64,000 nucleotides of DNA from a virus (lineage: Duplodnaviria > Caudoviricetes): positions 69,871 through 133,870 of IMG/VR virus record IMGVR_UViG_3300042900_000746. One strand, 5' to 3'. This document shows, in pieces, positions 1 through 64,000 of the stretch (position 1 is its first letter; the number at the start of each line of letters is the position of its first letter). Below the pieces are notes generated by a model. The model was not told the origin of the DNA. It did not search any database and worked only from the letters and a program-made list of their open reading frames with translations. The position numbers and the translations under genes are program-made.

Positions 1-521
1 CTTTTAACAAATTCCAAAAAACATCTATATATTCTAAAACCAAATATGATAAAAACGTTTTGGTCATACTTAGCATTAATAAAATTATTTTGATAAAAAT
101 GAACTCTTATTTGAGCCATTGTTGTAGATGGAGTTAGCTCATATTCCGTTGCATAAAACCTCAATATGTCTTCTGTCCACGTTTTAGCAACTGCATTTCC
201 TACAAGAGTGGCTATGCATGAACTATACGCATCGACTGCTATTTGGTCATTTTCATCTAAAAATATTAATTGAGATAAATTTAAATCATAATCTTTTAAC
301 TCAATTTTTTCTGAATTAGAATTAAATTCTCCGGATCCATCTTTAATGAGATCTCTCATTTTAAGATATTGATCTGCCTCACTGTACGGAGTATAAGATG
401 TCTCTTCATCATTCCCTATTGAGGGATCCAATAATAGGTCAATATACCTCGCAAGTGAATCTAGCGCATTATTGCTTTTTAATGTTGTTAGCGCGTTAAA
501 TGATTGGGGACTGATAGCCAT
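1..521 (-). CDS. Partial CDS running off the window edge (MAISPQSFNALTTLKSN...), probable virion/baseplate-region protein
   Basis: ATG at 521 just after the stop of the 531..974 gene; my manual translation stays open to position 1; absent from the ORF track because it has no stop in the window. Confidence 0.75.
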   Translation of the reverse strand, partial: MAISPQSFNALTTLKSNNALDSLARYIDLLLDPSIGNDEETSYTPYSEADQYLKMRDLIKDGSGEFNSNSEKIELKDYDLNLSQLIFLDENDQIAVDAYSSCIATLVGNAVAKTWTEDILRFYATEYELTPSTTMAQIRVHFYQNNFINAKYDQNVFIIFGFRIYRCFLEFVK

Positions 522-530
522 GTAATTTTC

Positions 531-974
531 CTATTTAAACATCATATTATTTTTAACTATATTGCTAATTTTATTACTAGATGATCCAGTCGCAGACATC
601 GAACTGTAATTATCCATTATACTATAGTTTTTATCAACAGGTGCCATATTAAAATTAAAGTTTTCATTATTATGAGATACTTGGTTTTTATTATATCGGG
701 CATTTTGTATAGCTTTATTGTCATAGCCCACACCATCCATTTGTAGGACAGTGGAGGAACTATTCTGCAGGCCTTCGTATGAGCCTTTTAGCTTGGCAGA
801 ATTAGATTTTCTAACAGTAGCTTTTGATTCACCAATAGTTTTATTTGCAGAAGACTTACTGGAAGAGATCTTACCTGAGTAAGCATCTGCATTTTGTTTT
901 CTATAAGATGTATCTTTTGGACGACCAGCTGCACTACTCAGTTTTTTATTTTGGTCACCTGCACCAAAAATCAT
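531..974 (-). CDS. Hypothetical Ser/Asn/Lys-rich protein (147 aa)
   Basis: Co-oriented and tightly spaced in the late operon; no recognisable motif. Confidence 0.7.
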   Translation of the reverse strand: MIFGAGDQNKKLSSAAGRPKDTSYRKQNADAYSGKISSSKSSANKTIGESKATVRKSNSAKLKGSYEGLQNSSSTVLQMDGVGYDNKAIQNARYNKNQVSHNNENFNFNMAPVDKNYSIMDNYSSMSATGSSSNKISNIVKNNMMFK

Positions 975-986
975 AAATACCTAACC

Positions 987-3900
987 TTAATAATTGGCTG
1001 CCATTTCCGCATATGGATCCTGGGCTACATTGGGGATTCTATTATACATAGTAGTGTTGATATTGCCATTAACTAACCCTCCTGCAGCAGCATTAAATCT
1101 TCCGACGGTGTCTTGGTCTCCATATAAGTTTACTTTGTAACTGACGCCAGGATCATAACCTGGTCCTCCAAAGGTGCCAATTTGTGGAACTCGATTTGGA
1201 TAACCGCTTTCATAGGCGGATCCGCCTGGAAGTAGTGGGGGGCCAGCCATATCTTCGTGAGTCCTATCCCTGATCTCTGAATAGGCCAAGCTTCCTGCTA
1301 TTAAGCCTCCAATTGCCAGGGCGCCTTTCTTGATAGTAGGATTTTTGAAAAGATCTTTAAGATCTCCCATTTTTTCGCCTATTCTTTTATATACTGCTTT
1401 GTTCTCTACGAGTCCATCGTCTAGGTCTGTAATTGAATTAATGATATTATCAGCTAGTCCATCATCTCCAAATGCTGTTCTGGCAGCATCAGCATCTAAT
1501 ACACCAGCTGTTCCTAGGGTCCCTGGTGTTACATCATCTATTAGGCCTGTCGATGGATCAATATTTATTAATCCAGCTTGCGCTAGTTCATCTTTTTGCA
1601 TTTGAGCTCTTATTAATGCTACCTGATGATTAGCGTTTCCTCGTACCAAATCGTCAGCAATTTCATCTGACTGACCTAGTAAAGCTCTAAAAACATCATT
1701 TTGTTCGTTAGTTGTTTCGAAGATATCGAGCATTGTGTTCGTGCCGTCATCTATTCTTTGCTGGGCTTCTTTCACGGACTTTAGTCTTTTTTTAGCTTCT
1801 ATTTCCAAGTCCTCCATAGTGCCTTTATTTCCGAGGCTAGCTCTGACTTGATTGGCGTAATCTTGATCAAAAGATTCATAATGTTTTACTCTTCTGTACG
1901 TTCTAACATCTTGTATTGCTTTAGCTGCCCTTTCCGCGTCCTCTGGTAGCTCTCCTGCTTGCAGCGACGTTAAATGTCTTAAGCCTCCAATATCAACTCT
2001 AGTTCCAGCTGTTACTTTATCTATTGCATTTACTAAATCTACTGATGACATTCCGACTAATTGAGAAGCTTGACCTATATCTCTTAGTACCTTTTCGCCT
2101 ATATTATCCAAAAGTGCAGAGTGATTAAATAATTCAGTTTGATTCATTGTCTTAATGCTATCTGTGGTCGTATTGAATATCCTATCTAGCTCATCCTTAT
2201 GGGTAGCAATAATTGATCGAGCAACTGAATCAGCTTCCCTAGAAGTTCGTGTTGAAGATAAAATGTCGTCAGATGGAATCCTAGATATTGAGGACCTGTT
2301 CACAGAATCAAGATATGAAGAATATCGAACGCCTACGTCATGCACCCTGGATATTGATGCAAATGAGTGGTCTGCGTTTAGGCCAATTCTTTTTATTAAT
2401 TCCTCTTTAATCTTACTTGCATCATTAGAAGCGGATATATCTTTTAATTCTTTTAATGTTTTGTCTAAATCAACAGCTGTTGCAAGCCCTTGCCTTTGAG
2501 CGTCTTCCATACCTGTAATCATATTGTCTAATATAGATTTTGTGTCTGTGTCTCTAATTCTATCTTTCAGTAGAAACTCATCAATACCTAATAGAAGACT
2601 ATCGTCAGAGGAGCCAACTGCGCGCGAGAAGCCAATCATTTTTCCTAGTCCCTCGATGCTTTGTTCACCAAAAACGTCAAGCCCTAAATCTGCTCCAGAC
2701 AGTCCTAATTTTACTAGCGCTTTTTGAACTCCTACATCTTTCATATAATTAGCATTATCAGCTGAAGATAGAAGGCTTCCTACATTTTGAGATAGATTCC
2801 TCGAGGAGGCAAAACTTACACCAACGGAGGCGTCAATTGCCTCGTCCTGTGCTAGTAGGCCAATCTTATAGTTTTTCAGCATGTACTCTTTGGTTGCTTT
2901 AGAGGTACCTGCATCATTTAAGAATGCTTCATATTGATTCAATACACTGCCAACTGTCATCGATCTATTGACGTACACTCCAAGAATATCTCCACCTTCA
3001 ATAGCTTTTTTGACACTAAAATCATCTATTGCTGTCTGAAAAATTGCCCGCAGAGCCGGGTCTGTCTCATAGGTGGATTCCATCATCTTTAGCATTTCTT
3101 CAAAATCTGCGGCTTTTGAAAATTTATTTATCATTTTTTGATCAAAATTGTTTGCTCTCATTGTTTCCAGGAAATCATCCTTCATGTCAAAAGAACCTGA
3201 TTCTATAAAAGCTTTAAATATTCCTTCTCTAGTATAATCTGGTCGTTTGCTTAAATCTTTGACACTCAATGTAGAAGACCCATATCTTTTTATTTTTTCC
3301 GCTCTTTTTATGTCTAATTTTTGTATTGTAGTTACTCCACGTGCTTCTAAATCTCCAAAAACATTTACTATAGCTTGTTCAAAATCATCTATATGATTTA
3401 AGGATAGTGTTTTGTCTTTTTTGACAATTTGTCCTTTAACAGTTGTTTGGTCAGTATGTTTACCATCTAGTATGTCTTGAAGAATTCTGTACGTTTTTTT
3501 ATGGGCTGTATTGCTAGTTGATTGTGTTAAAGAGTCTAAGGATTTTCTAAATTCCATAACTGAAGAAGAATCTTCCCTACCCCCAAATAGACCCCTAATA
3601 GTATCTTGATCCATATTCATTCTAGCAAATATTAATTCTTCCGGGCCAGATGGCTGACGACTAATGTTGAACCCTAATCGAGTTAATCCTTGATTATCTT
3701 TATATGTTAAAACTTTTTCTAACACCTTGTCGTCTAAGTCGAATCCACCAAGAGCATGTCTGTATTTACCAATAGAGTCAGCCGGCAACATCATTTTATG
3801 GCCACTAACTCTAAACTTTAATATGTCGTGTTTTACATCGCCTAAACCCTCTATCGATATACGATCATATCCCCTGCCTTTATTCAGAATCATCTTTCCT

Positions 3901-5855
3901 TTTTCGGTTCCCATTAAAATTGCTTCACTGTCAATTGCAAAACGATGAGTGTCAGGAACAACCATTTGCATGAAGTCGCCCTTCATTCTAAATGCCTCTG
4001 TTGCAAAGAAGGTGTGCATCATGTTCATCATTGTTGGATTTTGCTTTGGACTAACGCCACTCCTCATCATGTCTAATATGGAATTAGCAAATTCTTTATT
4101 TCTCACCGCAGAAAGACGTGAATGTGATGGGAGATGACTTATATCGCGCTGTGATGCTTCTTCTAGCATCGCCCTTACCTTACGGGGCACTGTGCCACTG
4201 TTGATTGCGCTTTCGAATTCTCGAAGAACACTTTGGCCTCTTTGTTCCATTGCGTCCAGTGTTGCTCGATCAGCAAAAACTTCCGGATGAAAGGCAGCCG
4301 ATACTGGATCCGAATACACTAACTCGCGCCCTGAGCCCATTCCGCTTAAAGTTAATATATCAGTTTTTCCTGCAAAACCTAATTCTGGCTTAAATGCAAA
4401 TTTACTGGCAATCATTGTATATTTTTCTAATTGCTTGTCGAATTCTACTGCTTGACCAGCTGTTTTCAAATCTCCGTATTTAGCAGCGTGGCCTCTGATG
4501 GTGAACTGGTCAAGTCCTCCAGTAGCTTGAGCCCTAGAAGTCTGTCCTTTAATATTTTCCAACTGCTTTATTCTTATTGCTAGATCTTCCATCTCCTGAG
4601 AAGAGAGAGGTTTACCTAAACCTTGCTGCGCATTTTTTAATTTGTTTTTCAGAACATTTATTTCTTTGCGCATCGTTGTGTCGGTATATCCAGAGATCTT
4701 TTTCGCATTCATCAAATCAGATCCGTCGTACGCAAATTCGATATTGTCAAATAATTGTTTTACAAGACTTGCTCGTTTTTTGTCTCCATTAATAAAATTT
4801 GTTTCTAAATGTTTCATTAACTGATCACTAGCAAACTTGCCAGTTTTATTTGTTTCTTTGTATGCAAAGTCTGCGGAACGTATAACATTTTCAAATTCTG
4901 TTCTTTGCTTTTTAGTAAATTGGTTCAGTATGCTTCCAACAAAATCTTCTGCATCTACGTTCTTATAATAAGCCGCTAACTCCTTACCTCTCATGGTGTT
5001 TCCAAAAGCTTTTGTTTTATCAGTTCCTTGATAGGTCATTTTTTTCAATAACTCATACTGAGGATCTGGCACAAATATGGACGCGCTAAAAGTAGAACTT
5101 CCTCTTTTCCCAACAAAGTTTTCTAAATCACCACCTGCTAAAGATACTTCTCTTTCAGAGGCTAATGACCTAAATCTTTTGGGTATTTTCAACAAATGGT
5201 CGACTAGTCTTCCAGATCTAAGTTTATTTGGATTCTTGCTAAGAACCTTCTCGGACATTACCCCTGGATCCAACATATCATGACCTGTCACGGATAAGAG
5301 TAGATTGGACTGATAACTAGTTAGCATGTTACCTCCAGCTCTCATGGTTATCAATCTTGCGCTTTCATCATCAATAACAGTTATCCCCTGCAGCGAACCA
5401 CGTTTTCTCAGTTTGTCTATCTCCATAGCAATATTTTTAACTCCACCTTTGTCTTCATGGAGAGTTAACAAATCTACCTGCATATCTTTTATTGAACTTA
5501 CGTCAATTCCGGCATCTTGCAGTAATTTGATTTGGCTCGCTGAGAATGTCTGTGATTTGCTTTTTACGTCAGCCATTATTTCAGCCATACCACTTACTTT
5601 ACTGCCTAATCTTGACTGTCCTGGTTTACTGTCTAAATTGTTAAATTGAGAAATTCTTAGTGTACCTGCTCGAGCAAAGGCTCTGTCGATAGATTTGAAT
5701 GATTCACCAGTAGCACTCAAGACGAATTTTATTTCATCTCCATCAGGTTCTATCTTTATAGCATTACCCATGCCATAAGACGTTCTCATCAAAGCAGATC
5801 TTGCGGCAGCCATTCTCTCTGGAAGGGTGTCGTACATTCTATTAATATCTACCAT
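987..5855 (-). CDS. Large virion-module protein (1622 aa), putative virion-packaged two-barrel (QDE-1/YonO-like) DNA-dependent RNA polymerase
   Basis: Motifs FAYDGS (~4719-4736), QFTIRG...GDLK (~4460-4508), GGFDLDD (3729-3749) and SRQP (3651-3662) match in order and type those of the 61564..63921 protein; C-terminal hydrophobic Gly-rich segment KGALAIGGLIAGSLAY; start overlaps the upstream stop (TAATG). Confidence 0.65.
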   Translation of the reverse strand: MVDINRMYDTLPERMAAARSALMRTSYGMGNAIKIEPDGDEIKFVLSATGESFKSIDRAFARAGTLRISQFNNLDSKPGQSRLGSKVSGMAEIMADVKSKSQTFSASQIKLLQDAGIDVSSIKDMQVDLLTLHEDKGGVKNIAMEIDKLRKRGSLQGITVIDDESARLITMRAGGNMLTSYQSNLLLSVTGHDMLDPGVMSEKVLSKNPNKLRSGRLVDHLLKIPKRFRSLASEREVSLAGGDLENFVGKRGSSTFSASIFVPDPQYELLKKMTYQGTDKTKAFGNTMRGKELAAYYKNVDAEDFVGSILNQFTKKQRTEFENVIRSADFAYKETNKTGKFASDQLMKHLETNFINGDKKRASLVKQLFDNIEFAYDGSDLMNAKKISGYTDTTMRKEINVLKNKLKNAQQGLGKPLSSQEMEDLAIRIKQLENIKGQTSRAQATGGLDQFTIRGHAAKYGDLKTAGQAVEFDKQLEKYTMIASKFAFKPELGFAGKTDILTLSGMGSGRELVYSDPVSAAFHPEVFADRATLDAMEQRGQSVLREFESAINSGTVPRKVRAMLEEASQRDISHLPSHSRLSAVRNKEFANSILDMMRSGVSPKQNPTMMNMMHTFFATEAFRMKGDFMQMVVPDTHRFAIDSEAILMGTEKGKMILNKGRGYDRISIEGLGDVKHDILKFRVSGHKMMLPADSIGKYRHALGGFDLDDKVLEKVLTYKDNQGLTRLGFNISRQPSGPEELIFARMNMDQDTIRGLFGGREDSSSVMEFRKSLDSLTQSTSNTAHKKTYRILQDILDGKHTDQTTVKGQIVKKDKTLSLNHIDDFEQAIVNVFGDLEARGVTTIQKLDIKRAEKIKRYGSSTLSVKDLSKRPDYTREGIFKAFIESGSFDMKDDFLETMRANNFDQKMINKFSKAADFEEMLKMMESTYETDPALRAIFQTAIDDFSVKKAIEGGDILGVYVNRSMTVGSVLNQYEAFLNDAGTSKATKEYMLKNYKIGLLAQDEAIDASVGVSFASSRNLSQNVGSLLSSADNANYMKDVGVQKALVKLGLSGADLGLDVFGEQSIEGLGKMIGFSRAVGSSDDSLLLGIDEFLLKDRIRDTDTKSILDNMITGMEDAQRQGLATAVDLDKTLKELKDISASNDASKIKEELIKRIGLNADHSFASISRVHDVGVRYSSYLDSVNRSSISRIPSDDILSSTRTSREADSVARSIIATHKDELDRIFNTTTDSIKTMNQTELFNHSALLDNIGEKVLRDIGQASQLVGMSSVDLVNAIDKVTAGTRVDIGGLRHLTSLQAGELPEDAERAAKAIQDVRTYRRVKHYESFDQDYANQVRASLGNKGTMEDLEIEAKKRLKSVKEAQQRIDDGTNTMLDIFETTNEQNDVFRALLGQSDEIADDLVRGNANHQVALIRAQMQKDELAQAGLINIDPSTGLIDDVTPGTLGTAGVLDADAARTAFGDDGLADNIINSITDLDDGLVENKAVYKRIGEKMGDLKDLFKNPTIKKGALAIGGLIAGSLAYSEIRDRTHEDMAGPPLLPGGSAYESGYPNRVPQIGTFGGPGYDPGVSYKVNLYGDQDTVGRFNAAAGGLVNGNINTTMYNRIPNVAQDPYAEMAANY

Positions 5856-8800
5856 TATCTAACTCCCGCCGAAACGTCAATGCCCTGTGAGCCAAAAGGA
5901 TTCATAACTGGAGTAACACTTCCGGAAAATCCAAATCCATTCATCAGTTGGCGCAATTTATCAAGAGTGCTATTTCCATCGCTGCTTTTCCCAAATTGGG
6001 GATAACTAGGATTAGCTAAATTTGCTTCACGAATCTGCTGAGGGAAATATCCCATTTGAGACATTTCTATACCCATAGATTCTCCTGTTTTAATTTTTAC
6101 TTGTTCTAAGTTTGTGTTGGGGTGCCATCCTTCCCATGACGCATCCGGTAGTTCATGCCGTGTAAAATAATCGTCGAGATCTGGTCTTTGTTCAACATTC
6201 ATACCCCATGATGCTTCATATATTCTTCTCTCTAGACGTCCTGCAGTAGAGAGTATCCTGCCCCTTTCTCCTTCTGGAGCATTAAGCATGGCTTTAAAGT
6301 GTTCTCTTTTTCTTTTTGGAATAGATAGAGATAATGTATCAATGTCTTTACCATAAAGATCCGCACCATACATTGTTCTTTTTGCAGCCATCCCATAGTC
6401 TAATGCTGCTTTTTCATCCCCTGAAGATTTAGCCATAGTTTCTAATCTTTTATTTTTTACATAATTTAAGATGTCCGAATATTCTTCTAATGCTAATTCT
6501 TTTTTTCTTTGCTTCGGTATAAATCTTTCACCAGTTATTAATTCTGAAGCCTGCCCGTATGTTGATGCTGCCAGACCGGTAGTCACACCAACCGCTGTTC
6601 CCAGCAGTTTAGCTTTAGCTGTTCTGCCAAAAAGTGATCCGGCAATACCTAGTCCAGTCGCTGCTGTTATGGGATCTCTTTGTGTAGATTTGTCAATCAT
6701 TGGTTTGATATAACTATCGTATGGTCTTTGCCATTCAGGGAACGTAGCACCATATACATGCTTCCTTTCCCAATCTTCAGTAGCTGTTCTTTTTCCTATT
6801 GTTTTGTTAATAGCAAAGTTGTCGGAATGAGCTATATATTCGCCAATTCTTCCTGCGCCAAATTTTAATGGATGTTGCCCCATTTCTTCAGCTGATGACC
6901 CCTTGTATTTATAATCAGTAAATTCATTTTTAGTTGCCATACTTTCAACTTGGGATCTTATATCAGCTACTTTATTTCTTTCAGCGGGACCTAAATCCAT
7001 GCTGTCAATTTTTTTATCTAATGTTTTATATTGCTGAGAATATGGCGCAACATCTCCTAATATTTTCAATTGATCTAATGCGCCGTATGATCCAGTTGAA
7101 TCTGGATTTAATCTATTAAACCTTTCATACCCTACTCCCGGTAGTCTCAGTTCACCTTCTTGCACCTTAGTGTATGGATCTCCTCTAGTGAAGTCCGTAA
7201 AATATTCAGAACCAGGAAGGAATGGATACTGTTTACCCATTGTGTTTTCTATTGGGTTTATATAGTCTACGCCAGTTCTTTCTTTTGGAATAAATCTTCT
7301 AACAATTTCAGAGAATTCCAGGTTGCCCAATCCTTCTCTGTTGCCCAGCGGTGCGTCTCCTAATCCTCCAAGATTTAAATCCCAAAATGCTCGAGTACTT
7401 CCATAAGCTTTTGATGCCGACTGCAAAACGCTTCTTTGAGGCTGATAATCTTGCTGACCAAATCCTAATGATTTTCTTAAATTGCCAAAACCAAAACCAT
7501 AGATACCAGCCATTTCTTGCATTCTGAATCCAAGCTCACCTGCCTGGAAGGAACTAGTACTGGGTTCTAACGGAGCACCAGCTCCGACTATTCTGGGAGC
7601 CATTACGCCAGACACCTTGGGTGGACCATAAGCTAAATCGCTGTATTGAGAGTTTACATCTTTTAGTGAAGACCTAACCATCGACCCAGCAGCGCCGGTA
7701 CTTCCAGCTCTGCTAGCCAACATTGAGTTGACCCCAGAGATGCCTGTAGCTCCGCTGGAGCCGATTGGTGAACCAGGCCTAGCTGTCATTGCCCCAGAGC
7801 CAGTCAGGGGCATTCCAGGGGGCCCTCCAGCCATATCTCTTGTGAACCCCACTCCGTCTATGTAGCTTGAAGTCATTCCATACGCAGACGCGTCATAGGC
7901 CCCAGATTGACCTGCATTTGTATAATTAGCCAATCCTTGTGCTGTTTCATCCTCGTGCATTAGCACTTGAGGCTTTAGTAGTTTTCCGACTGTCATATTT
8001 GCGAGTGGGACAAGTGGACCAAAAGGACCGGTAAAATATTCACCGCTGACTGGGTATGGTCTGTCTTCGTAGTGCTTACGTTCAAATCTATAAGGATCTA
8101 ATGGTCTTAGTGGCGAAATATCATTATAAAATAAGAATTTTTCAGCTGGACTTCCGTATGTATCACTGGTGAACATGGCGCCTGCTTGAAGTTTTCGATA
8201 CCAAGAAGGCCTGTAATACTGGATCTTTCCACCTTTAAATGGAGTATTACCTAAAGGCCAAAATCTTCCTTGTCTTATTGGTACTTCTCCCTCAACCAAT
8301 TGCTCTTTCTTTTCGTCATATGTCATACCACCAGGAGTCAGCCCTGCAGATAAAGACTGCAGTTCCATCGCACCTTTTGCTACCTGGCCCAATACTAATG
8401 GCGAATAGACCCTTTCTCCTCTGTCATCCTTTTCATTGACCATCCCACCCATTGTTCTATCTACAGTAAGTGCCGTAACTCCAGCTGCATACATTGGCAG
8501 TACCCTCTTGCCAACCATTCCTGTTGCAAAAAGGTCTAGTGGTCCCTTAAAGTCAGAAACATTTAACTGCATCCCCAGTGTACCGAAATATCTATTTAGT
8601 CTTTCTACGCCCTGAGAAACTGGTATGCTCGCGGTAGAGAAACTTTGTGGATCAGAATACGTTGTTAATCCAATTGCGCTTTTGATCGCACCCATTGGAT
8701 CTCTTCCAAAAACTGTTCCAAAAGTTGGAACAACAGTTATACTTTGCCCAGAACCAAGTGGGTCTACAGCTAAATCATCCGCCTGATACCCAGATGTCCC

Positions 8801-11800
8801 GAGTGCTTTTTGTTTTAAGGAAACTAGTGGTGAGAATTTTTTACGAATACCCGTAGAAATTTTGCTCATCTCTGACTTAGCAAAGGGGTCAAACATACTC
8901 TTTAAACTACCGTTATTGGATCTTGAAAGTTCAAACATCTCTACTGCACCAGCACGAGCGTTTTCTAAATTCCCAGCCGAGTGTTTAAATGTTTTAAATG
9001 CACTCATGTTGAACATAGTGGACAGAGCTGCTGCTTGAGCTTCAACTCTCTCCGATGAACTGATGGCTCCAGATTTAATTAATTTGTCAACAACGGTTTG
9101 CATTTCGATGAATATATTTCCACTGCTACCTGCTTGCATTTGATTAGATTGAGAAATGTACCTAAATATTTCATTTTTTAATTGATCTAATTTAGTGGTA
9201 ATAGTCGGAGACTTTTCCGCCATTTGCGACATTGCATTGAGATTAGTAGAATCCTTTAAATTTCTTATTCTCGATGAAGAAGCGTTCAACATTGTTGGGT
9301 CTACGCCCTGTCTCCTGAGTTGTTGAGACACTAGTTTTTGAGCTGCTAATAAATCATCTGCGAACTTGACAGCGTCTTCTGCTGTTTCGATTGAGCTAGC
9401 GGTTCTTCCTCCAAATGTGAATAGACCTGGGTTAAGAGTTTCTAGTTCTTTCATTACCTTGACTGGAGTGCCATATCTAAGGGATTCTTTAGACAAAGAG
9501 TGCATTCCCCTTAAGAGATCTGCTTCAGAAAAATCATCTACTACATTTCCCAGATCATCTACTACACGAAGCCCTCCACTTGTTTGTTTGTCTATTTTTA
9601 TTAATCTTTCTTTTCCGCCAGAATTATATTTCAAGTCATCGCCAGATAATAGTCGAGCCATAACTCCATTATTACTTAAATCCGTAGAACGATTCTTAAA
9701 CCTAGAAGCTAGTCCGAACAATGAGTTTGGTTGTTCAGGATCAATGCTCATTTTTTTCTTGAAACGTAATGCTCTTTCTCCACCAAGAATTCTATCTAAA
9801 AATTTTGAACCGCTTGAATCTCTAATCTCATTAATTGTTTGACCCTGCATATTTGCCGCAAAACGAGTATGTCTTGTTAGCAGGTCTGTGGTATTCGTGG
9901 GCAGTGCTCTATAGGTTCCACTCATCAAAGAACTATGAATTGTTTCCGATACATTATCTGTATCAAAGGCCATTAATTTACCCTTGGAGCCTTTTGTTTT
10001 AAACCACATATGGAAATCAGATTTAGTACTAGCTCCCTCAGGCATAAACGGTTGGACAGATCTAGATGATACATACTGTAGTGGTGATCTATTGGCCATT
10101 TCCGAGAATGACCTATATCCAAATAGGTCAGCTGGATTGAATCCTAGAATTGGGATCTTAAACTCTGAAGCAAAAAAGTTTGCTGTTTTAGAAAATGTAG
10201 ATTTAACTGATGTAAAATCTAATATTTGACCGGATCTAGATTGATATACTCCATCCATTTTGCTAAATCCAATTGATTTAGAAACTGGATCGTTAATAGC
10301 CATTCTTGAAGCTAAGTCGTGGATTATCTTTTGTTCTGGTTCTGACATATGAGAGAAGCGTCCAGATTGTCGAGCTTCGTCAATTGTTAAAGATTTTAAT
10401 CCGAATAGATTATGTCCACCGCCAGAAACACCAGAAGTCATTTGACGATTCTTAATTAAGAAAGCTCTTAAGTCTGTAAATTGATTTGGATCAAAACCAC
10501 GTTTTCTCAAGCCCGCTGTGACTATGTCATTGGATACTTGTCGCCCAGTGCTATCTGTTAAATTTATTCCTAATGTTTGAGCAGTTTTTCTTTGCAAAAA
10601 TTCTGTTTTAGCTGCAGTTTGTGGGCCAGTGAAATCATTATAGTTAGCCTTCATTGGCTTGAGTATTCCGCCACCAATTGTAGTTAAATCATCTCTATAA
10701 AATTTATTCCAGTTTTTTTCTATTTTATTATTTAAACCTTTTTGGAATTCCTTAGAAGCAAATATATCTCTTGCGTCTTCAACTGAGTTCTTGAGCGCGT
10801 TGGGTTGAATTGCATCCTCAAAAGTTTTACCGCCAGAGACTCCCTTGTATCTTTGTATTACTCTTGAAAAAAAGTCTTCACTTAGGCTTGCTGCGTCTGC
10901 GCCTTCTTCATAAATTTTAGTTTTACCAATAGTTATTATATTGGTGCTTTCCATATTGGATCTTGGTAGTCGCACCTTTAAGTAATCTGTAAATTGTTTA
11001 GCCTGCTTACCGTCAAGCCCTCTTGATATCAACTGATCCTGAAGAAGATCTTTAAAAGCGTCAGTCTGTTGATTATATGCAAAGTTAGATCTTGGAAGGG
11101 ATTCATTGCCTGGGCCCCCTCCGCCCATTATCCTCACTCCTCTTGCAAAACTAGACAACCTACTAGAATGCTGGGACTGAATTTTGTGCATTGCGCTTTC
11201 TAGCGTTTGTGCAGCTTGAGGGGTGCCCCCCATTGACTTCAATACTCTAGCGTGAGCAATTGAATTTTCTAAGGCGTCATAACCTCTTCCTAAATTCTTG
11301 TATTCTTCTTTACCAGCAACAAATGCTTTTCTTAATCCACGGAATGCGGAGGGGAGTTCTGTGATAGATGCTGAAGTTTCACCAGAAGCGTCTTTGAAGC
11401 CCTTGAAGAATGCATTAGCTCCAGCCTTATTTATAGCCTGCCTAGAAGCTCCCTGTGCTATCTCTGCATCGCGTGCCGCCTTGACTCCATGTCTAAGGCT
11501 CTGGAGATTTTGTACGAAACCCTGTTGATTTTGCGTGTAAGCCTTAGTGGCAGTGCTAAGTGCTCCTGAAGTTTGTGCAGAACTTTTTAGAAATTTGTTA
11601 GTCATAGTGGCAAAGTCGTGACCGACATCTGCCAAAGTTTCTGTTACATCAACAAAACCTTGACGTAATTTTTTATTAAAAGGAGTTAGATTTCGCATAT
11701 CGTTCATTGAATACCTCAGGGTATTTAACGAACTCTTGCCAGCTCCTAATGCTGCTCCTGCGCCTTCAAATGGCGCTATCATAGTGGCCATCATAGTTAA

Positions 11801-12493
11801 TGATGACTTGGTGAAATCAGCAATCACATCTGCTGGGTTATACCATTTTATTTTTCTCTGACCTTCTTCGCGTTCTCCAAAGATTGGGTCGACAATTGCT
11901 TTTTGCGCACCATACATTGCTGGTAATTCGTAGGGCATTCTTCGGCCAGCTCGGACCAATCTCTGTTGTAGCTCATCCCTATATTGCCATACGGCTGGAG
12001 GCTCATTGCCCAAAAAGTTAGATCCTGCAAGATTTTTTTCTTCTTTAGTTAGGTATTGATAGCCATGTCTTTCGCTAACAATTCCATCATATCCAGTAGT
12101 TAGCTGCCCTTGGCGCTCATATACTAACTTGGAATAAACATCGCTTTCACCTTCTACATACCTGCTAACACCTTGCAGCTCATCTAAATGGCGACGAATT
12201 TCAACAGCGCTTTTAACCATTTTTGTTGCAAGTGGTTTGCCATTGTCAGAAGAAGTTTGTAAAAACTTTGCTAGTTTTAATCCACCACGCTTAGTGACTT
12301 TTGAAGCTACACCAGAAGCTACCATTACAGTAGCCGTCGAGGCAAAGAATTTCATTATAGGATGGCCATTTAAGGCCCTGCTAATCATTCCAGAGTTTGA
12401 TGCTGTACCTTCAGATTCACCCTCATTTATGGGCAAATCTCTAGACGTTACACCGTATCCTAAGTTTTGTATTGGCCCTGGATCGCGTATCAA
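5855..12493 (-). CDS. 2212-aa tape-measure-like or ejected virion protein
   Basis: Very long Ala/Gly/Ser-rich, apparently helical protein with hydrophobic segments, directly downstream of two tail-chaperone-like genes (canonical tape measure position). Confidence 0.6.
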   Translation of the reverse strand: MIRDPGPIQNLGYGVTSRDLPINEGESEGTASNSGMISRALNGHPIMKFFASTATVMVASGVASKVTKRGGLKLAKFLQTSSDNGKPLATKMVKSAVEIRRHLDELQGVSRYVEGESDVYSKLVYERQGQLTTGYDGIVSERHGYQYLTKEEKNLAGSNFLGNEPPAVWQYRDELQQRLVRAGRRMPYELPAMYGAQKAIVDPIFGEREEGQRKIKWYNPADVIADFTKSSLTMMATMIAPFEGAGAALGAGKSSLNTLRYSMNDMRNLTPFNKKLRQGFVDVTETLADVGHDFATMTNKFLKSSAQTSGALSTATKAYTQNQQGFVQNLQSLRHGVKAARDAEIAQGASRQAINKAGANAFFKGFKDASGETSASITELPSAFRGLRKAFVAGKEEYKNLGRGYDALENSIAHARVLKSMGGTPQAAQTLESAMHKIQSQHSSRLSSFARGVRIMGGGGPGNESLPRSNFAYNQQTDAFKDLLQDQLISRGLDGKQAKQFTDYLKVRLPRSNMESTNIITIGKTKIYEEGADAASLSEDFFSRVIQRYKGVSGGKTFEDAIQPNALKNSVEDARDIFASKEFQKGLNNKIEKNWNKFYRDDLTTIGGGILKPMKANYNDFTGPQTAAKTEFLQRKTAQTLGINLTDSTGRQVSNDIVTAGLRKRGFDPNQFTDLRAFLIKNRQMTSGVSGGGHNLFGLKSLTIDEARQSGRFSHMSEPEQKIIHDLASRMAINDPVSKSIGFSKMDGVYQSRSGQILDFTSVKSTFSKTANFFASEFKIPILGFNPADLFGYRSFSEMANRSPLQYVSSRSVQPFMPEGASTKSDFHMWFKTKGSKGKLMAFDTDNVSETIHSSLMSGTYRALPTNTTDLLTRHTRFAANMQGQTINEIRDSSGSKFLDRILGGERALRFKKKMSIDPEQPNSLFGLASRFKNRSTDLSNNGVMARLLSGDDLKYNSGGKERLIKIDKQTSGGLRVVDDLGNVVDDFSEADLLRGMHSLSKESLRYGTPVKVMKELETLNPGLFTFGGRTASSIETAEDAVKFADDLLAAQKLVSQQLRRQGVDPTMLNASSSRIRNLKDSTNLNAMSQMAEKSPTITTKLDQLKNEIFRYISQSNQMQAGSSGNIFIEMQTVVDKLIKSGAISSSERVEAQAAALSTMFNMSAFKTFKHSAGNLENARAGAVEMFELSRSNNGSLKSMFDPFAKSEMSKISTGIRKKFSPLVSLKQKALGTSGYQADDLAVDPLGSGQSITVVPTFGTVFGRDPMGAIKSAIGLTTYSDPQSFSTASIPVSQGVERLNRYFGTLGMQLNVSDFKGPLDLFATGMVGKRVLPMYAAGVTALTVDRTMGGMVNEKDDRGERVYSPLVLGQVAKGAMELQSLSAGLTPGGMTYDEKKEQLVEGEVPIRQGRFWPLGNTPFKGGKIQYYRPSWYRKLQAGAMFTSDTYGSPAEKFLFYNDISPLRPLDPYRFERKHYEDRPYPVSGEYFTGPFGPLVPLANMTVGKLLKPQVLMHEDETAQGLANYTNAGQSGAYDASAYGMTSSYIDGVGFTRDMAGGPPGMPLTGSGAMTARPGSPIGSSGATGISGVNSMLASRAGSTGAAGSMVRSSLKDVNSQYSDLAYGPPKVSGVMAPRIVGAGAPLEPSTSSFQAGELGFRMQEMAGIYGFGFGNLRKSLGFGQQDYQPQRSVLQSASKAYGSTRAFWDLNLGGLGDAPLGNREGLGNLEFSEIVRRFIPKERTGVDYINPIENTMGKQYPFLPGSEYFTDFTRGDPYTKVQEGELRLPGVGYERFNRLNPDSTGSYGALDQLKILGDVAPYSQQYKTLDKKIDSMDLGPAERNKVADIRSQVESMATKNEFTDYKYKGSSAEEMGQHPLKFGAGRIGEYIAHSDNFAINKTIGKRTATEDWERKHVYGATFPEWQRPYDSYIKPMIDKSTQRDPITAATGLGIAGSLFGRTAKAKLLGTAVGVTTGLAASTYGQASELITGERFIPKQRKKELALEEYSDILNYVKNKRLETMAKSSGDEKAALDYGMAAKRTMYGADLYGKDIDTLSLSIPKRKREHFKAMLNAPEGERGRILSTAGRLERRIYEASWGMNVEQRPDLDDYFTRHELPDASWEGWHPNTNLEQVKIKTGESMGIEMSQMGYFPQQIREANLANPSYPQFGKSSDGNSTLDKLRQLMNGFGFSGSVTPVMNPFGSQGIDVSAGVR

Positions 12494-12510
12494 TCTAACT
12501 CCCTAGATTA

Positions 12511-13134
12511 TTATCCCCATAGTTTTTGAGCGATGGGGTCTTCATATGTTGATGTTCCTGGCATCTTAGACAGATTATGTCGTGCTGCATGCATTTTCTG
12601 TTTTTCTAACTCTTCTTCAGGATCTATCAACTGAAGAGTTAGATTAGTAGATTCAATGCCGTTAATGCCTTGTTTAATTTCTATTATTTTTTCAGCTAGG
12701 GCAACTCTTTCTGCTAATTGAGAAAAAGTCATTTCGTCTAATTGCTCTGGGCTGTATGTACTTATAGTAGCGAGAACAAAGGCTTTCATTAAATTTTTAA
12801 CTTCTGTTGCTTCTTCTCTTTTTTCTTGAAGAATTCTTTTTGCAAGTTTTGCAGAAGTTATCCCAGATATATCTAATACCTCCTGGGCTAAAGAAGAAAC
12901 ATTCCCAGGAGGTATTCGAGCAATATCAAAATCTTCAGGATAAACAATCGTAAATTCTAAGACTAGATCTTCAACATCAGCCGAAGAAAAATCTTCCAGA
13001 TCTTTATAATAAAGAATTTTATTATATTCTTTAAATGTTAGTTCTCTAAAAATTATATCTTTATTTTTAATATTAACAGAATAGATATTTCCATATCTGT
13101 TTTTAAGATCAAAGATTAATTGGCTGTCTAGCAT
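12511..13134 (-). CDS. Tail assembly chaperone-like protein, paralog of 13139..13687
   Basis: Lies between tube genes and tape measure; YGNIYSV..IIFRELT..EY and SLAQEVLDISG match the neighbour's YGDVYVT..IVWRVLN..EY and LIAQEVLEASG. Confidence 0.6.
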   Translation of the reverse strand: MLDSQLIFDLKNRYGNIYSVNIKNKDIIFRELTFKEYNKILYYKDLEDFSSADVEDLVLEFTIVYPEDFDIARIPPGNVSSLAQEVLDISGITSAKLAKRILQEKREEATEVKNLMKAFVLATISTYSPEQLDEMTFSQLAERVALAEKIIEIKQGINGIESTNLTLQLIDPEEELEKQKMHAARHNLSKMPGTSTYEDPIAQKLWG

Positions 13135-13138
13135 CTAA

Positions 13139-13687
13139 TTAGAGTTGTCTAACCTCAAGGGCAACAAAGCCTGAAGCTTCGAGCACTTCTTGAGCAATAA
13201 GAGATGGCATACCAGCCATGACTCCAAGTGCTGTTTTTTTGTCGTACTTAGGATAAAGCACGCAAAGTTCTGTGATAGCTTCTTCGTTCCACATGTTAGC
13301 TTCAGCAGAAGTAAGCTGTCCACCCTGGACCAATTGCTCCATCTTCTTAACAACCTGCTTGTATTCAACTCGATTCAGTACTCGCCAAACAATATGCTTA
13401 TCATAAGAAATGGATGTAACGTAAACGTCTCCGTAATGTTGCTTCCATTGTTTAATCATTCCAGCGTTGGGGCCACCGTCCCAAATTTCTACATCATCTG
13501 CCAGATCTTCAATATCTTTTGACTCTTCAACTTCAAGATCGAGATCGTATTCTTCGATTGCTTCCTGAGCTCTTACGTCGATGGCATCTGGATCATCGGT
13601 TGTAACCAATGTGACTGCTTCATCAAAACCTAAATTTTTGATATCCTCTGGGGTATCTCCTATTACTACTTTTCTTTGATTTGTCAT
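13139..13687 (-). CDS. Tail assembly chaperone-like protein
   Basis: Position after the tube genes, acidic composition, paralogy with 12511..13134. Confidence 0.6.
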   Translation of the reverse strand: MTNQRKVVIGDTPEDIKNLGFDEAVTLVTTDDPDAIDVRAQEAIEEYDLDLEVEESKDIEDLADDVEIWDGGPNAGMIKQWKQHYGDVYVTSISYDKHIVWRVLNRVEYKQVVKKMEQLVQGGQLTSAEANMWNEEAITELCVLYPKYDKKTALGVMAGMPSLIAQEVLEASGFVALEVRQL

Positions 13688-13763
13688 ATTAATGTTTCTC
13701 CTTAGTATGTATCAGTACATAATATCATAAAATTACTTTTTTTTCAATTATAAATCACTAAAA

Positions 13764-14729
13764 TTAAAAGCTCCAGCTAGTACTTGGATCTCGCAACAAC
13801 TGATCAAATGTTGTTGAATCAGGATCAATATTAGATGGCGCATCAGAATCTGAAGTATTATTTGCAGACATTCCTTTTATAAAATCAAGCTTTGCTTCAG
13901 TAAAATAATAATCTCTAGCTATGAATTGGTAACTTTCACCAATTGCCATTCCTCCTGGGCTATAGGTTGTTGACATATTCATTAGATTAACTTGCTGAAG
14001 TATTGTTTTCATTGGACTTACTTTATTGTCCATTTTAATAGTTCTTTGATTAACGTCAAAAGACATTTGATTGTTTAAATAACTAGAAGTACTTGTATCT
14101 TCAGAAGTATTAGCACTAAATGGACTTAATGCTGTTTCTTCTAGTCCGTACAAGATAACAAAATTGAATGGTGGATGGGCGCTGAATATATTGGTAGTGT
14201 CATATCCAGAAACTGCCGGGTCAGAAGTTATTCTATCCAATTGACTATAGGCCCAAAATTTTTCTATATTACTTTCATCGCTTGAAGAAAGTTGTGAATC
14301 TAATCGTGAAACAATTGTGTCTTTTGGTGTCCTAACATCTTTATTCATCACTCGAGATTTTGCTGCTTTTTCTAGAAGCTCTGTCATTCTGCGCGGATAC
14401 CTGGTAAATATGCTTATTTCACCACTAATGATTCTTGAACCAAGCATGACAGTATCATAATTATATGACCAGAATCCGTAAACAGGTTGCTTTTCCTGCC
14501 TAACGGAATAGGAAAAGGAAGCAATATCTAATTCATCTTCCGGGCCAAAAAGACCATCAATGTAAACTCTTACATCTTCTCCACTGAAGTAGTAATCATA
14601 ATAATTATTAAAAGTTTTGTCAGTGTCTGGTGCTCTACCTGCGTAGACTCTATCTATATGATTTGATAAAGGATCGTATTCTTTATCAAATTTCCAAAAC
14701 TTTTTATTATCTAATCTTGATTCCGACAT
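13764..14729 (-). CDS. Tail tube-like/baseplate hub paralog (321 aa)
   Basis: FSGED, SYSVRQEKQPVYG and PPFNF motifs shared with 15570..16247 and 14759..15493. Confidence 0.6.
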   Translation of the reverse strand: MSESRLDNKKFWKFDKEYDPLSNHIDRVYAGRAPDTDKTFNNYYDYYFSGEDVRVYIDGLFGPEDELDIASFSYSVRQEKQPVYGFWSYNYDTVMLGSRIISGEISIFTRYPRRMTELLEKAAKSRVMNKDVRTPKDTIVSRLDSQLSSSDESNIEKFWAYSQLDRITSDPAVSGYDTTNIFSAHPPFNFVILYGLEETALSPFSANTSEDTSTSSYLNNQMSFDVNQRTIKMDNKVSPMKTILQQVNLMNMSTTYSPGGMAIGESYQFIARDYYFTEAKLDFIKGMSANNTSDSDAPSNIDPDSTTFDQLLRDPSTSWSF

Positions 14730-14758
14730 TATTACCTGCTATCTAACGATGTTTTCTA

Positions 14759-15493
14759 TCATATTGGGATGATACGTTCTACCATATTTTGATTATAAAA
14801 TTCAGATATTTTATCTACAGCTTCGTCACCAAATATATTTCTAGATATTTGCACATCTCTTTGGGTTACTGCTGGATCTTTCGTTGAGTCTATTTCAGAA
14901 CTAATATCCATTTTCACCATAGGTTGAATGCCACGAGCCATATAGGTGTAAGTCTGTTCTGTAATTATGTCCTCAATTGATACTGTTTGACCTTCATCTA
15001 CTATAGTAATACCAAAGATCTTCATTTTTGCAGATTGGCCATACTCATTGAAGAAAGAAATTACTATATCAAATGGTGGAAGCATGTCCGCCAGTGGAGC
15101 GAAGAAGCCGTTTCTTCTGGCTAGAAGTTCTCTATATTTTTTAATTTTATAAAATGCATACTCATTAAAAACGGTAAATATTAAGCTTCCAGCTATTGTT
15201 CTTCCACCTTTAATGAAGCCTCTTACATTTACGTGCCCAAGAGTTCTAACGGGAGAATTTTCTCTATGTATTGAATACGACAATGTTTGCAGTTCGCCCA
15301 ATTCGATAACGTCACCATCATTAGTGATTTTTCCGTCTTCACCTATAACTGGGATAATCATTGTTGCTACGGCATCTGCTCCTGAGAATGATATATTCTG
15401 AAGACCGGTGTTTGGATTGTAGGTCCCACGAGGTTCGGTGTCCTGTGGCGGTTCAACAATAATTTTTGGTCTTCCAGTAAAAAGTTCTGTCAT
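14759..15493 (-). CDS. Tail tube-like paralog (244 aa)
   Basis: FSGAD, SYSIHRENSPVRTLG, IAGSLIFTVF and PPFDI...NEYGQSA nearly identical to motifs in the tube gene. Confidence 0.65.
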   Translation of the reverse strand: MTELFTGRPKIIVEPPQDTEPRGTYNPNTGLQNISFSGADAVATMIIPVIGEDGKITNDGDVIELGELQTLSYSIHRENSPVRTLGHVNVRGFIKGGRTIAGSLIFTVFNEYAFYKIKKYRELLARRNGFFAPLADMLPPFDIVISFFNEYGQSAKMKIFGITIVDEGQTVSIEDIITEQTYTYMARGIQPMVKMDISSEIDSTKDPAVTQRDVQISRNIFGDEAVDKISEFYNQNMVERIIPI

Positions 15494-15516
15494 TGTTCCT
15501 TGTCCTTATAATGAAA

Positions 15517-15545
15517 TGTGCACGGAGGAAGATCCCCCGTGCACA
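15517..15545 (-). terminator. GC-rich hairpin after the tail tube gene
   Basis: TGTGCACGG...CCGTGCACA inverted repeat followed on the minus strand by TTTCATT. Confidence 0.55.
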
Positions 15546-15569
15546 CCTGTCAACCTAAAGTAGTTTCTA

Positions 15570-16247
15570 TTAGGGTCTGATAATATCTGACTTAAGAGCG
15601 TTTGACTGAATAAAGTCAAGAGCATCAACGTCCATATTATCAATGAGACCATCTGTTTTGATTGTGTACATCGGGCCGAGTTCACGAGCAACATAAGTCA
15701 TTGTTTCTTCAATGACGATGTCATCCATTGAAGCGCCTGAACCTTCGTTCAAAAGTTCGCAACCATAGATCGATCTAACGGCAGATTGGCCATACTCGTT
15801 TACAAATGTGATAGTGATATCAAAAGGAGGAATCTGGTCAGCGTAGTAAGGAACTTTCTTTACAACACTGAGCGCCTGATCATTGACATCGGCTATTCCG
15901 CGATATTTGTAAGATGTATCGCCAGGAAGTGCGTTATGACTTCTTGTGTAGAAAACCTGTGTCGGATCACCATTCGCACGGTTCTTGTCCAACATTGTAT
16001 ACAACGCTGGGCGATCAAAAACTGTGAAAATTAATGAGCCTGCAATACCTCTTTTTCCTCTTGAAAAAGAACGAGGATTAGGTGAACCCATTGTGTAAAT
16101 GGGAGCTTTTTCTCTAGTGACAGAGAAAGTAATGCCCGAAAGAGCACCAATTTCAATTCCACCAAAAGTGGCTACAATGTCTGCACCTGAGAAGGTGGTG
16201 TAGGTATTTAGGTATTTATTTACTGATGTATAATCTTCAGTTGCCAT
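15570..16247 (-). CDS. Tail tube protein (225 aa)
   Basis: Immediately downstream of the sheath gene, typical size, beta-rich, followed by a terminator. Confidence 0.7.
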   Translation of the reverse strand: MATEDYTSVNKYLNTYTTFSGADIVATFGGIEIGALSGITFSVTREKAPIYTMGSPNPRSFSRGKRGIAGSLIFTVFDRPALYTMLDKNRANGDPTQVFYTRSHNALPGDTSYKYRGIADVNDQALSVVKKVPYYADQIPPFDITITFVNEYGQSAVRSIYGCELLNEGSGASMDDIVIEETMTYVARELGPMYTIKTDGLIDNMDVDALDFIQSNALKSDIIRP

Positions 16248-16272
16248 TTTGAATTACCCTCCAATCGGTATA

Positions 16273-17547
16273 TTATAAGTTAATGGCTACCTGGACTTCG
16301 ATTGTTTTAAGTTCGAAGGCAGGTGTTAAAACGAGGTCAACAATCGCTTTATTTTGGTTGGGAACATACGAAACTGTAAAATCGCTTCCCAATAAAGCAC
16401 CCATGAGCTGCATTCCTCTTAGACCAGAAGTAATTGCTGTTTCCATCGCATTACGAACTTGAATATTTGATGGCTCACCAATAAACTTCTGGCAAACTTG
16501 TCTAATGACAAGAGAAGCTTCGTCAACAATTCTCTTTGTTGACAAACGCGTGTAATCTGATGTTGACTGGCCGAATGTCAAGCCTTCACCAAAAACTGCT
16601 ACTTTATTAAAATTAAGAACAACAGTATTGATGCCCTTTGTACTCAAAGCTTGCTGCTGAGTTCTTGTTGGAGCATAACGAAGAGCCTCAACGTTGTAAA
16701 GTGGCTTGTTAACTACTGAACTATATGAAGGAAGTCTACTCATTGAAGCTGCCAAAAAGGCTGCACCATTTGAATAGCCAAATTGTGTTGTTCCTGATGA
16801 ATAGTTAACTGGCTTGATCTCAGTGGCGATAATGGTGACGTACGGTCCGACTGTCTTCCATGCATCTCCAGAATCTCTGTCTGGCAATCCAGACAAGTTA
16901 ATTTTAGTTGCTATTTGACTTGGAGTCATTCTTTCGTAAGTAGCAGCTCCGCCTTCAGCTTGACTTACCAAGAAAGGCTTAACGCCCATAACGGCTATGC
17001 AAGGGTTTGTGCTTTCTGAAATTTCCTTAGCCTTAACTGCAACCTTATAGGCCCAGTTTGTTGCATAGGCGGTATTGTTGTCGGCGTGGAAACCAAATTC
17101 TCTGTCATCGCTAGGCGTGGCAGTTGCATTCAGCGACCAGTCATTCGGATCTGAGCCACGGCCCCAAGGGATGATAATATCCGGGACTGCTGATTCTGCT
17201 GCAACAAAAGCTGCATCAAAAACAGATCCACCAAAGGTTGAACTTGTTACTGTGCAGAGTGAATGATCGAATATTGTATCGCTTGGAAGCGGAACAACGA
17301 AAATTCTTTCAGCGCCAGCGGTGACCAACTCCACAAATGCGCGGTGTGCATCTGATCCGTTGCCAAATGCGGTAATTGCATCAGCTTCGTTTGATACTCT
17401 AACTATGTCAAGGTCGGGAACTCCACCAGTGCCGTCAGCAGTGCTGCGCTTTGCAATGGTTACAATTCTCGGACCAACAGGTGCGTCTTGTCTCGACACA
17501 CTGTAAAAACGATCTCTTATTAAGGTTGTTACTCCAGGTATAGCCAT
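16273..17547 (-). CDS. Tail sheath protein (424 aa)
   Basis: N-terminal MAIPGV and C-terminal sheath-type pattern (QQALSTKGIN, RLSTKRIVD, FIGEPSN, VDLVLTPAFELKTIEV). Confidence 0.8.
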   Translation of the reverse strand: MAIPGVTTLIRDRFYSVSRQDAPVGPRIVTIAKRSTADGTGGVPDLDIVRVSNEADAITAFGNGSDAHRAFVELVTAGAERIFVVPLPSDTIFDHSLCTVTSSTFGGSVFDAAFVAAESAVPDIIIPWGRGSDPNDWSLNATATPSDDREFGFHADNNTAYATNWAYKVAVKAKEISESTNPCIAVMGVKPFLVSQAEGGAATYERMTPSQIATKINLSGLPDRDSGDAWKTVGPYVTIIATEIKPVNYSSGTTQFGYSNGAAFLAASMSRLPSYSSVVNKPLYNVEALRYAPTRTQQQALSTKGINTVVLNFNKVAVFGEGLTFGQSTSDYTRLSTKRIVDEASLVIRQVCQKFIGEPSNIQVRNAMETAITSGLRGMQLMGALLGSDFTVSYVPNQNKAIVDLVLTPAFELKTIEVQVAINL

Positions 17548-17660
17548 ATTATTTTTAGACCTCCGATTAGGAATCTTTTAGAATCTTCATTTATAGTAAC
17601 AGACAAGTTATAAAAACAACTTCACAAACATTTTATCTGAAGATAAATATATAGGTTTGA

Positions 17661-18557
17661 CTAGTAATTTGGGCTGGCAGATTGTTGTAAGTCAACTATA
17701 TTTATAGTGACATCTTCAAAATTTGGTGTCGCTAATGATTCAACGATACTTCTTTCATATGCCATCCAAGTTCTTGCATCCACTGCGATCTTCTGGATTC
17801 TTTCATTCTTAATTGCAAATGTTTTTTCTGTAGTTAACATATAGGTTACAGTTCTTTTATGCAGGTCTTTTCCATCTCTATTTATTTCAGAATCGGAAAG
17901 TCTTCTAGAATACACTAACTCCGAAGCGCCAGAAGCTTTGAAGACTGGAGTATATTCCAACATAAAATCTTCAAAAGCTTCTATAACTTGATCGGCCAGC
18001 ACCGATGCATCGAGATCGTCTCTAGTTGTTGTAATATTATCATTTTGGAATGTTCCCACTTTTGTGAGAACTGAAAATGAAACTATATTTTGAAATTTTT
18101 GACCATATACTGTTACAGTATTTTCCAATACATTTTGTCTCATTCTAGGCTTTGGCTCTGTAGTATGAGTTTTTCTTAATTCCAAAGAATAAACAATAAT
18201 TGCTGGAAATTCTTCTAAAGCTGTTAATCCAGAACTTGATGACGCTGGCGCAGAAGATATTTCACTAACTTGAGTGCTAGATGTCATTGTATCAGAATAG
18301 GTACTACTAGTCTCTCTATTGATACCACTAGGAAGAATGGGTATCGTAGGATAACTTTCTTCCCATATTTTTTTAACTAAACCTATAAATTCGAGATAAC
18401 TTAGATTGCCAGAATATATTTCTTCTACGCCATTCTCATCCAGTCTTCGGTAGCCTGGAGATTGGAGTACTGAATCTTTTAGTTGACTAGCCCAAATTGG
18501 TTCAGTAAATCTACTTTTTCTTCCGTGAGAAGGAAAGCCTCTATTTATATATGCCAT
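17661..18557 (-). CDS. Putative tail completion/terminator protein
   Basis: Position upstream of the sheath gene; start placed at MAYINRG to avoid overlap. Confidence 0.5.
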   Translation of the reverse strand: MAYINRGFPSHGRKSRFTEPIWASQLKDSVLQSPGYRRLDENGVEEIYSGNLSYLEFIGLVKKIWEESYPTIPILPSGINRETSSTYSDTMTSSTQVSEISSAPASSSSGLTALEEFPAIIVYSLELRKTHTTEPKPRMRQNVLENTVTVYGQKFQNIVSFSVLTKVGTFQNDNITTTRDDLDASVLADQVIEAFEDFMLEYTPVFKASGASELVYSRRLSDSEINRDGKDLHKRTVTYMLTTEKTFAIKNERIQKIAVDARTWMAYERSIVESLATPNFEDVTINIVDLQQSASPNY

Positions 18558-18558
18558 A

Positions 18559-20154
18559 TTAAACTCCTGGTCCTGTTGATAAGGCAAAGTCAATTTTCTT
18601 TAACCCTAGGGCAGAAAGAACTTCTATGTAGAATATTATACTTCCAACAGTGGTACTACTTACTTCTACGTTAAAAGAATAACTAACTATAATTTTATCG
18701 CTTTTTAAAGATTCTAATAAAGATCTTACATCGTCTACTACCTTATCGTATCCTAGTTGACCGATAGCTTTGTACCCATATCCTCTGATTCTGCTTACTA
18801 GAAGAGCTACGAGTCTCATTTGTGCCGCTTTGTGCAGGGTGGATTCTGGATCAGAAAGGGTATACTCATTGGTTAAATAGACTTCAAATGGAACAGATCT
18901 TCTAGTCTTTTTTCCTCTATATATAGTATTGACTCCTATGTCATCTAATCTTTGATATTCAGATTGGGATAAGTCTGATCCATACAATGACATTGCTCCT
19001 GGTATTCTTGTTCTAATGAGACCCATATTTAGTGGTCTTGAGGCGAACATTCCCGCTAGCGATGCTGCTATGGACGAAACGTAAGATGTTTTTATTTGAT
19101 CGTGCTGGTATACAGCTTCACCATATACTGGAATGACAAATCTTCCATTATCAGAAGAAATTTGACCAGTCATATTTATTGTAGTTAATTTATCAGTTAG
19201 GACAGAATTTGCCTCTAATAAATCAATATCTGGAGATGTAACGCCACCACTTCTTGATCCTATTATTCCAATTTGGACATAGCCAGTAGTGTTGTGGAAA
19301 TCAGCGCAATAATCAGCTAACTGGGTTATAAAATCAACTCCACCTGTTTTAATAATGGAAGTTTCTAGTGGAACAATAATATCAATAAAATCTAAATCTT
19401 TAATTATTGAATATGTTTCTTCTAATCTTTCATAATATTTTTCATAAAAAGTATATTCACTGGGTGTGGCGGCGTTTCTGTCAAATAGAGTATTGGAAAT
19501 ATTTCTGTCAGAATATTTATCCACATATTCAGACATGGGAGCTGTTGCGCAAATCATAATATCCCTAGCTCCTGCAGCGTATGCATCAAATACACCTCTT
19601 AGCAGGGGGCTGGAAAGATCTGCCCCAAGAAGATCAATAGCACTTTGCATTGACCTAACATTAACGGGGTTATTAAATTCCATTCCATTTGCGTGGCCAA
19701 TTAATAAAATCGTACTAGTATTATTTGAGTTTAACTGTTCATAACTTGGCTTATAGTTTACTACGGTACTTTTATTTGGGGAAATAACTATTGGACTTAA
19801 AGTCGATACTTCACCTTTAACTTGAAACTTTGCACTTATGTTTAAATTTCCAGTGGAGTTAGTTGTTTGTGCAATAACAGAATAAATTCCCTCATATAAT
19901 TTATCTGGAATTTGGTAATAAAAAGTAAATTCTTTAGAATTACTTTTTTCAATATAAATAGGTCCTGAAGGATTTTCTTCTTGAATTAAATAAGAATATG
20001 GACCATCTATTACTGGACCGCTACCATACTCTCCTCTAATAACAGAAAAATATATGTCTAATGGTGTTGAATTGGCGGTTGGGTCATATATATTTCCTTC
20101 TGAAATAAATATAAATTTAAATTGTACCGACTGACCTCTGCTAACTATTAACAT
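18559..20154 (-). CDS. Second sheath-like protein with an extra N-terminal beta-rich domain
   Basis: C-terminal part has a sheath-like pattern (YQRLDDIGVN, QMRLVALLVSRIR, IEVLSALGLKKIDF); start placed at MLIVSRG. Confidence 0.6.
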   Translation of the reverse strand: MLIVSRGQSVQFKFIFISEGNIYDPTANSTPLDIYFSVIRGEYGSGPVIDGPYSYLIQEENPSGPIYIEKSNSKEFTFYYQIPDKLYEGIYSVIAQTTNSTGNLNISAKFQVKGEVSTLSPIVISPNKSTVVNYKPSYEQLNSNNTSTILLIGHANGMEFNNPVNVRSMQSAIDLLGADLSSPLLRGVFDAYAAGARDIMICATAPMSEYVDKYSDRNISNTLFDRNAATPSEYTFYEKYYERLEETYSIIKDLDFIDIIVPLETSIIKTGGVDFITQLADYCADFHNTTGYVQIGIIGSRSGGVTSPDIDLLEANSVLTDKLTTINMTGQISSDNGRFVIPVYGEAVYQHDQIKTSYVSSIAASLAGMFASRPLNMGLIRTRIPGAMSLYGSDLSQSEYQRLDDIGVNTIYRGKKTRRSVPFEVYLTNEYTLSDPESTLHKAAQMRLVALLVSRIRGYGYKAIGQLGYDKVVDDVRSLLESLKSDKIIVSYSFNVEVSSTTVGSIIFYIEVLSALGLKKIDFALSTGPGV

Positions 20155-20155
20155 A

Positions 20156-20527
20156 TTATTTCTCTCTAGTTGCGCCAACTATCCAATAATTAATCTTACC
20201 ATGTCTGCCTCTTACTGCAGTGATAGCATCAATCTTGAACATTGTATAGTTTTTTGTTGCTTTGGCGGAATAATTCTCATATATTCTATCACCCTCTTTA
20301 GGGTAAACGATGTCTTCAAAATAATATACTGCATCATATTTTGTCAAAAGACCTTCATCATATTCTTGTGTTGAATTAGAATTCACGGCCCCCGATTGGC
20401 CAACCTGCCTAGTTGTGACTAACTCGAATTGATTATAATGATTTCCATTTGCAAGTATTCTTTGAATATGAACGTTATGTCCCCATTCTCTAAGAATCTT
20501 TTTGAAAGTTTTCTTGACATCAATCAC
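20156..20527 (-). CDS. Putative head closure (stopper) protein
   Basis: 123 aa with PKEGDRI pattern, in the neck-gene position. Confidence 0.5.
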   Translation of the reverse strand: MIDVKKTFKKILREWGHNVHIQRILANGNHYNQFELVTTRQVGQSGAVNSNSTQEYDEGLLTKYDAVYYFEDIVYPKEGDRIYENYSAKATKNYTMFKIDAITAVRGRHGKINYWIVGATREK

Positions 20528-21398
20528 GGCTTCTCAAACCTCTATTGGGCATAGGGTCATGACTCGCTGGGACAGTTCTTACTACACCATACAAATCTCT
20601 ATCAGTAAGATGAGCAATTTGTCCACCAGAATAAAACGGACCAGCACTTGGTAAGCCTTTCATCTGGAATCCCATTGGACTAACTCTATTTGATAACATT
20701 TCTTTTCTAAGAGCTGTGGCAATTTGGCACCATGTGGTGGCATTGTCTCTTGTAACTTTATTCCTTGGTATAGACTTATTTGTGAGGCTGAAATCCCCAA
20801 GGCTTATAGATATTTCATCATCACTGCCATAACCGTATGTTCTACTTAGCTCACACGCTGTAGCAGCTTTAATGTATTCATATACAATAAATGACAGATC
20901 ACTACCGTCGTCGGTCTCTATGAGACTATAGATGCCTTTAACCTCATTAGAGAAGTTGTGGGCAATTTCGCCTATTTCTAACATCGTTGCGTCAGGGAAA
21001 TAAGAGAGTAATTGCTCAGGGTCGATGTAAAGAGGTGCCACATCTGGGGCAAAAGTAATAGTCTCATCATTTTTGAGAGTTACTGTTGGCTGATATTCTT
21101 CTACTGTGGAACTAACGTATAATCTTTGTTCTATAACTACAGTATTAGAATTAGCTAATATGCCAGTAAACTTAACTGTATATGTATCGGCTATAGTTGG
21201 AGTGTAATCAAAGTAAAATATTGAACTAGATATTTGGCTAGAAGTATCTGTGACTACAGTTGCATTGGAAGAGTTTTTTATTATTACTTGTGGATTGGCT
21301 ACAGGAGATAATGCTACTTCATTTCCATTGGCGTCAATATCTTTAAATTTTACAGTTATTCTAACTGTGTCACTGACTACAACTCTATCTGTTGACAT
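20520..21398 (-). CDS. Putative head-tail adaptor with N-terminal Ig-like domain
   Basis: Neck-region position; N-terminal beta-sandwich-like pattern (YFDYTP..ADTYTVKF); SISLGDFSL pattern seen in adaptors. Confidence 0.45.
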   Translation of the reverse strand: MSTDRVVVSDTVRITVKFKDIDANGNEVALSPVANPQVIIKNSSNATVVTDTSSQISSSIFYFDYTPTIADTYTVKFTGILANSNTVVIEQRLYVSSTVEEYQPTVTLKNDETITFAPDVAPLYIDPEQLLSYFPDATMLEIGEIAHNFSNEVKGIYSLIETDDGSDLSFIVYEYIKAATACELSRTYGYGSDDEISISLGDFSLTNKSIPRNKVTRDNATTWCQIATALRKEMLSNRVSPMGFQMKGLPSAGPFYSGGQIAHLTDRDLYGVVRTVPASHDPMPNRGLRSRD

Positions 21399-21413
21399 TT
21401 TTTACCTCTTGTT

Positions 21414-21866
21414 TTATGCGTTAGATATAATAGTAACGTTAATTGTTCCAGCTGAGTTGTCCTCTAGAATAATACTTTCTGCACTGGAAATAGCATAAGC
21501 TTCATTCTTATCTATTGATATTGCTATATAGCCAGAGCTATATATTTCTTCGCTATCCAGACTTGAGATAGCAAAGGCGTCTGCGTTTATTATATCTATC
21601 TCCGAAGACCCGTAACCGTCAAACATGGCGAATGTCATTGAGGATGAAGTTTCTGTATTTTCTAATATTCCACTTGGGGTAAGAACAGAATGACTATCAA
21701 CAAAAACTAATGTGCTATTTACAGACGGTGGTGATATGACAATAACGCCTAATACTTTTAGGCCACCAAAATTAGTAGTTATTCCAAAAGACTCAGGAGA
21801 AACTACATATACACCACTATAATTAAAATGAGCTTGGTTATAGGCTATATCTCCATTGTAGAGCAT
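21414..21866 (-). CDS. Hypothetical virion protein (150 aa)
   Basis: Co-oriented ORF in the structural operon. Confidence 0.6.
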   Translation of the reverse strand: MLYNGDIAYNQAHFNYSGVYVVSPESFGITTNFGGLKVLGVIVISPPSVNSTLVFVDSHSVLTPSGILENTETSSSMTFAMFDGYGSSEIDIINADAFAISSLDSEEIYSSGYIAISIDKNEAYAISSAESIILEDNSAGTINVTIISNA

Positions 21867-21879
21867 CTAAATCCTTTTA

Positions 21880-24066
21880 TTAGAATGTTCCACAATCAAT
21901 GGAGAAACCACTTAATGTACTGCCATTTCCGTACAATGCGCCTGAGACTCCGATTCCACCAGTCACAACTAAAGTACCAGTTGTGTAAGATGATGACGCT
22001 GTTGCTGCAGTAAATGTTGTAGCACCGTTTGAGGTTAAGGTAGTGAAAGCTCCTGTGCCTTTAGTTGTTGCGCCTATATTGGACGAATCAATTGTCTTAT
22101 TTGTAAGACTTTCAAATCCAGCTAAAGTGGCAAGAGTTCCAGATGTTGGAAGAGTTACGCCTGTTGTTCCAGTCGAGGTGAAAGTTATTGCATTAGCTCC
22201 AGATGTAACAAGGTTGCCACCAAGAGTAATGGTACTAGCTCCATTATTTACTCCGGTTCCACCATAAGTTGAACCGATTACTGTACCATTCCAGGTACCA
22301 ACTGCGATAGTTCCTACAGTCGTAATACTGTCATCGCCAGAATAGGTTCCACCAGCCACTGCAGCGAGTGTAGCGTTGTATGCCTGAACATCAGTGCCAA
22401 TAGCTAGGCCAAGAGCAGTTCTAGCTGCTCCAGCATCTGTAGCTCCAGTTCCACCATTAGCTATTGCTATGGTTGTGCCATTCCAAGTGCCAGTTGCAAT
22501 TATTCCAACTGAAGTAAGGCTTGAGGCAGTTACTCCTGAGCCAAGAGTTGAGCCAGAAAGTACAGACGTTCCAGCAATTAACAATGACTTGCCCGTCAGA
22601 AGATTAAGATTTTCTGAAGACGTCCATGCGTCAGTTGCATCAACCCAGTTAAAAGTCTTGTCTGTATCACCCTTAAGAGTGATGCCACCACCATCGGCAC
22701 CTGCGTCTGTCGGAGAGGCGCTTGAGCCAAGTTCAAGATTCTTATCGTCAACAGTTACGGTAGTTGAATTGATTGTAGTTGTTGTACCGTTAACTGTTAG
22801 ATCGCCAGAAAGGACAAGAGACGTGCCAGTGGCAGCGCCAATGTTTGGCGTTACAAGAGTTGGCGTGTTAGCAAATACAAGTGCTCCAGTACCAGTTTCA
22901 TCCGATATAATTCCAGCAAGTTCTGCTGAGGAAGTTGCTGCAAAATCCGAAAGCTTATTATTAGTAAGTGCAACCGTACCTGTTGCATCTGGCAGAGTGA
23001 TAGTGCGGTCTGCAGTTGGATCTGTGACTGCAAGAGTTGTTTCAAAGTCATTTGCAGTTGCACCTTCAAAAACCATGCTTCCACTATTGAGTGTAAGCCC
23101 TGCAAATGTTACACTTGCAGAGGTTGCTACATCTTGACCAATAGATAATGTGTGAGTTGTTCCCTCACCTGTTGTTGCTGCAGAAGAAGTAACACCAGTT
23201 CCACCAGTTATTGTTGCTACATAACTTCCTGAGGTATTAGTTCCAAGAGCAATTTCTATAGTTGTCGAACTTGCTGCAGTTAAACGACCCTGAGCGTCAA
23301 CCGTGAAGCTACCGACTGATGCAGCACCGCCGTATGAGCCAGCTGTTACTGTAGTGTTGTCAAGATCTAAAGTAAGTGTGTCAGTTGCGGAGGCAACCGA
23401 TGTTAAGCCTATGCCACCAATTATAGTGAAGGTATCTCCACCAGAAATTGTTAAATTGTCACCGTTGTCTGCATCTACTGTAAATGAAGTAGAAATAGAA
23501 GCTGTCCCTGCTGCAGACAAACGGCCTTGAGCGTCAACTGTGAAAGTTGGGATTGCACTAGCTGAACCATATGAACCAGCAGTAACTGTTGTATTGTCAA
23601 GATGTAGGGTTATGGTATTTGTAGATGATGCTATTGATGAAAGCCCAGTTCCACCAGATATAGTTACGGTTTCTGCGTCATCGATTGTTTGTGAAGATCC
23701 CGAATCACCTGCTAAAGTAAAGTTATATGTAGCAGCAGTTACGGCAGAATCTACATAACCGGTTGTTGCGACTTTTGTGCTATTATCTCCTGCTGTTTGT
23801 GTTGTTGCAGTTGCAGAAGATCCTAAGGCTACTGTTCCAGAAAATGTTTTATTTCCAGAAATAGTTTGAGTACTAGTTAATGTAGTAAATGCGCCAGGGC
23901 CAGCAATAGCTATGGGAGTACCTGTTCCTCCAGCTCCTGAGGTTCCTTTTCCATAATAGAGTACGTCGTCTACTTCTGTAAAAGCTAATTCTGCGTTTTC
24001 TAAAGATCCTGGAGCTCCAGATATTCCTCCAACCGCTCTTCTTTTAATTCTGATTGTATTAGACAT
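21880..24066 (-). CDS. Thr/Gly/Ala-rich fibre protein (head or collar fibre) with internal repeats
   Basis: Start at MSNTIRIKRR; duplicated LDNTTVTAGSYG...FTVDAQGRL unit and two GTWNGT units; ends DCGTF. Confidence 0.7.
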   Translation of the reverse strand: MSNTIRIKRRAVGGISGAPGSLENAELAFTEVDDVLYYGKGTSGAGGTGTPIAIAGPGAFTTLTSTQTISGNKTFSGTVALGSSATATTQTAGDNSTKVATTGYVDSAVTAATYNFTLAGDSGSSQTIDDAETVTISGGTGLSSIASSTNTITLHLDNTTVTAGSYGSASAIPTFTVDAQGRLSAAGTASISTSFTVDADNGDNLTISGGDTFTIIGGIGLTSVASATDTLTLDLDNTTVTAGSYGGAASVGSFTVDAQGRLTAASSTTIEIALGTNTSGSYVATITGGTGVTSSAATTGEGTTHTLSIGQDVATSASVTFAGLTLNSGSMVFEGATANDFETTLAVTDPTADRTITLPDATGTVALTNNKLSDFAATSSAELAGIISDETGTGALVFANTPTLVTPNIGAATGTSLVLSGDLTVNGTTTTINSTTVTVDDKNLELGSSASPTDAGADGGGITLKGDTDKTFNWVDATDAWTSSENLNLLTGKSLLIAGTSVLSGSTLGSGVTASSLTSVGIIATGTWNGTTIAIANGGTGATDAGAARTALGLAIGTDVQAYNATLAAVAGGTYSGDDSITTVGTIAVGTWNGTVIGSTYGGTGVNNGASTITLGGNLVTSGANAITFTSTGTTGVTLPTSGTLATLAGFESLTNKTIDSSNIGATTKGTGAFTTLTSNGATTFTAATASSSYTTGTLVVTGGIGVSGALYGNGSTLSGFSIDCGTF

Positions 24067-24068
24067 GA

Positions 24069-24407
24069 TTAAAAATTTCCTCCATCGGTAAGATTTTCTT
24101 CGGGGTGGTTCACCCAAGCTGAACCGTTGTAACGCAAAATATTACCTGAGTTCACTGTGGTAATAGTAACGTCAGTCAATCCATTTAAAACTGATTGAGT
24201 AGTAATTGCAGTTTCTGCAGATATTATTCTATCTTTTACTGTTAAATGACTGCCTGCTGGATTTAATCCAATAACCGTTTGTATGGCTTCAATGGCGTCA
24301 TTTGCGTTAGCGTGTTGTTGATGGTGGGGTACTGTTGCTGAATTGAGTGGGTCAGACGATGTCGGATTAATCAATATATCCAACGCTGCGGGATACTGGG
24401 TGCTCAT
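24069..24407 (-). CDS. Small fibre-associated virion protein
   Basis: LNGLTDV...GNILRYNGSAWVN fibre-type motif; ends DGGNF like the adjacent fibre. Confidence 0.6.
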   Translation of the reverse strand: MSTQYPAALDILINPTSSDPLNSATVPHHQQHANANDAIEAIQTVIGLNPAGSHLTVKDRIISAETAITTQSVLNGLTDVTITTVNSGNILRYNGSAWVNHPEENLTDGGNF

Positions 24408-24416
24408 TATTTTCCT

Positions 24417-24827
24417 TTACAATGAAAAAATTTTATATTGATCGTTACTCCAGCTAATTGTGATGGAGATAGGACTAGCAGTAGCAGCTACTGGCAAACC
24501 TGTGGCTGTATCTATGTAGGCCAAAAGCCTTGATGTAGATCTAACTCCAGTATCCTTATATAAAACCAGATAGGCAAAACCGCTAGTCCCGTAATCTTCT
24601 ACCGTAATATTATCAGCGTCAAAGACACCAGAAGCTGTTGTTTTTCCGGCTAGTAAACTAGTAGTTGCTGCGACTGAATCTTCACTAATGCTTGACAAGA
24701 ATTCATGTGTACTTAAATTTACTGTATAAGTATTTTTTACTAACGCAATTTTTATATTATTGTCAGTCAAGTCAAATAGGCCTTCCAATAAGCCTTCTTT
24801 GCCTTTTGCATATAATGAATTAGCCAT
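24417..24827 (-). CDS. Virion structural protein (136 aa)
   Basis: MANSLY..K, IKIALV, FDADN, LLAYID pattern typical of small phage structural proteins. Confidence 0.6.
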   Translation of the reverse strand: MANSLYAKGKEGLLEGLFDLTDNNIKIALVKNTYTVNLSTHEFLSSISEDSVAATTSLLAGKTTASGVFDADNITVEDYGTSGFAYLVLYKDTGVRSTSRLLAYIDTATGLPVAATASPISITISWSNDQYKIFSL

Positions 24828-25600
24828 TATATGCCGACTTCCGAAGAGACAATAACTCTATATTTATATCCAGTCTCGAAATAAGTCTTGCTATCTGTGT
24901 AATAAACCGGAGTTGCGTCGGTAGATGGAAAATCTATATAAACATCTGGTTTCCATGAATGCATGGACACTTGGGTAGGAAGCGTTTCCCACCTGGTTGG
25001 CGTTTTTTGCATCTTCTTACGTTGTGCTTTAAAATACTTACTGGTTAAAAAGTTTGATGCTGGGCGAGAACTAAATGAGATAATAGTTCTTCCATTATTC
25101 TCATCATTTCCTATATAAAAATCTCCATTATTTGGACTGACAGATTCTATATAGAAATTAGGATTTTTAGCTAATATTTGATAACCAGTTTCAATATCTG
25201 TTCTAATAGATTTATCTTCTACTAAAACTTCATTTAAAACAGTAGCTTTACTTTCCTGTAGGATTGACGGAGTTGCTGACTGTGTTTGACTCGTGAAACT
25301 GATTCTTTCTTCAGGGACAGTCATACCCGAGGAATCTAGTAAATTTTGAACGCGGACAACATAGTCTATATTACCGGGTAGAATGACATCCCAATATAAA
25401 GTTAAAGTTCTACTAATCTGATTATAATCAGTAATAGTGTTAATAGTCCTAAATGGGGAATTTATCTGAACAGGTGTAGCTGCGTCAGTATATACTAAAA
25501 AATTTGCATCAACTAAGGATGCTATTTTAATAGTCCTACCGAATTTAATATTAACAGTATTAACGCTTACTGTAGCGTTATCAATAAGATATAAGGCCAC
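24827..25600 (-). CDS. Ig-like domain virion protein (257 aa)
   Basis: GTG start preceded by GGAG; beta-rich sequence; lies directly after the capsid terminator. Confidence 0.55.
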   Translation of the reverse strand: MALYLIDNATVSVNTVNIKFGRTIKIASLVDANFLVYTDAATPVQINSPFRTINTITDYNQISRTLTLYWDVILPGNIDYVVRVQNLLDSSGMTVPEERISFTSQTQSATPSILQESKATVLNEVLVEDKSIRTDIETGYQILAKNPNFYIESVSPNNGDFYIGNDENNGRTIISFSSRPASNFLTSKYFKAQRKKMQKTPTRWETLPTQVSMHSWKPDVYIDFPSTDATPVYYTDSKTYFETGYKYRVIVSSEVGI

Positions 25601-25652
25601 TCAACACACTCCAAATTCAAAACCTATTGTAATAGTAATAAATCAATTCAAT

Positions 25653-25690
25653 AAAAAGCAGAGGGGGCAGTAGATTTCTCTACCGCCCCC
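25653..25690 (-). terminator. Intrinsic terminator after the major capsid gene
   Basis: Minus strand GGGGGCGGTAGA-GAAA-TCTACTGCCCCC followed by TCTGCTTTTT. Confidence 0.75.
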
Positions 25691-25734
25691 AAGCTTCAGG
25701 GTAATTTGTAACTATAACGACCCTAAGGTTTCTA

Positions 25735-26793
25735 TCAGGCTATGTCGTTAGTAACCTGTACTTCGTAGTTACGGCTGAGTCTGACGTTCTTAGCAACAGT
25801 GATACCTTCACCATCACCCAGCATCACGATGTCGTAACGCTCTTTCATCTTGAGCTGGCGAATATCGCGGCCCGGATCGTCGAACTGATCGGTACTCATC
25901 TCGTCTTTGACGAGAAGTGTTCCGACTTCATTACGGTCGATGAGGAAGAGGTCTGACTTAGCTGCTGTTGCACCACTCTTAGCTGTGAAGCTAACGAAAG
26001 GAGAAACAATAACGTTCAGTCCCATAGGGGCAGTCTGATTCAAAGCGCCATCTGCAGACTGGGGACGATAGCCCCAGCTTGTTCCAACGCCTGATGCTGC
26101 GCCACCTTGATGGAAGATGGCATCCTTGAGGAAGATCGACCACATGAGGGGGTGTAGAATAAAGTCTGTTGGAATATGGTTTTCAGCCATGAGAACGGCA
26201 GCCATGTCGATGATATCGTCCCACTTGACTGTCTTATTGGCAGCGCCATTAATGTCAAGACCGGTTGTGTCATCGTATGAACCACTATCGTTGTCAAAAA
26301 CGATTGTAGCTGCATCTTTAAATCGGCTCAAAGCAATTTGCTCCTTAAGGCGAGCCATAGCACGGCCAGCTGCGCGAACATGTAGACCAACAATGTCCCA
26401 AAGTGAATCAGCGATCACTTCTTCTGTAAAAGAAAGCTTAACGCCCTTCTTTGAGACTTTGCCCTCTACCTGCTTTGCGAAAGCGAGTGCTTGTTCTGGA
26501 TACTCTTGTCCTTCTGGGATCTCAGCAGCTTGAATAGCATTGACGGCCGGGAATTCCAATGAACGTCCCTTGCCGAGACGAACAGTGGAAAGCAATGGAG
26601 TCACTAAAAGCTGTGGCTCTGCTGCTTCTCTGAGCGTACGTGAGAGAACTTTCGGGAAAAGTGCTGCTGCGTCTGACGATGCAAAAGCTTCCTTAATTGT
26701 TACTCTATTGTCTGCGTCGATATACCCGTCCTCGGTCATTGCTGTCTCCCAAGCTGGGAGACCCGAGAGGAGCTCTTGGATTGTCTTAGTCAT
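25735..26793 (-). CDS. Major capsid protein (HK97-like fold)
   Basis: 352 aa; EIPEGQEYP, KKGVKLSFTEEVIADS and KMKERYD patterns; lies after protease and decoration genes; more GC-rich codons than its neighbours. Confidence 0.85.
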   Translation of the reverse strand: MTKTIQELLSGLPAWETAMTEDGYIDADNRVTIKEAFASSDAAALFPKVLSRTLREAAEPQLLVTPLLSTVRLGKGRSLEFPAVNAIQAAEIPEGQEYPEQALAFAKQVEGKVSKKGVKLSFTEEVIADSLWDIVGLHVRAAGRAMARLKEQIALSRFKDAATIVFDNDSGSYDDTTGLDINGAANKTVKWDDIIDMAAVLMAENHIPTDFILHPLMWSIFLKDAIFHQGGAASGVGTSWGYRPQSADGALNQTAPMGLNVIVSPFVSFTAKSGATAAKSDLFLIDRNEVGTLLVKDEMSTDQFDDPGRDIRQLKMKERYDIVMLGDGEGITVAKNVRLSRNYEVQVTNDIA

Positions 26794-26831
26794 CTTAGGA
26801 ATATTCCTCCTGTGTTATTGTTTCTTTTTTA

Positions 26832-27608
26832 TTAGAGTGTCAGGTTGACGCGGAATGCACCAATGACATTAGTTACATCTAGATTCGAACGAATACCGAG
26901 CTTACCATTATTAGGACCAGCCTTGGTAAGTTCATAAACGGTCTTCAACGCACCCGGATCTGATGGAAGCTGCATGTAGCTGAGGAGGCCGTCATCAAAG
27001 TTTGTAGCAAACTTTTCGACTTCGACAACCTTACCTACTTGCAAGTAGCTGTATACGGAGCTGCTATCGAGGAAATCGGTAGCTGCAGCCAATACTGGAC
27101 GTCCCATTACGTCGGAACGAACTACTGAACCAACTGTCACGTCATTGTTAATACCGCTGACCATTGGATACTCTACATAGCCGTGAGTGATAAATCCAGC
27201 ACCTTGCGAGGTACCTTTATCGAAGGGTCTGTAAAGATCATACTGTGCGCAACCGATAGGAATCGAACGAGCAGGCACAGTGACTGTGTCAGTTGCTCCG
27301 GACGAGTAAGCGGGTGTTGCACCAGCTGTGGGGTCCCATGCTGTATTGCTCATGTCATCGCCCCAGACCTTACTTGAGCCTGTACCGTTAGCAGGCACAA
27401 TGCGAGCGTCACCATTAGCATCGGCTATAACTGAAAGAATAGTTCCCTTTGGAATAACGATTTCAAAGCGATCATCTTCACTGTCATAGTACCAAGTAGG
27501 AAGACCGGGGTGCGGCAACAGGTATGCTGCGGGGGCTATGCCCTCGGAAACAACGAAGCGACCAGAACCGGTCTTACTGTGTACTTTGCGAAATTTTGCT
27601 AAACTCAT
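26832..27608 (-). CDS. Putative capsid decoration/minor capsid protein
   Basis: Located between the protease/scaffold and MCP genes, with similar codon bias. Confidence 0.55.
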   Translation of the reverse strand: MSLAKFRKVHSKTGSGRFVVSEGIAPAAYLLPHPGLPTWYYDSEDDRFEIVIPKGTILSVIADANGDARIVPANGTGSSKVWGDDMSNTAWDPTAGATPAYSSGATDTVTVPARSIPIGCAQYDLYRPFDKGTSQGAGFITHGYVEYPMVSGINNDVTVGSVVRSDVMGRPVLAAATDFLDSSSVYSYLQVGKVVEVEKFATNFDDGLLSYMQLPSDPGALKTVYELTKAGPNNGKLGIRSNLDVTNVIGAFRVNLTL

Positions 27609-27625
27609 TTTTTATCTCCTTAGTT

Positions 27626-29248
27626 TTAAAGTTTACGTCTACCCATAAGGGCATCAACTAGAATTTGTTCGAAAGACTCTTTGGGATCTGAAGCCTTAAT
27701 GGGCTCCTCTTCCATGTCTATAGTAAGCACATTTTCTTCTTTTACCGAAACTTCGGCTTCTGAAGCAATTGTGGGCATATTCAACATCTCGCCAATTCTT
27801 TTACCAGACTTACTTGGTGTCTTAGCAAGATCTCTCAGGCTATCAGCTAAAGAAGATGCTGTTCTTGTAGAATACTCTTCGATTAGTTTTTCACGATCAT
27901 CTGATAGTTCAAAACCAAGTCCGATTCTAGTATCAACAACTCTTTCAATCAATGTTCTATGTAATGCACTCTTGAGTTTTTTATTTTCTTCTTCAAGGGA
28001 TTGAATTCTAGCTTTTGCAATTGCATCCTGCTCAGAGACTACATTTGTGTCAGTGAGGTCTGCTCCTGCTGTTTCTTTCCCTTGATCTTCTTCGGCCTCA
28101 GATGAATTAGCTGAATCAACTTCTTGATTACCTATTTCTTCTGCTTCTTCAGGCAAAGCCTTAGATCCATTTTCTTTCGACTCAGATTCCTCAGAAGCCA
28201 CTTCTTCTACAGTGGTCTCGGAATCTGCCTCGGTGACAACGACTTCTGATTCAATCGTTTCTTCTGATTCAATCGCCTCTTCTAATTCTTCTGATTCCTT
28301 AGCTACTGAGATTGTAGAAAGATCATCACTTAATTCTTGGACTGCAGCGAGGATATCATCGCCGTTAGTGTCTTGATCCATATTGGAATTCTCCTGACAA
28401 TTATCGATATTTTTATTCTGATCAGATAGTAATGAACTATCATTGTATTTGTAATTTTCGTTCTCCTGTATGGACAGGGCCGTTAGAAATGCTCCCTTTA
28501 GTTGGAGATAAATTGGCTTAGACTCTTTCTTCTTCATATCAGAAAGAATTGATCTATTCTCTTGAATTGAGAAGATATCCTCATTATCCATACTTAAAAC
28601 AAATGCGTTACTTCGTGCAATCCAATTTTCTGAATCAAAAAGCTCTGCTTTACCATCAACAGCTTTTAGGGATCTAACGCCAGACTTTTGATCTGCGGGT
28701 TGATTGACGAATGAATACTCTTTAAAGCTAATGTCTTGCATATCTACATAAGCGAGTTTACCTTTATAAACTTTGCCTCTTTTGTATTTTACAACCTTCG
28801 GCCTGCCTGATGCATCTTCTGTTGCTAAATCTTCTCCTGAGACGCTACAGACTGCTTTACCAGCCCTTCCGCCAACGGAGCCAGTCAAGTATCTCTTATC
28901 AAGAACTTTTTGAGCAGCAACGGGATCAGTAATTGCTATTTGTAAACGAACGAATGAGGAACCATCTTCTTCTTTGTCCATTTTTGCAGCCATAACCCTG
29001 CCAATAGCTTCTGTATTTAAATCATGATTAAGGATGATTGGCTTTGGATATGGATCCACCCATGATTGGAGTGCTTTTTCTAATTCTTGTGCGGAATAAT
29101 TATTGTAGTTAGAAGTGAGACCCTCATGGATTGCAGCGACTTCTATTATTAAACCGTGCTTTGAATTAAATGACTCTGAAAAATTGATATCCGACTTAGA
29201 GAAGTCAGGAAGTTCTAATGTAAAATTTTCTATAAAGTCAAATGACAT
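27626..29248 (-). CDS. Prohead protease with acidic linker and C-terminal scaffold region
   Basis: PIILNHD...IGRV, YLTGSVG and EYSFVNQPAD motifs of HK97/herpes-type prohead proteases; Glu-rich linker and coiled coil. Confidence 0.8.
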   Translation of the reverse strand: MSFDFIENFTLELPDFSKSDINFSESFNSKHGLIIEVAAIHEGLTSNYNNYSAQELEKALQSWVDPYPKPIILNHDLNTEAIGRVMAAKMDKEEDGSSFVRLQIAITDPVAAQKVLDKRYLTGSVGGRAGKAVCSVSGEDLATEDASGRPKVVKYKRGKVYKGKLAYVDMQDISFKEYSFVNQPADQKSGVRSLKAVDGKAELFDSENWIARSNAFVLSMDNEDIFSIQENRSILSDMKKKESKPIYLQLKGAFLTALSIQENENYKYNDSSLLSDQNKNIDNCQENSNMDQDTNGDDILAAVQELSDDLSTISVAKESEELEEAIESEETIESEVVVTEADSETTVEEVASEESESKENGSKALPEEAEEIGNQEVDSANSSEAEEDQGKETAGADLTDTNVVSEQDAIAKARIQSLEEENKKLKSALHRTLIERVVDTRIGLGFELSDDREKLIEEYSTRTASSLADSLRDLAKTPSKSGKRIGEMLNMPTIASEAEVSVKEENVLTIDMEEEPIKASDPKESFEQILVDALMGRRKL

Positions 29249-29328
29249 GTAAATCACCTATTGATGTATAATTCTTTTTTATATAGTAAGTTTATTTTTA
29301 TAACATTAAACAAATTTATATGAATATA

Positions 29329-30108
29329 TCAGACTTTAGCATAGTTGTCTGATAAAGATTCATATCTATTATCTCCGTTTTGGAGAAATGACTGATAAAA
29401 TACTTCTGACATAATATGTGGAGCGTAAATATACGATGCACAGTATAGCTTAAAATTTTCTTTTTTGCAAGCTAGTGACCAGCCGACATCTTCACCCTGT
29501 TGATGAACATCGTAAGAGATGTTGTTGTATACATCTTTACTCATCATTTTTGCAGCCATTATTACATCTGATTGAAAATATGTTCCAAGTTCATATTTTT
29601 CTTTTCTATAAGCTTTTGATGTATCATCCTGTCTCCAGTCCATGACGCTCGGATATAGTGTTCCAATTGGCGTCATAAACATGAGTGGATTAACTGCATC
29701 TGCTCCAGCTTTAATATGAGCTATTAATAGTTCTATTGTATTTGGATTTGTTAATAGAATATCTGAATCTAAACTAAAATAATAATCTGGTTGGATATCT
29801 CTAACTGTTTGCAATAGAGAGTTTCTCAAAGAAACCATATTTACATACTTAGATATATTCCATTGTCTTCCATTGTTTGAATGTTCAAAATGAGGAATAT
29901 CTTCTCTTACCTTAATTTCAAAGTAAGGTATATTTTTATCGAATCTTTTCCAAGCTTCTAATGAAGCTATTGTTTCTTTATCATCTGGAGAAACTTCAAA
30001 AACAAAACCAATTTCCTTGAAATTAACTGATTGGTTTATCAGGCAACGTATCCAATGTGGAAGAATCCATGATCTCTTGTACATTGGAGTCCCAATTAAG
30101 AGTTTCAT
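29329..30108 (-). CDS. Glycosyltransferase (GT-A fold, family 2-like)
   Basis: LLIGTPMY N-terminus, LRNSLL, YFSLDSD (DxD) and GEDVGW motifs. Confidence 0.75.
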   Translation of the reverse strand: MKLLIGTPMYKRSWILPHWIRCLINQSVNFKEIGFVFEVSPDDKETIASLEAWKRFDKNIPYFEIKVREDIPHFEHSNNGRQWNISKYVNMVSLRNSLLQTVRDIQPDYYFSLDSDILLTNPNTIELLIAHIKAGADAVNPLMFMTPIGTLYPSVMDWRQDDTSKAYRKEKYELGTYFQSDVIMAAKMMSKDVYNNISYDVHQQGEDVGWSLACKKENFKLYCASYIYAPHIMSEVFYQSFLQNGDNRYESLSDNYAKV

Positions 30109-30111
30109 GAA

Positions 30112-30411
30112 TTATTTCTTTTCTTCCTCTGATATTTCAGTGGTAGTTTCTTTTGCCTTCGTAATTGGTTTCTCTTGCGCGGGCGCGGGCGCGGGTGTAG
30201 GCGCGGGCTCAGGAGATAGATCTTCTTTAGTGGATACAATCTCTTCAAGTGTATCGATTCTATCAATTAGCTGGGTAATGATATCGAAAATTACTTCAAG
30301 AGCTAATCTAGTTTGACCATTATCTACGACCTTTTGAAGGCCCTTAACAGCGTCTTCTGTTCCTAGGTATTGGGATAATTTTTCATTATTTATTATCATT
30401 TTGTTCGACAT
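30112..30411 (-). CDS. Small hypothetical protein with Pro-Ala linker
   Basis: Coiled-coil N-terminus and PEPAPTPAPAPA repeat; start placed at MSNKM. Confidence 0.55.
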   Translation of the reverse strand: MSNKMIINNEKLSQYLGTEDAVKGLQKVVDNGQTRLALEVIFDIITQLIDRIDTLEEIVSTKEDLSPEPAPTPAPAPAQEKPITKAKETTTEISEEEKK

Positions 30412-32044
30412 TGATTTCATCCTTTTCATCATTTGTATAAACTATAGTATACTCTGATTCAAGCGCATTTTCAACTAGTGTCAACCAAGCGTTATCTGAT
30501 CTTCTAATATTTGCTGAGCTGCTTCTTCCCTGCTGATTAGTCGGGCGAATTACATTACCCGCACCTTTTCTTTTATTAGGAAGATTTGTTTGACCTTTTT
30601 GTGCTGGCTCTTGTTTGTCGGCGTTCATAGTGGCGTCTTTAGACTTCAGTGAAGCACTTAGTTCTGTTTGTTTTTTATTCGCATTTATTTGAATTTGTGA
30701 TTGAATAGCTGCATAGAAATCTTTTGGATCGTGATCGGCGTCCATGCCTAATTCCATTCTAGCTTCTGACAGTCCTATTAAATTACTTGTAAACTTTTGA
30801 ATAGTATGAGTTTCTTTTTTAACTTGAGTATCAACATCTATTTCGTTGAACTTAAAGTAACAACGATCTGACGCATCACTTTCAAGTGGATTAGTCATAG
30901 GGTCAAATCCACCTTCAAGTAAAAGCTCATTAAACAAATGTACTCTTACCATTTCAGAGAAAAGCTTTTGATATTGCTTGACCTTGTCGTAAAGAGCTGT
31001 ATCCAATCTATCTGTCATTGATCTGTTACCGCCGCCCATTGACATACCAAGGTGATGAGGCGCAACACCCAATCCAACAGATACTCTTTCCTTAAAATGA
31101 TCAAGATACTTAGATGCATCGAGTGCGGTATTGGCAGCCCCGATAACTTCTATGTTGTGACGGAAAGGTAAAATCAATCCACCTTCTGCTCTAAGATTTT
31201 CTAATTCTTGGCCAGCGGTGCTTATCTCATGAGGTTCTGCTGGTTGATCTGCAGTTCCTATGGTGTACTTGTACAATGGGAATAGTTCTCTATGAACCAG
31301 GTTTTGAATATCCTCTTCGATTTGTCGAAGAGCGACAATGTCATCCAAGGCCGATTCTATGAATGGCGTCCCAAATGCTCTGCCAGTTTTCTTGTCGATA
31401 TAGACATGAATGACTTTGTCTGCGCTCCATACAGGGTCACGATCTGATGGCATATACGTCAGCGGATCTGTGCTCTGTTCATACTTCTGTGGTCTATTGT
31501 GTCTATCTCTTAAAATCCTTACTTGCTCAGTAGGTATTAAGTAATAACCAACAACAGGCTGACTAGCATTGACTCCCTCTAAAGGACTTGGAAAGTATTC
31601 TGATATGTCTCCACGTGCCTTAACAATGAATGCGTTCCCATATTTAAAGAGATGATCTGTGACTTCTATTAGAAAATCTAAGAAAGGGCGCTTCATTGCC
31701 AATTCCATATAATCTATTCTTTGATATAAGTAGGAAATTGCTTCAGGATTTTCACCTACAATTTTCCAATTTTCTTTCCAGAATAACTCTTTATATTTAT
31801 TTAAAGCCTGCTTTACATATGAATCGGTGTCAGCTGCCTGCATGATTCTATGGAAATCATACGGAGAAGGTTCGAATGTAGATCTTTTGCTATAAAAATA
31901 AGTATTACCTTGAAAACCGAGAGCTAACGATGCGACTTTCATCGATCTACTAACTGATTTGATTTCTTCGCCATCTAGTGCTTTGGCTGTAAAATTATTA
32001 TTTTTATCAACTTGCCTAAACGGCAAATAGTCAAAGACTGCCAT
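30386..32044 (-). CDS. Portal protein
   Basis: ~550 aa; LFKYGNAF, FGTPFIESALDDI and RVSVGLGV portal-type motifs; lies upstream of the protease and capsid genes. Confidence 0.8.
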   Translation of the reverse strand: MAVFDYLPFRQVDKNNNFTAKALDGEEIKSVSRSMKVASLALGFQGNTYFYSKRSTFEPSPYDFHRIMQAADTDSYVKQALNKYKELFWKENWKIVGENPEAISYLYQRIDYMELAMKRPFLDFLIEVTDHLFKYGNAFIVKARGDISEYFPSPLEGVNASQPVVGYYLIPTEQVRILRDRHNRPQKYEQSTDPLTYMPSDRDPVWSADKVIHVYIDKKTGRAFGTPFIESALDDIVALRQIEEDIQNLVHRELFPLYKYTIGTADQPAEPHEISTAGQELENLRAEGGLILPFRHNIEVIGAANTALDASKYLDHFKERVSVGLGVAPHHLGMSMGGGNRSMTDRLDTALYDKVKQYQKLFSEMVRVHLFNELLLEGGFDPMTNPLESDASDRCYFKFNEIDVDTQVKKETHTIQKFTSNLIGLSEARMELGMDADHDPKDFYAAIQSQIQINANKKQTELSASLKSKDATMNADKQEPAQKGQTNLPNKRKGAGNVIRPTNQQGRSSSANIRRSDNAWLTLVENALESEYTIVYTNDEKDEINVEQNDNK

Positions 32045-32107
32045 GTATCTCTCCAATATGAAAACTATATATAATAGTAGCTAAAGTGGTGTTTTTTTAT
32101 AAGTTAA

Positions 32108-32335
32108 TCAGTTAACGTCGAGATTAGCTTTATCAAAAGCGTTTTTCATAATGATATTTTTAACAGCTTCAATCCAAAAAATTGTCTCTGCTTCATTAAA
32201 ATCGCTTCTGTACTGGAGATTTGCATTTGAAATCTTAATTTCAATTGAAAATTCCTTAGCTTCTACTGGCTCAGTTGTTTGAATTTCTTCAATTATTTCA
32301 GTTGTTTCTTCTGACATTTTATTTACCTCACTCAA
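32108..32335 (-). CDS. Hypothetical protein (75 aa)
   Basis: Co-oriented small ORF overlapping its upstream neighbour. Confidence 0.6.
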   Translation of the reverse strand: MSEVNKMSEETTEIIEEIQTTEPVEAKEFSIEIKISNANLQYRSDFNEAETIFWIEAVKNIIMKNAFDKANLDVN

Positions 32336-32519
32336 AGTTGTCTGTTTTTGTTTGTTTAATTGTTTTTTCTGTTTTACCTGGTTGCATTGCAGCGATTAAG
32401 TTTGCGACTTTGATGTTCAGCTGCTTAATCGTTGCCTCTTTTATGACCAAATCGGTTGTTAACTGGCCAATTTTTTCGCTGAATGTTTGAACTAGAATGT
32501 TAATATCTAAATCGTCCAT
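32328..32519 (-). CDS. Small coiled-coil protein (63 aa)
   Basis: AAAGGT RBS upstream; heptad pattern typical of fibre-associated chaperones. Confidence 0.6.
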   Translation of the reverse strand: MDDLDINILVQTFSEKIGQLTTDLVIKEATIKQLNIKVANLIAAMQPGKTEKTIKQTKTDNFE

Positions 32520-32555
32520 ATTTACCTTTCGTCAAAATTCTAAACAATTATTATA

Positions 32556-33698
32556 TCACATTGGATAGGAGTCTAGCAGAGTATTTACGTATACTTCTTG
32601 ATCATTTAGTCTTTTAGAATATGTTCGATACATTTCCATAATCCAATGTTTAACGAATTCTGGCACTATCGGATCCTCTTGATCTTTAATAAGTAGTGTG
32701 GAATCATTCTTGATATACTTTTCTACCGTTTGTGCAGGTATCTCTAGTAAAGCATTTCTCACTTCTAAGGGCATTTGAATCGCTCTGAGCACCCTATCGC
32801 TAATCACTGCTATTGGTTCCCTATTGCCAAACTCCAAATACGCTAGACCCCATTCTATGATAAGTCTAAGCAATTCTTCCAAGGTAGAGCCTATACACTG
32901 CGGGTGTATGGCCCAAAGACTTTTTGAATCTTCTTTAGAAAATTGGTCTATGTAATCTTGATCAATTTCATCGTATGTGATAATTGCATGTGGTGCTAAA
33001 TCTAAAACTGTTTCATGTCTAGTTACAATCTTAAATTTACCTAAGGGATTATCATCTAGTCTTTGTATTCCATGATTAGAAATTGTTTTAGACATAAAAT
33101 CCATTGTTCCATGAGTTATGTCTTCAAAACTTTTAATCATATAATTATTATTAGAGCAAACATCACCATAAAAACTTTCACTATATGTTGGAACTGCTCT
33201 CCACAATAGGAAGCCTCTATATTTTCTTTCGCATGGATTTCTTAATTCAATATCCCAGTTAAGTCTATTTTGATTCCATGAATAAGTGAACTCTACTGAA
33301 AGCTTTGGTTCCTCAACTGGAGGTCTCCAACAATTCATATCTTTATTCCAGACCCAGTTATTATACGGTTGCTTTTCTTGGTCTTTATTATCCACTAAAT
33401 CATCAAAAGAGGAATGTGATATTGTTAAAATATCTGAATTTTCCCCTATAGCTTTTGCTTGAATCCCGGCTTGACTATTAAGAAATGTGATTAATTGTTT
33501 TAAAGTATAAATTTTAATATTAAAAAAATTAATTGATTCCTTTTTTAAATTAGAAATCTTAAAATTGTCATCAACTTGAGACACACTTATCCCTTCATGC
33601 GTTTCGAGTATAATTTGATCAGAAGAAGGAATGTATTTTTTTAAAACGTCGTAAATATTAATCGCTTGATTTTCTTTTAAAAAAGTAATATATTTCAT
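32556..33698 (-). CDS. Hypothetical fibre-associated protein (380 aa)
   Basis: N-terminus paralogous to 33709..34035; Trp/Pro-rich segment QPYNNWVWN...WRPP...YSWNQNRLNW. Confidence 0.65.
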   Translation of the reverse strand: MKYITFLKENQAINIYDVLKKYIPSSDQIILETHEGISVSQVDDNFKISNLKKESINFFNIKIYTLKQLITFLNSQAGIQAKAIGENSDILTISHSSFDDLVDNKDQEKQPYNNWVWNKDMNCWRPPVEEPKLSVEFTYSWNQNRLNWDIELRNPCERKYRGFLLWRAVPTYSESFYGDVCSNNNYMIKSFEDITHGTMDFMSKTISNHGIQRLDDNPLGKFKIVTRHETVLDLAPHAIITYDEIDQDYIDQFSKEDSKSLWAIHPQCIGSTLEELLRLIIEWGLAYLEFGNREPIAVISDRVLRAIQMPLEVRNALLEIPAQTVEKYIKNDSTLLIKDQEDPIVPEFVKHWIMEMYRTYSKRLNDQEVYVNTLLDSYPM

Positions 33699-33708
33699 AA
33701 ATTACACC

Positions 33709-34035
33709 TTAATGTTCAGTTGATTCATCAAACGGAGGGGGCGTACTTGTGTCGAATATATCCCTACGTCCATTCATAACTTCTAATGAATAATCGGAAT
33801 TATTATTTACAAATTCTTTTAGTTCTTCAATTGAATGAATTTTAATATTAAAAAAGTTAATTGATTCTTCTGTCAAATTTGAAAAATCAAAATCATCATC
33901 AACTTTGGAAATAGATAATTGACCAAAATAAGAATTAAGTAAAAAAAATGCTTTATCACTAGACGGGAAAAGGGTACCTAAAGTTTCGTATATATTTATA
34001 TTATTCTTATATTGACAAAACGTTACATATTTCAT
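33709..34035 (-). CDS. Hypothetical protein, paralog of the N-terminus of 32556..33698
   Basis: Shared MKY.TF, INIY, VDD.F..SNL..ESINFFNIKI. Confidence 0.65.
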   Translation of the reverse strand: MKYVTFCQYKNNINIYETLGTLFPSSDKAFFLLNSYFGQLSISKVDDDFDFSNLTEESINFFNIKIHSIEELKEFVNNNSDYSLEVMNGRRDIFDTSTPPPFDESTEH

Positions 34036-34041
34036 TTTTTT

Positions 34042-36195
34042 TTAATCATCCAATGTTTCATAGGTTGCTTGTAGTTGCACTTCTGTTACTGTAGCATAGT
34101 ATAGATTATCGCCCGAATAAAGAGCTGAATCTATATCGAAAGATATATTATACGGTGGAGAGTTTAGCACATCTGGAGTTACTATATATGTCTGATATGC
34201 CGACAGATTATTTATATCACCATATTGTGTATAATTGATTCCATCAACAACGAGACTAGATATTCGAGGTGAACCAGTAGGGCCAACCCTAATGGAGAAC
34301 TTATATAGTTTTGCATTCCTATGACCATCGGGTAATGACGGAGTAAAGTTTGCCGAGAATGATTCTGTCACTCTGGATGATACTTTGGTAGTTGTAGGAA
34401 TCGTATATGTCGCAGATCCTGATGCCACACAGAGTGGAACATCAGCTCCATATTCACCATCGGTTTGTGTAAAGTAGTTATCTGCCGCTGATGTATAATT
34501 ACTAGTTCCACCAAAAACGCTAACATCATTACCAGCTGTTTTGTAAACAAATAAGGTGCCACCAAAAGAGTTAGTATTGTTAGCTGGCGTTGTTCCTCTT
34601 GGTGCTAAAAATACCGTTGATCCAGAAGACGACATCACAAAGTATCGTTGATTAAAAGCGCTATTACTGCTACTTACAACGGTAACCTCATCTGCGTATT
34701 GTAGAATACATCTTGAATCTGACTCTAAAGCCAGTATGACATATGGTGAGTACGCGGTACTTCTTGCTATAGAAGAAATGCCATATCTCAAGCTAGTTAC
34801 TGTCGTAGTAATTGATGGGTATGAGGATGAAATTGCGTGATTGGAGTCTAAAAAGTAAAGGTTTTGGGCATAATAGGCAGTGCGCGCAAAGGCTGTTATT
34901 ACTTTAAACTCCGTAGCAGTTCCAGATACATTACGATATGGATAAGAAAACCATATAGAACCTTGATTCCCATCTGAACCCATGGAAGAAGAATATCCTG
35001 AGGCGTTAGAACTCGATGTTGTACTACTGGCTGATATCCAGCCAGTAGTTTTAGTAGTCCATGTTTTTCCTCTTATTGCTTCAGTGTACTGTCCATTATT
35101 ACTCCATGGCCCATATATCCCAAGGTCAGAATAATATACTCTTGCTCTAAATCGGTATTCTCTTGTTTGAACTACGGAGAAATTTTGTCCATAATAACTT
35201 GTACTAGTTCCGGTAACAACTTCAGTTCCAAAGAATGTAGTAGTTCCCAACCAAGATAAAGTACCACGTGATCTATATTGCCATTCCCACTGAATTTTTG
35301 CATTACCGTTATTATACGCATTAATATCAGTAAGTATGGCTAAATTGGTATCCCAAGTATATAGATCAATCCTAAACGGTATGGTTGCAATATGAAGTGG
35401 ATACGTGCTTGTTGCACTAGAAAAAGAACTATAAGTACTAGAAGAGTCTACTGGCGATCCATAGTAAGTTCTTGCACGACAATAGTATGGAGTGTTCGGC
35501 GTCAAGCCAGTAAATTGGACTGTTCTAGAAGCAGTTGTATTATCTAGGGGAAGAATACTACTATTAAGTACTTGTACCGGTGCACTTCCGTTTTCTGTCC
35601 ATATTTCAAATCGAATATATGCTGCAACTCCGTTAGTTGAATAGTTGGAGCTAGAGCTTGATGAAAATGACAGTTTTGTGGAACTGATTGTTCCTGTATT
35701 TATTGGTGTTGTTGGAGTTGTTTTTGAATAGGATGCTGTTGAGGCATTGAGTGTTGATACCGCACTAAATCCTATGAAAGTTCCCTCTGCGTCATAGAAT
35801 GCGATGTAACTAGAAAAGTTATAGGACGTTCCTGGACTTAGATCAGAAAAAGTAAATGTTTGATTTATTGCGCTGGTTGTTGGATCAACTGGGCTACTCT
35901 GAAAGTTTCCTGGGTTACTTGTTCTATACGCATAAACTTCTTTGTTATCAGAACCTGATGCTATGACTCTAACAGTAACAGAAGTCGGAGTTGCACTTAC
36001 AAAGCTAAACGCTGGAGGAGTGTTATTTGTTATTCTTGAATAAAAAGTTGACCAATCATTTGGTCCCGCACCAGTTTTAATCTCTCCTTTATTAACACTT
36101 GCCCAATCATTAGCTCCAGCTCCTGTTTTAATTTGTAGATTAGTTACAGTTGTCCAATCGTTGGCTCCAGGTCCTGTTTTAATTTGTATAGTCAT
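34042..36195 (-). CDS. Tail fibre/receptor-binding protein with FN3-like domains
   Basis: Three IKTG(P/A)G(A/P)NDW repeats, then FSDLSPGTSY and FTGLTPNTPY FN3 signatures and YRFRARV. Confidence 0.7.
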   Translation of the reverse strand: MTIQIKTGPGANDWTTVTNLQIKTGAGANDWASVNKGEIKTGAGPNDWSTFYSRITNNTPPAFSFVSATPTSVTVRVIASGSDNKEVYAYRTSNPGNFQSSPVDPTTSAINQTFTFSDLSPGTSYNFSSYIAFYDAEGTFIGFSAVSTLNASTASYSKTTPTTPINTGTISSTKLSFSSSSSSNYSTNGVAAYIRFEIWTENGSAPVQVLNSSILPLDNTTASRTVQFTGLTPNTPYYCRARTYYGSPVDSSSTYSSFSSATSTYPLHIATIPFRIDLYTWDTNLAILTDINAYNNGNAKIQWEWQYRSRGTLSWLGTTTFFGTEVVTGTSTSYYGQNFSVVQTREYRFRARVYYSDLGIYGPWSNNGQYTEAIRGKTWTTKTTGWISASSTTSSSNASGYSSSMGSDGNQGSIWFSYPYRNVSGTATEFKVITAFARTAYYAQNLYFLDSNHAISSSYPSITTTVTSLRYGISSIARSTAYSPYVILALESDSRCILQYADEVTVVSSSNSAFNQRYFVMSSSGSTVFLAPRGTTPANNTNSFGGTLFVYKTAGNDVSVFGGTSNYTSAADNYFTQTDGEYGADVPLCVASGSATYTIPTTTKVSSRVTESFSANFTPSLPDGHRNAKLYKFSIRVGPTGSPRISSLVVDGINYTQYGDINNLSAYQTYIVTPDVLNSPPYNISFDIDSALYSGDNLYYATVTEVQLQATYETLDD

Positions 36196-36204
36196 AATAA
36201 AGTC

Positions 36205-37857
36205 CTAAGAAAGATATATATCTCCAATAGCGCCATCAGTTGGCCTTCCGTTATTAGCCTGACCAGGCATACTATACTTGATATTTCTTAGAATCATAGT
36301 ATTTAAAGCTCCGCCATTAGTTGTCACGCCAGTGGTAAAGCCACTGATAGTTGGTGTAACAACTCCACCACTAAACCAAGCTATTCCACTTGGAGACATA
36401 AGTGCCAAATTTCCTCCACTTTGCACAAAAATACTACCAGGAAAAGCTGCTAGTGAATCTGTTCCTGTTCCTATGCTCCAGCCACCTATTGATCCAGATG
36501 ATGCAGATATTACTCCAGTAAAAGATGCTACCCCATCTGAACCTATTGAAACAGTATTCGTTCCTGCGGCATTAAATGCTTTTATTCCTGTTGAATTTAT
36601 TTGCAGTCTTGCTCCACTCGATCCAGTTTGAACATTTACAGTACCTAGATTGATTGTTCCAGTAGTAATAACTCCACCACTAATCGAGGTTACGTTAGAG
36701 TTTACTTGTGCCCCAGTAATTAAACTTGTTGCTGCAGTACCGCCAATAGTTAGAGTATTTCCATTCCAACTCAATTGATCTTTTAAGGAAAATTGACCAG
36801 CGTTGTCAACATAGAATGCTGTGTTCGCATTATTAAAAGTTCCTGTTCCAAAGTATATCTTTGTAGGGGCTATAGTTAGTCCTGCAATTGTTCCACCAGT
36901 AATCGGATCTCCGTTATCAAATGTCCCAGGAGTTGTTCCATCTGCAAACTGCAAGGTTCCTCTTATAGATAGAGCTGTACCATTCCATGAAACAAAATTA
37001 GTCGCATTTCCAGTTCTGAACTGTCCGTTGGTGTACCAATAGTTGAATCCTCCAGAGCCCAGTGTCATTCCACCTGCACCAGCATTTATGGAGTCATTAA
37101 TATTTAACAGGTTTCCGCCTGAACCCACACTGATACTATCTGCAGCTAAGTTTGCTTGGACCTGAACATCAGATCCAATTGTTATACTGTCATTGTCATA
37201 CGTAATACCATCTGGTCCACCTAAACTAAAACTACCATCTCCTTTAATCTGCCACCCTTGTAATCCAAAAGTGTCACTATAAGTAGTGGACTGGATAATT
37301 GAATTTGCTCCAAGAAGATTAATGGTATGTGATCCAATTGTTCCAGCAGTTAATTTTGAAACGGTTAAAGATCCAATATATTGGTTATCAATTAAAGGAG
37401 TGTGTGGATCAGTTTGAACTAATGAAGTCCATGGTCCTACATTCCCGGTTGTGTCGATAGTTCTTGCTCTACCCCAAAAAGGCAAAAGCCCCTCATCTGG
37501 ATCATATTCTTCCTCTAATTGAAGATTACTTACTCTGACAGTGAAAACATTGGCGTCAGCGAAGCCAGTTAATGGACCAGTTTCATCAGACATATCAGAA
37601 TTTTGATATAATTCATATTCATATCTACTTATATCTAAGTCTTGGCTATAATCAAAAACAAACATAACATTTTCTAAGCCAGCAAAAAGTTGAAGACTAG
37701 TTAATGCAGAAGGTGTTGTTGTGTCGGTTGGAACTTGAAATCTAATGGTATCGGAATAATCAGAAAGAACATTTAAATCAGAGTTTTTAGCCCTGACGGT
37801 AAGAACATATTCTTTTCCAGGCTTTAAATTTTCTATTTTCTTTTTTATAATAGCCAT
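36205..37857 (-). CDS. Tail fibre/host-specificity-like protein
   Basis: ENLKPGKEY FN3 motif, SLTVSKLTAGTI and Gly-rich beta repeats (SGSIGGW); start placed at MAIIKK. Confidence 0.65.
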   Translation of the reverse strand: MAIIKKKIENLKPGKEYVLTVRAKNSDLNVLSDYSDTIRFQVPTDTTTPSALTSLQLFAGLENVMFVFDYSQDLDISRYEYELYQNSDMSDETGPLTGFADANVFTVRVSNLQLEEEYDPDEGLLPFWGRARTIDTTGNVGPWTSLVQTDPHTPLIDNQYIGSLTVSKLTAGTIGSHTINLLGANSIIQSTTYSDTFGLQGWQIKGDGSFSLGGPDGITYDNDSITIGSDVQVQANLAADSISVGSGGNLLNINDSINAGAGGMTLGSGGFNYWYTNGQFRTGNATNFVSWNGTALSIRGTLQFADGTTPGTFDNGDPITGGTIAGLTIAPTKIYFGTGTFNNANTAFYVDNAGQFSLKDQLSWNGNTLTIGGTAATSLITGAQVNSNVTSISGGVITTGTINLGTVNVQTGSSGARLQINSTGIKAFNAAGTNTVSIGSDGVASFTGVISASSGSIGGWSIGTGTDSLAAFPGSIFVQSGGNLALMSPSGIAWFSGGVVTPTISGFTTGVTTNGGALNTMILRNIKYSMPGQANNGRPTDGAIGDIYLS

Positions 37858-37858
37858 G

Positions 37859-38776
37859 TTATCTGATTCCACCTATAGATACAAAAACTGCTTGATCACT
37901 AATTTCTTCTTTGCCAATAGTTAAGTATAAATTATAACTAAAAGAATAAGAAGATATTTTAACGTTATTCCCAGAGGATATAATATTTTTATCGGCAATT
38001 GTTTGAAGTTCTAAATTATAATCTCGATAATTTAAATCATTATTTTCATATAAAAGAACATTTTGTTGCGACGCTGAATTATAACAATCTACAGTTGTCC
38101 AGTCAAGCTCTAATTCCATATTGGGAAATTGTGTATTTTGTAAACCGGTTAATTTAAATTTAAATTTACCGTAATCTGGTCCTTTATTTCCATATATCTG
38201 AATACTTGGTCCCGTAAAAGTAAAGTACAATTTTGCGCCTGGATTTGAGGCAAGCCCGTTATCCCAATCGAGGTTTGAATTTATGAATGAAAAGTTATAG
38301 GATGATTCCGAGCCAGCGACTACATCATAATCAGTTACATCTACTTGAGAGAATGCTGAATTAAATTCAGCTTGTTCTGCTGAAGTAACTTGGTAATCTT
38401 CAGAGTTAAATAATTTAATGTATCGTAAGTTTCCAGTTTTGTAATATATACTATATTGACTTATTGTTTCTATATCTGCGGCATGATCTTCTGCAGCTTG
38501 AAAATACAACGTATTATTATTAATGATATTATTTACTGGAGTAAATTCAGAGTCTGACCCAATAGTTTCATAAACTACTAGATATGAAGAATGGTCGTTT
38601 AAAAGATCTAAAGAACTATTATAATATTTTTCTATTTCCAGATCAGTTACATCTATGAATAGCCATGTATCTTTTAATATTTTATCATTAGGCGTGAACT
38701 TGTTAATAGTTCTTTTGACGAGCGGATAAGAATAAGCTGTGGATTCTCCTTGTTTAAAATATTTAAACCATGTCAT
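37859..38776 (-). CDS. Virion protein with carbohydrate-binding-like C-terminal domain
   Basis: FTFTGPSIQIYG.KGPDYG motif typical of jelly-roll/CBM-like domains. Confidence 0.5.
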   Translation of the reverse strand: MTWFKYFKQGESTAYSYPLVKRTINKFTPNDKILKDTWLFIDVTDLEIEKYYNSSLDLLNDHSSYLVVYETIGSDSEFTPVNNIINNNTLYFQAAEDHAADIETISQYSIYYKTGNLRYIKLFNSEDYQVTSAEQAEFNSAFSQVDVTDYDVVAGSESSYNFSFINSNLDWDNGLASNPGAKLYFTFTGPSIQIYGNKGPDYGKFKFKLTGLQNTQFPNMELELDWTTVDCYNSASQQNVLLYENNDLNYRDYNLELQTIADKNIISSGNNVKISSYSFSYNLYLTIGKEEISDQAVFVSIGGIR

Positions 38777-38777
38777 A

Positions 38778-40454
38778 TTAAATTACTTCCGTATATAAAA
38801 TTTCATATTCATGAGTATTCAATGTAATGTCATCTACTTCAATAGAAATAATTGTATCAAATACTGGAATTCCGCCAGGAATTATATCAGACACAAATCC
38901 ATCAACTGTTACAGATAAAGGCTTGATGGCATATATTGCGTCAGTTGTATTTTGAATTCTAATATTATCATAATCGATATCTGTAGACTTAATTCGATGA
39001 GAACCATCTGATCCCGTGTGCGCGTGCTCACTTAGGTCAACTCCATCTATAGTAATTCCTTCTTCTACGAATATATCTCCAGTAATATTTCCTTTATCTT
39101 TTAATAAATACTGAGGATGATCATTATCTAATAATCCATCAAGTCGCGAATGACTAGATAGGAATGTATTATTTCTATTGGTATTAGTATAAATATTTCT
39201 AAATAATGCAGAATAAATATCATTTTCTACTGTTTTTAAAACTTGTCTTTTTTGGACAGATTTGTTTCCTAATTGAGAAATATAGTTTGCGTACTTTCTT
39301 TTTTCGTGAATTAAAGACATCATGGAATCTACGCGTGCAGACATCATTTCAAATCTCTGCATACAGTCCGCATGGATAGAGGCAAAGTTTCCTTTTATCA
39401 GATTTGTAGCGACTACTAACTCTCCGGATAACATTGGATTATCTTTAGAAAATCTGGTTGTTAAAAAATCAAATTCTAACGGATTGGATATATCCTTAGA
39501 TATTCTTAATGACGGACTAATAAATCTATTATAAAATATTTCACAATTATCTACTAAATCTCTTTTTAGTGAGGCTATTTGATCATTAATTTCAGCGTCG
39601 ACTGCGTTTAATCTAATCGCAAAAAAAGCTTGGAATTGAGCGGCTTGTTTTTTAGATATCTTATCCAGTTCGGCATCGGGTATTTCTGCTGGCTTTGAAA
39701 CGATTGTTTTTGCAATCCGTTGCGAATAGTGTACTGCGATTTTCCCCCATGTGTCATATTGTAACGCGATTTGCTGCTGTGTTGGATTTTCATATTCATC
39801 CCCAAAATCAAGTAGTAGTGAATTTTTAATATAACTAATTTCATTTAAAAATAAGTTTAATAATTTTCTTAATTGATAAAAATATGAGAATGTTGCTTGA
39901 GTTACGGCTTGATCATATTCATTAACTAATCTTCTTCCTGCTGTAGATGCGTGTCTTTCGGCAAATAAATATTCGTCGAAACATATATATCCTGGTGGAT
40001 TATCTTTTGTTGCTGTGTCTGGGTTATTAATAATCGGCATGATGCTCATCTGGTCATCTTCTATGAATTCAGTTGTGCGAAAAACAGTTTCTTCTTTTTT
40101 ATCTGGGATATCCATTAGGGGCGATGCTTCGTTCCAAATTCTAAAGTGGGATTCTTCAAGATCTGGATCAAGATATGGATTAATATATATTTTTCTTAAT
40201 AAATTATTTTCTATATTATTTTTAGTGCCGACTAACATATTTTCAGAATTTAATATCTGCTGCTTAACAGAACTTAACGGAATAAAATAATCAGTTCTAA
40301 AGTTATAGTCTGAAGCGTTCGGAAGAATTGCTGCTAAACCTGGTGGCCTTTCATTTGTAGCAGTTTTGTCTCTGTAAAAAGTGTCGCCAAATTTATAATC
40401 TGCATATATTTCTTTGGAGTCAGTTGAGTAATTTTGGATATTGTTTATAGACAT
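38778..40454 (-). CDS. Hypothetical virion protein (558 aa)
   Basis: Helical middle part; C-terminal HSRLDGL..DHPQY and IDGVDLSEHAHTG fibre/spike-type motifs. Confidence 0.55.
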   Translation of the reverse strand: MSINNIQNYSTDSKEIYADYKFGDTFYRDKTATNERPPGLAAILPNASDYNFRTDYFIPLSSVKQQILNSENMLVGTKNNIENNLLRKIYINPYLDPDLEESHFRIWNEASPLMDIPDKKEETVFRTTEFIEDDQMSIMPIINNPDTATKDNPPGYICFDEYLFAERHASTAGRRLVNEYDQAVTQATFSYFYQLRKLLNLFLNEISYIKNSLLLDFGDEYENPTQQQIALQYDTWGKIAVHYSQRIAKTIVSKPAEIPDAELDKISKKQAAQFQAFFAIRLNAVDAEINDQIASLKRDLVDNCEIFYNRFISPSLRISKDISNPLEFDFLTTRFSKDNPMLSGELVVATNLIKGNFASIHADCMQRFEMMSARVDSMMSLIHEKRKYANYISQLGNKSVQKRQVLKTVENDIYSALFRNIYTNTNRNNTFLSSHSRLDGLLDNDHPQYLLKDKGNITGDIFVEEGITIDGVDLSEHAHTGSDGSHRIKSTDIDYDNIRIQNTTDAIYAIKPLSVTVDGFVSDIIPGGIPVFDTIISIEVDDITLNTHEYEILYTEVI

Positions 40455-40462
40455 AATAATCC

Positions 40463-42319
40463 TTAAAACATCTTTCTAGAGATTCGACTACTGGAATTCT
40501 TCTTGCGACTCATCCCAGTGGATAAAGCTTGAACTCTTCCAGTAATAAAACTACTGGGATTCTTCTCTTCTTCATCATCTTTAGTACCAGGTTTAGTCAT
40601 AAAAAACTCATTGGAAAATGATTGAGTCTTGTCTGCATAATTGGTTCTAGCAAATTCCCCATAGTTTTGGGTGACAGCCAACAGCGACAGCATTAGGGCG
40701 TCATGGGCGTGGTCTACAGCTGATCCACCAGCTTCAAAGACTGGTCTACCACTACTGGTCATTCTAACAACTACATATGAAATTAATTGAAGATACATTT
40801 CTTCATCATCTTCTGAAAATAGTATATCTTCGCGCTCTAAATACTGACGAAGATTATCGACCATATAAGGTTTCATTTCTTTCTTAATCATTAATTTAGT
40901 ATAAGGATCTCGAACTTCTATGGACTCCCCAAATCCAATGCCCTTAACTCTTTCTTTCATTTTTGAAGATGGATTTTCGACGCCGTATTTTCTTAATAGT
41001 TCTACTTGGACTTCTCCATATCCACGGTCAACATATATATGTTTGGGATTAAAAATTTGATTAAGTTCGATGATTCTATCTACCGCGCGCGTGAGCGTGT
41101 ATTCAGACTTACTAATTTCTTCTCGATAGTACAGTCTTACTTTACCCCTAAATCTTGGGTCCTCATAGTTGTCAGCGCAGACCTCTAAAACGACTATATT
41201 AGTACCTGCTCCATACTTATCCCAGTCAACACCAATTACATGGAATGATCGAGCAGACATAATCTCAGCATGATACTTCCATGGTGGAGATACGAATGCC
41301 CTGTCTATAAACTTTCTTGGATATACTCCTTCTGAGTCTTCTCCCCAGTCAGCTTCTATTTCATGTCGATATCCACTAGAAGAATATTGTTCTCTAAATT
41401 CTTCTTCTTGTTCTTTACTGAAAAATGGATTACAGTATGATGGAAACCAGAACTCTTTAAATCTTGCACTATTGCACCATTCCCAAAATCTTTCTCTACG
41501 ACCAGTTGGAGTAGATGCACCGATCATTACTTTGTCTGGTTGGTCTTCTGCGGTTTTCTGAAGCATAGCATATAGTGCATCGAGGTCGTCCGCATGCATA
41601 TAGTCCATTTCGTCAAGGACAATTAAGTGTGCTTCCTGACCACGAGCAACATCACTCTTTCCGCCTGACTTCATACCAGAAGTGAAGAATCTAATAGTTG
41701 ATCCATTAGAAAACTGAATCATAAACTGCGGGCTAGTAACTTTTCTGGTAATAGAATTAGTTACTACTTCATTTTTTGCTGATATTCTTAATATTTCTTG
41801 ATAGATAAGTTCTACCTGAGTTTTCATTGGCGCGATAACCAATGATCTTCCATCTTTGTGGGTATAACTATAATGCAATAGTTGTATTGCGAGACTGAAT
41901 GTTTTACCCAGACGACGACCAGCTCTAAGAACTTTTCTTAAAGATGGATCTCGCAAAATGAGAATTTGGTATACTCTCAGATCTGCTTGCAAAAATTGTT
42001 TCGCCCAAACAACCGCATCTTTTGCGACGTGCAATTGCCTTTGATGTTCTGAACTAATTCCCGCAGATAATAATTCTTTATCTAATTCGAATGGTTCATC
42101 TATAAGAAGTGATAATTCTTGATTATTTAATTGCCTATTCAATACAGGCGTTCCATCATTCCATGACAAATGATTTAGCTTATTTTCAAAGACCCATTCA
42201 ATTCTATTAATTTGTTTTATTAATTCAGGATCTTGTGCTTTGATTATTTCAAGAAGATCTTCTCTTGAAAGAGCTTCTAAAGATTCTCTAAATTGTTTTG
42301 TCTTACTTGATACAGTCAT
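40463..42319 (-). CDS. terL: Terminase large subunit
   Basis: RAGRRLGKT Walker A, LIVLDEMD Walker B, ASTP motif III, IGVDWD and DHAHDAL RNase H-like nuclease motifs. Confidence 0.92.
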   Translation of the reverse strand: MTVSSKTKQFRESLEALSREDLLEIIKAQDPELIKQINRIEWVFENKLNHLSWNDGTPVLNRQLNNQELSLLIDEPFELDKELLSAGISSEHQRQLHVAKDAVVWAKQFLQADLRVYQILILRDPSLRKVLRAGRRLGKTFSLAIQLLHYSYTHKDGRSLVIAPMKTQVELIYQEILRISAKNEVVTNSITRKVTSPQFMIQFSNGSTIRFFTSGMKSGGKSDVARGQEAHLIVLDEMDYMHADDLDALYAMLQKTAEDQPDKVMIGASTPTGRRERFWEWCNSARFKEFWFPSYCNPFFSKEQEEEFREQYSSSGYRHEIEADWGEDSEGVYPRKFIDRAFVSPPWKYHAEIMSARSFHVIGVDWDKYGAGTNIVVLEVCADNYEDPRFRGKVRLYYREEISKSEYTLTRAVDRIIELNQIFNPKHIYVDRGYGEVQVELLRKYGVENPSSKMKERVKGIGFGESIEVRDPYTKLMIKKEMKPYMVDNLRQYLEREDILFSEDDEEMYLQLISYVVVRMTSSGRPVFEAGGSAVDHAHDALMLSLLAVTQNYGEFARTNYADKTQSFSNEFFMTKPGTKDDEEEKNPSSFITGRVQALSTGMSRKKNSSSRISRKMF

Positions 42320-42322
42320 AAA

Positions 42323-44014
42323 TCATCCATAGTGGGCAGCCATCATTGCGCCCTCTGATCCTAGCATACTTCTTGCATTTAATCTAGAGTTTTGAATAGC
42401 CATAACTCCTCGTGATCTTGAAGTTGCTGCTGCTTCTGTATCCTTATACCCCATTCCAAATGATGGTTTATAAATATCTCCTTGTAAAGATTTTCCAGCG
42501 TCTTTAGCTAAGTTAATTCCGCTCTTGACAACTTCTCCTGCCATCTTACCCAAGTCATAGACTAAGGCTGCTGTAGCTATAACATTCAATCCGGGTATAG
42601 CCATTGCTGCTGCTCTAGCTCCAAGTACCTTTGCACCAGATTTTGTACCTAGTGCTTCCATGACTCCTTTACTGCCAAGTGTTTTAAAAGCGCCTTGTTC
42701 TAGAACATGATGTGCTGCCTCTAAGCCAACTTTGCCCGCAATTTGCTTTTGCCCTAAAGATTCTGCCATTTGGGCAACTGCTTTTTCTGCGCCACTCAAA
42801 GCTTTTCCTTCTAGTCCACCTTTACGAGCATACCCCTGAGCTCCTCTGAAATAACCAGCTGCATATCTAGTTGCCTCGCCAGACATGGATGATGCTATTA
42901 AGTTACCTCTAGACCCACTTTTCAGACCGTCGTCTAGAATGCTTATATTTTGTCCGAATTGAACATTAACATCTCTAAATTGATTAGAGAAAGGCACCAT
43001 CATTCCTGCGCCTTTTCTTGCAGCTCTACCAGCTGGGCCTGCTCCTTTTCCATAATACATTTTGGGGCCTGCCTTACTGGTACCAGCAAAAGATTTGCCT
43101 TTTCTGACATGAAGTCTTCCAGTTTTAACATTTGGTTCCAACATAGCTCCGCCACCTGGCAAAAATTGACCACCAGTATACGTTCTTCCATTCATAACAA
43201 CTCTTTGACCAGCTGGTACTCGAAGTTGCGTAGTCAGATCATGTCTAAGAACTCCTGGAAGTGTTTTTTCAGCCATCAATCCTGGATTATTCATTGCAGC
43301 TAAACTACGTATATTCCTATCTAATATATCTAATTTTTTTCGTGCCCTGGCTGCACGTCCTCCTGATCCAGCAGCTCTTCTTTCCAATAGGTCTGCTTTT
43401 CTACCTGCACTTACAAAAGAAAGTAAACCTGGACCAAATGCTGATTCTCCAGCGGCGGCAGTTGATCCTGAGCTTTGAGCAAATTTTCTACCCATTTTAG
43501 TATTACCTAAGAAACCTGATGCGCCAAATGGAGAATACATTCCACCTTGGCCCATCGTACTTATTGAATGAAGACGGCCCATAGCTCTTGGTCTTGCAGT
43601 CAAGGTGTTAACTCTAGCTCCACGGAAGAATCCAGCTTTTTGAGTTGGGTTTGCCCCCAGTAGGCCTCCTACTGCGCCAGTAGAGGCAGATTGTGTAGCA
43701 AGTCTTTCTGCTCGCCTTCCAAGGATCCCACGACCACCTGCTATCCTTCCTCCACCAACAAAATTAGCTTTATTTCTTGCCGAAAGAACTCCATCTTGAT
43801 CCATGACCCTGAATTTATTGGCCATGCGTGACCCTTTTGCGTGTTTGTAGTCCATATAACCACCACGCATTATGGTGTTAGATCCTCTTGCAGAGCTAAA
43901 TCCTATGGAAGTTGCTATACCTGGTAGATTTTCTGTCATACGCATTGCTAAAGGTGCCTGGACACCAGCTGTATCCATGGCTTCTTGCATTACTTGTTCT
44001 CTCATAACTGCCAT
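42323..44014 (-). CDS. Basic Gly/Ala/Arg-rich protein, candidate internal or ejected virion protein
   Basis: Composition; hydrophobic AAAMAIPGLNVIATAALVY segment. Confidence 0.55.
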   Translation of the reverse strand: MAVMREQVMQEAMDTAGVQAPLAMRMTENLPGIATSIGFSSARGSNTIMRGGYMDYKHAKGSRMANKFRVMDQDGVLSARNKANFVGGGRIAGGRGILGRRAERLATQSASTGAVGGLLGANPTQKAGFFRGARVNTLTARPRAMGRLHSISTMGQGGMYSPFGASGFLGNTKMGRKFAQSSGSTAAAGESAFGPGLLSFVSAGRKADLLERRAAGSGGRAARARKKLDILDRNIRSLAAMNNPGLMAEKTLPGVLRHDLTTQLRVPAGQRVVMNGRTYTGGQFLPGGGAMLEPNVKTGRLHVRKGKSFAGTSKAGPKMYYGKGAGPAGRAARKGAGMMVPFSNQFRDVNVQFGQNISILDDGLKSGSRGNLIASSMSGEATRYAAGYFRGAQGYARKGGLEGKALSGAEKAVAQMAESLGQKQIAGKVGLEAAHHVLEQGAFKTLGSKGVMEALGTKSGAKVLGARAAAMAIPGLNVIATAALVYDLGKMAGEVVKSGINLAKDAGKSLQGDIYKPSFGMGYKDTEAAATSRSRGVMAIQNSRLNARSMLGSEGAMMAAHYG

Positions 44015-44016
44015 TA

Positions 44017-44838
44017 TTAATAGCCCTTTCTGGAGTTATGCATTCCTAGAACTATATTACCTGACGCACCCGTGTCATTCATTATTTGCTGTGTACCTCT
44101 ACCAGAGTAAGGTGAACTGGCAAAGAACTCTGCGTTGTCGTTCATATAAGATTTAGTTGAAATTCCAGCTGCGGTTATAGGTGCAGCGCCACCGATAGTA
44201 GCTCCCATCCCTGCGCCCATAACTCCACCTACTATTCCCTTAGCAACTTTTCCAAATGTACTACCGCCAGATTTCGCTCCTAATAAAGCCCCTCCTATGC
44301 CTCCTGTTACTCCTCCAAGTCCAACTCCAGCAACCGTTTGCCCACCTATACCGTCAGCACTGAGTGTACCCATTCCTCCGCCAACTACGGCTCCTATTAG
44401 AGCTCCCGCTACTCCGCTTTTAATTCCTTTTCTTGCGCCCAACATTCCTCCTGCAGCAGCCCCGAGCGTTCCGCCCATAATGGCCCCTCCGGCTGCTGCT
44501 CCTGGTGCGCCAGGTAAAATTGAATTAGTTTTAGTAAAGTCTTTAGGGCTAGTCATTTGGATAGCTGTTCCTAAAGGACCGCCTATTCCGGCACCAACTA
44601 ATGACCTGGCAGAAAATTTACTTCCCATAAAGTATCTGTCTGCATTTTCATCTCCAAGACCAACTTCCAATGCAGCATCTCTTGCTGCTGGGCCAACTTT
44701 ACTTGCAAGACCAGCAGTTCCTGCAATAGCTCCAATTGCCATCAAGGATCCTCTATTCGTACCAAGACGAGACAAACTTCTCCCAGCTGCTCCTCCTGCT
44801 CCTCCTGCTACTCTCCCTAATGAGCTTAAAATTGACAT
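44017..44838 (-). CDS. Glycine-zipper membrane-active protein, candidate ejection protein
   Basis: Multiple GxxxGxxxG hydrophobic repeats. Confidence 0.6.
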   Translation of the reverse strand: MSILSSLGRVAGGAGGAAGRSLSRLGTNRGSLMAIGAIAGTAGLASKVGPAARDAALEVGLGDENADRYFMGSKFSARSLVGAGIGGPLGTAIQMTSPKDFTKTNSILPGAPGAAAGGAIMGGTLGAAAGGMLGARKGIKSGVAGALIGAVVGGGMGTLSADGIGGQTVAGVGLGGVTGGIGGALLGAKSGGSTFGKVAKGIVGGVMGAGMGATIGGAAPITAAGISTKSYMNDNAEFFASSPYSGRGTQQIMNDTGASGNIVLGMHNSRKGY

Positions 44839-44842
44839 TTAG

Positions 44843-47800
44843 CTATCCTCCAAAAAGATGATTATATTTATTTGGGCCCATTTGAGTATGCCCAATTTTT
44901 GCTCGATCTAGATTTCCAACAACTCCAGCAGTGACTAATGGATCTTTTCTAACAGAAGAGACTTGGCTGAATACTCTACTTGAAACCCTCATGTCATCAG
45001 TGGTTATATTTCTTTCAGTAGGCTGTTGTTGTAAGGTTTCTTCATAAAGCTGTTTTTCTCTACCCTTTTTATAAGCATAGTAACCAGTAGCTGCTATTCC
45101 TAAACCTAATGCTCCGTATCCCATTTTAACTTTATGAGATGCATAGAATTCTGCTACTTTATTAACCTCAAGGCCAGATTTACCACGACGAATATTTTTT
45201 CCAATTGTTGTAGCACTAGACGGATCTGCTTCTATCATCTCTGTAAGTTGATTAGCATTATGTACTGACTTAGATATCTTTCTTCCATTGCCAAGATCTA
45301 CAAGTTCTTCAGCTTCTTTCACCTGACCTGATAATCCAGCAGCTTCTGCTGCTTCGCGATCAAAGTATTGACCAACAACAAAATTGTCTGCCGTATGACC
45401 CGTCCGCTGCTCTGAAGCTGTTCTAACATTTAGAAACACATCATTGTCAGTTGGAATACCTAATTGTCGGATATTAGATATAATTTCTGCGGAAGCCGTT
45501 TCGTCTGCATGAGCTACGACAATTCCTCTATCTCTAATAGATCTATTCAAATTTTCAACTTGTACCTCATCAATTTGTGGCAATCCGGTTGGTCCCATCG
45601 GCCCAACTTTTGCTGCAGCTTGCACATCACTAACTGCGGATAGTACTGAAGCATCTACCTTAGCTTCATCCCCTCCCATTAATGATATTACCCTATCCCT
45701 ATCCTGCATAATCTCTAATATATTTCTAGCAAGTTGTTTTGATTCTGATTCCTTCTTCATTTGTTTTTCAACTAGCCAAACTGCGTTAACTTGGTCTGCG
45801 CCTCCAGCTTTAGCATTTTTGAAAATGGATATTCCTACATTTTTTATTGTATCGTCAGGATTTATCATTCTTAGGGCTTCGCGTGCTATTTCTGGAGGAA
45901 GACGTACTTTGTTAACTGTGTCTGTTGCTATTGCATTAATAACTTTTGTATCTCTTTGTGATTTAAAGAAGGTCATTCCGAGTTCAGATATAAGATTAGG
46001 TTTAGCTGAATGTGATATATCTTCTGCTAAATAGCCGACTGCAGGTCCAGCCCTATTCGCCGCATGCGCCGTGCTACTCGTGGCGCTAGACATAATTGTA
46101 GAATAGACTCTGTCATTCATGTCCATTACGCCTGCGTAAGGATCCCCAATGTCAGAAAACGCTTTAGCTATCTGTTCAGCTTTTCCAAGATCATAATTAT
46201 TTAATCCTTGTTGGAAAACTGACTGAGCTGGAGCTCTGCCTCGAGCAACTCTCATTTGATCACTCTGAGATAAACCACTTCCCAATTCCCTATATGTAGT
46301 TCCCAAGGTATCTGTAACATCTTGTATTGTAGCGGAATTTCTACCAGCAACACTAGCAGCTTGCCTTGCACCATGTGTCGGTAGTACTGCTGTAGATATC
46401 CGTGCTAATTCATCTATCTTCGAAGCACGTCCGTAGGAAATTCCAGTGTCGAGAATGGATTCTAGAGCCCTATTCCTAGGACCAGTTAGACTGCCTACAG
46501 TAATATTAGGAAGATTCCTAGATCCTCCTAAAGCAAAATCTGTATCATTTCTAGCATCATCAAGTATCTTAGTAATTATTTTTTCAGATTCTGTTTGATC
46601 AAGAAGTTCTTTTTTACCATGTGATGTTGCAAAATAGAATCCTTCAACTGAATTACTTGTTGCCTTGTGATATGCCAATGTTCCTTGTTTGGTTTGATTG
46701 CCGACAAGACCTAATCCAGACATTTGATTTATCTGTTCTCTAGATAATGATAAAGATACTTCTTGCAAACCTTTTGGCGTATCTCTCACATGTTTGAAAA
46801 CTGTTTCAGACATGTGTTGCACGTTAGCAATATTTGTCGTTGCATTAACTGCACTAGACTGAGCTATTTTTGATCTAGCAAAATTACCAAAGTCAGTTTT
46901 CCCCAATGCTTCATCAGCTATTTCCTGTGCAGTCTTACCTATAGATTGTTGATCAGCTATAGGTCGTATTTTTAATCTACCTGACTGCACATAATTACCT
47001 ATGTACGTCTGAAGGTGTACGTCAGTTTCAGCTACGTGTGAACCTTTTTGGATTAAACCAAATAATTCTTCTGCCTGTCCATCTTTTTCTATTAACTCAA
47101 AAAGGTTAGTATTGAGAGCTAAGTTTGTGACTGATCCGTATGATGCGCTACCGCCAATGTGTACTTTACTTAGCGTTTCTTGCGCAAAGAGATTTTTAAC
47201 ATAGGCATTAGATCGTGCCTCCCCGTCCAAATAGCTTCCAAGATTAGTGGCTTGTTCAGCCTGATTCTTAATATATGCCCTAGTAGATTCAAGGGTATCC
47301 ACAAAATACTCCTTATCATCCATGGCCCTTTGGGTGAATTGATCTATTGCTCTTTGTGCCCCTAAATGAGATCCAAAACCATCTTGCTTCATCGCAGTGC
47401 TTATCATGTGATCTATGTCGAAGTTAAGGTTGTGACCAGCAACTCTGTCTGCCTCAAGAAGCTTATTGAAAAACCTTTCTACTTCATCTAGATATGTAGA
47501 GCCACCTTCGCCCATTTGCTTTGAAGTGGTACCAACTTCAACATTTGCTAGATGTTCGGTCAGGGATGTTACTGCCTGATTTTGAGTCTTCGTATCAAAT
47601 GTAGTTACATTTACTCCAGATAATTTATTAGATTGAAAAGAAACGTTAAAATCTTCAAGAGTTGTAGGCTTGCTTATTTGCCCAGTGTCGTCCAATATCG
47701 ACTCAGCGATAGTCATAGATCTTGTATCAGAAAATATGTCTACTCCTGTTGTTTCAATATCTATAGTAGCTATTTTTAAAGTTTGACCTTGAGTCGGCGT

Positions 47801-48430
47801 TTGCCCAAATATTTTTTCAGGGCTACGTCCTTTTGATGAATGAAAAAGGTTCGATAATGAACGATGTGACATTTGTTCACCGCTGCCAATATTTAGTGAA
47901 TCCAATCCCCTTTTATTAGGATCAAAGTTAACCGACATTCTGTTTAATAATATTTGAGCTGGATGGACAATACCTTGTTCGTTGTCAACTGAAAATTGAA
48001 ATAAGTCTTTGTATAAGTTTGCATTTGGCATATCATATGCTGGTAAGCCTACCTCTTTAATGAGATCACCCATTCTCATGACATCATTCATATATGATTT
48101 ATATAGTTTATCTCTAGTTTCTCTATTTAAAACTGATAAATCTGTTTTACCTTGCCTTTTCATCAATTCAACATTTACTGTTGAACCCTTAGCGTGATTC
48201 AATTTATTACTTATTGCCGCTTCGTAATCTTTTTGGAATCTTCCATATCTTTCTAAGAACTCATCTTCTGTCCCAAATACTTTATTCATCTGGCTTTCAG
48301 TAATTGGTGCTTGTTGAAAAAAGGAATCTTGAGTTATTTTTTGACCCACTCTAGCTTTGGGATCTAGATTATCCATAAGAGCTTTTACTAGATTAGACCT
48401 AGCCAGAGCGCTGTCTCTTATCCTAGCCAT
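44843..48430 (-). CDS. 1195-aa protein with DEDDh (DnaQ-like) 3'-5' exonuclease domain and C-terminal hydrophobic segment
   Basis: ExoI IDIETTG (~47744-47764), ExoII AGHNLNFD, VDTL and ExoIII SHVAETD (~47021-47042); C-terminal GYGALGLGIAATGYYAY. Confidence 0.75.
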   Translation of the reverse strand: MARIRDSALARSNLVKALMDNLDPKARVGQKITQDSFFQQAPITESQMNKVFGTEDEFLERYGRFQKDYEAAISNKLNHAKGSTVNVELMKRQGKTDLSVLNRETRDKLYKSYMNDVMRMGDLIKEVGLPAYDMPNANLYKDLFQFSVDNEQGIVHPAQILLNRMSVNFDPNKRGLDSLNIGSGEQMSHRSLSNLFHSSKGRSPEKIFGQTPTQGQTLKIATIDIETTGVDIFSDTRSMTIAESILDDTGQISKPTTLEDFNVSFQSNKLSGVNVTTFDTKTQNQAVTSLTEHLANVEVGTTSKQMGEGGSTYLDEVERFFNKLLEADRVAGHNLNFDIDHMISTAMKQDGFGSHLGAQRAIDQFTQRAMDDKEYFVDTLESTRAYIKNQAEQATNLGSYLDGEARSNAYVKNLFAQETLSKVHIGGSASYGSVTNLALNTNLFELIEKDGQAEELFGLIQKGSHVAETDVHLQTYIGNYVQSGRLKIRPIADQQSIGKTAQEIADEALGKTDFGNFARSKIAQSSAVNATTNIANVQHMSETVFKHVRDTPKGLQEVSLSLSREQINQMSGLGLVGNQTKQGTLAYHKATSNSVEGFYFATSHGKKELLDQTESEKIITKILDDARNDTDFALGGSRNLPNITVGSLTGPRNRALESILDTGISYGRASKIDELARISTAVLPTHGARQAASVAGRNSATIQDVTDTLGTTYRELGSGLSQSDQMRVARGRAPAQSVFQQGLNNYDLGKAEQIAKAFSDIGDPYAGVMDMNDRVYSTIMSSATSSTAHAANRAGPAVGYLAEDISHSAKPNLISELGMTFFKSQRDTKVINAIATDTVNKVRLPPEIAREALRMINPDDTIKNVGISIFKNAKAGGADQVNAVWLVEKQMKKESESKQLARNILEIMQDRDRVISLMGGDEAKVDASVLSAVSDVQAAAKVGPMGPTGLPQIDEVQVENLNRSIRDRGIVVAHADETASAEIISNIRQLGIPTDNDVFLNVRTASEQRTGHTADNFVVGQYFDREAAEAAGLSGQVKEAEELVDLGNGRKISKSVHNANQLTEMIEADPSSATTIGKNIRRGKSGLEVNKVAEFYASHKVKMGYGALGLGIAATGYYAYKKGREKQLYEETLQQQPTERNITTDDMRVSSRVFSQVSSVRKDPLVTAGVVGNLDRAKIGHTQMGPNKYNHLFGG

Positions 48431-48432
48431 TT

Positions 48433-49149
48433 TTAAATCTCTTCCTTATCTTCTTCTACTATGATGTAGTCATCTTTATCGTAAGTGCCAAGCTTCTTCT
48501 TAATAAGCTTTTCTCTTTCGATTTCAATATGCTGAACTTTATGAATAATGTCTGAAATTGCTTGAGCTGTATCAAGTTGAGTCTGCCCAATCTTTGCTTT
48601 AGCTTCTCTCGTTGCTAATAGTTGATTGCGTAAATCTTTTCTGCGCTTGTGTAAACGATCTTCTAGTTCTACGGCTAAGTGAAGTTCTTTCTTAATGATT
48701 GGTTGACCCTGATGGTCAATGCCAATAATGTTTTCTTGAATGAAATGTTCTTTTGCAAGTAATTTAGTTTTACGAATGTACTGCACTTCTTGATCTACTA
48801 GGTCTCTTATCATGGATACTTCAACTAAGTTATCAGATTGCACATCCAGTTGTTCCATATACTCCGCTGTGAACTGTGCAACTATTGACATTTCAATAGG
48901 ACATGGATTACCTTTTGGCGCAAGATTTTCTTTGAGTAACGGACATGTATCTGCGAATGTACACTTCGTTGCTTCGCAGTTCATAGGAATAGAAGAGAAC
49001 ATTGAAGTCCTAGTTTTTTGTGGGCGAACTAATTCAACCGCTCTTTCTTTCTCATCATCAGTCCATGTTTCAGGGAAGAAAAGATCTGGGCGTAAAGACT
49101 CGAACTGTTTCATGAAATCAGTTTTATTTGCTTTTTCTATATTAGACAT
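48433..49149 (-). CDS. Cys-cluster helical protein, possibly terminase small subunit
   Basis: CEATKCTFADTCP...CP cluster followed by a coiled coil; the function is a positional guess. Confidence 0.4.
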   Translation of the reverse strand: MSNIEKANKTDFMKQFESLRPDLFFPETWTDDEKERAVELVRPQKTRTSMFSSIPMNCEATKCTFADTCPLLKENLAPKGNPCPIEMSIVAQFTAEYMEQLDVQSDNLVEVSMIRDLVDQEVQYIRKTKLLAKEHFIQENIIGIDHQGQPIIKKELHLAVELEDRLHKRRKDLRNQLLATREAKAKIGQTQLDTAQAISDIIHKVQHIEIEREKLIKKKLGTYDKDDYIIVEEDKEEI

Positions 49150-49312
49150 TTAAATCAATCCATTCGGTACTATAGGAACTATCTGAATAGAACCTTTGTA
49201 TGGTAGCACTTTTGCAATACGAACAATAATCATCACGAACTAAACAGTCACTTTTGAAATCATAATATTCACTAACTGTTTCAGTTTTCTTGTCACATCT
49301 AGGACAATTCAT
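49142..49312 (-). CDS. 56-aa zinc-ribbon protein (MNCPRCDKK...YCSYCK...)
   Basis: Manually translated; two CxxC pairs; fills the gap between neighbours with overlapping ends; below the ORF-track size cut-off. Confidence 0.65.
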   Translation of the reverse strand: MNCPRCDKKTETVSEYYDFKSDCLVRDDYCSYCKSATIQRFYSDSSYSTEWIDLNV

Positions 49313-49712
49313 CCAAGGCTTTCATTAAACCTTTTTGCAGTTTTCCTGCGAGGTCTGCGTTCTGTGCCGCGTTAAAGAAAATTCCAATTTCTCTAATTTC
49401 ATCAGAGTTTAAATATGAAGATAATTTATATCTTGCACCCTTGCATACTTCACAATAAGTTTCCTGAACTTCATTGTAGCAGATACATTTTTCTATGATG
49501 TCAAAGAATTCTAAAGCCTGAGCTATTTCAAACCATTTGTTTTTAAACAACTTTTTAGTTTGCTCTTTATAAGCTCTAAGTTTATGGGGATCATTTGATA
49601 GAAGTGTTCCCATATCAAGAGAATGCTTCATAAGGTCATTGATACCTTTATATAAAAAATTAGCTAACTGAAAATCACCATTAACATCTGTAAACTTTTT
49701 CCAATCATTCAT
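49299..49712 (-). CDS. Hypothetical protein with CxC...CxxC zinc motif
   Basis: KCIC...YCEVCKG. Confidence 0.65.
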   Translation of the reverse strand: MNDWKKFTDVNGDFQLANFLYKGINDLMKHSLDMGTLLSNDPHKLRAYKEQTKKLFKNKWFEIAQALEFFDIIEKCICYNEVQETYCEVCKGARYKLSSYLNSDEIREIGIFFNAAQNADLAGKLQKGLMKALDELS

Positions 49713-49736
49713 GACATACTACATCTTTCTTATTAA

Positions 49737-50015
49737 TTAAACGTATCTTCCAGATCCTTTAGCTGTTGGTTGAGGGTTTATAGGTTCAGGCTTTCTTCTT
49801 GAGGCCATACCAACTCCGCCAACTGCACCTCCGCCGAGTAATAGTCTTTGTCCTTGTTGAGATTGCCTCATTCTGATCATTTGGTTATGATCAAACCCTT
49901 TTGCAGCACCTGTTGCTTGCAATTTTTGTGCATTTTTCGCACCAGATCCGAGATATTTTACAGCTCTTTCAGAATCCATTCTTAGAGCTTTTCCTATAAG
50001 GTTCTTATAGTTCAT
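49737..50015 (-). CDS. Small basic protein with hydrophobic Gly-rich segment
   Basis: LLLGGGAVGGVGMA followed by a basic tail ending GSGRYV. Confidence 0.6.
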   Translation of the reverse strand: MNYKNLIGKALRMDSERAVKYLGSGAKNAQKLQATGAAKGFDHNQMIRMRQSQQGQRLLLGGGAVGGVGMASRRKPEPINPQPTAKGSGRYV

Positions 50016-50329
50016 TATGCGAATCTCCCTACGCCTCTACCTGTTTGCGTTGGTCCACGATAGGCTGTTCTAGACTGATTTGAATTGGGTCTGGCTGCGG
50101 TCATTGATCCAGCACCGAGAACTCCCATTCCTATTAAAGTTGGTTTTCTACCAACACGAACGGCAGTGGATTCTGCGGTTCTTTGGAGAGCCAAGCGTTT
50201 AGCAGTAGAACCAGCTCCTCTCATCCCAACTGGCAGAGCCGTGTGTGCTGCTACTGCCTGCGCTGCTTTTCTGCCTTCGGGCATCATTTTCCCTACTGTC
50301 CCATAGAGTGCCTTCATTGCTGACTTCAT
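50015..50329 (-). CDS. Small basic protein with hydrophobic Gly-rich segment
   Basis: TLIGMGVLGAGSM followed by a tail ending GVGRFA. Confidence 0.6.
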   Translation of the reverse strand: MKSAMKALYGTVGKMMPEGRKAAQAVAAHTALPVGMRGAGSTAKRLALQRTAESTAVRVGRKPTLIGMGVLGAGSMTAARPNSNQSRTAYRGPTQTGRGVGRFA

Positions 50330-50331
50330 AA

Positions 50332-50613
50332 TTATCTCCCGTACATTCCAGTAGGTCTACCACCTGCAAATTTATCTACGCCACGACCTCTTCGACCACT
50401 CAAGCCATATCCACCAACGCTAACAGCACCTAGGCCAATAGCTGCTGACTTTCCAGGATTCTTCACTATCCGTTGTGCCGTTTTACTGTTCTTAGCAAAA
50501 CCTCTGACAGCGGATGAAGTACCAGTAGCTGCTCTTGAGACATTTGCAGATGTAGCTCTCCCCTTCATCGCGTTAACCCCTTGTTTCACAAGTCCTGTAG
50601 CTCTTTGTAACAT
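50332..50613 (-). CDS. Small basic protein with hydrophobic Gly-rich segment
   Basis: AAIGLGAVSVGGYGL followed by a tail ending TGMYGR; AGGAG RBS. Confidence 0.6.
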   Translation of the reverse strand: MLQRATGLVKQGVNAMKGRATSANVSRAATGTSSAVRGFAKNSKTAQRIVKNPGKSAAIGLGAVSVGGYGLSGRRGRGVDKFAGGRPTGMYGR

Positions 50614-50628
50614 TGTCAGTTTCTCCTA

Positions 50629-52074
50629 TTAAGATAATTGAGATCGTATTCTTTTTATTGGTTTTTGCATGTCAAAAGTAAAACTTTTATTGACATAGTC
50701 GATATGGAATATAGTACCTTTAGGTACGTTACTATGCACAATTGTTTTTGCTAAAGGTGTTTCTATGACATCTCTTCTTACTTGAGCAATGCCACGAGCA
50801 CCTTTAATGGTGTCAATTCCACGTTCAATGAGACCGTCAATAACGTTATCGGTATAAGAAACAGAGATACCTCTTTTGGAAAGTTTATCCGCAATCACAG
50901 ACATCTCTAGCTCAGCTATCTTTTCACAATCCTGTCGATTCAAGTGATTGAAAACAACTATTTTATCTATTCTATTAATAAATTCTGGTCTGAAATATTT
51001 ATCTATTGCCTGGTGAGTATTTCTTTCTACAATAGATCGAACGGGTATCTCTGAAGTTTGACGATCAAAAACGATGCTTCTGGCGAAGCCAGTTCCTGTG
51101 GAGATTAGATTATCAACTGTTTTTTCATTACCTAAGTTGGTAGTCATGATAATAATTGTATTTCTAAAATCTACTAGTTCACCTTTATTATCTGTAACTA
51201 TTCCTTCATCAAATATTCTTAAAAAAGTATTCCAAATATCTTGATGCGCTTTTTCGACTTCATCTATTAAAACAACAGAATAAGGATTCTTCTTAACTTG
51301 GTTGGTTAGCTGTCCGCCTTCATCATGACCTATGTATCCTGGAGGAGAACCTAATAGTTTTTGGTTTTCATGTTTATGTTGAAACTCTCCGCAGTCCATT
51401 CTCACTATCTGAGATCCATTGCCAAACATATAATTATTAAGCATGTTTGCTAGGTGTGTTTTGCCGACTCCTGAAGATCCTGCAAATAAGAATACTCCTA
51501 ACGGTCTATTTGAATCATGTAAATCTGCTTGTGATCTAAATAAAGCTGAAACTATTTCTTCTATTGCTTGATCTTGTCCTATCACATTTGACTTCAAGAA
51601 TCCCTCTAAACCTAAAAACTTTTCTTTAGCGATCTTTCTATTCTTAGGAATGATCTCTTTGACTGTTTTTCTTTTAATATTCTTTTGAGCTTCTTGCAAA
51701 AACTTCTTTACTTCATTGAGATCGTAATCTTCATCTTCAGGGCTAATTTCTATAGGAGCTGTTGAGTAGGCAATGCTTATCCAGTAATCAATATCTAAAC
51801 CAGGGTTAAGCATAACACATCCAGCATAGATCGCTTCTAGTGCGCGTTCTGCTGCAGTACGAGACATTGCATTTAAAGATGACGAAACATCTGTATTCAA
51901 ATTAAAAACTACATACTGTAAAACTTGCTTGCGAAGATCTTTACTCTTTTTATGTTTAACAACGAATGCTTCTACATCTTCTGTCGGAATAATTTTAAAT
52001 TTTACATTAGCGTGCAACTCGGGTACGAAAATCTGGTATATCTGCATTAGCGACTTCTTTCTTTTATCTTGCAC
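50629..52074 (-). CDS. ClpB/ClpC-like AAA+ ATPase containing only the D2 module
   Basis: VIGQDQAI, RPLGVFLFAGSSGVGKT, LLGSPPGYIG, PYSVVLIDEVEKAH, VDFRNTIIIMTTN, FRPEFINRID and GAR; likely start is ATG 52047. Confidence 0.88.
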   Translation of the reverse strand: MQDKRKKSLMQIYQIFVPELHANVKFKIIPTEDVEAFVVKHKKSKDLRKQVLQYVVFNLNTDVSSSLNAMSRTAAERALEAIYAGCVMLNPGLDIDYWISIAYSTAPIEISPEDEDYDLNEVKKFLQEAQKNIKRKTVKEIIPKNRKIAKEKFLGLEGFLKSNVIGQDQAIEEIVSALFRSQADLHDSNRPLGVFLFAGSSGVGKTHLANMLNNYMFGNGSQIVRMDCGEFQHKHENQKLLGSPPGYIGHDEGGQLTNQVKKNPYSVVLIDEVEKAHQDIWNTFLRIFDEGIVTDNKGELVDFRNTIIIMTTNLGNEKTVDNLISTGTGFARSIVFDRQTSEIPVRSIVERNTHQAIDKYFRPEFINRIDKIVVFNHLNRQDCEKIAELEMSVIADKLSKRGISVSYTDNVIDGLIERGIDTIKGARGIAQVRRDVIETPLAKTIVHSNVPKGTIFHIDYVNKSFTFDMQKPIKRIRSQLS

Positions 52075-52220
52075 ATATAAGTATATAGGATAATATTATT
52101 ATATATTAACATATAAGAATATATTATTATATGTAAACATATAAGTATATAGTAAAGGGGGGAAGGGGGGAAGGGGGGGTTATGGCTAGCTTATCACATG
52201 AGATCAAGTTGCGTCTAGCT

Positions 52221-52382
52221 TCAATCATTTTTCTTATAATCTTCTATGCTAGGATGTTCTTCTATGCAAGGGCCCGCAAAAGACCAGTACTTCAGCAAAT
52301 CAATAGGTCTGTTGAATCTTTTATTTAATAAATACAATGCCAACTGGAATTCTTCTTTTTGTTGTTCTTGCGACTTGCTCAT
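52221..52382 (-). CDS. 53-aa hypothetical protein (MSKSQEQQKEEF...)
   Basis: Manually translated; AAGGAG RBS upstream of ATG. Confidence 0.55.
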   Translation of the reverse strand: MSKSQEQQKEEFQLALYLLNKRFNRPIDLLKYWSFAGPCIEEHPSIEDYKKND

Positions 52383-52425
52383 TTAATCTCCTTAAGATAT
52401 AATATATATATCAATTATACCATTA

Positions 52426-52743
52426 TTGAAAGGTTATTACCAGGTGGAATATCCCCAGCATAACGAAACAAATTCTATTCGCAACAAGACACCAAAACCC
52501 GTGGACATTAAAGAAGTGAATCGCGCATTAATGGTCTTACGCGAGAACTCAATGTCAATGCTCGATCTAATCGAAAAAGATCTTTACGATTTCTATTCAA
52601 CTGACATAGAAGTCATCAAGTTTGTTGATAAAGAACTTGTCAAAAAGATTCTTCAGTTCAAGCAAGATATCAAGAACATTGTTGTATACTCTAAGAACCT
52701 GCAGATTATGCACGAAGAACAAGGAAGATTATTCTATGACTGA
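52426..52743 (+). CDS. Hypothetical protein upstream of recA
   Basis: Open frame overlapping the recA start; true start uncertain. Confidence 0.55.
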   Translation: MKGYYQVEYPQHNETNSIRNKTPKPVDIKEVNRALMVLRENSMSMLDLIEKDLYDFYSTDIEVIKFVDKELVKKILQFKQDIKNIVVYSKNLQIMHEEQGRLFYD

Positions 52744-53761
52744 TGAATTCGACATGGAGACTGGCGAGATTCTTATTCCCGCAGCTAAAAAAGTTATTGA
52801 TAAAGAAGAATCAAAAGTATTAGAACTCGCAATCGCACAACTTCAACGTCAATACGGAGCTGGATCAGTCGTTAGACTCGGCTCAACTAATATCAAACCA
52901 TGGGACTCAATCTCCACTGGGGCACTTACTTTGGATAGTGCACTTGGAATTGGTGGTTTCCCGCGCGGGCGCGTAGTAGAAATCTATGGACCTGAGTCAT
53001 CAGGTAAGTCTACTCTCGCTCTAGCGACAGTAGCCAAGGCCCAGCAGATGGGCCTCACGTGCGCCTACATCGACGCTGAGCATGCTTTAGACCCAGTCTA
53101 CATGCAAGCCGTAGGAATCGATCTAGACAACCTGCTACTGGCTCAACCTGATTATGGTGAGCAAGGCTTCGACATTGCTGACAGACTCCTGCGCACAGGG
53201 GAAATTGGCGTCATCGTCATTGACTCAGTTGCAGCATTAGTTCCTAAGGCTGAGCTTGATGGCGAAATGGAACAGGCTCACATGGGCTTGCAGGCGCGTA
53301 TGATGGCTAAGGCTATGCGTAAGCTTACTGGACTCGCTGCCCAGCACAACACTCTTATTATATTTATTAACCAGCTCCGCAACAAAATTGGAATTATGTT
53401 CGGTAACCCAGAGACTACTCCTGGTGGAATGTCACTGAAGTTCTATGCTTCAGTCCGAATTGACGTCCGCAAGAAAGAAGATCTCAAGGACAAAGCCGGA
53501 AATCCAATTGGCGTCAAAGTCAAAGCTAAGGTTATCAAGAATAAGATGGCACCCCCAATGAAAATCGTAGAGTTTGATATCATCTATGCTCAGGGTATTG
53601 ACGAGTACGGATGTATCTTCGACATCGGAATCGACAAGGGGATATTCACCCAAAAGGGCGCATGGGTCTATTACAACGGTGAGAACTTCGCCCAAGGCAG
53701 AGATAACGCTATTGAGAAGTTGAAGTCTTCTCCTGAGATTGTAAGTGTGATTAAAGGCTAA
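52736..53761 (+). CDS. recA: RecA recombinase (bacterial type)
   Basis: GRVVEIYGPESSGKST, IDAEHALDP, IDSVAALVPKAE, GLQARMM, FINQLR, MFGNPETTPGG and KNKMAPP; start placed at MTDEF. Confidence 0.97.
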   Translation: MTDEFDMETGEILIPAAKKVIDKEESKVLELAIAQLQRQYGAGSVVRLGSTNIKPWDSISTGALTLDSALGIGGFPRGRVVEIYGPESSGKSTLALATVAKAQQMGLTCAYIDAEHALDPVYMQAVGIDLDNLLLAQPDYGEQGFDIADRLLRTGEIGVIVIDSVAALVPKAELDGEMEQAHMGLQARMMAKAMRKLTGLAAQHNTLIIFINQLRNKIGIMFGNPETTPGGMSLKFYASVRIDVRKKEDLKDKAGNPIGVKVKAKVIKNKMAPPMKIVEFDIIYAQGIDEYGCIFDIGIDKGIFTQKGAWVYYNGENFAQGRDNAIEKLKSSPEIVSVIKG

Positions 53762-53967
53762 TGAGTCTTAATCCAGTATCTTGCGAGGATTGCAGTTTCC
53801 CTCCAAACTTTATTGTTCTTGAATTAAAAGACAAAGAAGACATCCCGTACTACTCCATCAAATGCCGTGACTGTGGCGACAGCTGGTATGAACCGAGTGA
53901 AAATTTTTTTGAAAATACAGAGACCCCCATTAGCGACGGAAATTTTTTTGAGAACGATGACAAATAG
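53761..53967 (+). CDS. Small zinc-ribbon protein
   Basis: CEDC...CRDC; start overlaps the recA stop. Confidence 0.65.
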   Translation: MSLNPVSCEDCSFPPNFIVLELKDKEDIPYYSIKCRDCGDSWYEPSENFFENTETPISDGNFFENDDK

Positions 53968-54063
53968 CCTACGCCTCTATCTTGAATTCTCGCGTTTGTT
54001 CGCTGAATTAAAGTAACCAGTACTATTACAGTATCTATATCCTTATAGAAGGAATGCTGTGTT

Positions 54064-54354
54064 ATGGAATTTATACGTAGAATACTCAAGTTCTTTTCAG
54101 GTTCAGACATGAAGCGAAATGGCGACATGATTAACTTCACCTATGACCTGGAAGATGACAACACTCAACGTGTCGTATCTATTCATGCCGATGCCAATGG
54201 GTTTATGATCTTTACCATCTTCTCTGTAGAGGAATGGCAAATGATCGAAAGTATTAGTGAATTATCAGATCGTAATGTTGAAGACATCGTACGTGAAATC
54301 TCAGAAGACGAAAGCCTGACAACAATCACCATCGATCCCACGGAGTTTGAATAG
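54064..54354 (+). CDS. Acidic hypothetical protein (96 aa)
   Basis: AAGGA RBS upstream; followed by a terminator. Confidence 0.6.
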   Translation: MEFIRRILKFFSGSDMKRNGDMINFTYDLEDDNTQRVVSIHADANGFMIFTIFSVEEWQMIESISELSDRNVEDIVREISEDESLTTITIDPTEFE

Positions 54355-54381
54355 ATTTCGCCCGGAACAAATAAGATATAT

Positions 54382-54428
54382 ACAAAAGAGGTGCTACCCC
54401 CTAAAGGGTAACACCTCTTTTTGTTTTT
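54382..54428. terminator. Bidirectional intrinsic terminator between convergent genes
   Basis: AAAAGAGGTG-TACCC...GGGTA-CACCTCTTTT with A and T tracts on both sides. Confidence 0.75.
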
Positions 54429-54442
54429 ATCACAGGGTGATA

Positions 54443-54661
54443 TTAGTAATCGTAACCGGATTCGTAGCCTAGCTCTTCCCACACTTGGTTTCCATATGAG
54501 GAACCATAGTCATTTGCAGACATAGCGAAGGATGTATTAGCCATGCCTCCGAAGGGGTTTACCCATTGGAAACAGTCAGGGCATCTTGTGTTGGCTCCTG
54601 AGAGGTCTTCATTGACGATATATTCTGTGCCACAGTGTGGGCAGTCCATATATGATTTCAT
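54443..54661 (-). CDS. Small zinc-ribbon protein
   Basis: CPHC...CPDC; AAAGGA RBS. Confidence 0.65.
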   Translation of the reverse strand: MKSYMDCPHCGTEYIVNEDLSGANTRCPDCFQWVNPFGGMANTSFAMSANDYGSSYGNQVWEELGYESGYDY

Positions 54662-55163
54662 GATTATTCCTTTGTGATTGTAAGCATGGGATGCTGGTTG
54701 TGTGAATCATTCCCTACTGGGAACGTCTTGAACTATATCTACTTGGCGGCGTCTTTGTCAACCTATGTTAGAAAATATTCCAAATTTTTTGGGGCGAATC
54801 TCTATATGGGAAAAATTATTAGGGAAAAATTTTTGGACTGAAATGGATGACAAGTGTTGCGGGCTTTTCTAATCTCGAGGGTCATTTGTTTCTAAACTCG
54901 AGGATGTATAAACATGTATAAACTTATTAAGGTAAAAACTAGGGAAAATTTATGGGGTGGATATAGTGAGTATATGTGTGTACTTTAATTCTTTAACGTG
55001 CCCACCCCCCCATGGGGTCATATGCTCTAGTAATAAACGACAATAAGCGGTCGTCCATACCCCTACGTATGGTGCAGGGACTCAGCATAAAAGGACAGCT
55101 TCGGTGAACCCATTACATCGTTAAAGAAATGGTTATCGCCCGACTAGAGGGCATAGAAAGGAT

Positions 55164-55673
55164 ATGATCATGAACGATCATGTTTTCAACCTGTTTATCA
55201 GGGTTATCAATGCAGCAAGTAATGGCAATTACGTCTACGGCAATGGAGCTAACTGGCACATTGTTGAAGGCGGAAAGGATGTCTTCATTGACACCCAATT
55301 GGGTACAGTAACAATGTCAAATGTTGACAGTACTGCAGTTAAAGGTACTGACATGCAAGCAGTACGTAACGTCAAGGCATACCTCATGGAGGCAGAAGCC
55401 ACCATGCAGACTGTTCACCTTGATGGCTATTACAACCGTAAGATGGCAGTAGATGCTATCTTGTGGGCAGACAAGAACAATGACTTGTTATACAGTAATG
55501 GTGGACAGTACAGTGTTCGTACAGGTGGTCTTGTGACTATCTGGGACATTGGTACAGCAGGACGCGTCATTGTTACTTACAAGGGTGCACATGCATCATT
55601 CAAACATCTGACAGCTAACAGTGGACGCACTGTTAAGTTGTCAGAAGATACGAAGAACTATATCCGTATCTGA
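55164..55673 (+). CDS. Hypothetical early-region protein (169 aa)
   Basis: GAAAGGA RBS; followed by a hairpin and the first repeat copy. Confidence 0.7.
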   Translation: MIMNDHVFNLFIRVINAASNGNYVYGNGANWHIVEGGKDVFIDTQLGTVTMSNVDSTAVKGTDMQAVRNVKAYLMEAEATMQTVHLDGYYNRKMAVDAILWADKNNDLLYSNGGQYSVRTGGLVTIWDIGTAGRVIVTYKGAHASFKHLTANSGRTVKLSEDTKNYIRI

Positions 55674-55704
55674 TTAAAGCAGTACCTAGTAGGGTAGGTA
55701 CGGA

Positions 55705-55760
55705 GAAGGTGGTTCCTCAGGATCTTATGATTCTGGGGAACTTCCTTTTTTGAGGATAGG
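55705..55760 (+). terminator. Repeat copy 1 (terminator plus putative promoter)
   Basis: GTTCCTCAGGATC-TTAT-GATTCTGGGGAAC TTCCTTTTTT GAGGATAGG. Confidence 0.8.
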
Positions 55761-55842
55761 TCATTGTCCTTTAGTAAGGTTCGCCATGGGCCAACGGATT
55801 CACTCGCGTTAAAGAGTAGACATGGAAGATGGTTTTACCATT

Positions 55843-55902
55843 CGTAATAATCACGTTCAATACGTTAAGTTGAACAAAGACATGTTTCTAGGAGGAATCA
55901 TG
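55843..55902 (+). promoter_or_regulatory. Structured 5' leader, copy 1
   Basis: Near-identical to 58161..58220, with a compensatory change in the GTTCA(A/G)...(T/C)TGAAC stem. Confidence 0.6.
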
Positions 55903-56127
55903 TTTGAAGTAATCAAGAAGTACAAGTACGCACTACTCATCTTGTTATTGGTATTCACACCAACAAGTAAGGTAGTGTTCGCGTTGTTCGGATTTCTTTC
56001 CGGATTCGTCAACTGGGGTCTTTTGATCCTGGTTGGCCTTGTTGTCTTGGGCATTAAGCTCAATAACAAGTTTGACCTGAGGGCAATGCTCTCAAGTCAG
56101 TCAGATGAGGAAGACTCCTTTATCTGA
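55900..56127 (+). CDS. Small membrane protein (75 aa, MFEVIKKYKY...)
   Basis: AGGAGG RBS; two hydrophobic segments. Confidence 0.75.
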   Translation: MFEVIKKYKYALLILLLVFTPTSKVVFALFGFLSGFVNWGLLILVGLVVLGIKLNNKFDLRAMLSSQSDEEDSFI

Positions 56128-56156
56128 TTAAGTAGGATGATGACCCATCCTGCTTA

Positions 56157-56216
56157 GAAGAAGTTGTTTCCCCTGGGGCATTTGCCTTGGGGGAAACTTC
56201 TTTTTTTGAGGATAGG
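56157..56216 (+). terminator. Repeat copy 2
   Basis: GTTTCCCCTGGGGCA-TT-TGCCTTGGGGGAAAC TTCTTTTTTT GAGGATAGG. Confidence 0.8.
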
Positions 56217-56255
56217 GGAAAGGCCCCTAACTCATTCCTTTGAAAGGGGATTATT

Positions 56256-56354
56256 ATGTCAGATAACATGTTCTTTATGATTGGCAACACCATATTTGTG
56301 GTGTGCTGCATAATGGCGATTGCGCCGTTATTCTTCTATAACAAGAAGAAGTAA
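56256..56354 (+). CDS. 32-aa membrane peptide (MSDNMFFMIGNTIFVVCCIMAIAPLFFYNKKK)
   Basis: Manually translated; GAAAGGGG RBS; fills the space between repeat copies 2 and 3. Confidence 0.6.
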   Translation: MSDNMFFMIGNTIFVVCCIMAIAPLFFYNKKK

Positions 56355-56359
56355 TTTAG

Positions 56360-56417
56360 AAAAAGTTGTTTCCCTGGGGTCTTCGGATCCTGGGGAAACT
56401 TCTTTTTTTGAGGATAG
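56360..56417 (+). terminator. Repeat copy 3
   Basis: GTTTCCCTGGGGTC-TTCG-GATCCTGGGGAAAC TTCTTTTTTT GAGGATAG; C(UUCG)G tetraloop. Confidence 0.85.
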
Positions 56418-56448
56418 ATCAATGGGATCAGTCCAGAAGGGGGTAACC

Positions 56449-56688
56449 ATGAAAATGGGAATCCACAAATTCAAGACAATAAAGGGTAATACCTTTGTTG
56501 TCGAAATCGGTCGCAGCATGACTTATGGTCATGTTGAGGCCCCGAATGGAGATTGGGTCGAGTTTTACGGCTCAATATCCATTCCTGAATTGGATGAGCA
56601 GGATGGTCAGACCATCATCGTGTTCACCCAGTTTGAATCGCAACGCCTTCGTGGCATTGCGATTCGTCCAGTCATTACCTTAGGGTAG
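56449..56688 (+). CDS. Hypothetical protein (79 aa, MKMGIHKFK...)
   Basis: GAAGGGGG RBS; start placed downstream of the repeat. Confidence 0.7.
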   Translation: MKMGIHKFKTIKGNTFVVEIGRSMTYGHVEAPNGDWVEFYGSISIPELDEQDGQTIIVFTQFESQRLRGIAIRPVITLG

Positions 56689-56741
56689 TGACTGGACAAA
56701 GGGCAGCGTTTTACCTTGCATACTAGCAAAGACGCATTATA

Positions 56742-56797
56742 GAAGAAGTTGTTCCCGGGGATTTAGGTCCCTGGGAACTTCTTTTTTTGAGGATAGG
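56742..56797 (+). terminator. Repeat copy 4
   Basis: GTTCCCGGGGAT-TTAG-GTCCCTGGGAAC TTCTTTTTTT GAGGATAGG. Confidence 0.8.
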
Positions 56798-56867
56798 CCA
56801 ACCGCGCCAGTCCAAGGGCATGAGTCACAGCCCTGCCAACACCGGCAAAGTGACAAAGGAGGTCGAG

Positions 56868-57158
56868 ATGAAACTCGATATCCAATGGTGGGCAACCACC
56901 AACAATTCCATTGTCGGGTTAATTCCCGTCAGTGGAAAGACTGTTGTGATCCGGGAGGGTCATGACGGTCACTTCACCGGCTACCAGGCCGATGAAGTCA
57001 CCCTGCAGCACCTAACTCATCAGGACAATATCTTTGCCCTGTATGCAGTTGTGCGCGCGGGGCAAAGGGTTGAAGAGATTCGTCTCCTCAATCCTTTATT
57101 CCTCGATCTACTGGGAATTGACCCAGTTGAGATCGTGGACTCTACTACCTTTATCTGA
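56868..57158 (+). CDS. Hypothetical protein (96 aa, MKLDIQWW...)
   Basis: AAAGGAGGT RBS. Confidence 0.7.
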   Translation: MKLDIQWWATTNNSIVGLIPVSGKTVVIREGHDGHFTGYQADEVTLQHLTHQDNIFALYAVVRAGQRVEEIRLLNPLFLDLLGIDPVEIVDSTTFI

Positions 57159-57170
57159 GGTAGTGGGGGA

Positions 57171-57227
57171 AGAAAGTTGTTCCTCGGGATTTTCGGATTC
57201 CGGGGAACTTCTTTTTTTGAGGATAGG
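57171..57227 (+). terminator. Repeat copy 5
   Basis: GTTCCTCGGGATT-TTCG-GATTCCGGGGAAC TTCTTTTTTT GAGGATAGG. Confidence 0.8.
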
Positions 57228-57268
57228 CAACAAGCCCGTCCATAATACCTCGGAAAGGAGGTGAAACA

Positions 57269-57550
57269 ATGAAGGCAAAGCCAGCAAGGCGAGTCTACGT
57301 CGCAAGGCGTATTCTCGTTGCGTTGATTGTTGTTCTTCTGTTCTTTGTTGCTCGCGGAATCCACCGTGAAGCAACAGAGCCCGCTTACACATGTGATGTG
57401 TCTGCGGCGTTCGTAGAGCAGGGGGATTCAATCTGGACTTTGTTAGAAGATCACTGTGAAGGCGATCTGACTTCCGCAAGATACTTTGTTACCGGTATCT
57501 ACGGAACGAAGGTTGTTCCTGGTCAGTTGATTCTTTTAACAAAGGACTGA
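57269..57550 (+). CDS. Membrane-anchored LysM-like protein (93 aa)
   Basis: Basic N-terminus, TM helix ILVALIVVLLFFVA, then VEQGDSIWTL...VVPGQLILL LysM-type motif; AAAGGAGGT RBS. Confidence 0.7.
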   Translation: MKAKPARRVYVARRILVALIVVLLFFVARGIHREATEPAYTCDVSAAFVEQGDSIWTLLEDHCEGDLTSARYFVTGIYGTKVVPGQLILLTKD

Positions 57551-57562
57551 TCACAATCAACC

Positions 57563-57621
57563 AAACTGCCACGACACGGGTGGCCAAGAAGTAGTGACTC
57601 TTGGGAACAGAAAAATCACTA
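57563..57621 (+). ncRNA. Candidate structured 3' RNA element (two hairpins plus pseudoknot), copy A
   Basis: GCCAC/GTGGC stem, CAAGA/TCTTG stem, GGAACAGAA, and loop TAGTGA pairing with downstream TCACTA. Confidence 0.5.
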
Positions 57622-57680
57622 AAGAGGTTGTTTCCCTGGGATCTTCGGATCCTGGGGAAACTTCCTTTTTTTGGGATAGG
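57622..57680 (+). terminator. Repeat copy 6
   Basis: GTTTCCCTGGGATC-TTCG-GATCCTGGGGAAAC TTCCTTTTTTT GGGATAGG. Confidence 0.8.
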
Positions 57681-57721
57681 CATTCGGCCTCCCTATATCA
57701 CCCCAGAAAGGAGGTGAAAAC

Positions 57722-57961
57722 ATGGGTGTCTCCATCTTCCTCGGAAACGAGGATCGAGCCTCTTGGACGTATGGTCATTTTGACCATGTCCTTCGCGCAC
57801 TAGGTCTTCCTAGTCCGGAGGAGTCCGATTGGGCTGGATCGATGGACCCAGAACATCTCGTTCAGAATCTCCACAAGATTGTGAATGCAGATGATCGGGA
57901 ATTCATAGCGGAAATCGCTATCGAGTCCCTGAGGTCTGGATCCTCGATCTCCTGGTCATAA
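57722..57961 (+). CDS. Hypothetical protein (79 aa)
   Basis: AAAGGAGGTG RBS. Confidence 0.75.
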   Translation: MGVSIFLGNEDRASWTYGHFDHVLRALGLPSPEESDWAGSMDPEHLVQNLHKIVNADDREFIAEIAIESLRSGSSISWS

Positions 57962-57973
57962 CCAGGCGATTGG

Positions 57974-58030
57974 ACACCGCCACTTGTAAGAGAGTGGCCG
58001 AGTTGGCGCAACTTGGGAACAGAAGCGCTA
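57974..58030 (+). ncRNA. Candidate structured 3' RNA element, copy B
   Basis: GCCACT/AGTGGC stem, CGAGTT/AACTTG stem, GGAACAGAA, and loop GGCGC pairing with GCGCT. Confidence 0.5.
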
Positions 58031-58090
58031 AAGAGGTTGTTTCCTCTGGGATTTTCGAATCCTGGAGGAAACTTCCTTTTTTGAGGATAG
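58031..58090 (+). terminator. Repeat copy 7
   Basis: GTTTCCTCTGGGATT-TTCG-AATCCTGGAGGAAAC TTCCTTTTTT GAGGATAG. Confidence 0.8.
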
Positions 58091-58160
58091 ACCATTGTCC
58101 TTACTGGTAGCCAGAATGCAGGCATAAAACCAGTCCGGGTGACGCCGGTTCATCAGTCAA

Positions 58161-58220
58161 CGTAATAATCACGTTCAGTACGTTAAGCTGAACAAAGGCA
58201 TGTTTCTTGGAGGGATCATG
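58161..58220 (+). promoter_or_regulatory. Structured 5' leader, copy 2
   Basis: Near-identical to 55843..55902 and ends at the RBS and ATG. Confidence 0.6.
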
Positions 58221-58778
58221 TCACATAGTAAAACAGCAGCAGAGTTTGCTGCAAAGGTCCACGAAAGGTTGGCTCCTGCAAGGGAAGCCTACTATGAGTG
58301 GCTCAAAGGGGTGTACCAGTTATGGAATACCCAGTTCTTCAGCAAGAAGTCGGTCACCCAGGATGTCCTGGACCGTTCCGACAAGGGTGGGGATGAAGAT
58401 CCCTGGATGACATTTCAGAGCACACTCTGTACTGTAATGTCAGAGAAGTACCCGCGATTTGGGCTTCTCATGAATCCCGATGAAAACGGTCAGTCCATTC
58501 TGGATGGATTCATCCTGGATTTGGATGAGCCAGGCGACTGGTACATCAAAGCCGAAACAAACCCAGAGACTGGGATCACTTGGGTGGCTTTGTTTGTAGA
58601 AGACAAGGACCCATATGACCCGTGGGCAGGACAAATGTGGAATATCCCATTCCACTTCAACGTGAAGTTCACGCAATTTGGGTACCAGGTCCTTGGGGCT
58701 TGGTCTAACGGGTATAAGAGTGATGAAGAATGGGAGGTGTGGGGTGAGCCTGAGTTTTCAGGCTACCAGTTTCCCTGA
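58218..58778 (+). CDS. Acidic Trp-rich hypothetical protein (186 aa, MSHSKTAA...)
   Basis: GGAGGG RBS. Confidence 0.75.
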   Translation: MSHSKTAAEFAAKVHERLAPAREAYYEWLKGVYQLWNTQFFSKKSVTQDVLDRSDKGGDEDPWMTFQSTLCTVMSEKYPRFGLLMNPDENGQSILDGFILDLDEPGDWYIKAETNPETGITWVALFVEDKDPYDPWAGQMWNIPFHFNVKFTQFGYQVLGAWSNGYKSDEEWEVWGEPEFSGYQFP

Positions 58779-58798
58779 GTTAATTATTATTAGTAGTT

Positions 58799-58863
58799 AA
58801 GTTGTTCCCCGGGGATTGGCAGAAATGCTGGTCCTCGGGGAATCTTCTTTTTTTGACAATAGG
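58799..58863 (+). terminator. Repeat copy 8 (variant TTGACAATAGG)
   Basis: TTCCCCGGGGATTGGCA-GAAA-TGCTGGTCCTCGGGGAA hairpin plus T tract. Confidence 0.75.
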
Positions 58864-58897
58864 CCCCCGAACAACCGAAGGGGTCGGAAAGGTTGTC

Positions 58898-59215
58898 ATG
58901 TTGGTAAACTTAACTCCTCACGAGGTAACACTCGTGAATGATCAGGGTGATATTACCCTGGTCATCAAGCCGGAGGGAACTCCTGCTCGGTGCGCAGTGA
59001 AGCGAGAGATCGCATTCATTGCGGACGGTATTAGTGTCAATAAGAGTGTGTTCGGAGAGGTCGTTGGCCTTCCGGAGCCCATTGAAGGCACTTGGTATAT
59101 TGTTAGCCGGATTGTAGCAGAAGCTGCACAACGTTCAGATCTTCTGGTTCCGGATGAAACAGTTCGGAACCAAGAAGGTCAGATTGTTGGTTGTAAGTCA
59201 TTTGCAACAATCTGA
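58898..59215 (+). CDS. Phage hypothetical protein with NLTPH motif (105 aa)
   Basis: MLVNLTPHEV, GLPEP, YIVSRIVA, DLLVP and VRNQEGQIVGC pattern that I recall from a widespread phage family of unknown function. Confidence 0.75.
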   Translation: MLVNLTPHEVTLVNDQGDITLVIKPEGTPARCAVKREIAFIADGISVNKSVFGEVVGLPEPIEGTWYIVSRIVAEAAQRSDLLVPDETVRNQEGQIVGCKSFATI

Positions 59216-59232
59216 GTTAATTATTAACAATT

Positions 59233-59288
59233 GAGTTGTTTCCCCTGGGGTCTTTGGGCCCTGGGGGAAACTTCTTTTTTGAGGATAG
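59233..59288 (+). terminator. Repeat copy 9
   Basis: GTTTCCCCTGGGGTC-TTTG-GGCCCTGGGGGAAAC TTCTTTTTT GAGGATAG. Confidence 0.8.
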
Positions 59289-59334
59289 ACCATTGGGGTC
59301 AGTCCACAACTCACCAACGAAAGGAGGTGAAATA

Positions 59335-59511
59335 ATGGCTCCCACCTGGGACTCGGTTGGTGTTTGTTCGCTTTGCGGACAGGACATAACTGTAGAAGAG
59401 GTGGTGGATCACTGGTACAAGCTCCCTACAGGGGAACTTGGAACAACGGTTCACCGAACCAGGGATGAATCCATGCCGCTCGTTCACGGGCAGTGCATCG
59501 ATTCTCTCTGA
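59335..59511 (+). CDS. 58-aa Cys/His zinc-binding protein (MAPTWDSVGVCSLC...HGQC)
   Basis: AAAGGAGGTG RBS; CxxC and HxxC. Confidence 0.65.
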   Translation: MAPTWDSVGVCSLCGQDITVEEVVDHWYKLPTGELGTTVHRTRDESMPLVHGQCIDSL

Positions 59512-59525
59512 GACCCTCGTCCCAC

Positions 59526-59586
59526 AAACCGCTACTTGAAAGAGAGTAGCCGGGGTGAACACTCCTACCCTGGGAACAGAATGGAG
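59526..59586 (+). ncRNA. Candidate structured 3' RNA element, copy C
   Basis: GCTACT/AGTAGC stem, CGGGGT/ACCCTG stem, GGAACAGAA, and loop CTCC pairing with GGAG. Confidence 0.5.
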
Positions 59587-59593
59587 ACAACTC

Positions 59594-59656
59594 GTCCCTA
59601 CCCTGGGGATCTTCGGATCCCTGGGGTAGAGACCCTACCTTTTTTTTGAGGATAGG
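59594..59656 (+). terminator. Repeat copy 10
   Basis: CTACCCTGGGGATC-TTCG-GATCCCTGGGGTAG, then CCTTTTTTTT GAGGATAGG. Confidence 0.75.
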
Positions 59657-59685
59657 CCACCCAGGCCAGTCCAGGAAAGGAAACC

Positions 59686-59850
59686 ATGGCTCTTAACAAA
59701 ACCATGGTTGCTATCCACATCGCCTTGTTCTTGGCGATGTTCGGTGTAATTACAATGGCTAGCCCAGGCTGGTTCATTGTGTTTATGCTGACTGTCATAA
59801 CGGGTTATTGCGTTATTGGCGGTTGGATCGCAGCAAAAAGCGAGGACTGA
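59686..59850 (+). CDS. 54-aa two-helix membrane protein (MALNKTMVAIHIALF...)
   Basis: Manually translated; GAAAGGA RBS; fills the space between repeat copies 10 and 11. Confidence 0.65.
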   Translation: MALNKTMVAIHIALFLAMFGVITMASPGWFIVFMLTVITGYCVIGGWIAAKSED

Positions 59851-59875
59851 CAAACCTCGTTGTCCATGAAACCGC

Positions 59876-59937
59876 TCCTTACCCTGGGGATCTTAGGATC
59901 TCTGGGGTAAGGACCCTACCCTTTTTTTGAGGATAGG
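59876..59937 (+). terminator. Repeat copy 11
   Basis: TCCTTACCCTGGGGATC-TTAG-GATCTCTGGGGTAAGGA, then CCCTTTTTTT GAGGATAGG. Confidence 0.75.
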
Positions 59938-59966
59938 CCACTGGGGCCAGTCCACGAAAGGGAAAT

Positions 59967-60269
59967 ATGAAAGTCAAGAACAAGTGGTGGGTCTCATACA
60001 AGATCCGCCAAGTTGCCAAAGCCCGTGAAAGGGCAATGGTCAACCCAGCCACCGTCAAGCAGCTATGCTTCATCGCATTCCTGCTCGAGTTCACAATCGT
60101 CAATGCCGAAGAGGCAAAGACCATTAAGACAATGGTCCACAATGGAGTGGATTTCTACTGGGCCAGCAAGACCATCAAGTACCTGCAACAGAAGCCTTAC
60201 CGCTTCACATTTGCGGAGTACAAAGTCAAGAATGCCAATTGGGACTACGCTAATAAGCGTTGGTTCTGA
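59967..60269 (+). CDS. Basic hypothetical protein (100 aa)
   Basis: GAAAGGGA RBS; ATG 30 nt after the repeat. Confidence 0.7.
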   Translation: MKVKNKWWVSYKIRQVAKARERAMVNPATVKQLCFIAFLLEFTIVNAEEAKTIKTMVHNGVDFYWASKTIKYLQQKPYRFTFAEYKVKNANWDYANKRWF

Positions 60270-60292
60270 TAGTAGATAAGTAAAAAAAAAGT

Positions 60293-60343
60293 AAGGTGCA
60301 GATCCTCTCGTTTGGGATCTGTGCCTTCTTTTTTTGGCATAGG
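60293..60343 (+). terminator. Repeat copy 12 (variant TTGGCATAGG)
   Basis: AAGGTGCAGATCCT...GGGATCTGTGCCTT hairpin plus T tract. Confidence 0.7.
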
Positions 60344-60402
60344 CGTTAGGCCTCTAGCTACAGTTAACTAAATCTGTTGGAAAATTAGTAAGAAAGGAAA
60401 TC

Positions 60403-60666
60403 ATGTCAGTTAATGGACCATGGGATGAAGATCCTATGTGGGTTCCGGATCTTGAAGATTCGGAGCTTGCTAATACATGTTTCAGGTGTCAAGAATTGGA
60501 AGCTGAATTGGAATCATGGAAGCTCACCGCTTCTATGTGGATGGCGGAGGCTGAAGCGCAAGCGGAGTCTGACTTGGCACGCTTTGAACTTCAAGAGCAG
60601 TACATGCGCCAACAAGAAAAGGAAGCTGAAAGAAAGAGAAGGGAATACGGCAAACCAAGTAACTAA
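60403..60666 (+). CDS. Coiled-coil hypothetical protein (87 aa)
   Basis: GAAAGGA RBS; CxxC followed by a Glu-rich helix. Confidence 0.7.
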   Translation: MSVNGPWDEDPMWVPDLEDSELANTCFRCQELEAELESWKLTASMWMAEAEAQAESDLARFELQEQYMRQQEKEAERKRREYGKPSN

Positions 60667-60681
60667 GTAAGTAAGTAAGTA

Positions 60682-60737
60682 GAAGGATTGTTCCCGGGGA
60701 TTTCGGTCCTCGGGAACTTCCTTTTTTTGAGGATAGG
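60682..60737 (+). terminator. Repeat copy 13
   Basis: GTTCCCGGGGAT-TTCG-GTCCTCGGGAAC TTCCTTTTTTT GAGGATAGG. Confidence 0.8.
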
Positions 60738-60766
60738 CCACTGGGGTCAGTCCAAGAAAGGAAATC

Positions 60767-61258
60767 ATGTCAGTTAATAATCAATTCCGGCAAAGGCTGG
60801 ATGTGATCTCGAAAGTAGAGATTGTATCTGGCTGCTTGGAGATTACTTCAAGCAACGCTGCAATATTACTTGCAGGACCACTGACGTATGGACAATACAT
60901 TAGTGTGTTTTCGGGTAAGAAGTATTCGTTTGTTGGAACATCGCAAGATGGCGCTATCATCGATGCATTTATGCACGACGGTAGTGCCCGTGACAATGGT
61001 GGGTATGGCGGCGACGCTTTTGAACTCACGATGAATGATGGATCTCACCGAGTTTTGGTCGGTCCATGGTCTAGCCGACCATCAGTCCATAGCGTTAACA
61101 GTGGAATTTCTTTCACGGAAGTCCGAGTTAACGGTAGGCTGGCTTACTTTTCTCAGGCATTCATTGCGGCAATTGTTCACGAATTCAACATCAATGCAAC
61201 AATGACCGTACGAGTTGATGAAGACGGTGAGATATATCTTGAGTTAGTAAGTAAATAA
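60767..61258 (+). CDS. Hypothetical protein (163 aa)
   Basis: GAAAGGA RBS; GGYGG and GPWSS motifs. Confidence 0.75.
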   Translation: MSVNNQFRQRLDVISKVEIVSGCLEITSSNAAILLAGPLTYGQYISVFSGKKYSFVGTSQDGAIIDAFMHDGSARDNGGYGGDAFELTMNDGSHRVLVGPWSSRPSVHSVNSGISFTEVRVNGRLAYFSQAFIAAIVHEFNINATMTVRVDEDGEIYLELVSK

Positions 61259-61278
61259 GTAAGTAAGTAAAGTAAGAC

Positions 61279-61330
61279 GAGGTAGTCCCTGGGGAGAAAT
61301 CCCTGGGGACTTTCCTTTTTTTGCCAATAA
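61279..61330 (+). terminator. Repeat copy 14 (degenerate, TTGCCAATAA)
   Basis: AGTCCCTGGGGA-GAAA-TCCCTGGGGACT hairpin plus T tract. Confidence 0.75.
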
Positions 61331-61427
61331 ATCGTTGGCCCTTAAACAGGAGGTAGAAATGTAATGAATACCATTGTTAATACTCAATTGCTTAATTTAG
61401 TAATAATAGACCCTTCTCTACCCCCCG

Positions 61428-61474
61428 CCTAGGAGGATAGCCATGGACCTTAGGTTCCTTTTTTTGACGATAGG
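61428..61474 (+). promoter_or_regulatory. Repeat copy 15 (weak hairpin, TTTTTTTGACGATAGG) upstream of the RNA polymerase-like gene
   Basis: Core motif retained and followed by CCATTGGCCTTTAGT, as in copies 1 and 7. Confidence 0.6.
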
Positions 61475-61563
61475 CCATTGGCCTTTAGTCACACGTGAGG
61501 TTCCACGTCAGGGCCAACAGTTTGTGTGTATCTGTACAAAAACACACAGAAAGGGAGGGAGAG

Positions 61564-63921
61564 ATGCCGTATTTCCATGGCATTGTGGTCCTCGCTGGAA
61601 GGTGGCTTCGGCTGCTGACTGGTGCGGCTCACGTCCCGGGTACCAACATCAAAGAAGAGTTTCAGGGAGGACAATACGTCCCAGCGTTCCTGGAGCACTT
61701 CTGGGGTGGGAAGTACCGCGTCGAGGTGCGTAAGCTGTTCAGCCGTAAGGTTGGATCAGTGGAAAGCGCACCAGCGGTGACCAATAAGGAGCTGTTCTCT
61801 AGCGAAGTAATTCGTTGGAGCAACTCCTCGGACCAGTACATGTTGCGCATTAAGGGCAATGATGGCTGGCTTGCTAGCTTCAAGGAAATCGGTCTTCTGA
61901 TCGGTAACTCAAAGAAGATGAGCAAGAGGTTAGTGGAGCTCGTGCGCATGTCGTGCATGTGGCTTCATATACCTGAAGAGGAAGCCCTTGAGGTTGACGT
62001 CATCGATCACAAAGCGTTGGGCATGCCTGATGAGTTTGTGGACGGTGCGACGTTCATCACCCGTGGTTTGGCCATCAAGTGCGTGAAGTCGAATACTTCG
62101 GCAACACGTGCTTGGAGGGCCAAGATGATCTGGGACATTCGCAATGGCAATCTTGTCGTTGTGCAGTTCCGGATGCTCTGTGCACTGGGAGAGATCAAAG
62201 GTAATGCTGTGATCACTCCTCGTCGCCAGATGCGAGGCTACGAAGTTCGGACATTTGCTCCGAATATCAAGGCTGAGATCAAGACCACAGGATGGCAATG
62301 GGTCACATTGGAGCCGTCTTACGGGACGATTCCGGTGAAGTCGGACGATCTGACACATTCCATTTACTGGGATGTTAAGGGTCTGTATGACCACGACTCA
62401 CTCCTGGCATGCCTGGAATCCTCTTTGAAGCAATTCAAGGAGGACTTGGTCGCTGGCAAACGCTCTGAGTGGATGGAGAAGCTCGCTGAAAATAGCGGGA
62501 ATATCCTACACGAGGAGTCAGAGGTAAAGTATGCAAAGGATCGTGGCCTAGTTGGCAGGATTCAGCATGCGGTTGCTCAACTTAGCAAGTTGGGTGTACC
62601 TCTACACGCCAGTCAAACCCTGATGTTCCTCTCGGTCAATGGTTTGCGAAAGCAGCTGTTGGGCGACAATCGTCAGGGTGAGGTATGGACAGACAAGTCT
62701 CGTCACTGGTTTCCAGTGTCGTGGGCTTATGCTGCCCATGTCTATACCAAGGAAGTCTTGGAAATCGGTGGGTTTAAGATGCCCGCTGGTAACCATGGCT
62801 TCTTCCATGAGGCTACCCACAGCTTCGTGGTACCTGGCCAGTTCTTGAAGGATAACTTCGAGAACTGGGGAGGCCCGGACCTAGATGACACAGTTAAGGT
62901 GCATGTGCGCCGTGTGTTGGATAGTAAGGGCAAGGTCAAGTTGATGGGAATTGTCATGCGCAATCCGAATGATTTCGGTGAGTATGCGATGATTCCGATT
63001 AAGGAGACCGGACCGGTATTCCACGACTATGGTGCTGAGCCCCCGCTGGTGGATCTGCAGGAACTATCTAGTAAGGTTCCGCAGTTTACTAAGCTGAAGA
63101 AGCACCTGAACATCGGATCACTTCCGGCGATCACTAATCCACGTAAGCGTGGTGACGTGTTCTCGTTGGAGGATGAGTCGGCTGTTCGGCTTGCATCACA
63201 AGCTTTTCCACCAGGAATGGGCGGAACGGTCATCCCAAAGATGATCTGGTACGCTCAGTTCGGGAAGCCCATTGAGGAGTTGGTTGCAACTAACGAAGAC
63301 ATCGTTGATGTTCTTCAGCAGGGGCAAGCTTCTCTGGAGGATGTGCAGTTGATCAAGCAATGGATCGACAACACATTCACCACAATGGGTGAAAGGCTCA
63401 ACTGGGAAATGGACCGCTTCTGGTTCATGACCCGGATGCCAGCACCATTGGCAGAGGTGTGGGAAACCTCATCCGAGGAAGCATCGCCTTGGGTCACACT
63501 CCATAAGGAGCGTGAGAACCTTGTGCGTCAGTACATTAAGGAAATGACGGATTGGCTGAATAGTCAAGTCGTTATGCCTGAAGTGCTGGAGCAGATCAAC
63601 TGGACTCCAGAAGAGCGTGCAAACGCTTGGAAGAAACTCCAGAAGATTAAAGAGGTTCATCAAGCAGCTCGAAACAGTAGTCTCACCTGGTGCGACTACT
63701 TTGTAGAGCTGATGACCAAGAGTGATGAAGAGTTTGGTGAAGAACGTACTGATCGTAAGATCTTATGTTTAGCTCACCAAGCTATCCTCGCGAAGGCTCA
63801 AACGCCAGGAGCCAACCATGACCAGTGGTTATTCTCGTTCAACGCTAAGAGCGAAATACAACCGTACATGTTCTATGTACGTGCTTTGAAGCGTGTTCAA
63901 GACGGGACTTACAACTGGTAA
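61564..63921 (+). CDS. Putative single-subunit two-barrel (QDE-1/YonO-like) RNA polymerase, ~785 aa
   Basis: FVDGATFI (62035-62058) resembles RdRP FSDGxGxI; QFRM...GEIKG (62164-62202) resembles QIRxxGxKG; GGPDLDD (62869-62889) resembles GGDLDGD; MRNP (62956-62967); GGGAGG RBS before ATG 61564. Confidence 0.7.
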   Translation: MPYFHGIVVLAGRWLRLLTGAAHVPGTNIKEEFQGGQYVPAFLEHFWGGKYRVEVRKLFSRKVGSVESAPAVTNKELFSSEVIRWSNSSDQYMLRIKGNDGWLASFKEIGLLIGNSKKMSKRLVELVRMSCMWLHIPEEEALEVDVIDHKALGMPDEFVDGATFITRGLAIKCVKSNTSATRAWRAKMIWDIRNGNLVVVQFRMLCALGEIKGNAVITPRRQMRGYEVRTFAPNIKAEIKTTGWQWVTLEPSYGTIPVKSDDLTHSIYWDVKGLYDHDSLLACLESSLKQFKEDLVAGKRSEWMEKLAENSGNILHEESEVKYAKDRGLVGRIQHAVAQLSKLGVPLHASQTLMFLSVNGLRKQLLGDNRQGEVWTDKSRHWFPVSWAYAAHVYTKEVLEIGGFKMPAGNHGFFHEATHSFVVPGQFLKDNFENWGGPDLDDTVKVHVRRVLDSKGKVKLMGIVMRNPNDFGEYAMIPIKETGPVFHDYGAEPPLVDLQELSSKVPQFTKLKKHLNIGSLPAITNPRKRGDVFSLEDESAVRLASQAFPPGMGGTVIPKMIWYAQFGKPIEELVATNEDIVDVLQQGQASLEDVQLIKQWIDNTFTTMGERLNWEMDRFWFMTRMPAPLAEVWETSSEEASPWVTLHKERENLVRQYIKEMTDWLNSQVVMPEVLEQINWTPEERANAWKKLQKIKEVHQAARNSSLTWCDYFVELMTKSDEEFGEERTDRKILCLAHQAILAKAQTPGANHDQWLFSFNAKSEIQPYMFYVRALKRVQDGTYNW

Positions 63922-63949
63922 CCAGTCACTAAAGGTGACACCAATGTAG

Positions 63950-63981
63950 CCTCAGGGGTGGGAGAAATCTCACCTCTGAGG
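63950..63981 (+). terminator. Hairpin downstream of the polymerase-like gene
   Basis: CCTCAGGGGTGGGA-GAAA-TCTCACCTCTGAGG; no clear T tract inside the window. Confidence 0.45.
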
Positions 63982-64000
63982 TGAATTAGTAGTTGTATTG

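Follow-up and report, generated by a model that had tools for sequence, protein, structure and literature searches.

To our knowledge, single-chain relatives of cellular RNA polymerase (RNAP) are rare, and each of those studied, namely YonO, crAss gp66, and gp64 and gp96 of phage P23-45, has revealed which of its parts the enzyme can do without. YonO, encoded by the Bacillus prophage SPbeta (as presented in Forrest et al. 2017, PMC5467207), and crAss gp66 transcribe phage DNA and are related, as single-chain enzymes, to multisubunit RNAP. In P23-45, as outlined by Chaban et al. 2024 (PMC10770324), a paralogous non-virion RNAP has its gene transcribed by the virion RNAP and in turn transcribes the next class of genes. 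In the same source, gp64 is given as the non-virion RNAP (PDB 8F72), gp96 as the virion RNAP fused to the tape measure, and gp62 of P74-26 as the protein of PDB entry 8F5M.

The gene considered here lies at the end of a window of 64,000 nt (the whole stretch of DNA that was analysed), which belongs to a phage contig of 133,870 bp, about 63% of the genome; the absences reported below cover that part. The first-pass annotation had claimed an open reading frame of about 785 aa, with the core of a repeat some 90 nt before its start, and both are present. An ATG at 61564 within the open frame 61495-63921 (plus strand) begins a protein of exactly 785 aa, and an exact TTTTTTTGACGATAGG ends 90 nt 5′ of this ATG (Table 1). 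The ATG is preceded by AAAGGGAGGGAGAG, and homologues share the start M-x-(F/Y)-FHGI with the 785-aa protein, in agreement with this start site. On balance, it seems probable that the gene encodes a single-chain two-barrel RNAP, a non-virion transcriptase made early that would serve as the second step of a polymerase relay.

The predicted structure of the 785-aa protein (pLDDT 94.3, pTM 0.91) contains two double-psi β-barrels (DPBB) in a crab-claw arrangement, the first at approximately residues 130-252 and the second at 385-480, and places the protein in the two-barrel RNAP superfamily. Structure prediction had been proposed in the first-pass annotation as a check, and it did reveal the DPBB fold, with full-length matches only to two-barrel RNAPs. 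All 17 Foldseek matches in the PDB at E ≤ 0.001 are enzymes of this kind, including RDR2 (1.6e-6), QDE-1, and gp64 (3e-4). VIA-align gives 16 RNAP rows with Z from 13.5 to 7.6, spanning residues 1-780 (RDR2 at Z 13.5 with 575 residues aligned, QDE-1 at about 10, gp64 at 10.3, gp96 at 7.8), and the rows below them are all generic DPBB domains (Z 5-6) that match residues 130-252 alone. In line with this fold, the ESM Atlas neighbours include a cluster with Pfam RdRP on 70% of its members (0.94). No right-hand polymerase is found among the Foldseek or VIA-align matches of this model, nor do YonO and crAss gp66 appear among its fold matches. The “minimal size” initially attributed to the enzyme has to be dropped because gp64 of P23-45, a characterized two-barrel RNAP, has only 616 aa.

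The nearest solved structures are RNA-dependent enzymes, an observation that counts against the main reading. An RNA-dependent RNA polymerase acting on phage or host RNA, e.g., by making antisense or double-stranded RNA, would suit RDR2 and QDE-1 as the best fold matches, as well as the name “RNA-dependent RNA polymerase” carried by ESM Atlas neighbours. Such an activity is nevertheless considered very improbable. Among the characterized phage members of the superfamily, YonO is DNA-dependent and so are P23-45 gp64 and gp96 (PMC10770324); the title of PDB entry 6vr4 calls crAss gp66 “DNA-dependent”, and QDE-1 uses DNA templates too (as stated in PMC9508822). Moreover, the particle-region paralogue and the motif arrays described below point to DNA promoters.

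No sequence method ties the family to a known RNAP, which counts against the main reading. Pfam assigned no family to the 785-aa protein at E ≤ 1; nothing came from PHROGs, from phmmer against the PDB, or from the 50,697 phage records searched by tblastn and megablast; and neither Pfam nor PHROGs placed a Toprim or AEP catalytic domain of the DnaG/AEP primases on it. A 41-member profile searched against the PDB retrieved coiled-coil noise only (best E 0.066), and Pfam on 41 diverse family members returned three stray single matches, none of them to the Pfam RdRP family PF05183. PF05183 had no match in the contig at E ≤ 10, although the B. subtilis control was matched. By hhalign, no link was seen between the family and gp64 alone, and the comparison with five gp64 relatives, alternative alignments included, gave a probability of 0.9%. 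Searches with PF00940 (T7-like) and with PF00623 and PF00562 (Rpb1/Rpb2) found nothing in the contig, i.e., in 63% of the genome; the PF00940 negative is weak, the control genomes being likewise without a match. Other polymerases may exist in this phage given the coverage of the contig, which counts against the main reading. Two peptide patterns detected no relative in the 185,579 species genomes of GTDB, and the names found in the searched databases, where given, are “hypothetical” or “uncharacterized”. In the literature as far as it was accessible, neither this polymerase family nor a DxDD two-barrel polymerase is described, though the supplementary alignments of PMC10770324, which comprise 23 RNAP families, might include it.

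The motifs are best considered in the 113-sequence alignment of the family, which reaches down to approximately 18% identity. Three conserved blocks stand out, VQxRxLxxxGxIKGN (203-214), HGGPDLDDT (435-443), and RNPNDFGE (466-473), and ten residues are invariant in the 113 aligned members: K121, R122, G161, K212, D439, D441, D442, R466, P468, and D582. Further conserved positions are K118, D160-G161, R203...K212 (IKGN), K236-x-E238, and R466-x-P468...G472-E473. Invariant K212 lies in IKGN, for which GNKG of E. coli β may be compared, and at least 90% of the sequences have K236; the basic residues of E. coli β with which the two would be compared are K1065 and K1073. The metal loop G-G-P-D439-L-D441-D442-T has the spacing DxDD, one residue short of D-x-D-x-D, so the canonical metal-binding signature is absent from the 785-aa protein, and the family of a 1622-aa paralogue (see below) shares the DxDD loop. 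The sole invariant R-x-P (R466-N-P468) follows D439 by 27 residues, whereas the order is opposite in E. coli β′, where R425 precedes D460 by 35 residues, and in gp64, where R288 precedes D326 by 38; judged in sequence order, the 785-aa protein has no R-x-P strand before the metal loop (NRAP in β′). As a test of this rearrangement, an off-diagonal hhalign match to the gp64 family was sought and was not obtained (probability 0.9%).

As read from the alignment, the conserved set supplies what a two-barrel RNAP needs, with the basic residues located in the first barrel and, in the second, an acidic metal loop together with an Arg-x-Pro strand; its D-x-D-D loop, followed rather than preceded by R-x-P, makes it non-standard. 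Of the “RdRP/YonO-like motifs” noted initially, the conserved blocks proved real, but they are not the plain YonO/RdRP set, as indicated by the lack of a Pfam RdRP match, the DxDD loop, and the R-x-P position. With DxDxD absent and R-x-P displaced, catalysis could differ or be lost, which counts against the main reading. A catalytically dead or repurposed two-barrel protein, such as a DNA-binding or structural factor, would account for both departures; it is given hardly any credence, since 113 very divergent sequences, and the paralogous family again, keep the three Asp, the Arg-x-Pro, and the first-barrel Lys/Arg without exception, a pattern typical of a working active site.

This paralogue was found by searching the family HMM against the contig's 279 ORFs, where it matched a 1622-aa ORF (E 6e-6); hhalign aligned the two families over 270 columns with a probability of 95.9% (E 6.4e-9). 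The paralogous polymerase core comprises residues 473-744 of the large protein (window 3624-4439) and contains GGFDLDDK followed by RQPSGPEE, and 25 homologues of this core bear the same invariant motifs in the same order as the 785-aa family. The ORF adjoins another of 2212 aa, and one of 3728 aa lies beyond the start of the window, giant genes that belong to a particle-gene region. The paralogue co-occurs with the 785-aa family in 5/5 relatives' records and in 4/4 of those at least 90% complete. Its structure model is less confident (pLDDT 72), with weak matches to gp66, QDE-1, and RDR2 (Z 5.4-6.2) and no Foldseek match at E ≤ 0.001, the top row being gp66 at E 0.085. The fold of the paralogue was set aside as a stand-alone proof, being too weak at this E value and a Z of about 6, and this weakness counts against the main reading. 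The paralogous core could be the enzyme that switches the 785-aa gene on.

The repeat that precedes the polymerase gene (box 1) is the last of its plus-strand copies in the window. When up to three mismatches are allowed, TTTTTTTGACGATAGG has 13 matches in the window against 0.94 expected, and none of 100 shuffles reaches 13. Twelve of them lie on the plus strand from 55745 to 61474, the polymerase gene's copy being the last of these, and the thirteenth, at 38710, is outside the array and chance-like. Exact GAGGATAG occurs in the contig eleven times on the plus strand, always within contig 125.6-131.3 kb, and three times on the other strand. The units upstream of the polymerase gene bound small orphan ORFs, of which 7/7 tested have no Pfam family. 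The terminator scan found 37 terminator-like sites against 9.0 expected, with 13 of the 14 strongest on the plus strand. The array has no excess of sigma-70-like promoters (9 found, 10.7 expected), which, together with the lack of T7-like, Rpb1, and Rpb2 matches in the contig, speaks for a need for the 785-aa enzyme. By all appearances, these units form a cassette array of the early type, with the polymerase gene attached to it.

Table 1. Positions in the window of the polymerase gene, its flanking elements, the cassette array, and the large paralogue
Feature	Position	Strand	Basis
1622-aa ORF, candidate virion-borne polymerase	987..5855	-	HMM, hhalign, motifs
Eleven further terminator + box 1 units (hairpin, T7, GAGGATAGG)	55745..60737	+	repeat and terminator scans
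Strong intrinsic-terminator-like hairpin, 12 pairs, then TTCCTTTTTT	61284..61311	+	terminator scan
Weak 5-pair hairpin, directly 5′ of the T-run of the polymerase gene's box	61445..61457	+	sequence, terminator scan
T-run + box 1 variant, TTTTTTT GACGATAGG, promoter-like unit of the polymerase gene	61459..61474	+	exact match
9-pair hairpin in the 90-nt leader, 3′ end at the ribosome-binding site	61521..61550	+	fold
CDS, 785-aa single-chain two-barrel RNA polymerase candidate	61564..63921	+	ORF, conservation, model, fold matches
Hairpin 3′ of the stop codon, without T-run	63950..63981	+	sequence; unflagged by terminator scan

The strong 12-pair hairpin closes the preceding cassette (ORF 60767-61258) and, as a predicted terminator, insulates the polymerase gene against read-through from upstream. 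In the neighbourhood of the weak 5-pair hairpin there is a second box-like sequence, GAGGATAGCCA (61431-61441), which is absent from L003, a relative at 95% identity, and the gene's own box opens a small palindrome, GGCCATTGGCC, able to form a hairpin. Early expression of the polymerase gene, as suggested by the sequence context, fits with its own terminator-promoter-like unit amid orphan small genes.

The 90-nt leader between the box and the start codon bears a conserved hairpin. In L003 it is found at the same place with one pair changed, and in more distant relatives the same relative position is taken by a 5-pair hairpin that shows covariation. Over nine relatives, 90.9% of the cells are paired and four of the five pairs are changed on both sides; the covariation score is 0.633 against 0.298 in shuffles, and 0/500 shuffles reach it. 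Taken as a whole, the 110-nt leader is no more stably folded than its shuffles (z -1.18), so the support is confined to the local hairpin. At the other end of the gene, the contig and the window both stop 79 nt 3′ of the stop codon, 19 nt past the last hairpin of Table 1, and DNA contigs from two other runs extend beyond this point. The first-pass annotation placed the gene at the end of the cassette array, a position that the present sequence bears out only as far as it runs.

A transcriptase that reads its own GAGGATAGG-type box in a positive feedback, with the cassette array as its own regulon and the first transcripts supplied by another polymerase, is regarded as unlikely. A box of the same type precedes the polymerase gene here and in 14/19 distinct relatives, the gene's copy is a conserved variant (GACGATAGG, identical in L003), as an autoregulated site might be, and the leader hairpin is conserved as well. 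However, the first transcript would need a maker, and sigma-70-like promoters do not stand out in the array. In addition, box 1 varies by clade (GAGGATAGG, ATGGGTAGA, GCGCCTAGG) while a second motif, AAAAGAAGGG, is constant across polymerases only 36% identical, and this constancy better suits the well-conserved 785-aa enzyme. Finally, the box 1 array stops at the polymerase gene in most relatives.

The second motif begins where the first one ends: in relatives, the polymerase gene sits where the TAG-type boxes stop and the AAAAGAAGGG array begins. At 16 of 17 loci, all 58 AAAAGAAGGG matches are on the polymerase gene's strand and downstream of the gene, and in three of four near-complete genomes, 19 of 26 matches lie on this strand within 14 kb downstream. 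The phage's own contig has 0 matches to AAAAGAAGGG and ends before the region in question, the array being known from relatives. TACTAT(A/T) boxes are found in the minus-strand bulk of the genome.

If the 785-aa protein is an early non-virion transcriptase, the relay would proceed as follows. The polymerase core of the 1622-aa protein would enter with the DNA and transcribe the plus-strand cassettes, the unit for each being a terminator hairpin, a T-run, and a GAGGATAGG-type box. The 785-aa enzyme would then be made from the unit at 61459-61474, behind the strong terminator and with the structured 90-nt leader, and would serve the next class of genes as their non-virion, DNA-dependent transcriptase; these are most likely the genes that follow a copy of AAAAGAAGGG, the motif that starts right after the polymerase gene in relatives. 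The TACTAT(A/T) boxes would be read either by the 785-aa enzyme or by the host polymerase together with the phage's sigma-like protein. We purely infer the assignment of each motif to a polymerase. A bolder proposal, conceivable but rather doubtful, is that the family is a deep, undescribed two-barrel branch with a rewired catalytic barrel (a loop shortened to D-x-D-D, and the nucleotide-contacting R-x-P strand encoded behind it) and forms a virion/non-virion pair across a clade of approximately 200-kb freshwater phages. The 785-aa enzyme would then be the middle of a three-stage relay with three promoter types, i.e., TAG-type boxes for the injected enzyme, AAAAGAAGGG for the 785-aa enzyme, and TACTAT(A/T) for the host polymerase with the phage sigma, and its gene would be the exact switch point of the first two.

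The family is unannotated and carried by lake-water phages of approximately 200 kb; the source phage is uncultured. In lake metagenomes it is common, with 130 clusters counted at 90% identity and 133 representatives at 50%, and this very stretch was met in at least 23 lake-water runs. One riverine metatranscriptome run contains three short contigs corresponding to 57302-57602, 62556-62735 (8 differences), and 63288-63491, which are not evidence of transcription because such libraries can contain DNA and the contigs show no starts.

Distant members of the family (P0124, P0125, and P0132) bear an N-terminal PIF1-like helicase (E 1e-20 to 1e-36); these fusions suit replication or repair better than promoter-driven transcription, which counts against the main reading. 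In the closest relative, the polymerase gene is followed by that of a YpsA/DprA-like SLOG protein, and in other relatives the two are apparently fused, the fused form being read from the alignment and uncalled by Pfam. A polymerase of the same fold that works in replication or repair, making RNA primers or RNA on single-stranded DNA beside a helicase, would agree with these fusions and neighbours, with a UvsX-like recombinase in the same plus-strand block, and with the promoter-free start reported for QDE-1 and RDR2 on single-stranded templates. Such a role is nonetheless judged quite improbable, since the contig already has a primase homologue (phrog_16345, E 3.6e-24) beside a DnaB-like helicase, and the 785-aa form and its close relatives are without the helicase domain; PF05970 (PIF1) and PF08275 (DnaG_N) found nothing in three incomplete records. 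Furthermore, the gene's position at the border of two promoter-like motif arrays agrees with transcription and not with priming, as does the paralogue among the particle genes.

An active enzyme with this D-x-D-D loop and displaced R-x-P would mean that a different wiring is possible even in the active-site geometry that biology conserves most. The arrays, first of the TAG-type box and then of AAAAGAAGGG, are short and have sharp limits, and they would supply ready promoters to try in an orthogonal transcription system that is both new and small. If the relay is true, the strategy in which an injected polymerase makes a second polymerase would no longer be confined to one Thermus phage but would extend to a large group of environmental phages.

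The arrangement of the locus is reminiscent of gene 1 of phage T7, where the gene of the polymerase comes last in the first-expressed block and promoters for the next class lie just downstream; the 785-aa gene would likewise stand at a block end, with the next motif array starting downstream in relatives. The T7 enzyme, however, is a right-hand polymerase of another fold, and the first T7 block is read by the host RNAP, not by an injected phage enzyme.

By fold, the best whole-chain matches are eukaryotic RNA-silencing polymerases, namely RDR2 (7W82, 7W84, and 7EU1; Z values of 13.5, 12.5, and 11.2) and QDE-1 (2J7N, 7Y7P-T; Z about 10). The first barrel of the 785-aa protein has a QxR...G.IKG-type block, and the metal loop starts with GGxDLD-, features that we take to resemble RDR motifs. 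The protein differs from RDR2 and QDE-1 in having DxDD instead of DxDGD, another motif order, and no match to PF05183; their N-terminal 370-480 residues are missing from it, and its gene resides in a DNA phage. YonO and gp66 of phi14:2, a phage of crAss-like type (PDB 6VR4), are similar in being phage-encoded single-chain relatives of multisubunit RNAP, but the crAss enzyme is reported to have DFDxD, where the 785-aa protein has DxDD.

Finally, P23-45 gp64 is likewise a single-chain two-barrel phage RNAP, matched over the full length at Z 10.3 (462 residues aligned), with gp62 at Z 10.0. There is no detectable sequence similarity between gp64 and the 785-aa protein (nothing by phmmer against the PDB, hhalign probability 0.9%), and the canonical NRRP ... 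DYDGD of gp64 contrasts with DLDD and R466, 27 residues after D439, in the lake-phage enzyme. P23-45 is an 84-kb Thermus phage, whereas the present one is a lake-water phage of approximately 200 kb, and both the hosts and the phages are unrelated. What the two would share is the paired design, as read from the genes of the lake phage: a small enzyme whose gene is among the first expressed, and a paralogous core within a giant protein of the particle-gene region.

Searches with the 785-aa protein gave no match in Pfam, PHROG or the PDB sequences, nor, by tblastn, in 50,697 phage records, and a 41-member family profile found no match in the PDB. At 90% identity the family forms 130 clusters, many of them on 100-216 kb contigs and all unnamed or called hypothetical; at 50% identity it has 133 representatives. 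The AlphaFold2 model, built from a 113-sequence alignment, has a pLDDT of 94.3 and a pTM of 0.91, and all 17 Foldseek matches in the PDB at E <= 0.001 are two-barrel RNA polymerases, including maize RDR2 (1.6e-6), QDE-1 (~1e-6 to 1e-5) and gp64, the non-virion RNA polymerase (RNAP) of Thermus phage P23-45 (3e-4). VIA-align superimposes RDR2 over residues 1-780 (Z 13.5, 575 aligned, rmsd 6.4), and gives lower scores to gp64 (10.3), QDE-1 (~10), the P74-26 counterpart gp62 (10.0) and the P23-45 virion enzyme gp96 (7.8); the remaining matches listed (Z <= 5.9) are all generic double-psi beta-barrel domains, on residues 130-252. BFVD returned two 'uncharacterized' uncultured Caudovirales proteins (TM 0.91 and 0.72), followed by P23-45 gp64. 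Structure prediction and fold searches thus point to the double-psi beta-barrel fold, on whose presence the first-pass annotation had made its polymerase reading depend. It is reasonably probable that the protein is an active DNA-dependent transcriptase made early. Its ESM Atlas neighbours include two clusters at 0.94, one bearing the name putative RNA-dependent RNA polymerase and the other with Pfam RdRP in 70% of members; an RNA-dependent enzyme is possible, if less well supported.

Invariant in the 113 family sequences are K121, R122, G161, K212, D439, D441, D442, R466, P468 and D582; a dead enzyme is likewise a possible, less well supported reading. The acidic loop is GGPDLDDT, i.e., D-x-D-D, not the D-x-D-x-D that PMC7824862 and PMC10770324 give as the superfamily signature. 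The sole invariant R-x-P of the family, at R466 (IVMRNP), lies 27 residues after D439, whereas in E. coli beta' and P23-45 gp64 the motif precedes the metal loop (R425 of VLLNRAP, 35 residues before D460 of DFDGD; R288 of IFNRRP, 38 residues before D326 of DYDGD). The secondary-structure string of the model has one short strand versus two in the canonical barrel, and after the loop it has two additional strands, as would suit a barrel whose completing strands are encoded in an unusual order. As a sequence test of such reordering, alternative hhalign alignments of the polymerase family with the gp64 family gave no match (probability 0.9%).

A family HMM searched against the contig's 279 ORFs matched the polymerase gene itself and only one other, a 1622-aa ORF (E 6e-6). 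Its residues 473-744 bear KPEL, GGFDLDDK and RQPSGPEE in the order seen in the 785-aa protein, and its 25 homologues keep KxxKR, DG, R..G..K, KxE, GGFDLDDK and RQPxGxE invariant. The two families align profile to profile over 270 columns (probability 95.9%, E 6.4e-9). The model of the 1622-aa ORF is mediocre (pLDDT 72), and its fold matches (crAss gp66, E 0.085; QDE-1 and RDR2, Z 5.4-6.2 over 443-532 residues) point to a two-barrel RNAP too weakly to stand alone. The ORF adjoins 2212-aa and 3728-aa ORFs in a part of the minus strand where virion and packaging genes (for a virion structural protein and the large terminase) are found too, and its family occurs in all five relatives' records with the 785-aa family, and in four of four of those at least 90% complete. 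DLDD strings are also seen in the neighbouring ORFs (GGDLDDGW at residue 1800, RPDLDDYF at residue 2105); since the family HMM does not match them, they may be due to chance.

The window is the final 64 kb of a 133,870-bp contig of 63% completeness (CheckV), on which minus-strand genes occupy 1-122 kb and a plus-strand block 122.4-133.9 kb (ORF map). The proposed polymerase ORF is real, its ATG matching the N-termini of homologues in the alignment, and it is indeed preceded by its own copy of the repeat: an exact 16-mer TTTTTTTGACGATAGG, the last of 12 plus-strand copies, ends 90 nt before the ATG. With up to three mismatches, TTTTTTTGACGATAGG has 13 matches versus 0.94 expected, a number reached in 0 of 100 shuffles. 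Since all copies form the end of a GC-rich hairpin and T-run, the repeat is a terminator with a short box joined to it (box 1). Terminator-like sites in 54.5-64 kb number 37 versus 9.0 expected, 13 of the 14 strongest being on the plus strand; the polymerase gene's own unit has a weaker hairpin, a T-run and the variant box GACGATAGG. In each copy, the GAGGATAGG box is the 5' arm of a hairpin, GGAU-A-NNNN-loop-NNNN-A-GUCC, whose inner stem covaries among copies (GGCC/GGCC, GACC/GGUC, GAUC/GAUC, GGC/GCC), so that it may be a DNA hairpin promoter or a 5' RNA stem-loop. In other lake-water runs, contigs join or swap cassettes precisely at repeat units, so the small genes seem to undergo shuffling there. 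The cassette array and polymerase gene have a G+C content of 47-51% versus 31-46% in the remaining window. Between the minus- and plus-strand blocks, a divergent region that may be an origin or control region bears a G-run, GGGGGGAAGGGGGGAAGGGGGGG, beside AT-rich imperfect repeats of the TATATAAGTATAT type.

The polymerase gene's 90-nt leader is three times as long as those of other cassettes and ends in a hairpin, which is kept, with one pair changed, in L003, the 95%-identical relative. In nine relatives at a greater distance, the corresponding position holds a 5-pair hairpin, four of whose five pairs are changed on both sides; its covariation score is 0.633 versus 0.298 in shuffles (reached by 0 of 500). 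Sliding the partners lowers the score to <=0.10, a control that flatters the structure because this was derived from the same nine sequences. The hairpin is a candidate, nothing more, for a site controlling the polymerase's own synthesis.

The gene had also been placed at the end of the array. On this point the window is silent, as the contig ends 79 nt beyond the stop codon (contigs from two other lake runs extend 185 and 243 nt further), but relatives resolve it. L003, a 196.5-kb contig with box and leader conserved upstream, has two further box units after the gene, one preceding a YpsA-SLOG gene. In relatives for which 6 kb downstream is available, no further box 1 follows the gene. Relatives' contigs are often broken ~0.1-2.2 kb downstream of the gene (L014, L015, L017, L019, L029, L030, L032 and our own), which suggests that repeats or strain variation stop assemblers there. 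Upstream, a T-run and a box of the same type (ATGGGTAGA, ATGGATAGA, ATGGCTAGA or GCGCCTAGG) stand 58-193 nt ahead of where the match begins in 14 of 19 distinct regions from 26 loci, as scored by a regex written after the box types had been seen; the five regions without such a box belong to L014 and to four N-terminally fused forms.

Downstream, a second motif takes over. The exact 10-mer AAAAGAAGGG is present in 16 of 17 loci examined, and all 58 hits lie downstream of the polymerase gene on its strand, with none upstream or on the opposite strand (from the 26 loci, L011, which is L003's contig, seven with an upstream region identical to that of an examined locus, L032 and L036 were excluded). 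The hits fall in intergenic DNA, 20-75 nt upstream of start codons, in an array that begins 0.1-2 kb after the gene and spans ~13 kb on the same strand. In the relatives' near-complete genomes G003, G004, G005 and G006, 8, 5, 6 and 0 hits lie on the gene's strand within 14 kb downstream and 2, 3, 1 and 1 elsewhere (19 of 26 in the block); the reversed pattern gave 0-2 hits per strand. Our own contig has no hit because it ends before that region. Box 1 varies among clades, while AAAAGAAGGG is constant across polymerases only 36% identical. As box 1 ends and AAAAGAAGGG begins around it, the polymerase gene marks a switch between two motif regimes.

A third motif, (T)TACTAT(A/T), precedes many minus-strand genes by 23-117 nt, in the replication region as well as the structural one. 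It has 49 hits in gene orientation, 15 of them intergenic, versus 30 in the opposite orientation, one of them intergenic (intergenic DNA is 4.9% of the contig). Also on the contig is a gene for a sigma-like protein, which matches phrog_351 (E 3.5e-8) and, at exactly the cut-off (25.7 bits), Pfam Sigma70_r4_2. T7-like, Rpb1, Rpb2 and Pfam RdRP families gave no match in the 63%-complete contig; for the T7-like family (PF00940) the control genomes were silent too.

Features of the contig and its relatives (window positions unless marked)
Feature	Position	Strand	Remark
Polymerase ORF	open frame 61495-63921, ATG 61564	+	785 aa; start preceded by AAAGGGAGGGAGAG
Last TTTTTTTGACGATAGG copy	61459-61474	+	exact
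All 12 TTTTTTTGACGATAGG copies	55745-61474	+
GAGGATAGG boxes	55752-60760
Terminator closing preceding cassette	61284-61311	+	12 pairs; terminator scan
Leader hairpin	61521-61550	+	9 pairs; fold
Cassette joins or swaps	55770-59309		other lake-water runs
Cassette-skipping contig	55770 -> 59278		3507 nt absent; other lake-water run
Loose contig ends	59278, 59309, 60736		other lake-water runs
Array and polymerase gene, G+C-richer	56001-64000
Divergent region	52075-52621
(T)TACTAT(A/T), examples	17598, 25637, 29288, 32079, 52154	-	motif scan
1622-aa ORF	987-5855	-	paralogue
2212-aa ORF	5855-12493	-	DLDD string
3728-aa ORF	contig 59205-70391	-	DLDD string
Sigma-factor-like	contig 13413-14273 (-)		outside window
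1107-aa ORF	contig 16725-20048
Primase homologue	contig 20247-21449 (-)		outside window
DnaB-like helicase	contig 23044-24507 (-)		outside window
YpsA-SLOG gene	L003 13458-14222		1.1 kb downstream of polymerase gene
AAAAGAAGGG array	L003 14415-19271		also downstream of gene in L012, L018, L020, L023-L025, L031, L033; G003-G005

That the family acts instead in replication or repair is improbable: the contig encodes a separate primase, adjoining a DnaB-like helicase, and the motif layout around the gene also counts against such a role. In its favour are the N-terminal PIF1-like helicase (P0124, P0125, P0132) and NADAR (P0105, P0125) domains of distant members, and SLOG-like fusions or neighbours. 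Other members (P0102, P0109-P0120) have a block, GTGSRS...ISGMAEGFDE, SLOG/DprA-like by eye, for which Pfam gave no match in P0109 and P0113; a YpsA-SLOG gene neighbours the polymerase gene in L003. Through these associations the polymerase may be connected with the handling of ADP-ribose or of DNA lesions. The 1107-aa ORF bears a DIDLDFDD stretch, presumably typical of PolIII-alpha PHP domains.

With the 785-aa protein taken as an early transcriptase, the injected 1622-aa enzyme would read the box 1 units, the 785-aa enzyme being one of their products. The latter would then read the AAAAGAAGGG units that begin downstream of its gene and might read the TACTAT sites too, the last gene class possibly falling to the host polymerase with the phage sigma. 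The exact assignment of promoters to polymerases is put forward with less confidence than the activity itself, and that the 785-aa enzyme reads box 1 itself is possible, though less well supported.

Single-chain two-barrel phage RNAPs and the pairing of virion with non-virion enzymes are already known from YonO, crAss gp66 and P23-45. What is new is an abundant unannotated family, its DxDD loop with a displaced R-x-P, and the two-array layout around the gene; the literature consulted gave no description of the family, and the supplementary alignments of PMC10770324, which lay outside the search, might contain it. A small RNAP gene together with a paralogous core in the particle-gene region mirrors the pair of P23-45, in which, according to PMC10770324, a virion RNAP fused to the tape measure transcribes the pre-early genes, among them that of its non-virion paralogue, and the latter then transcribes the early ones as well as some middle genes.
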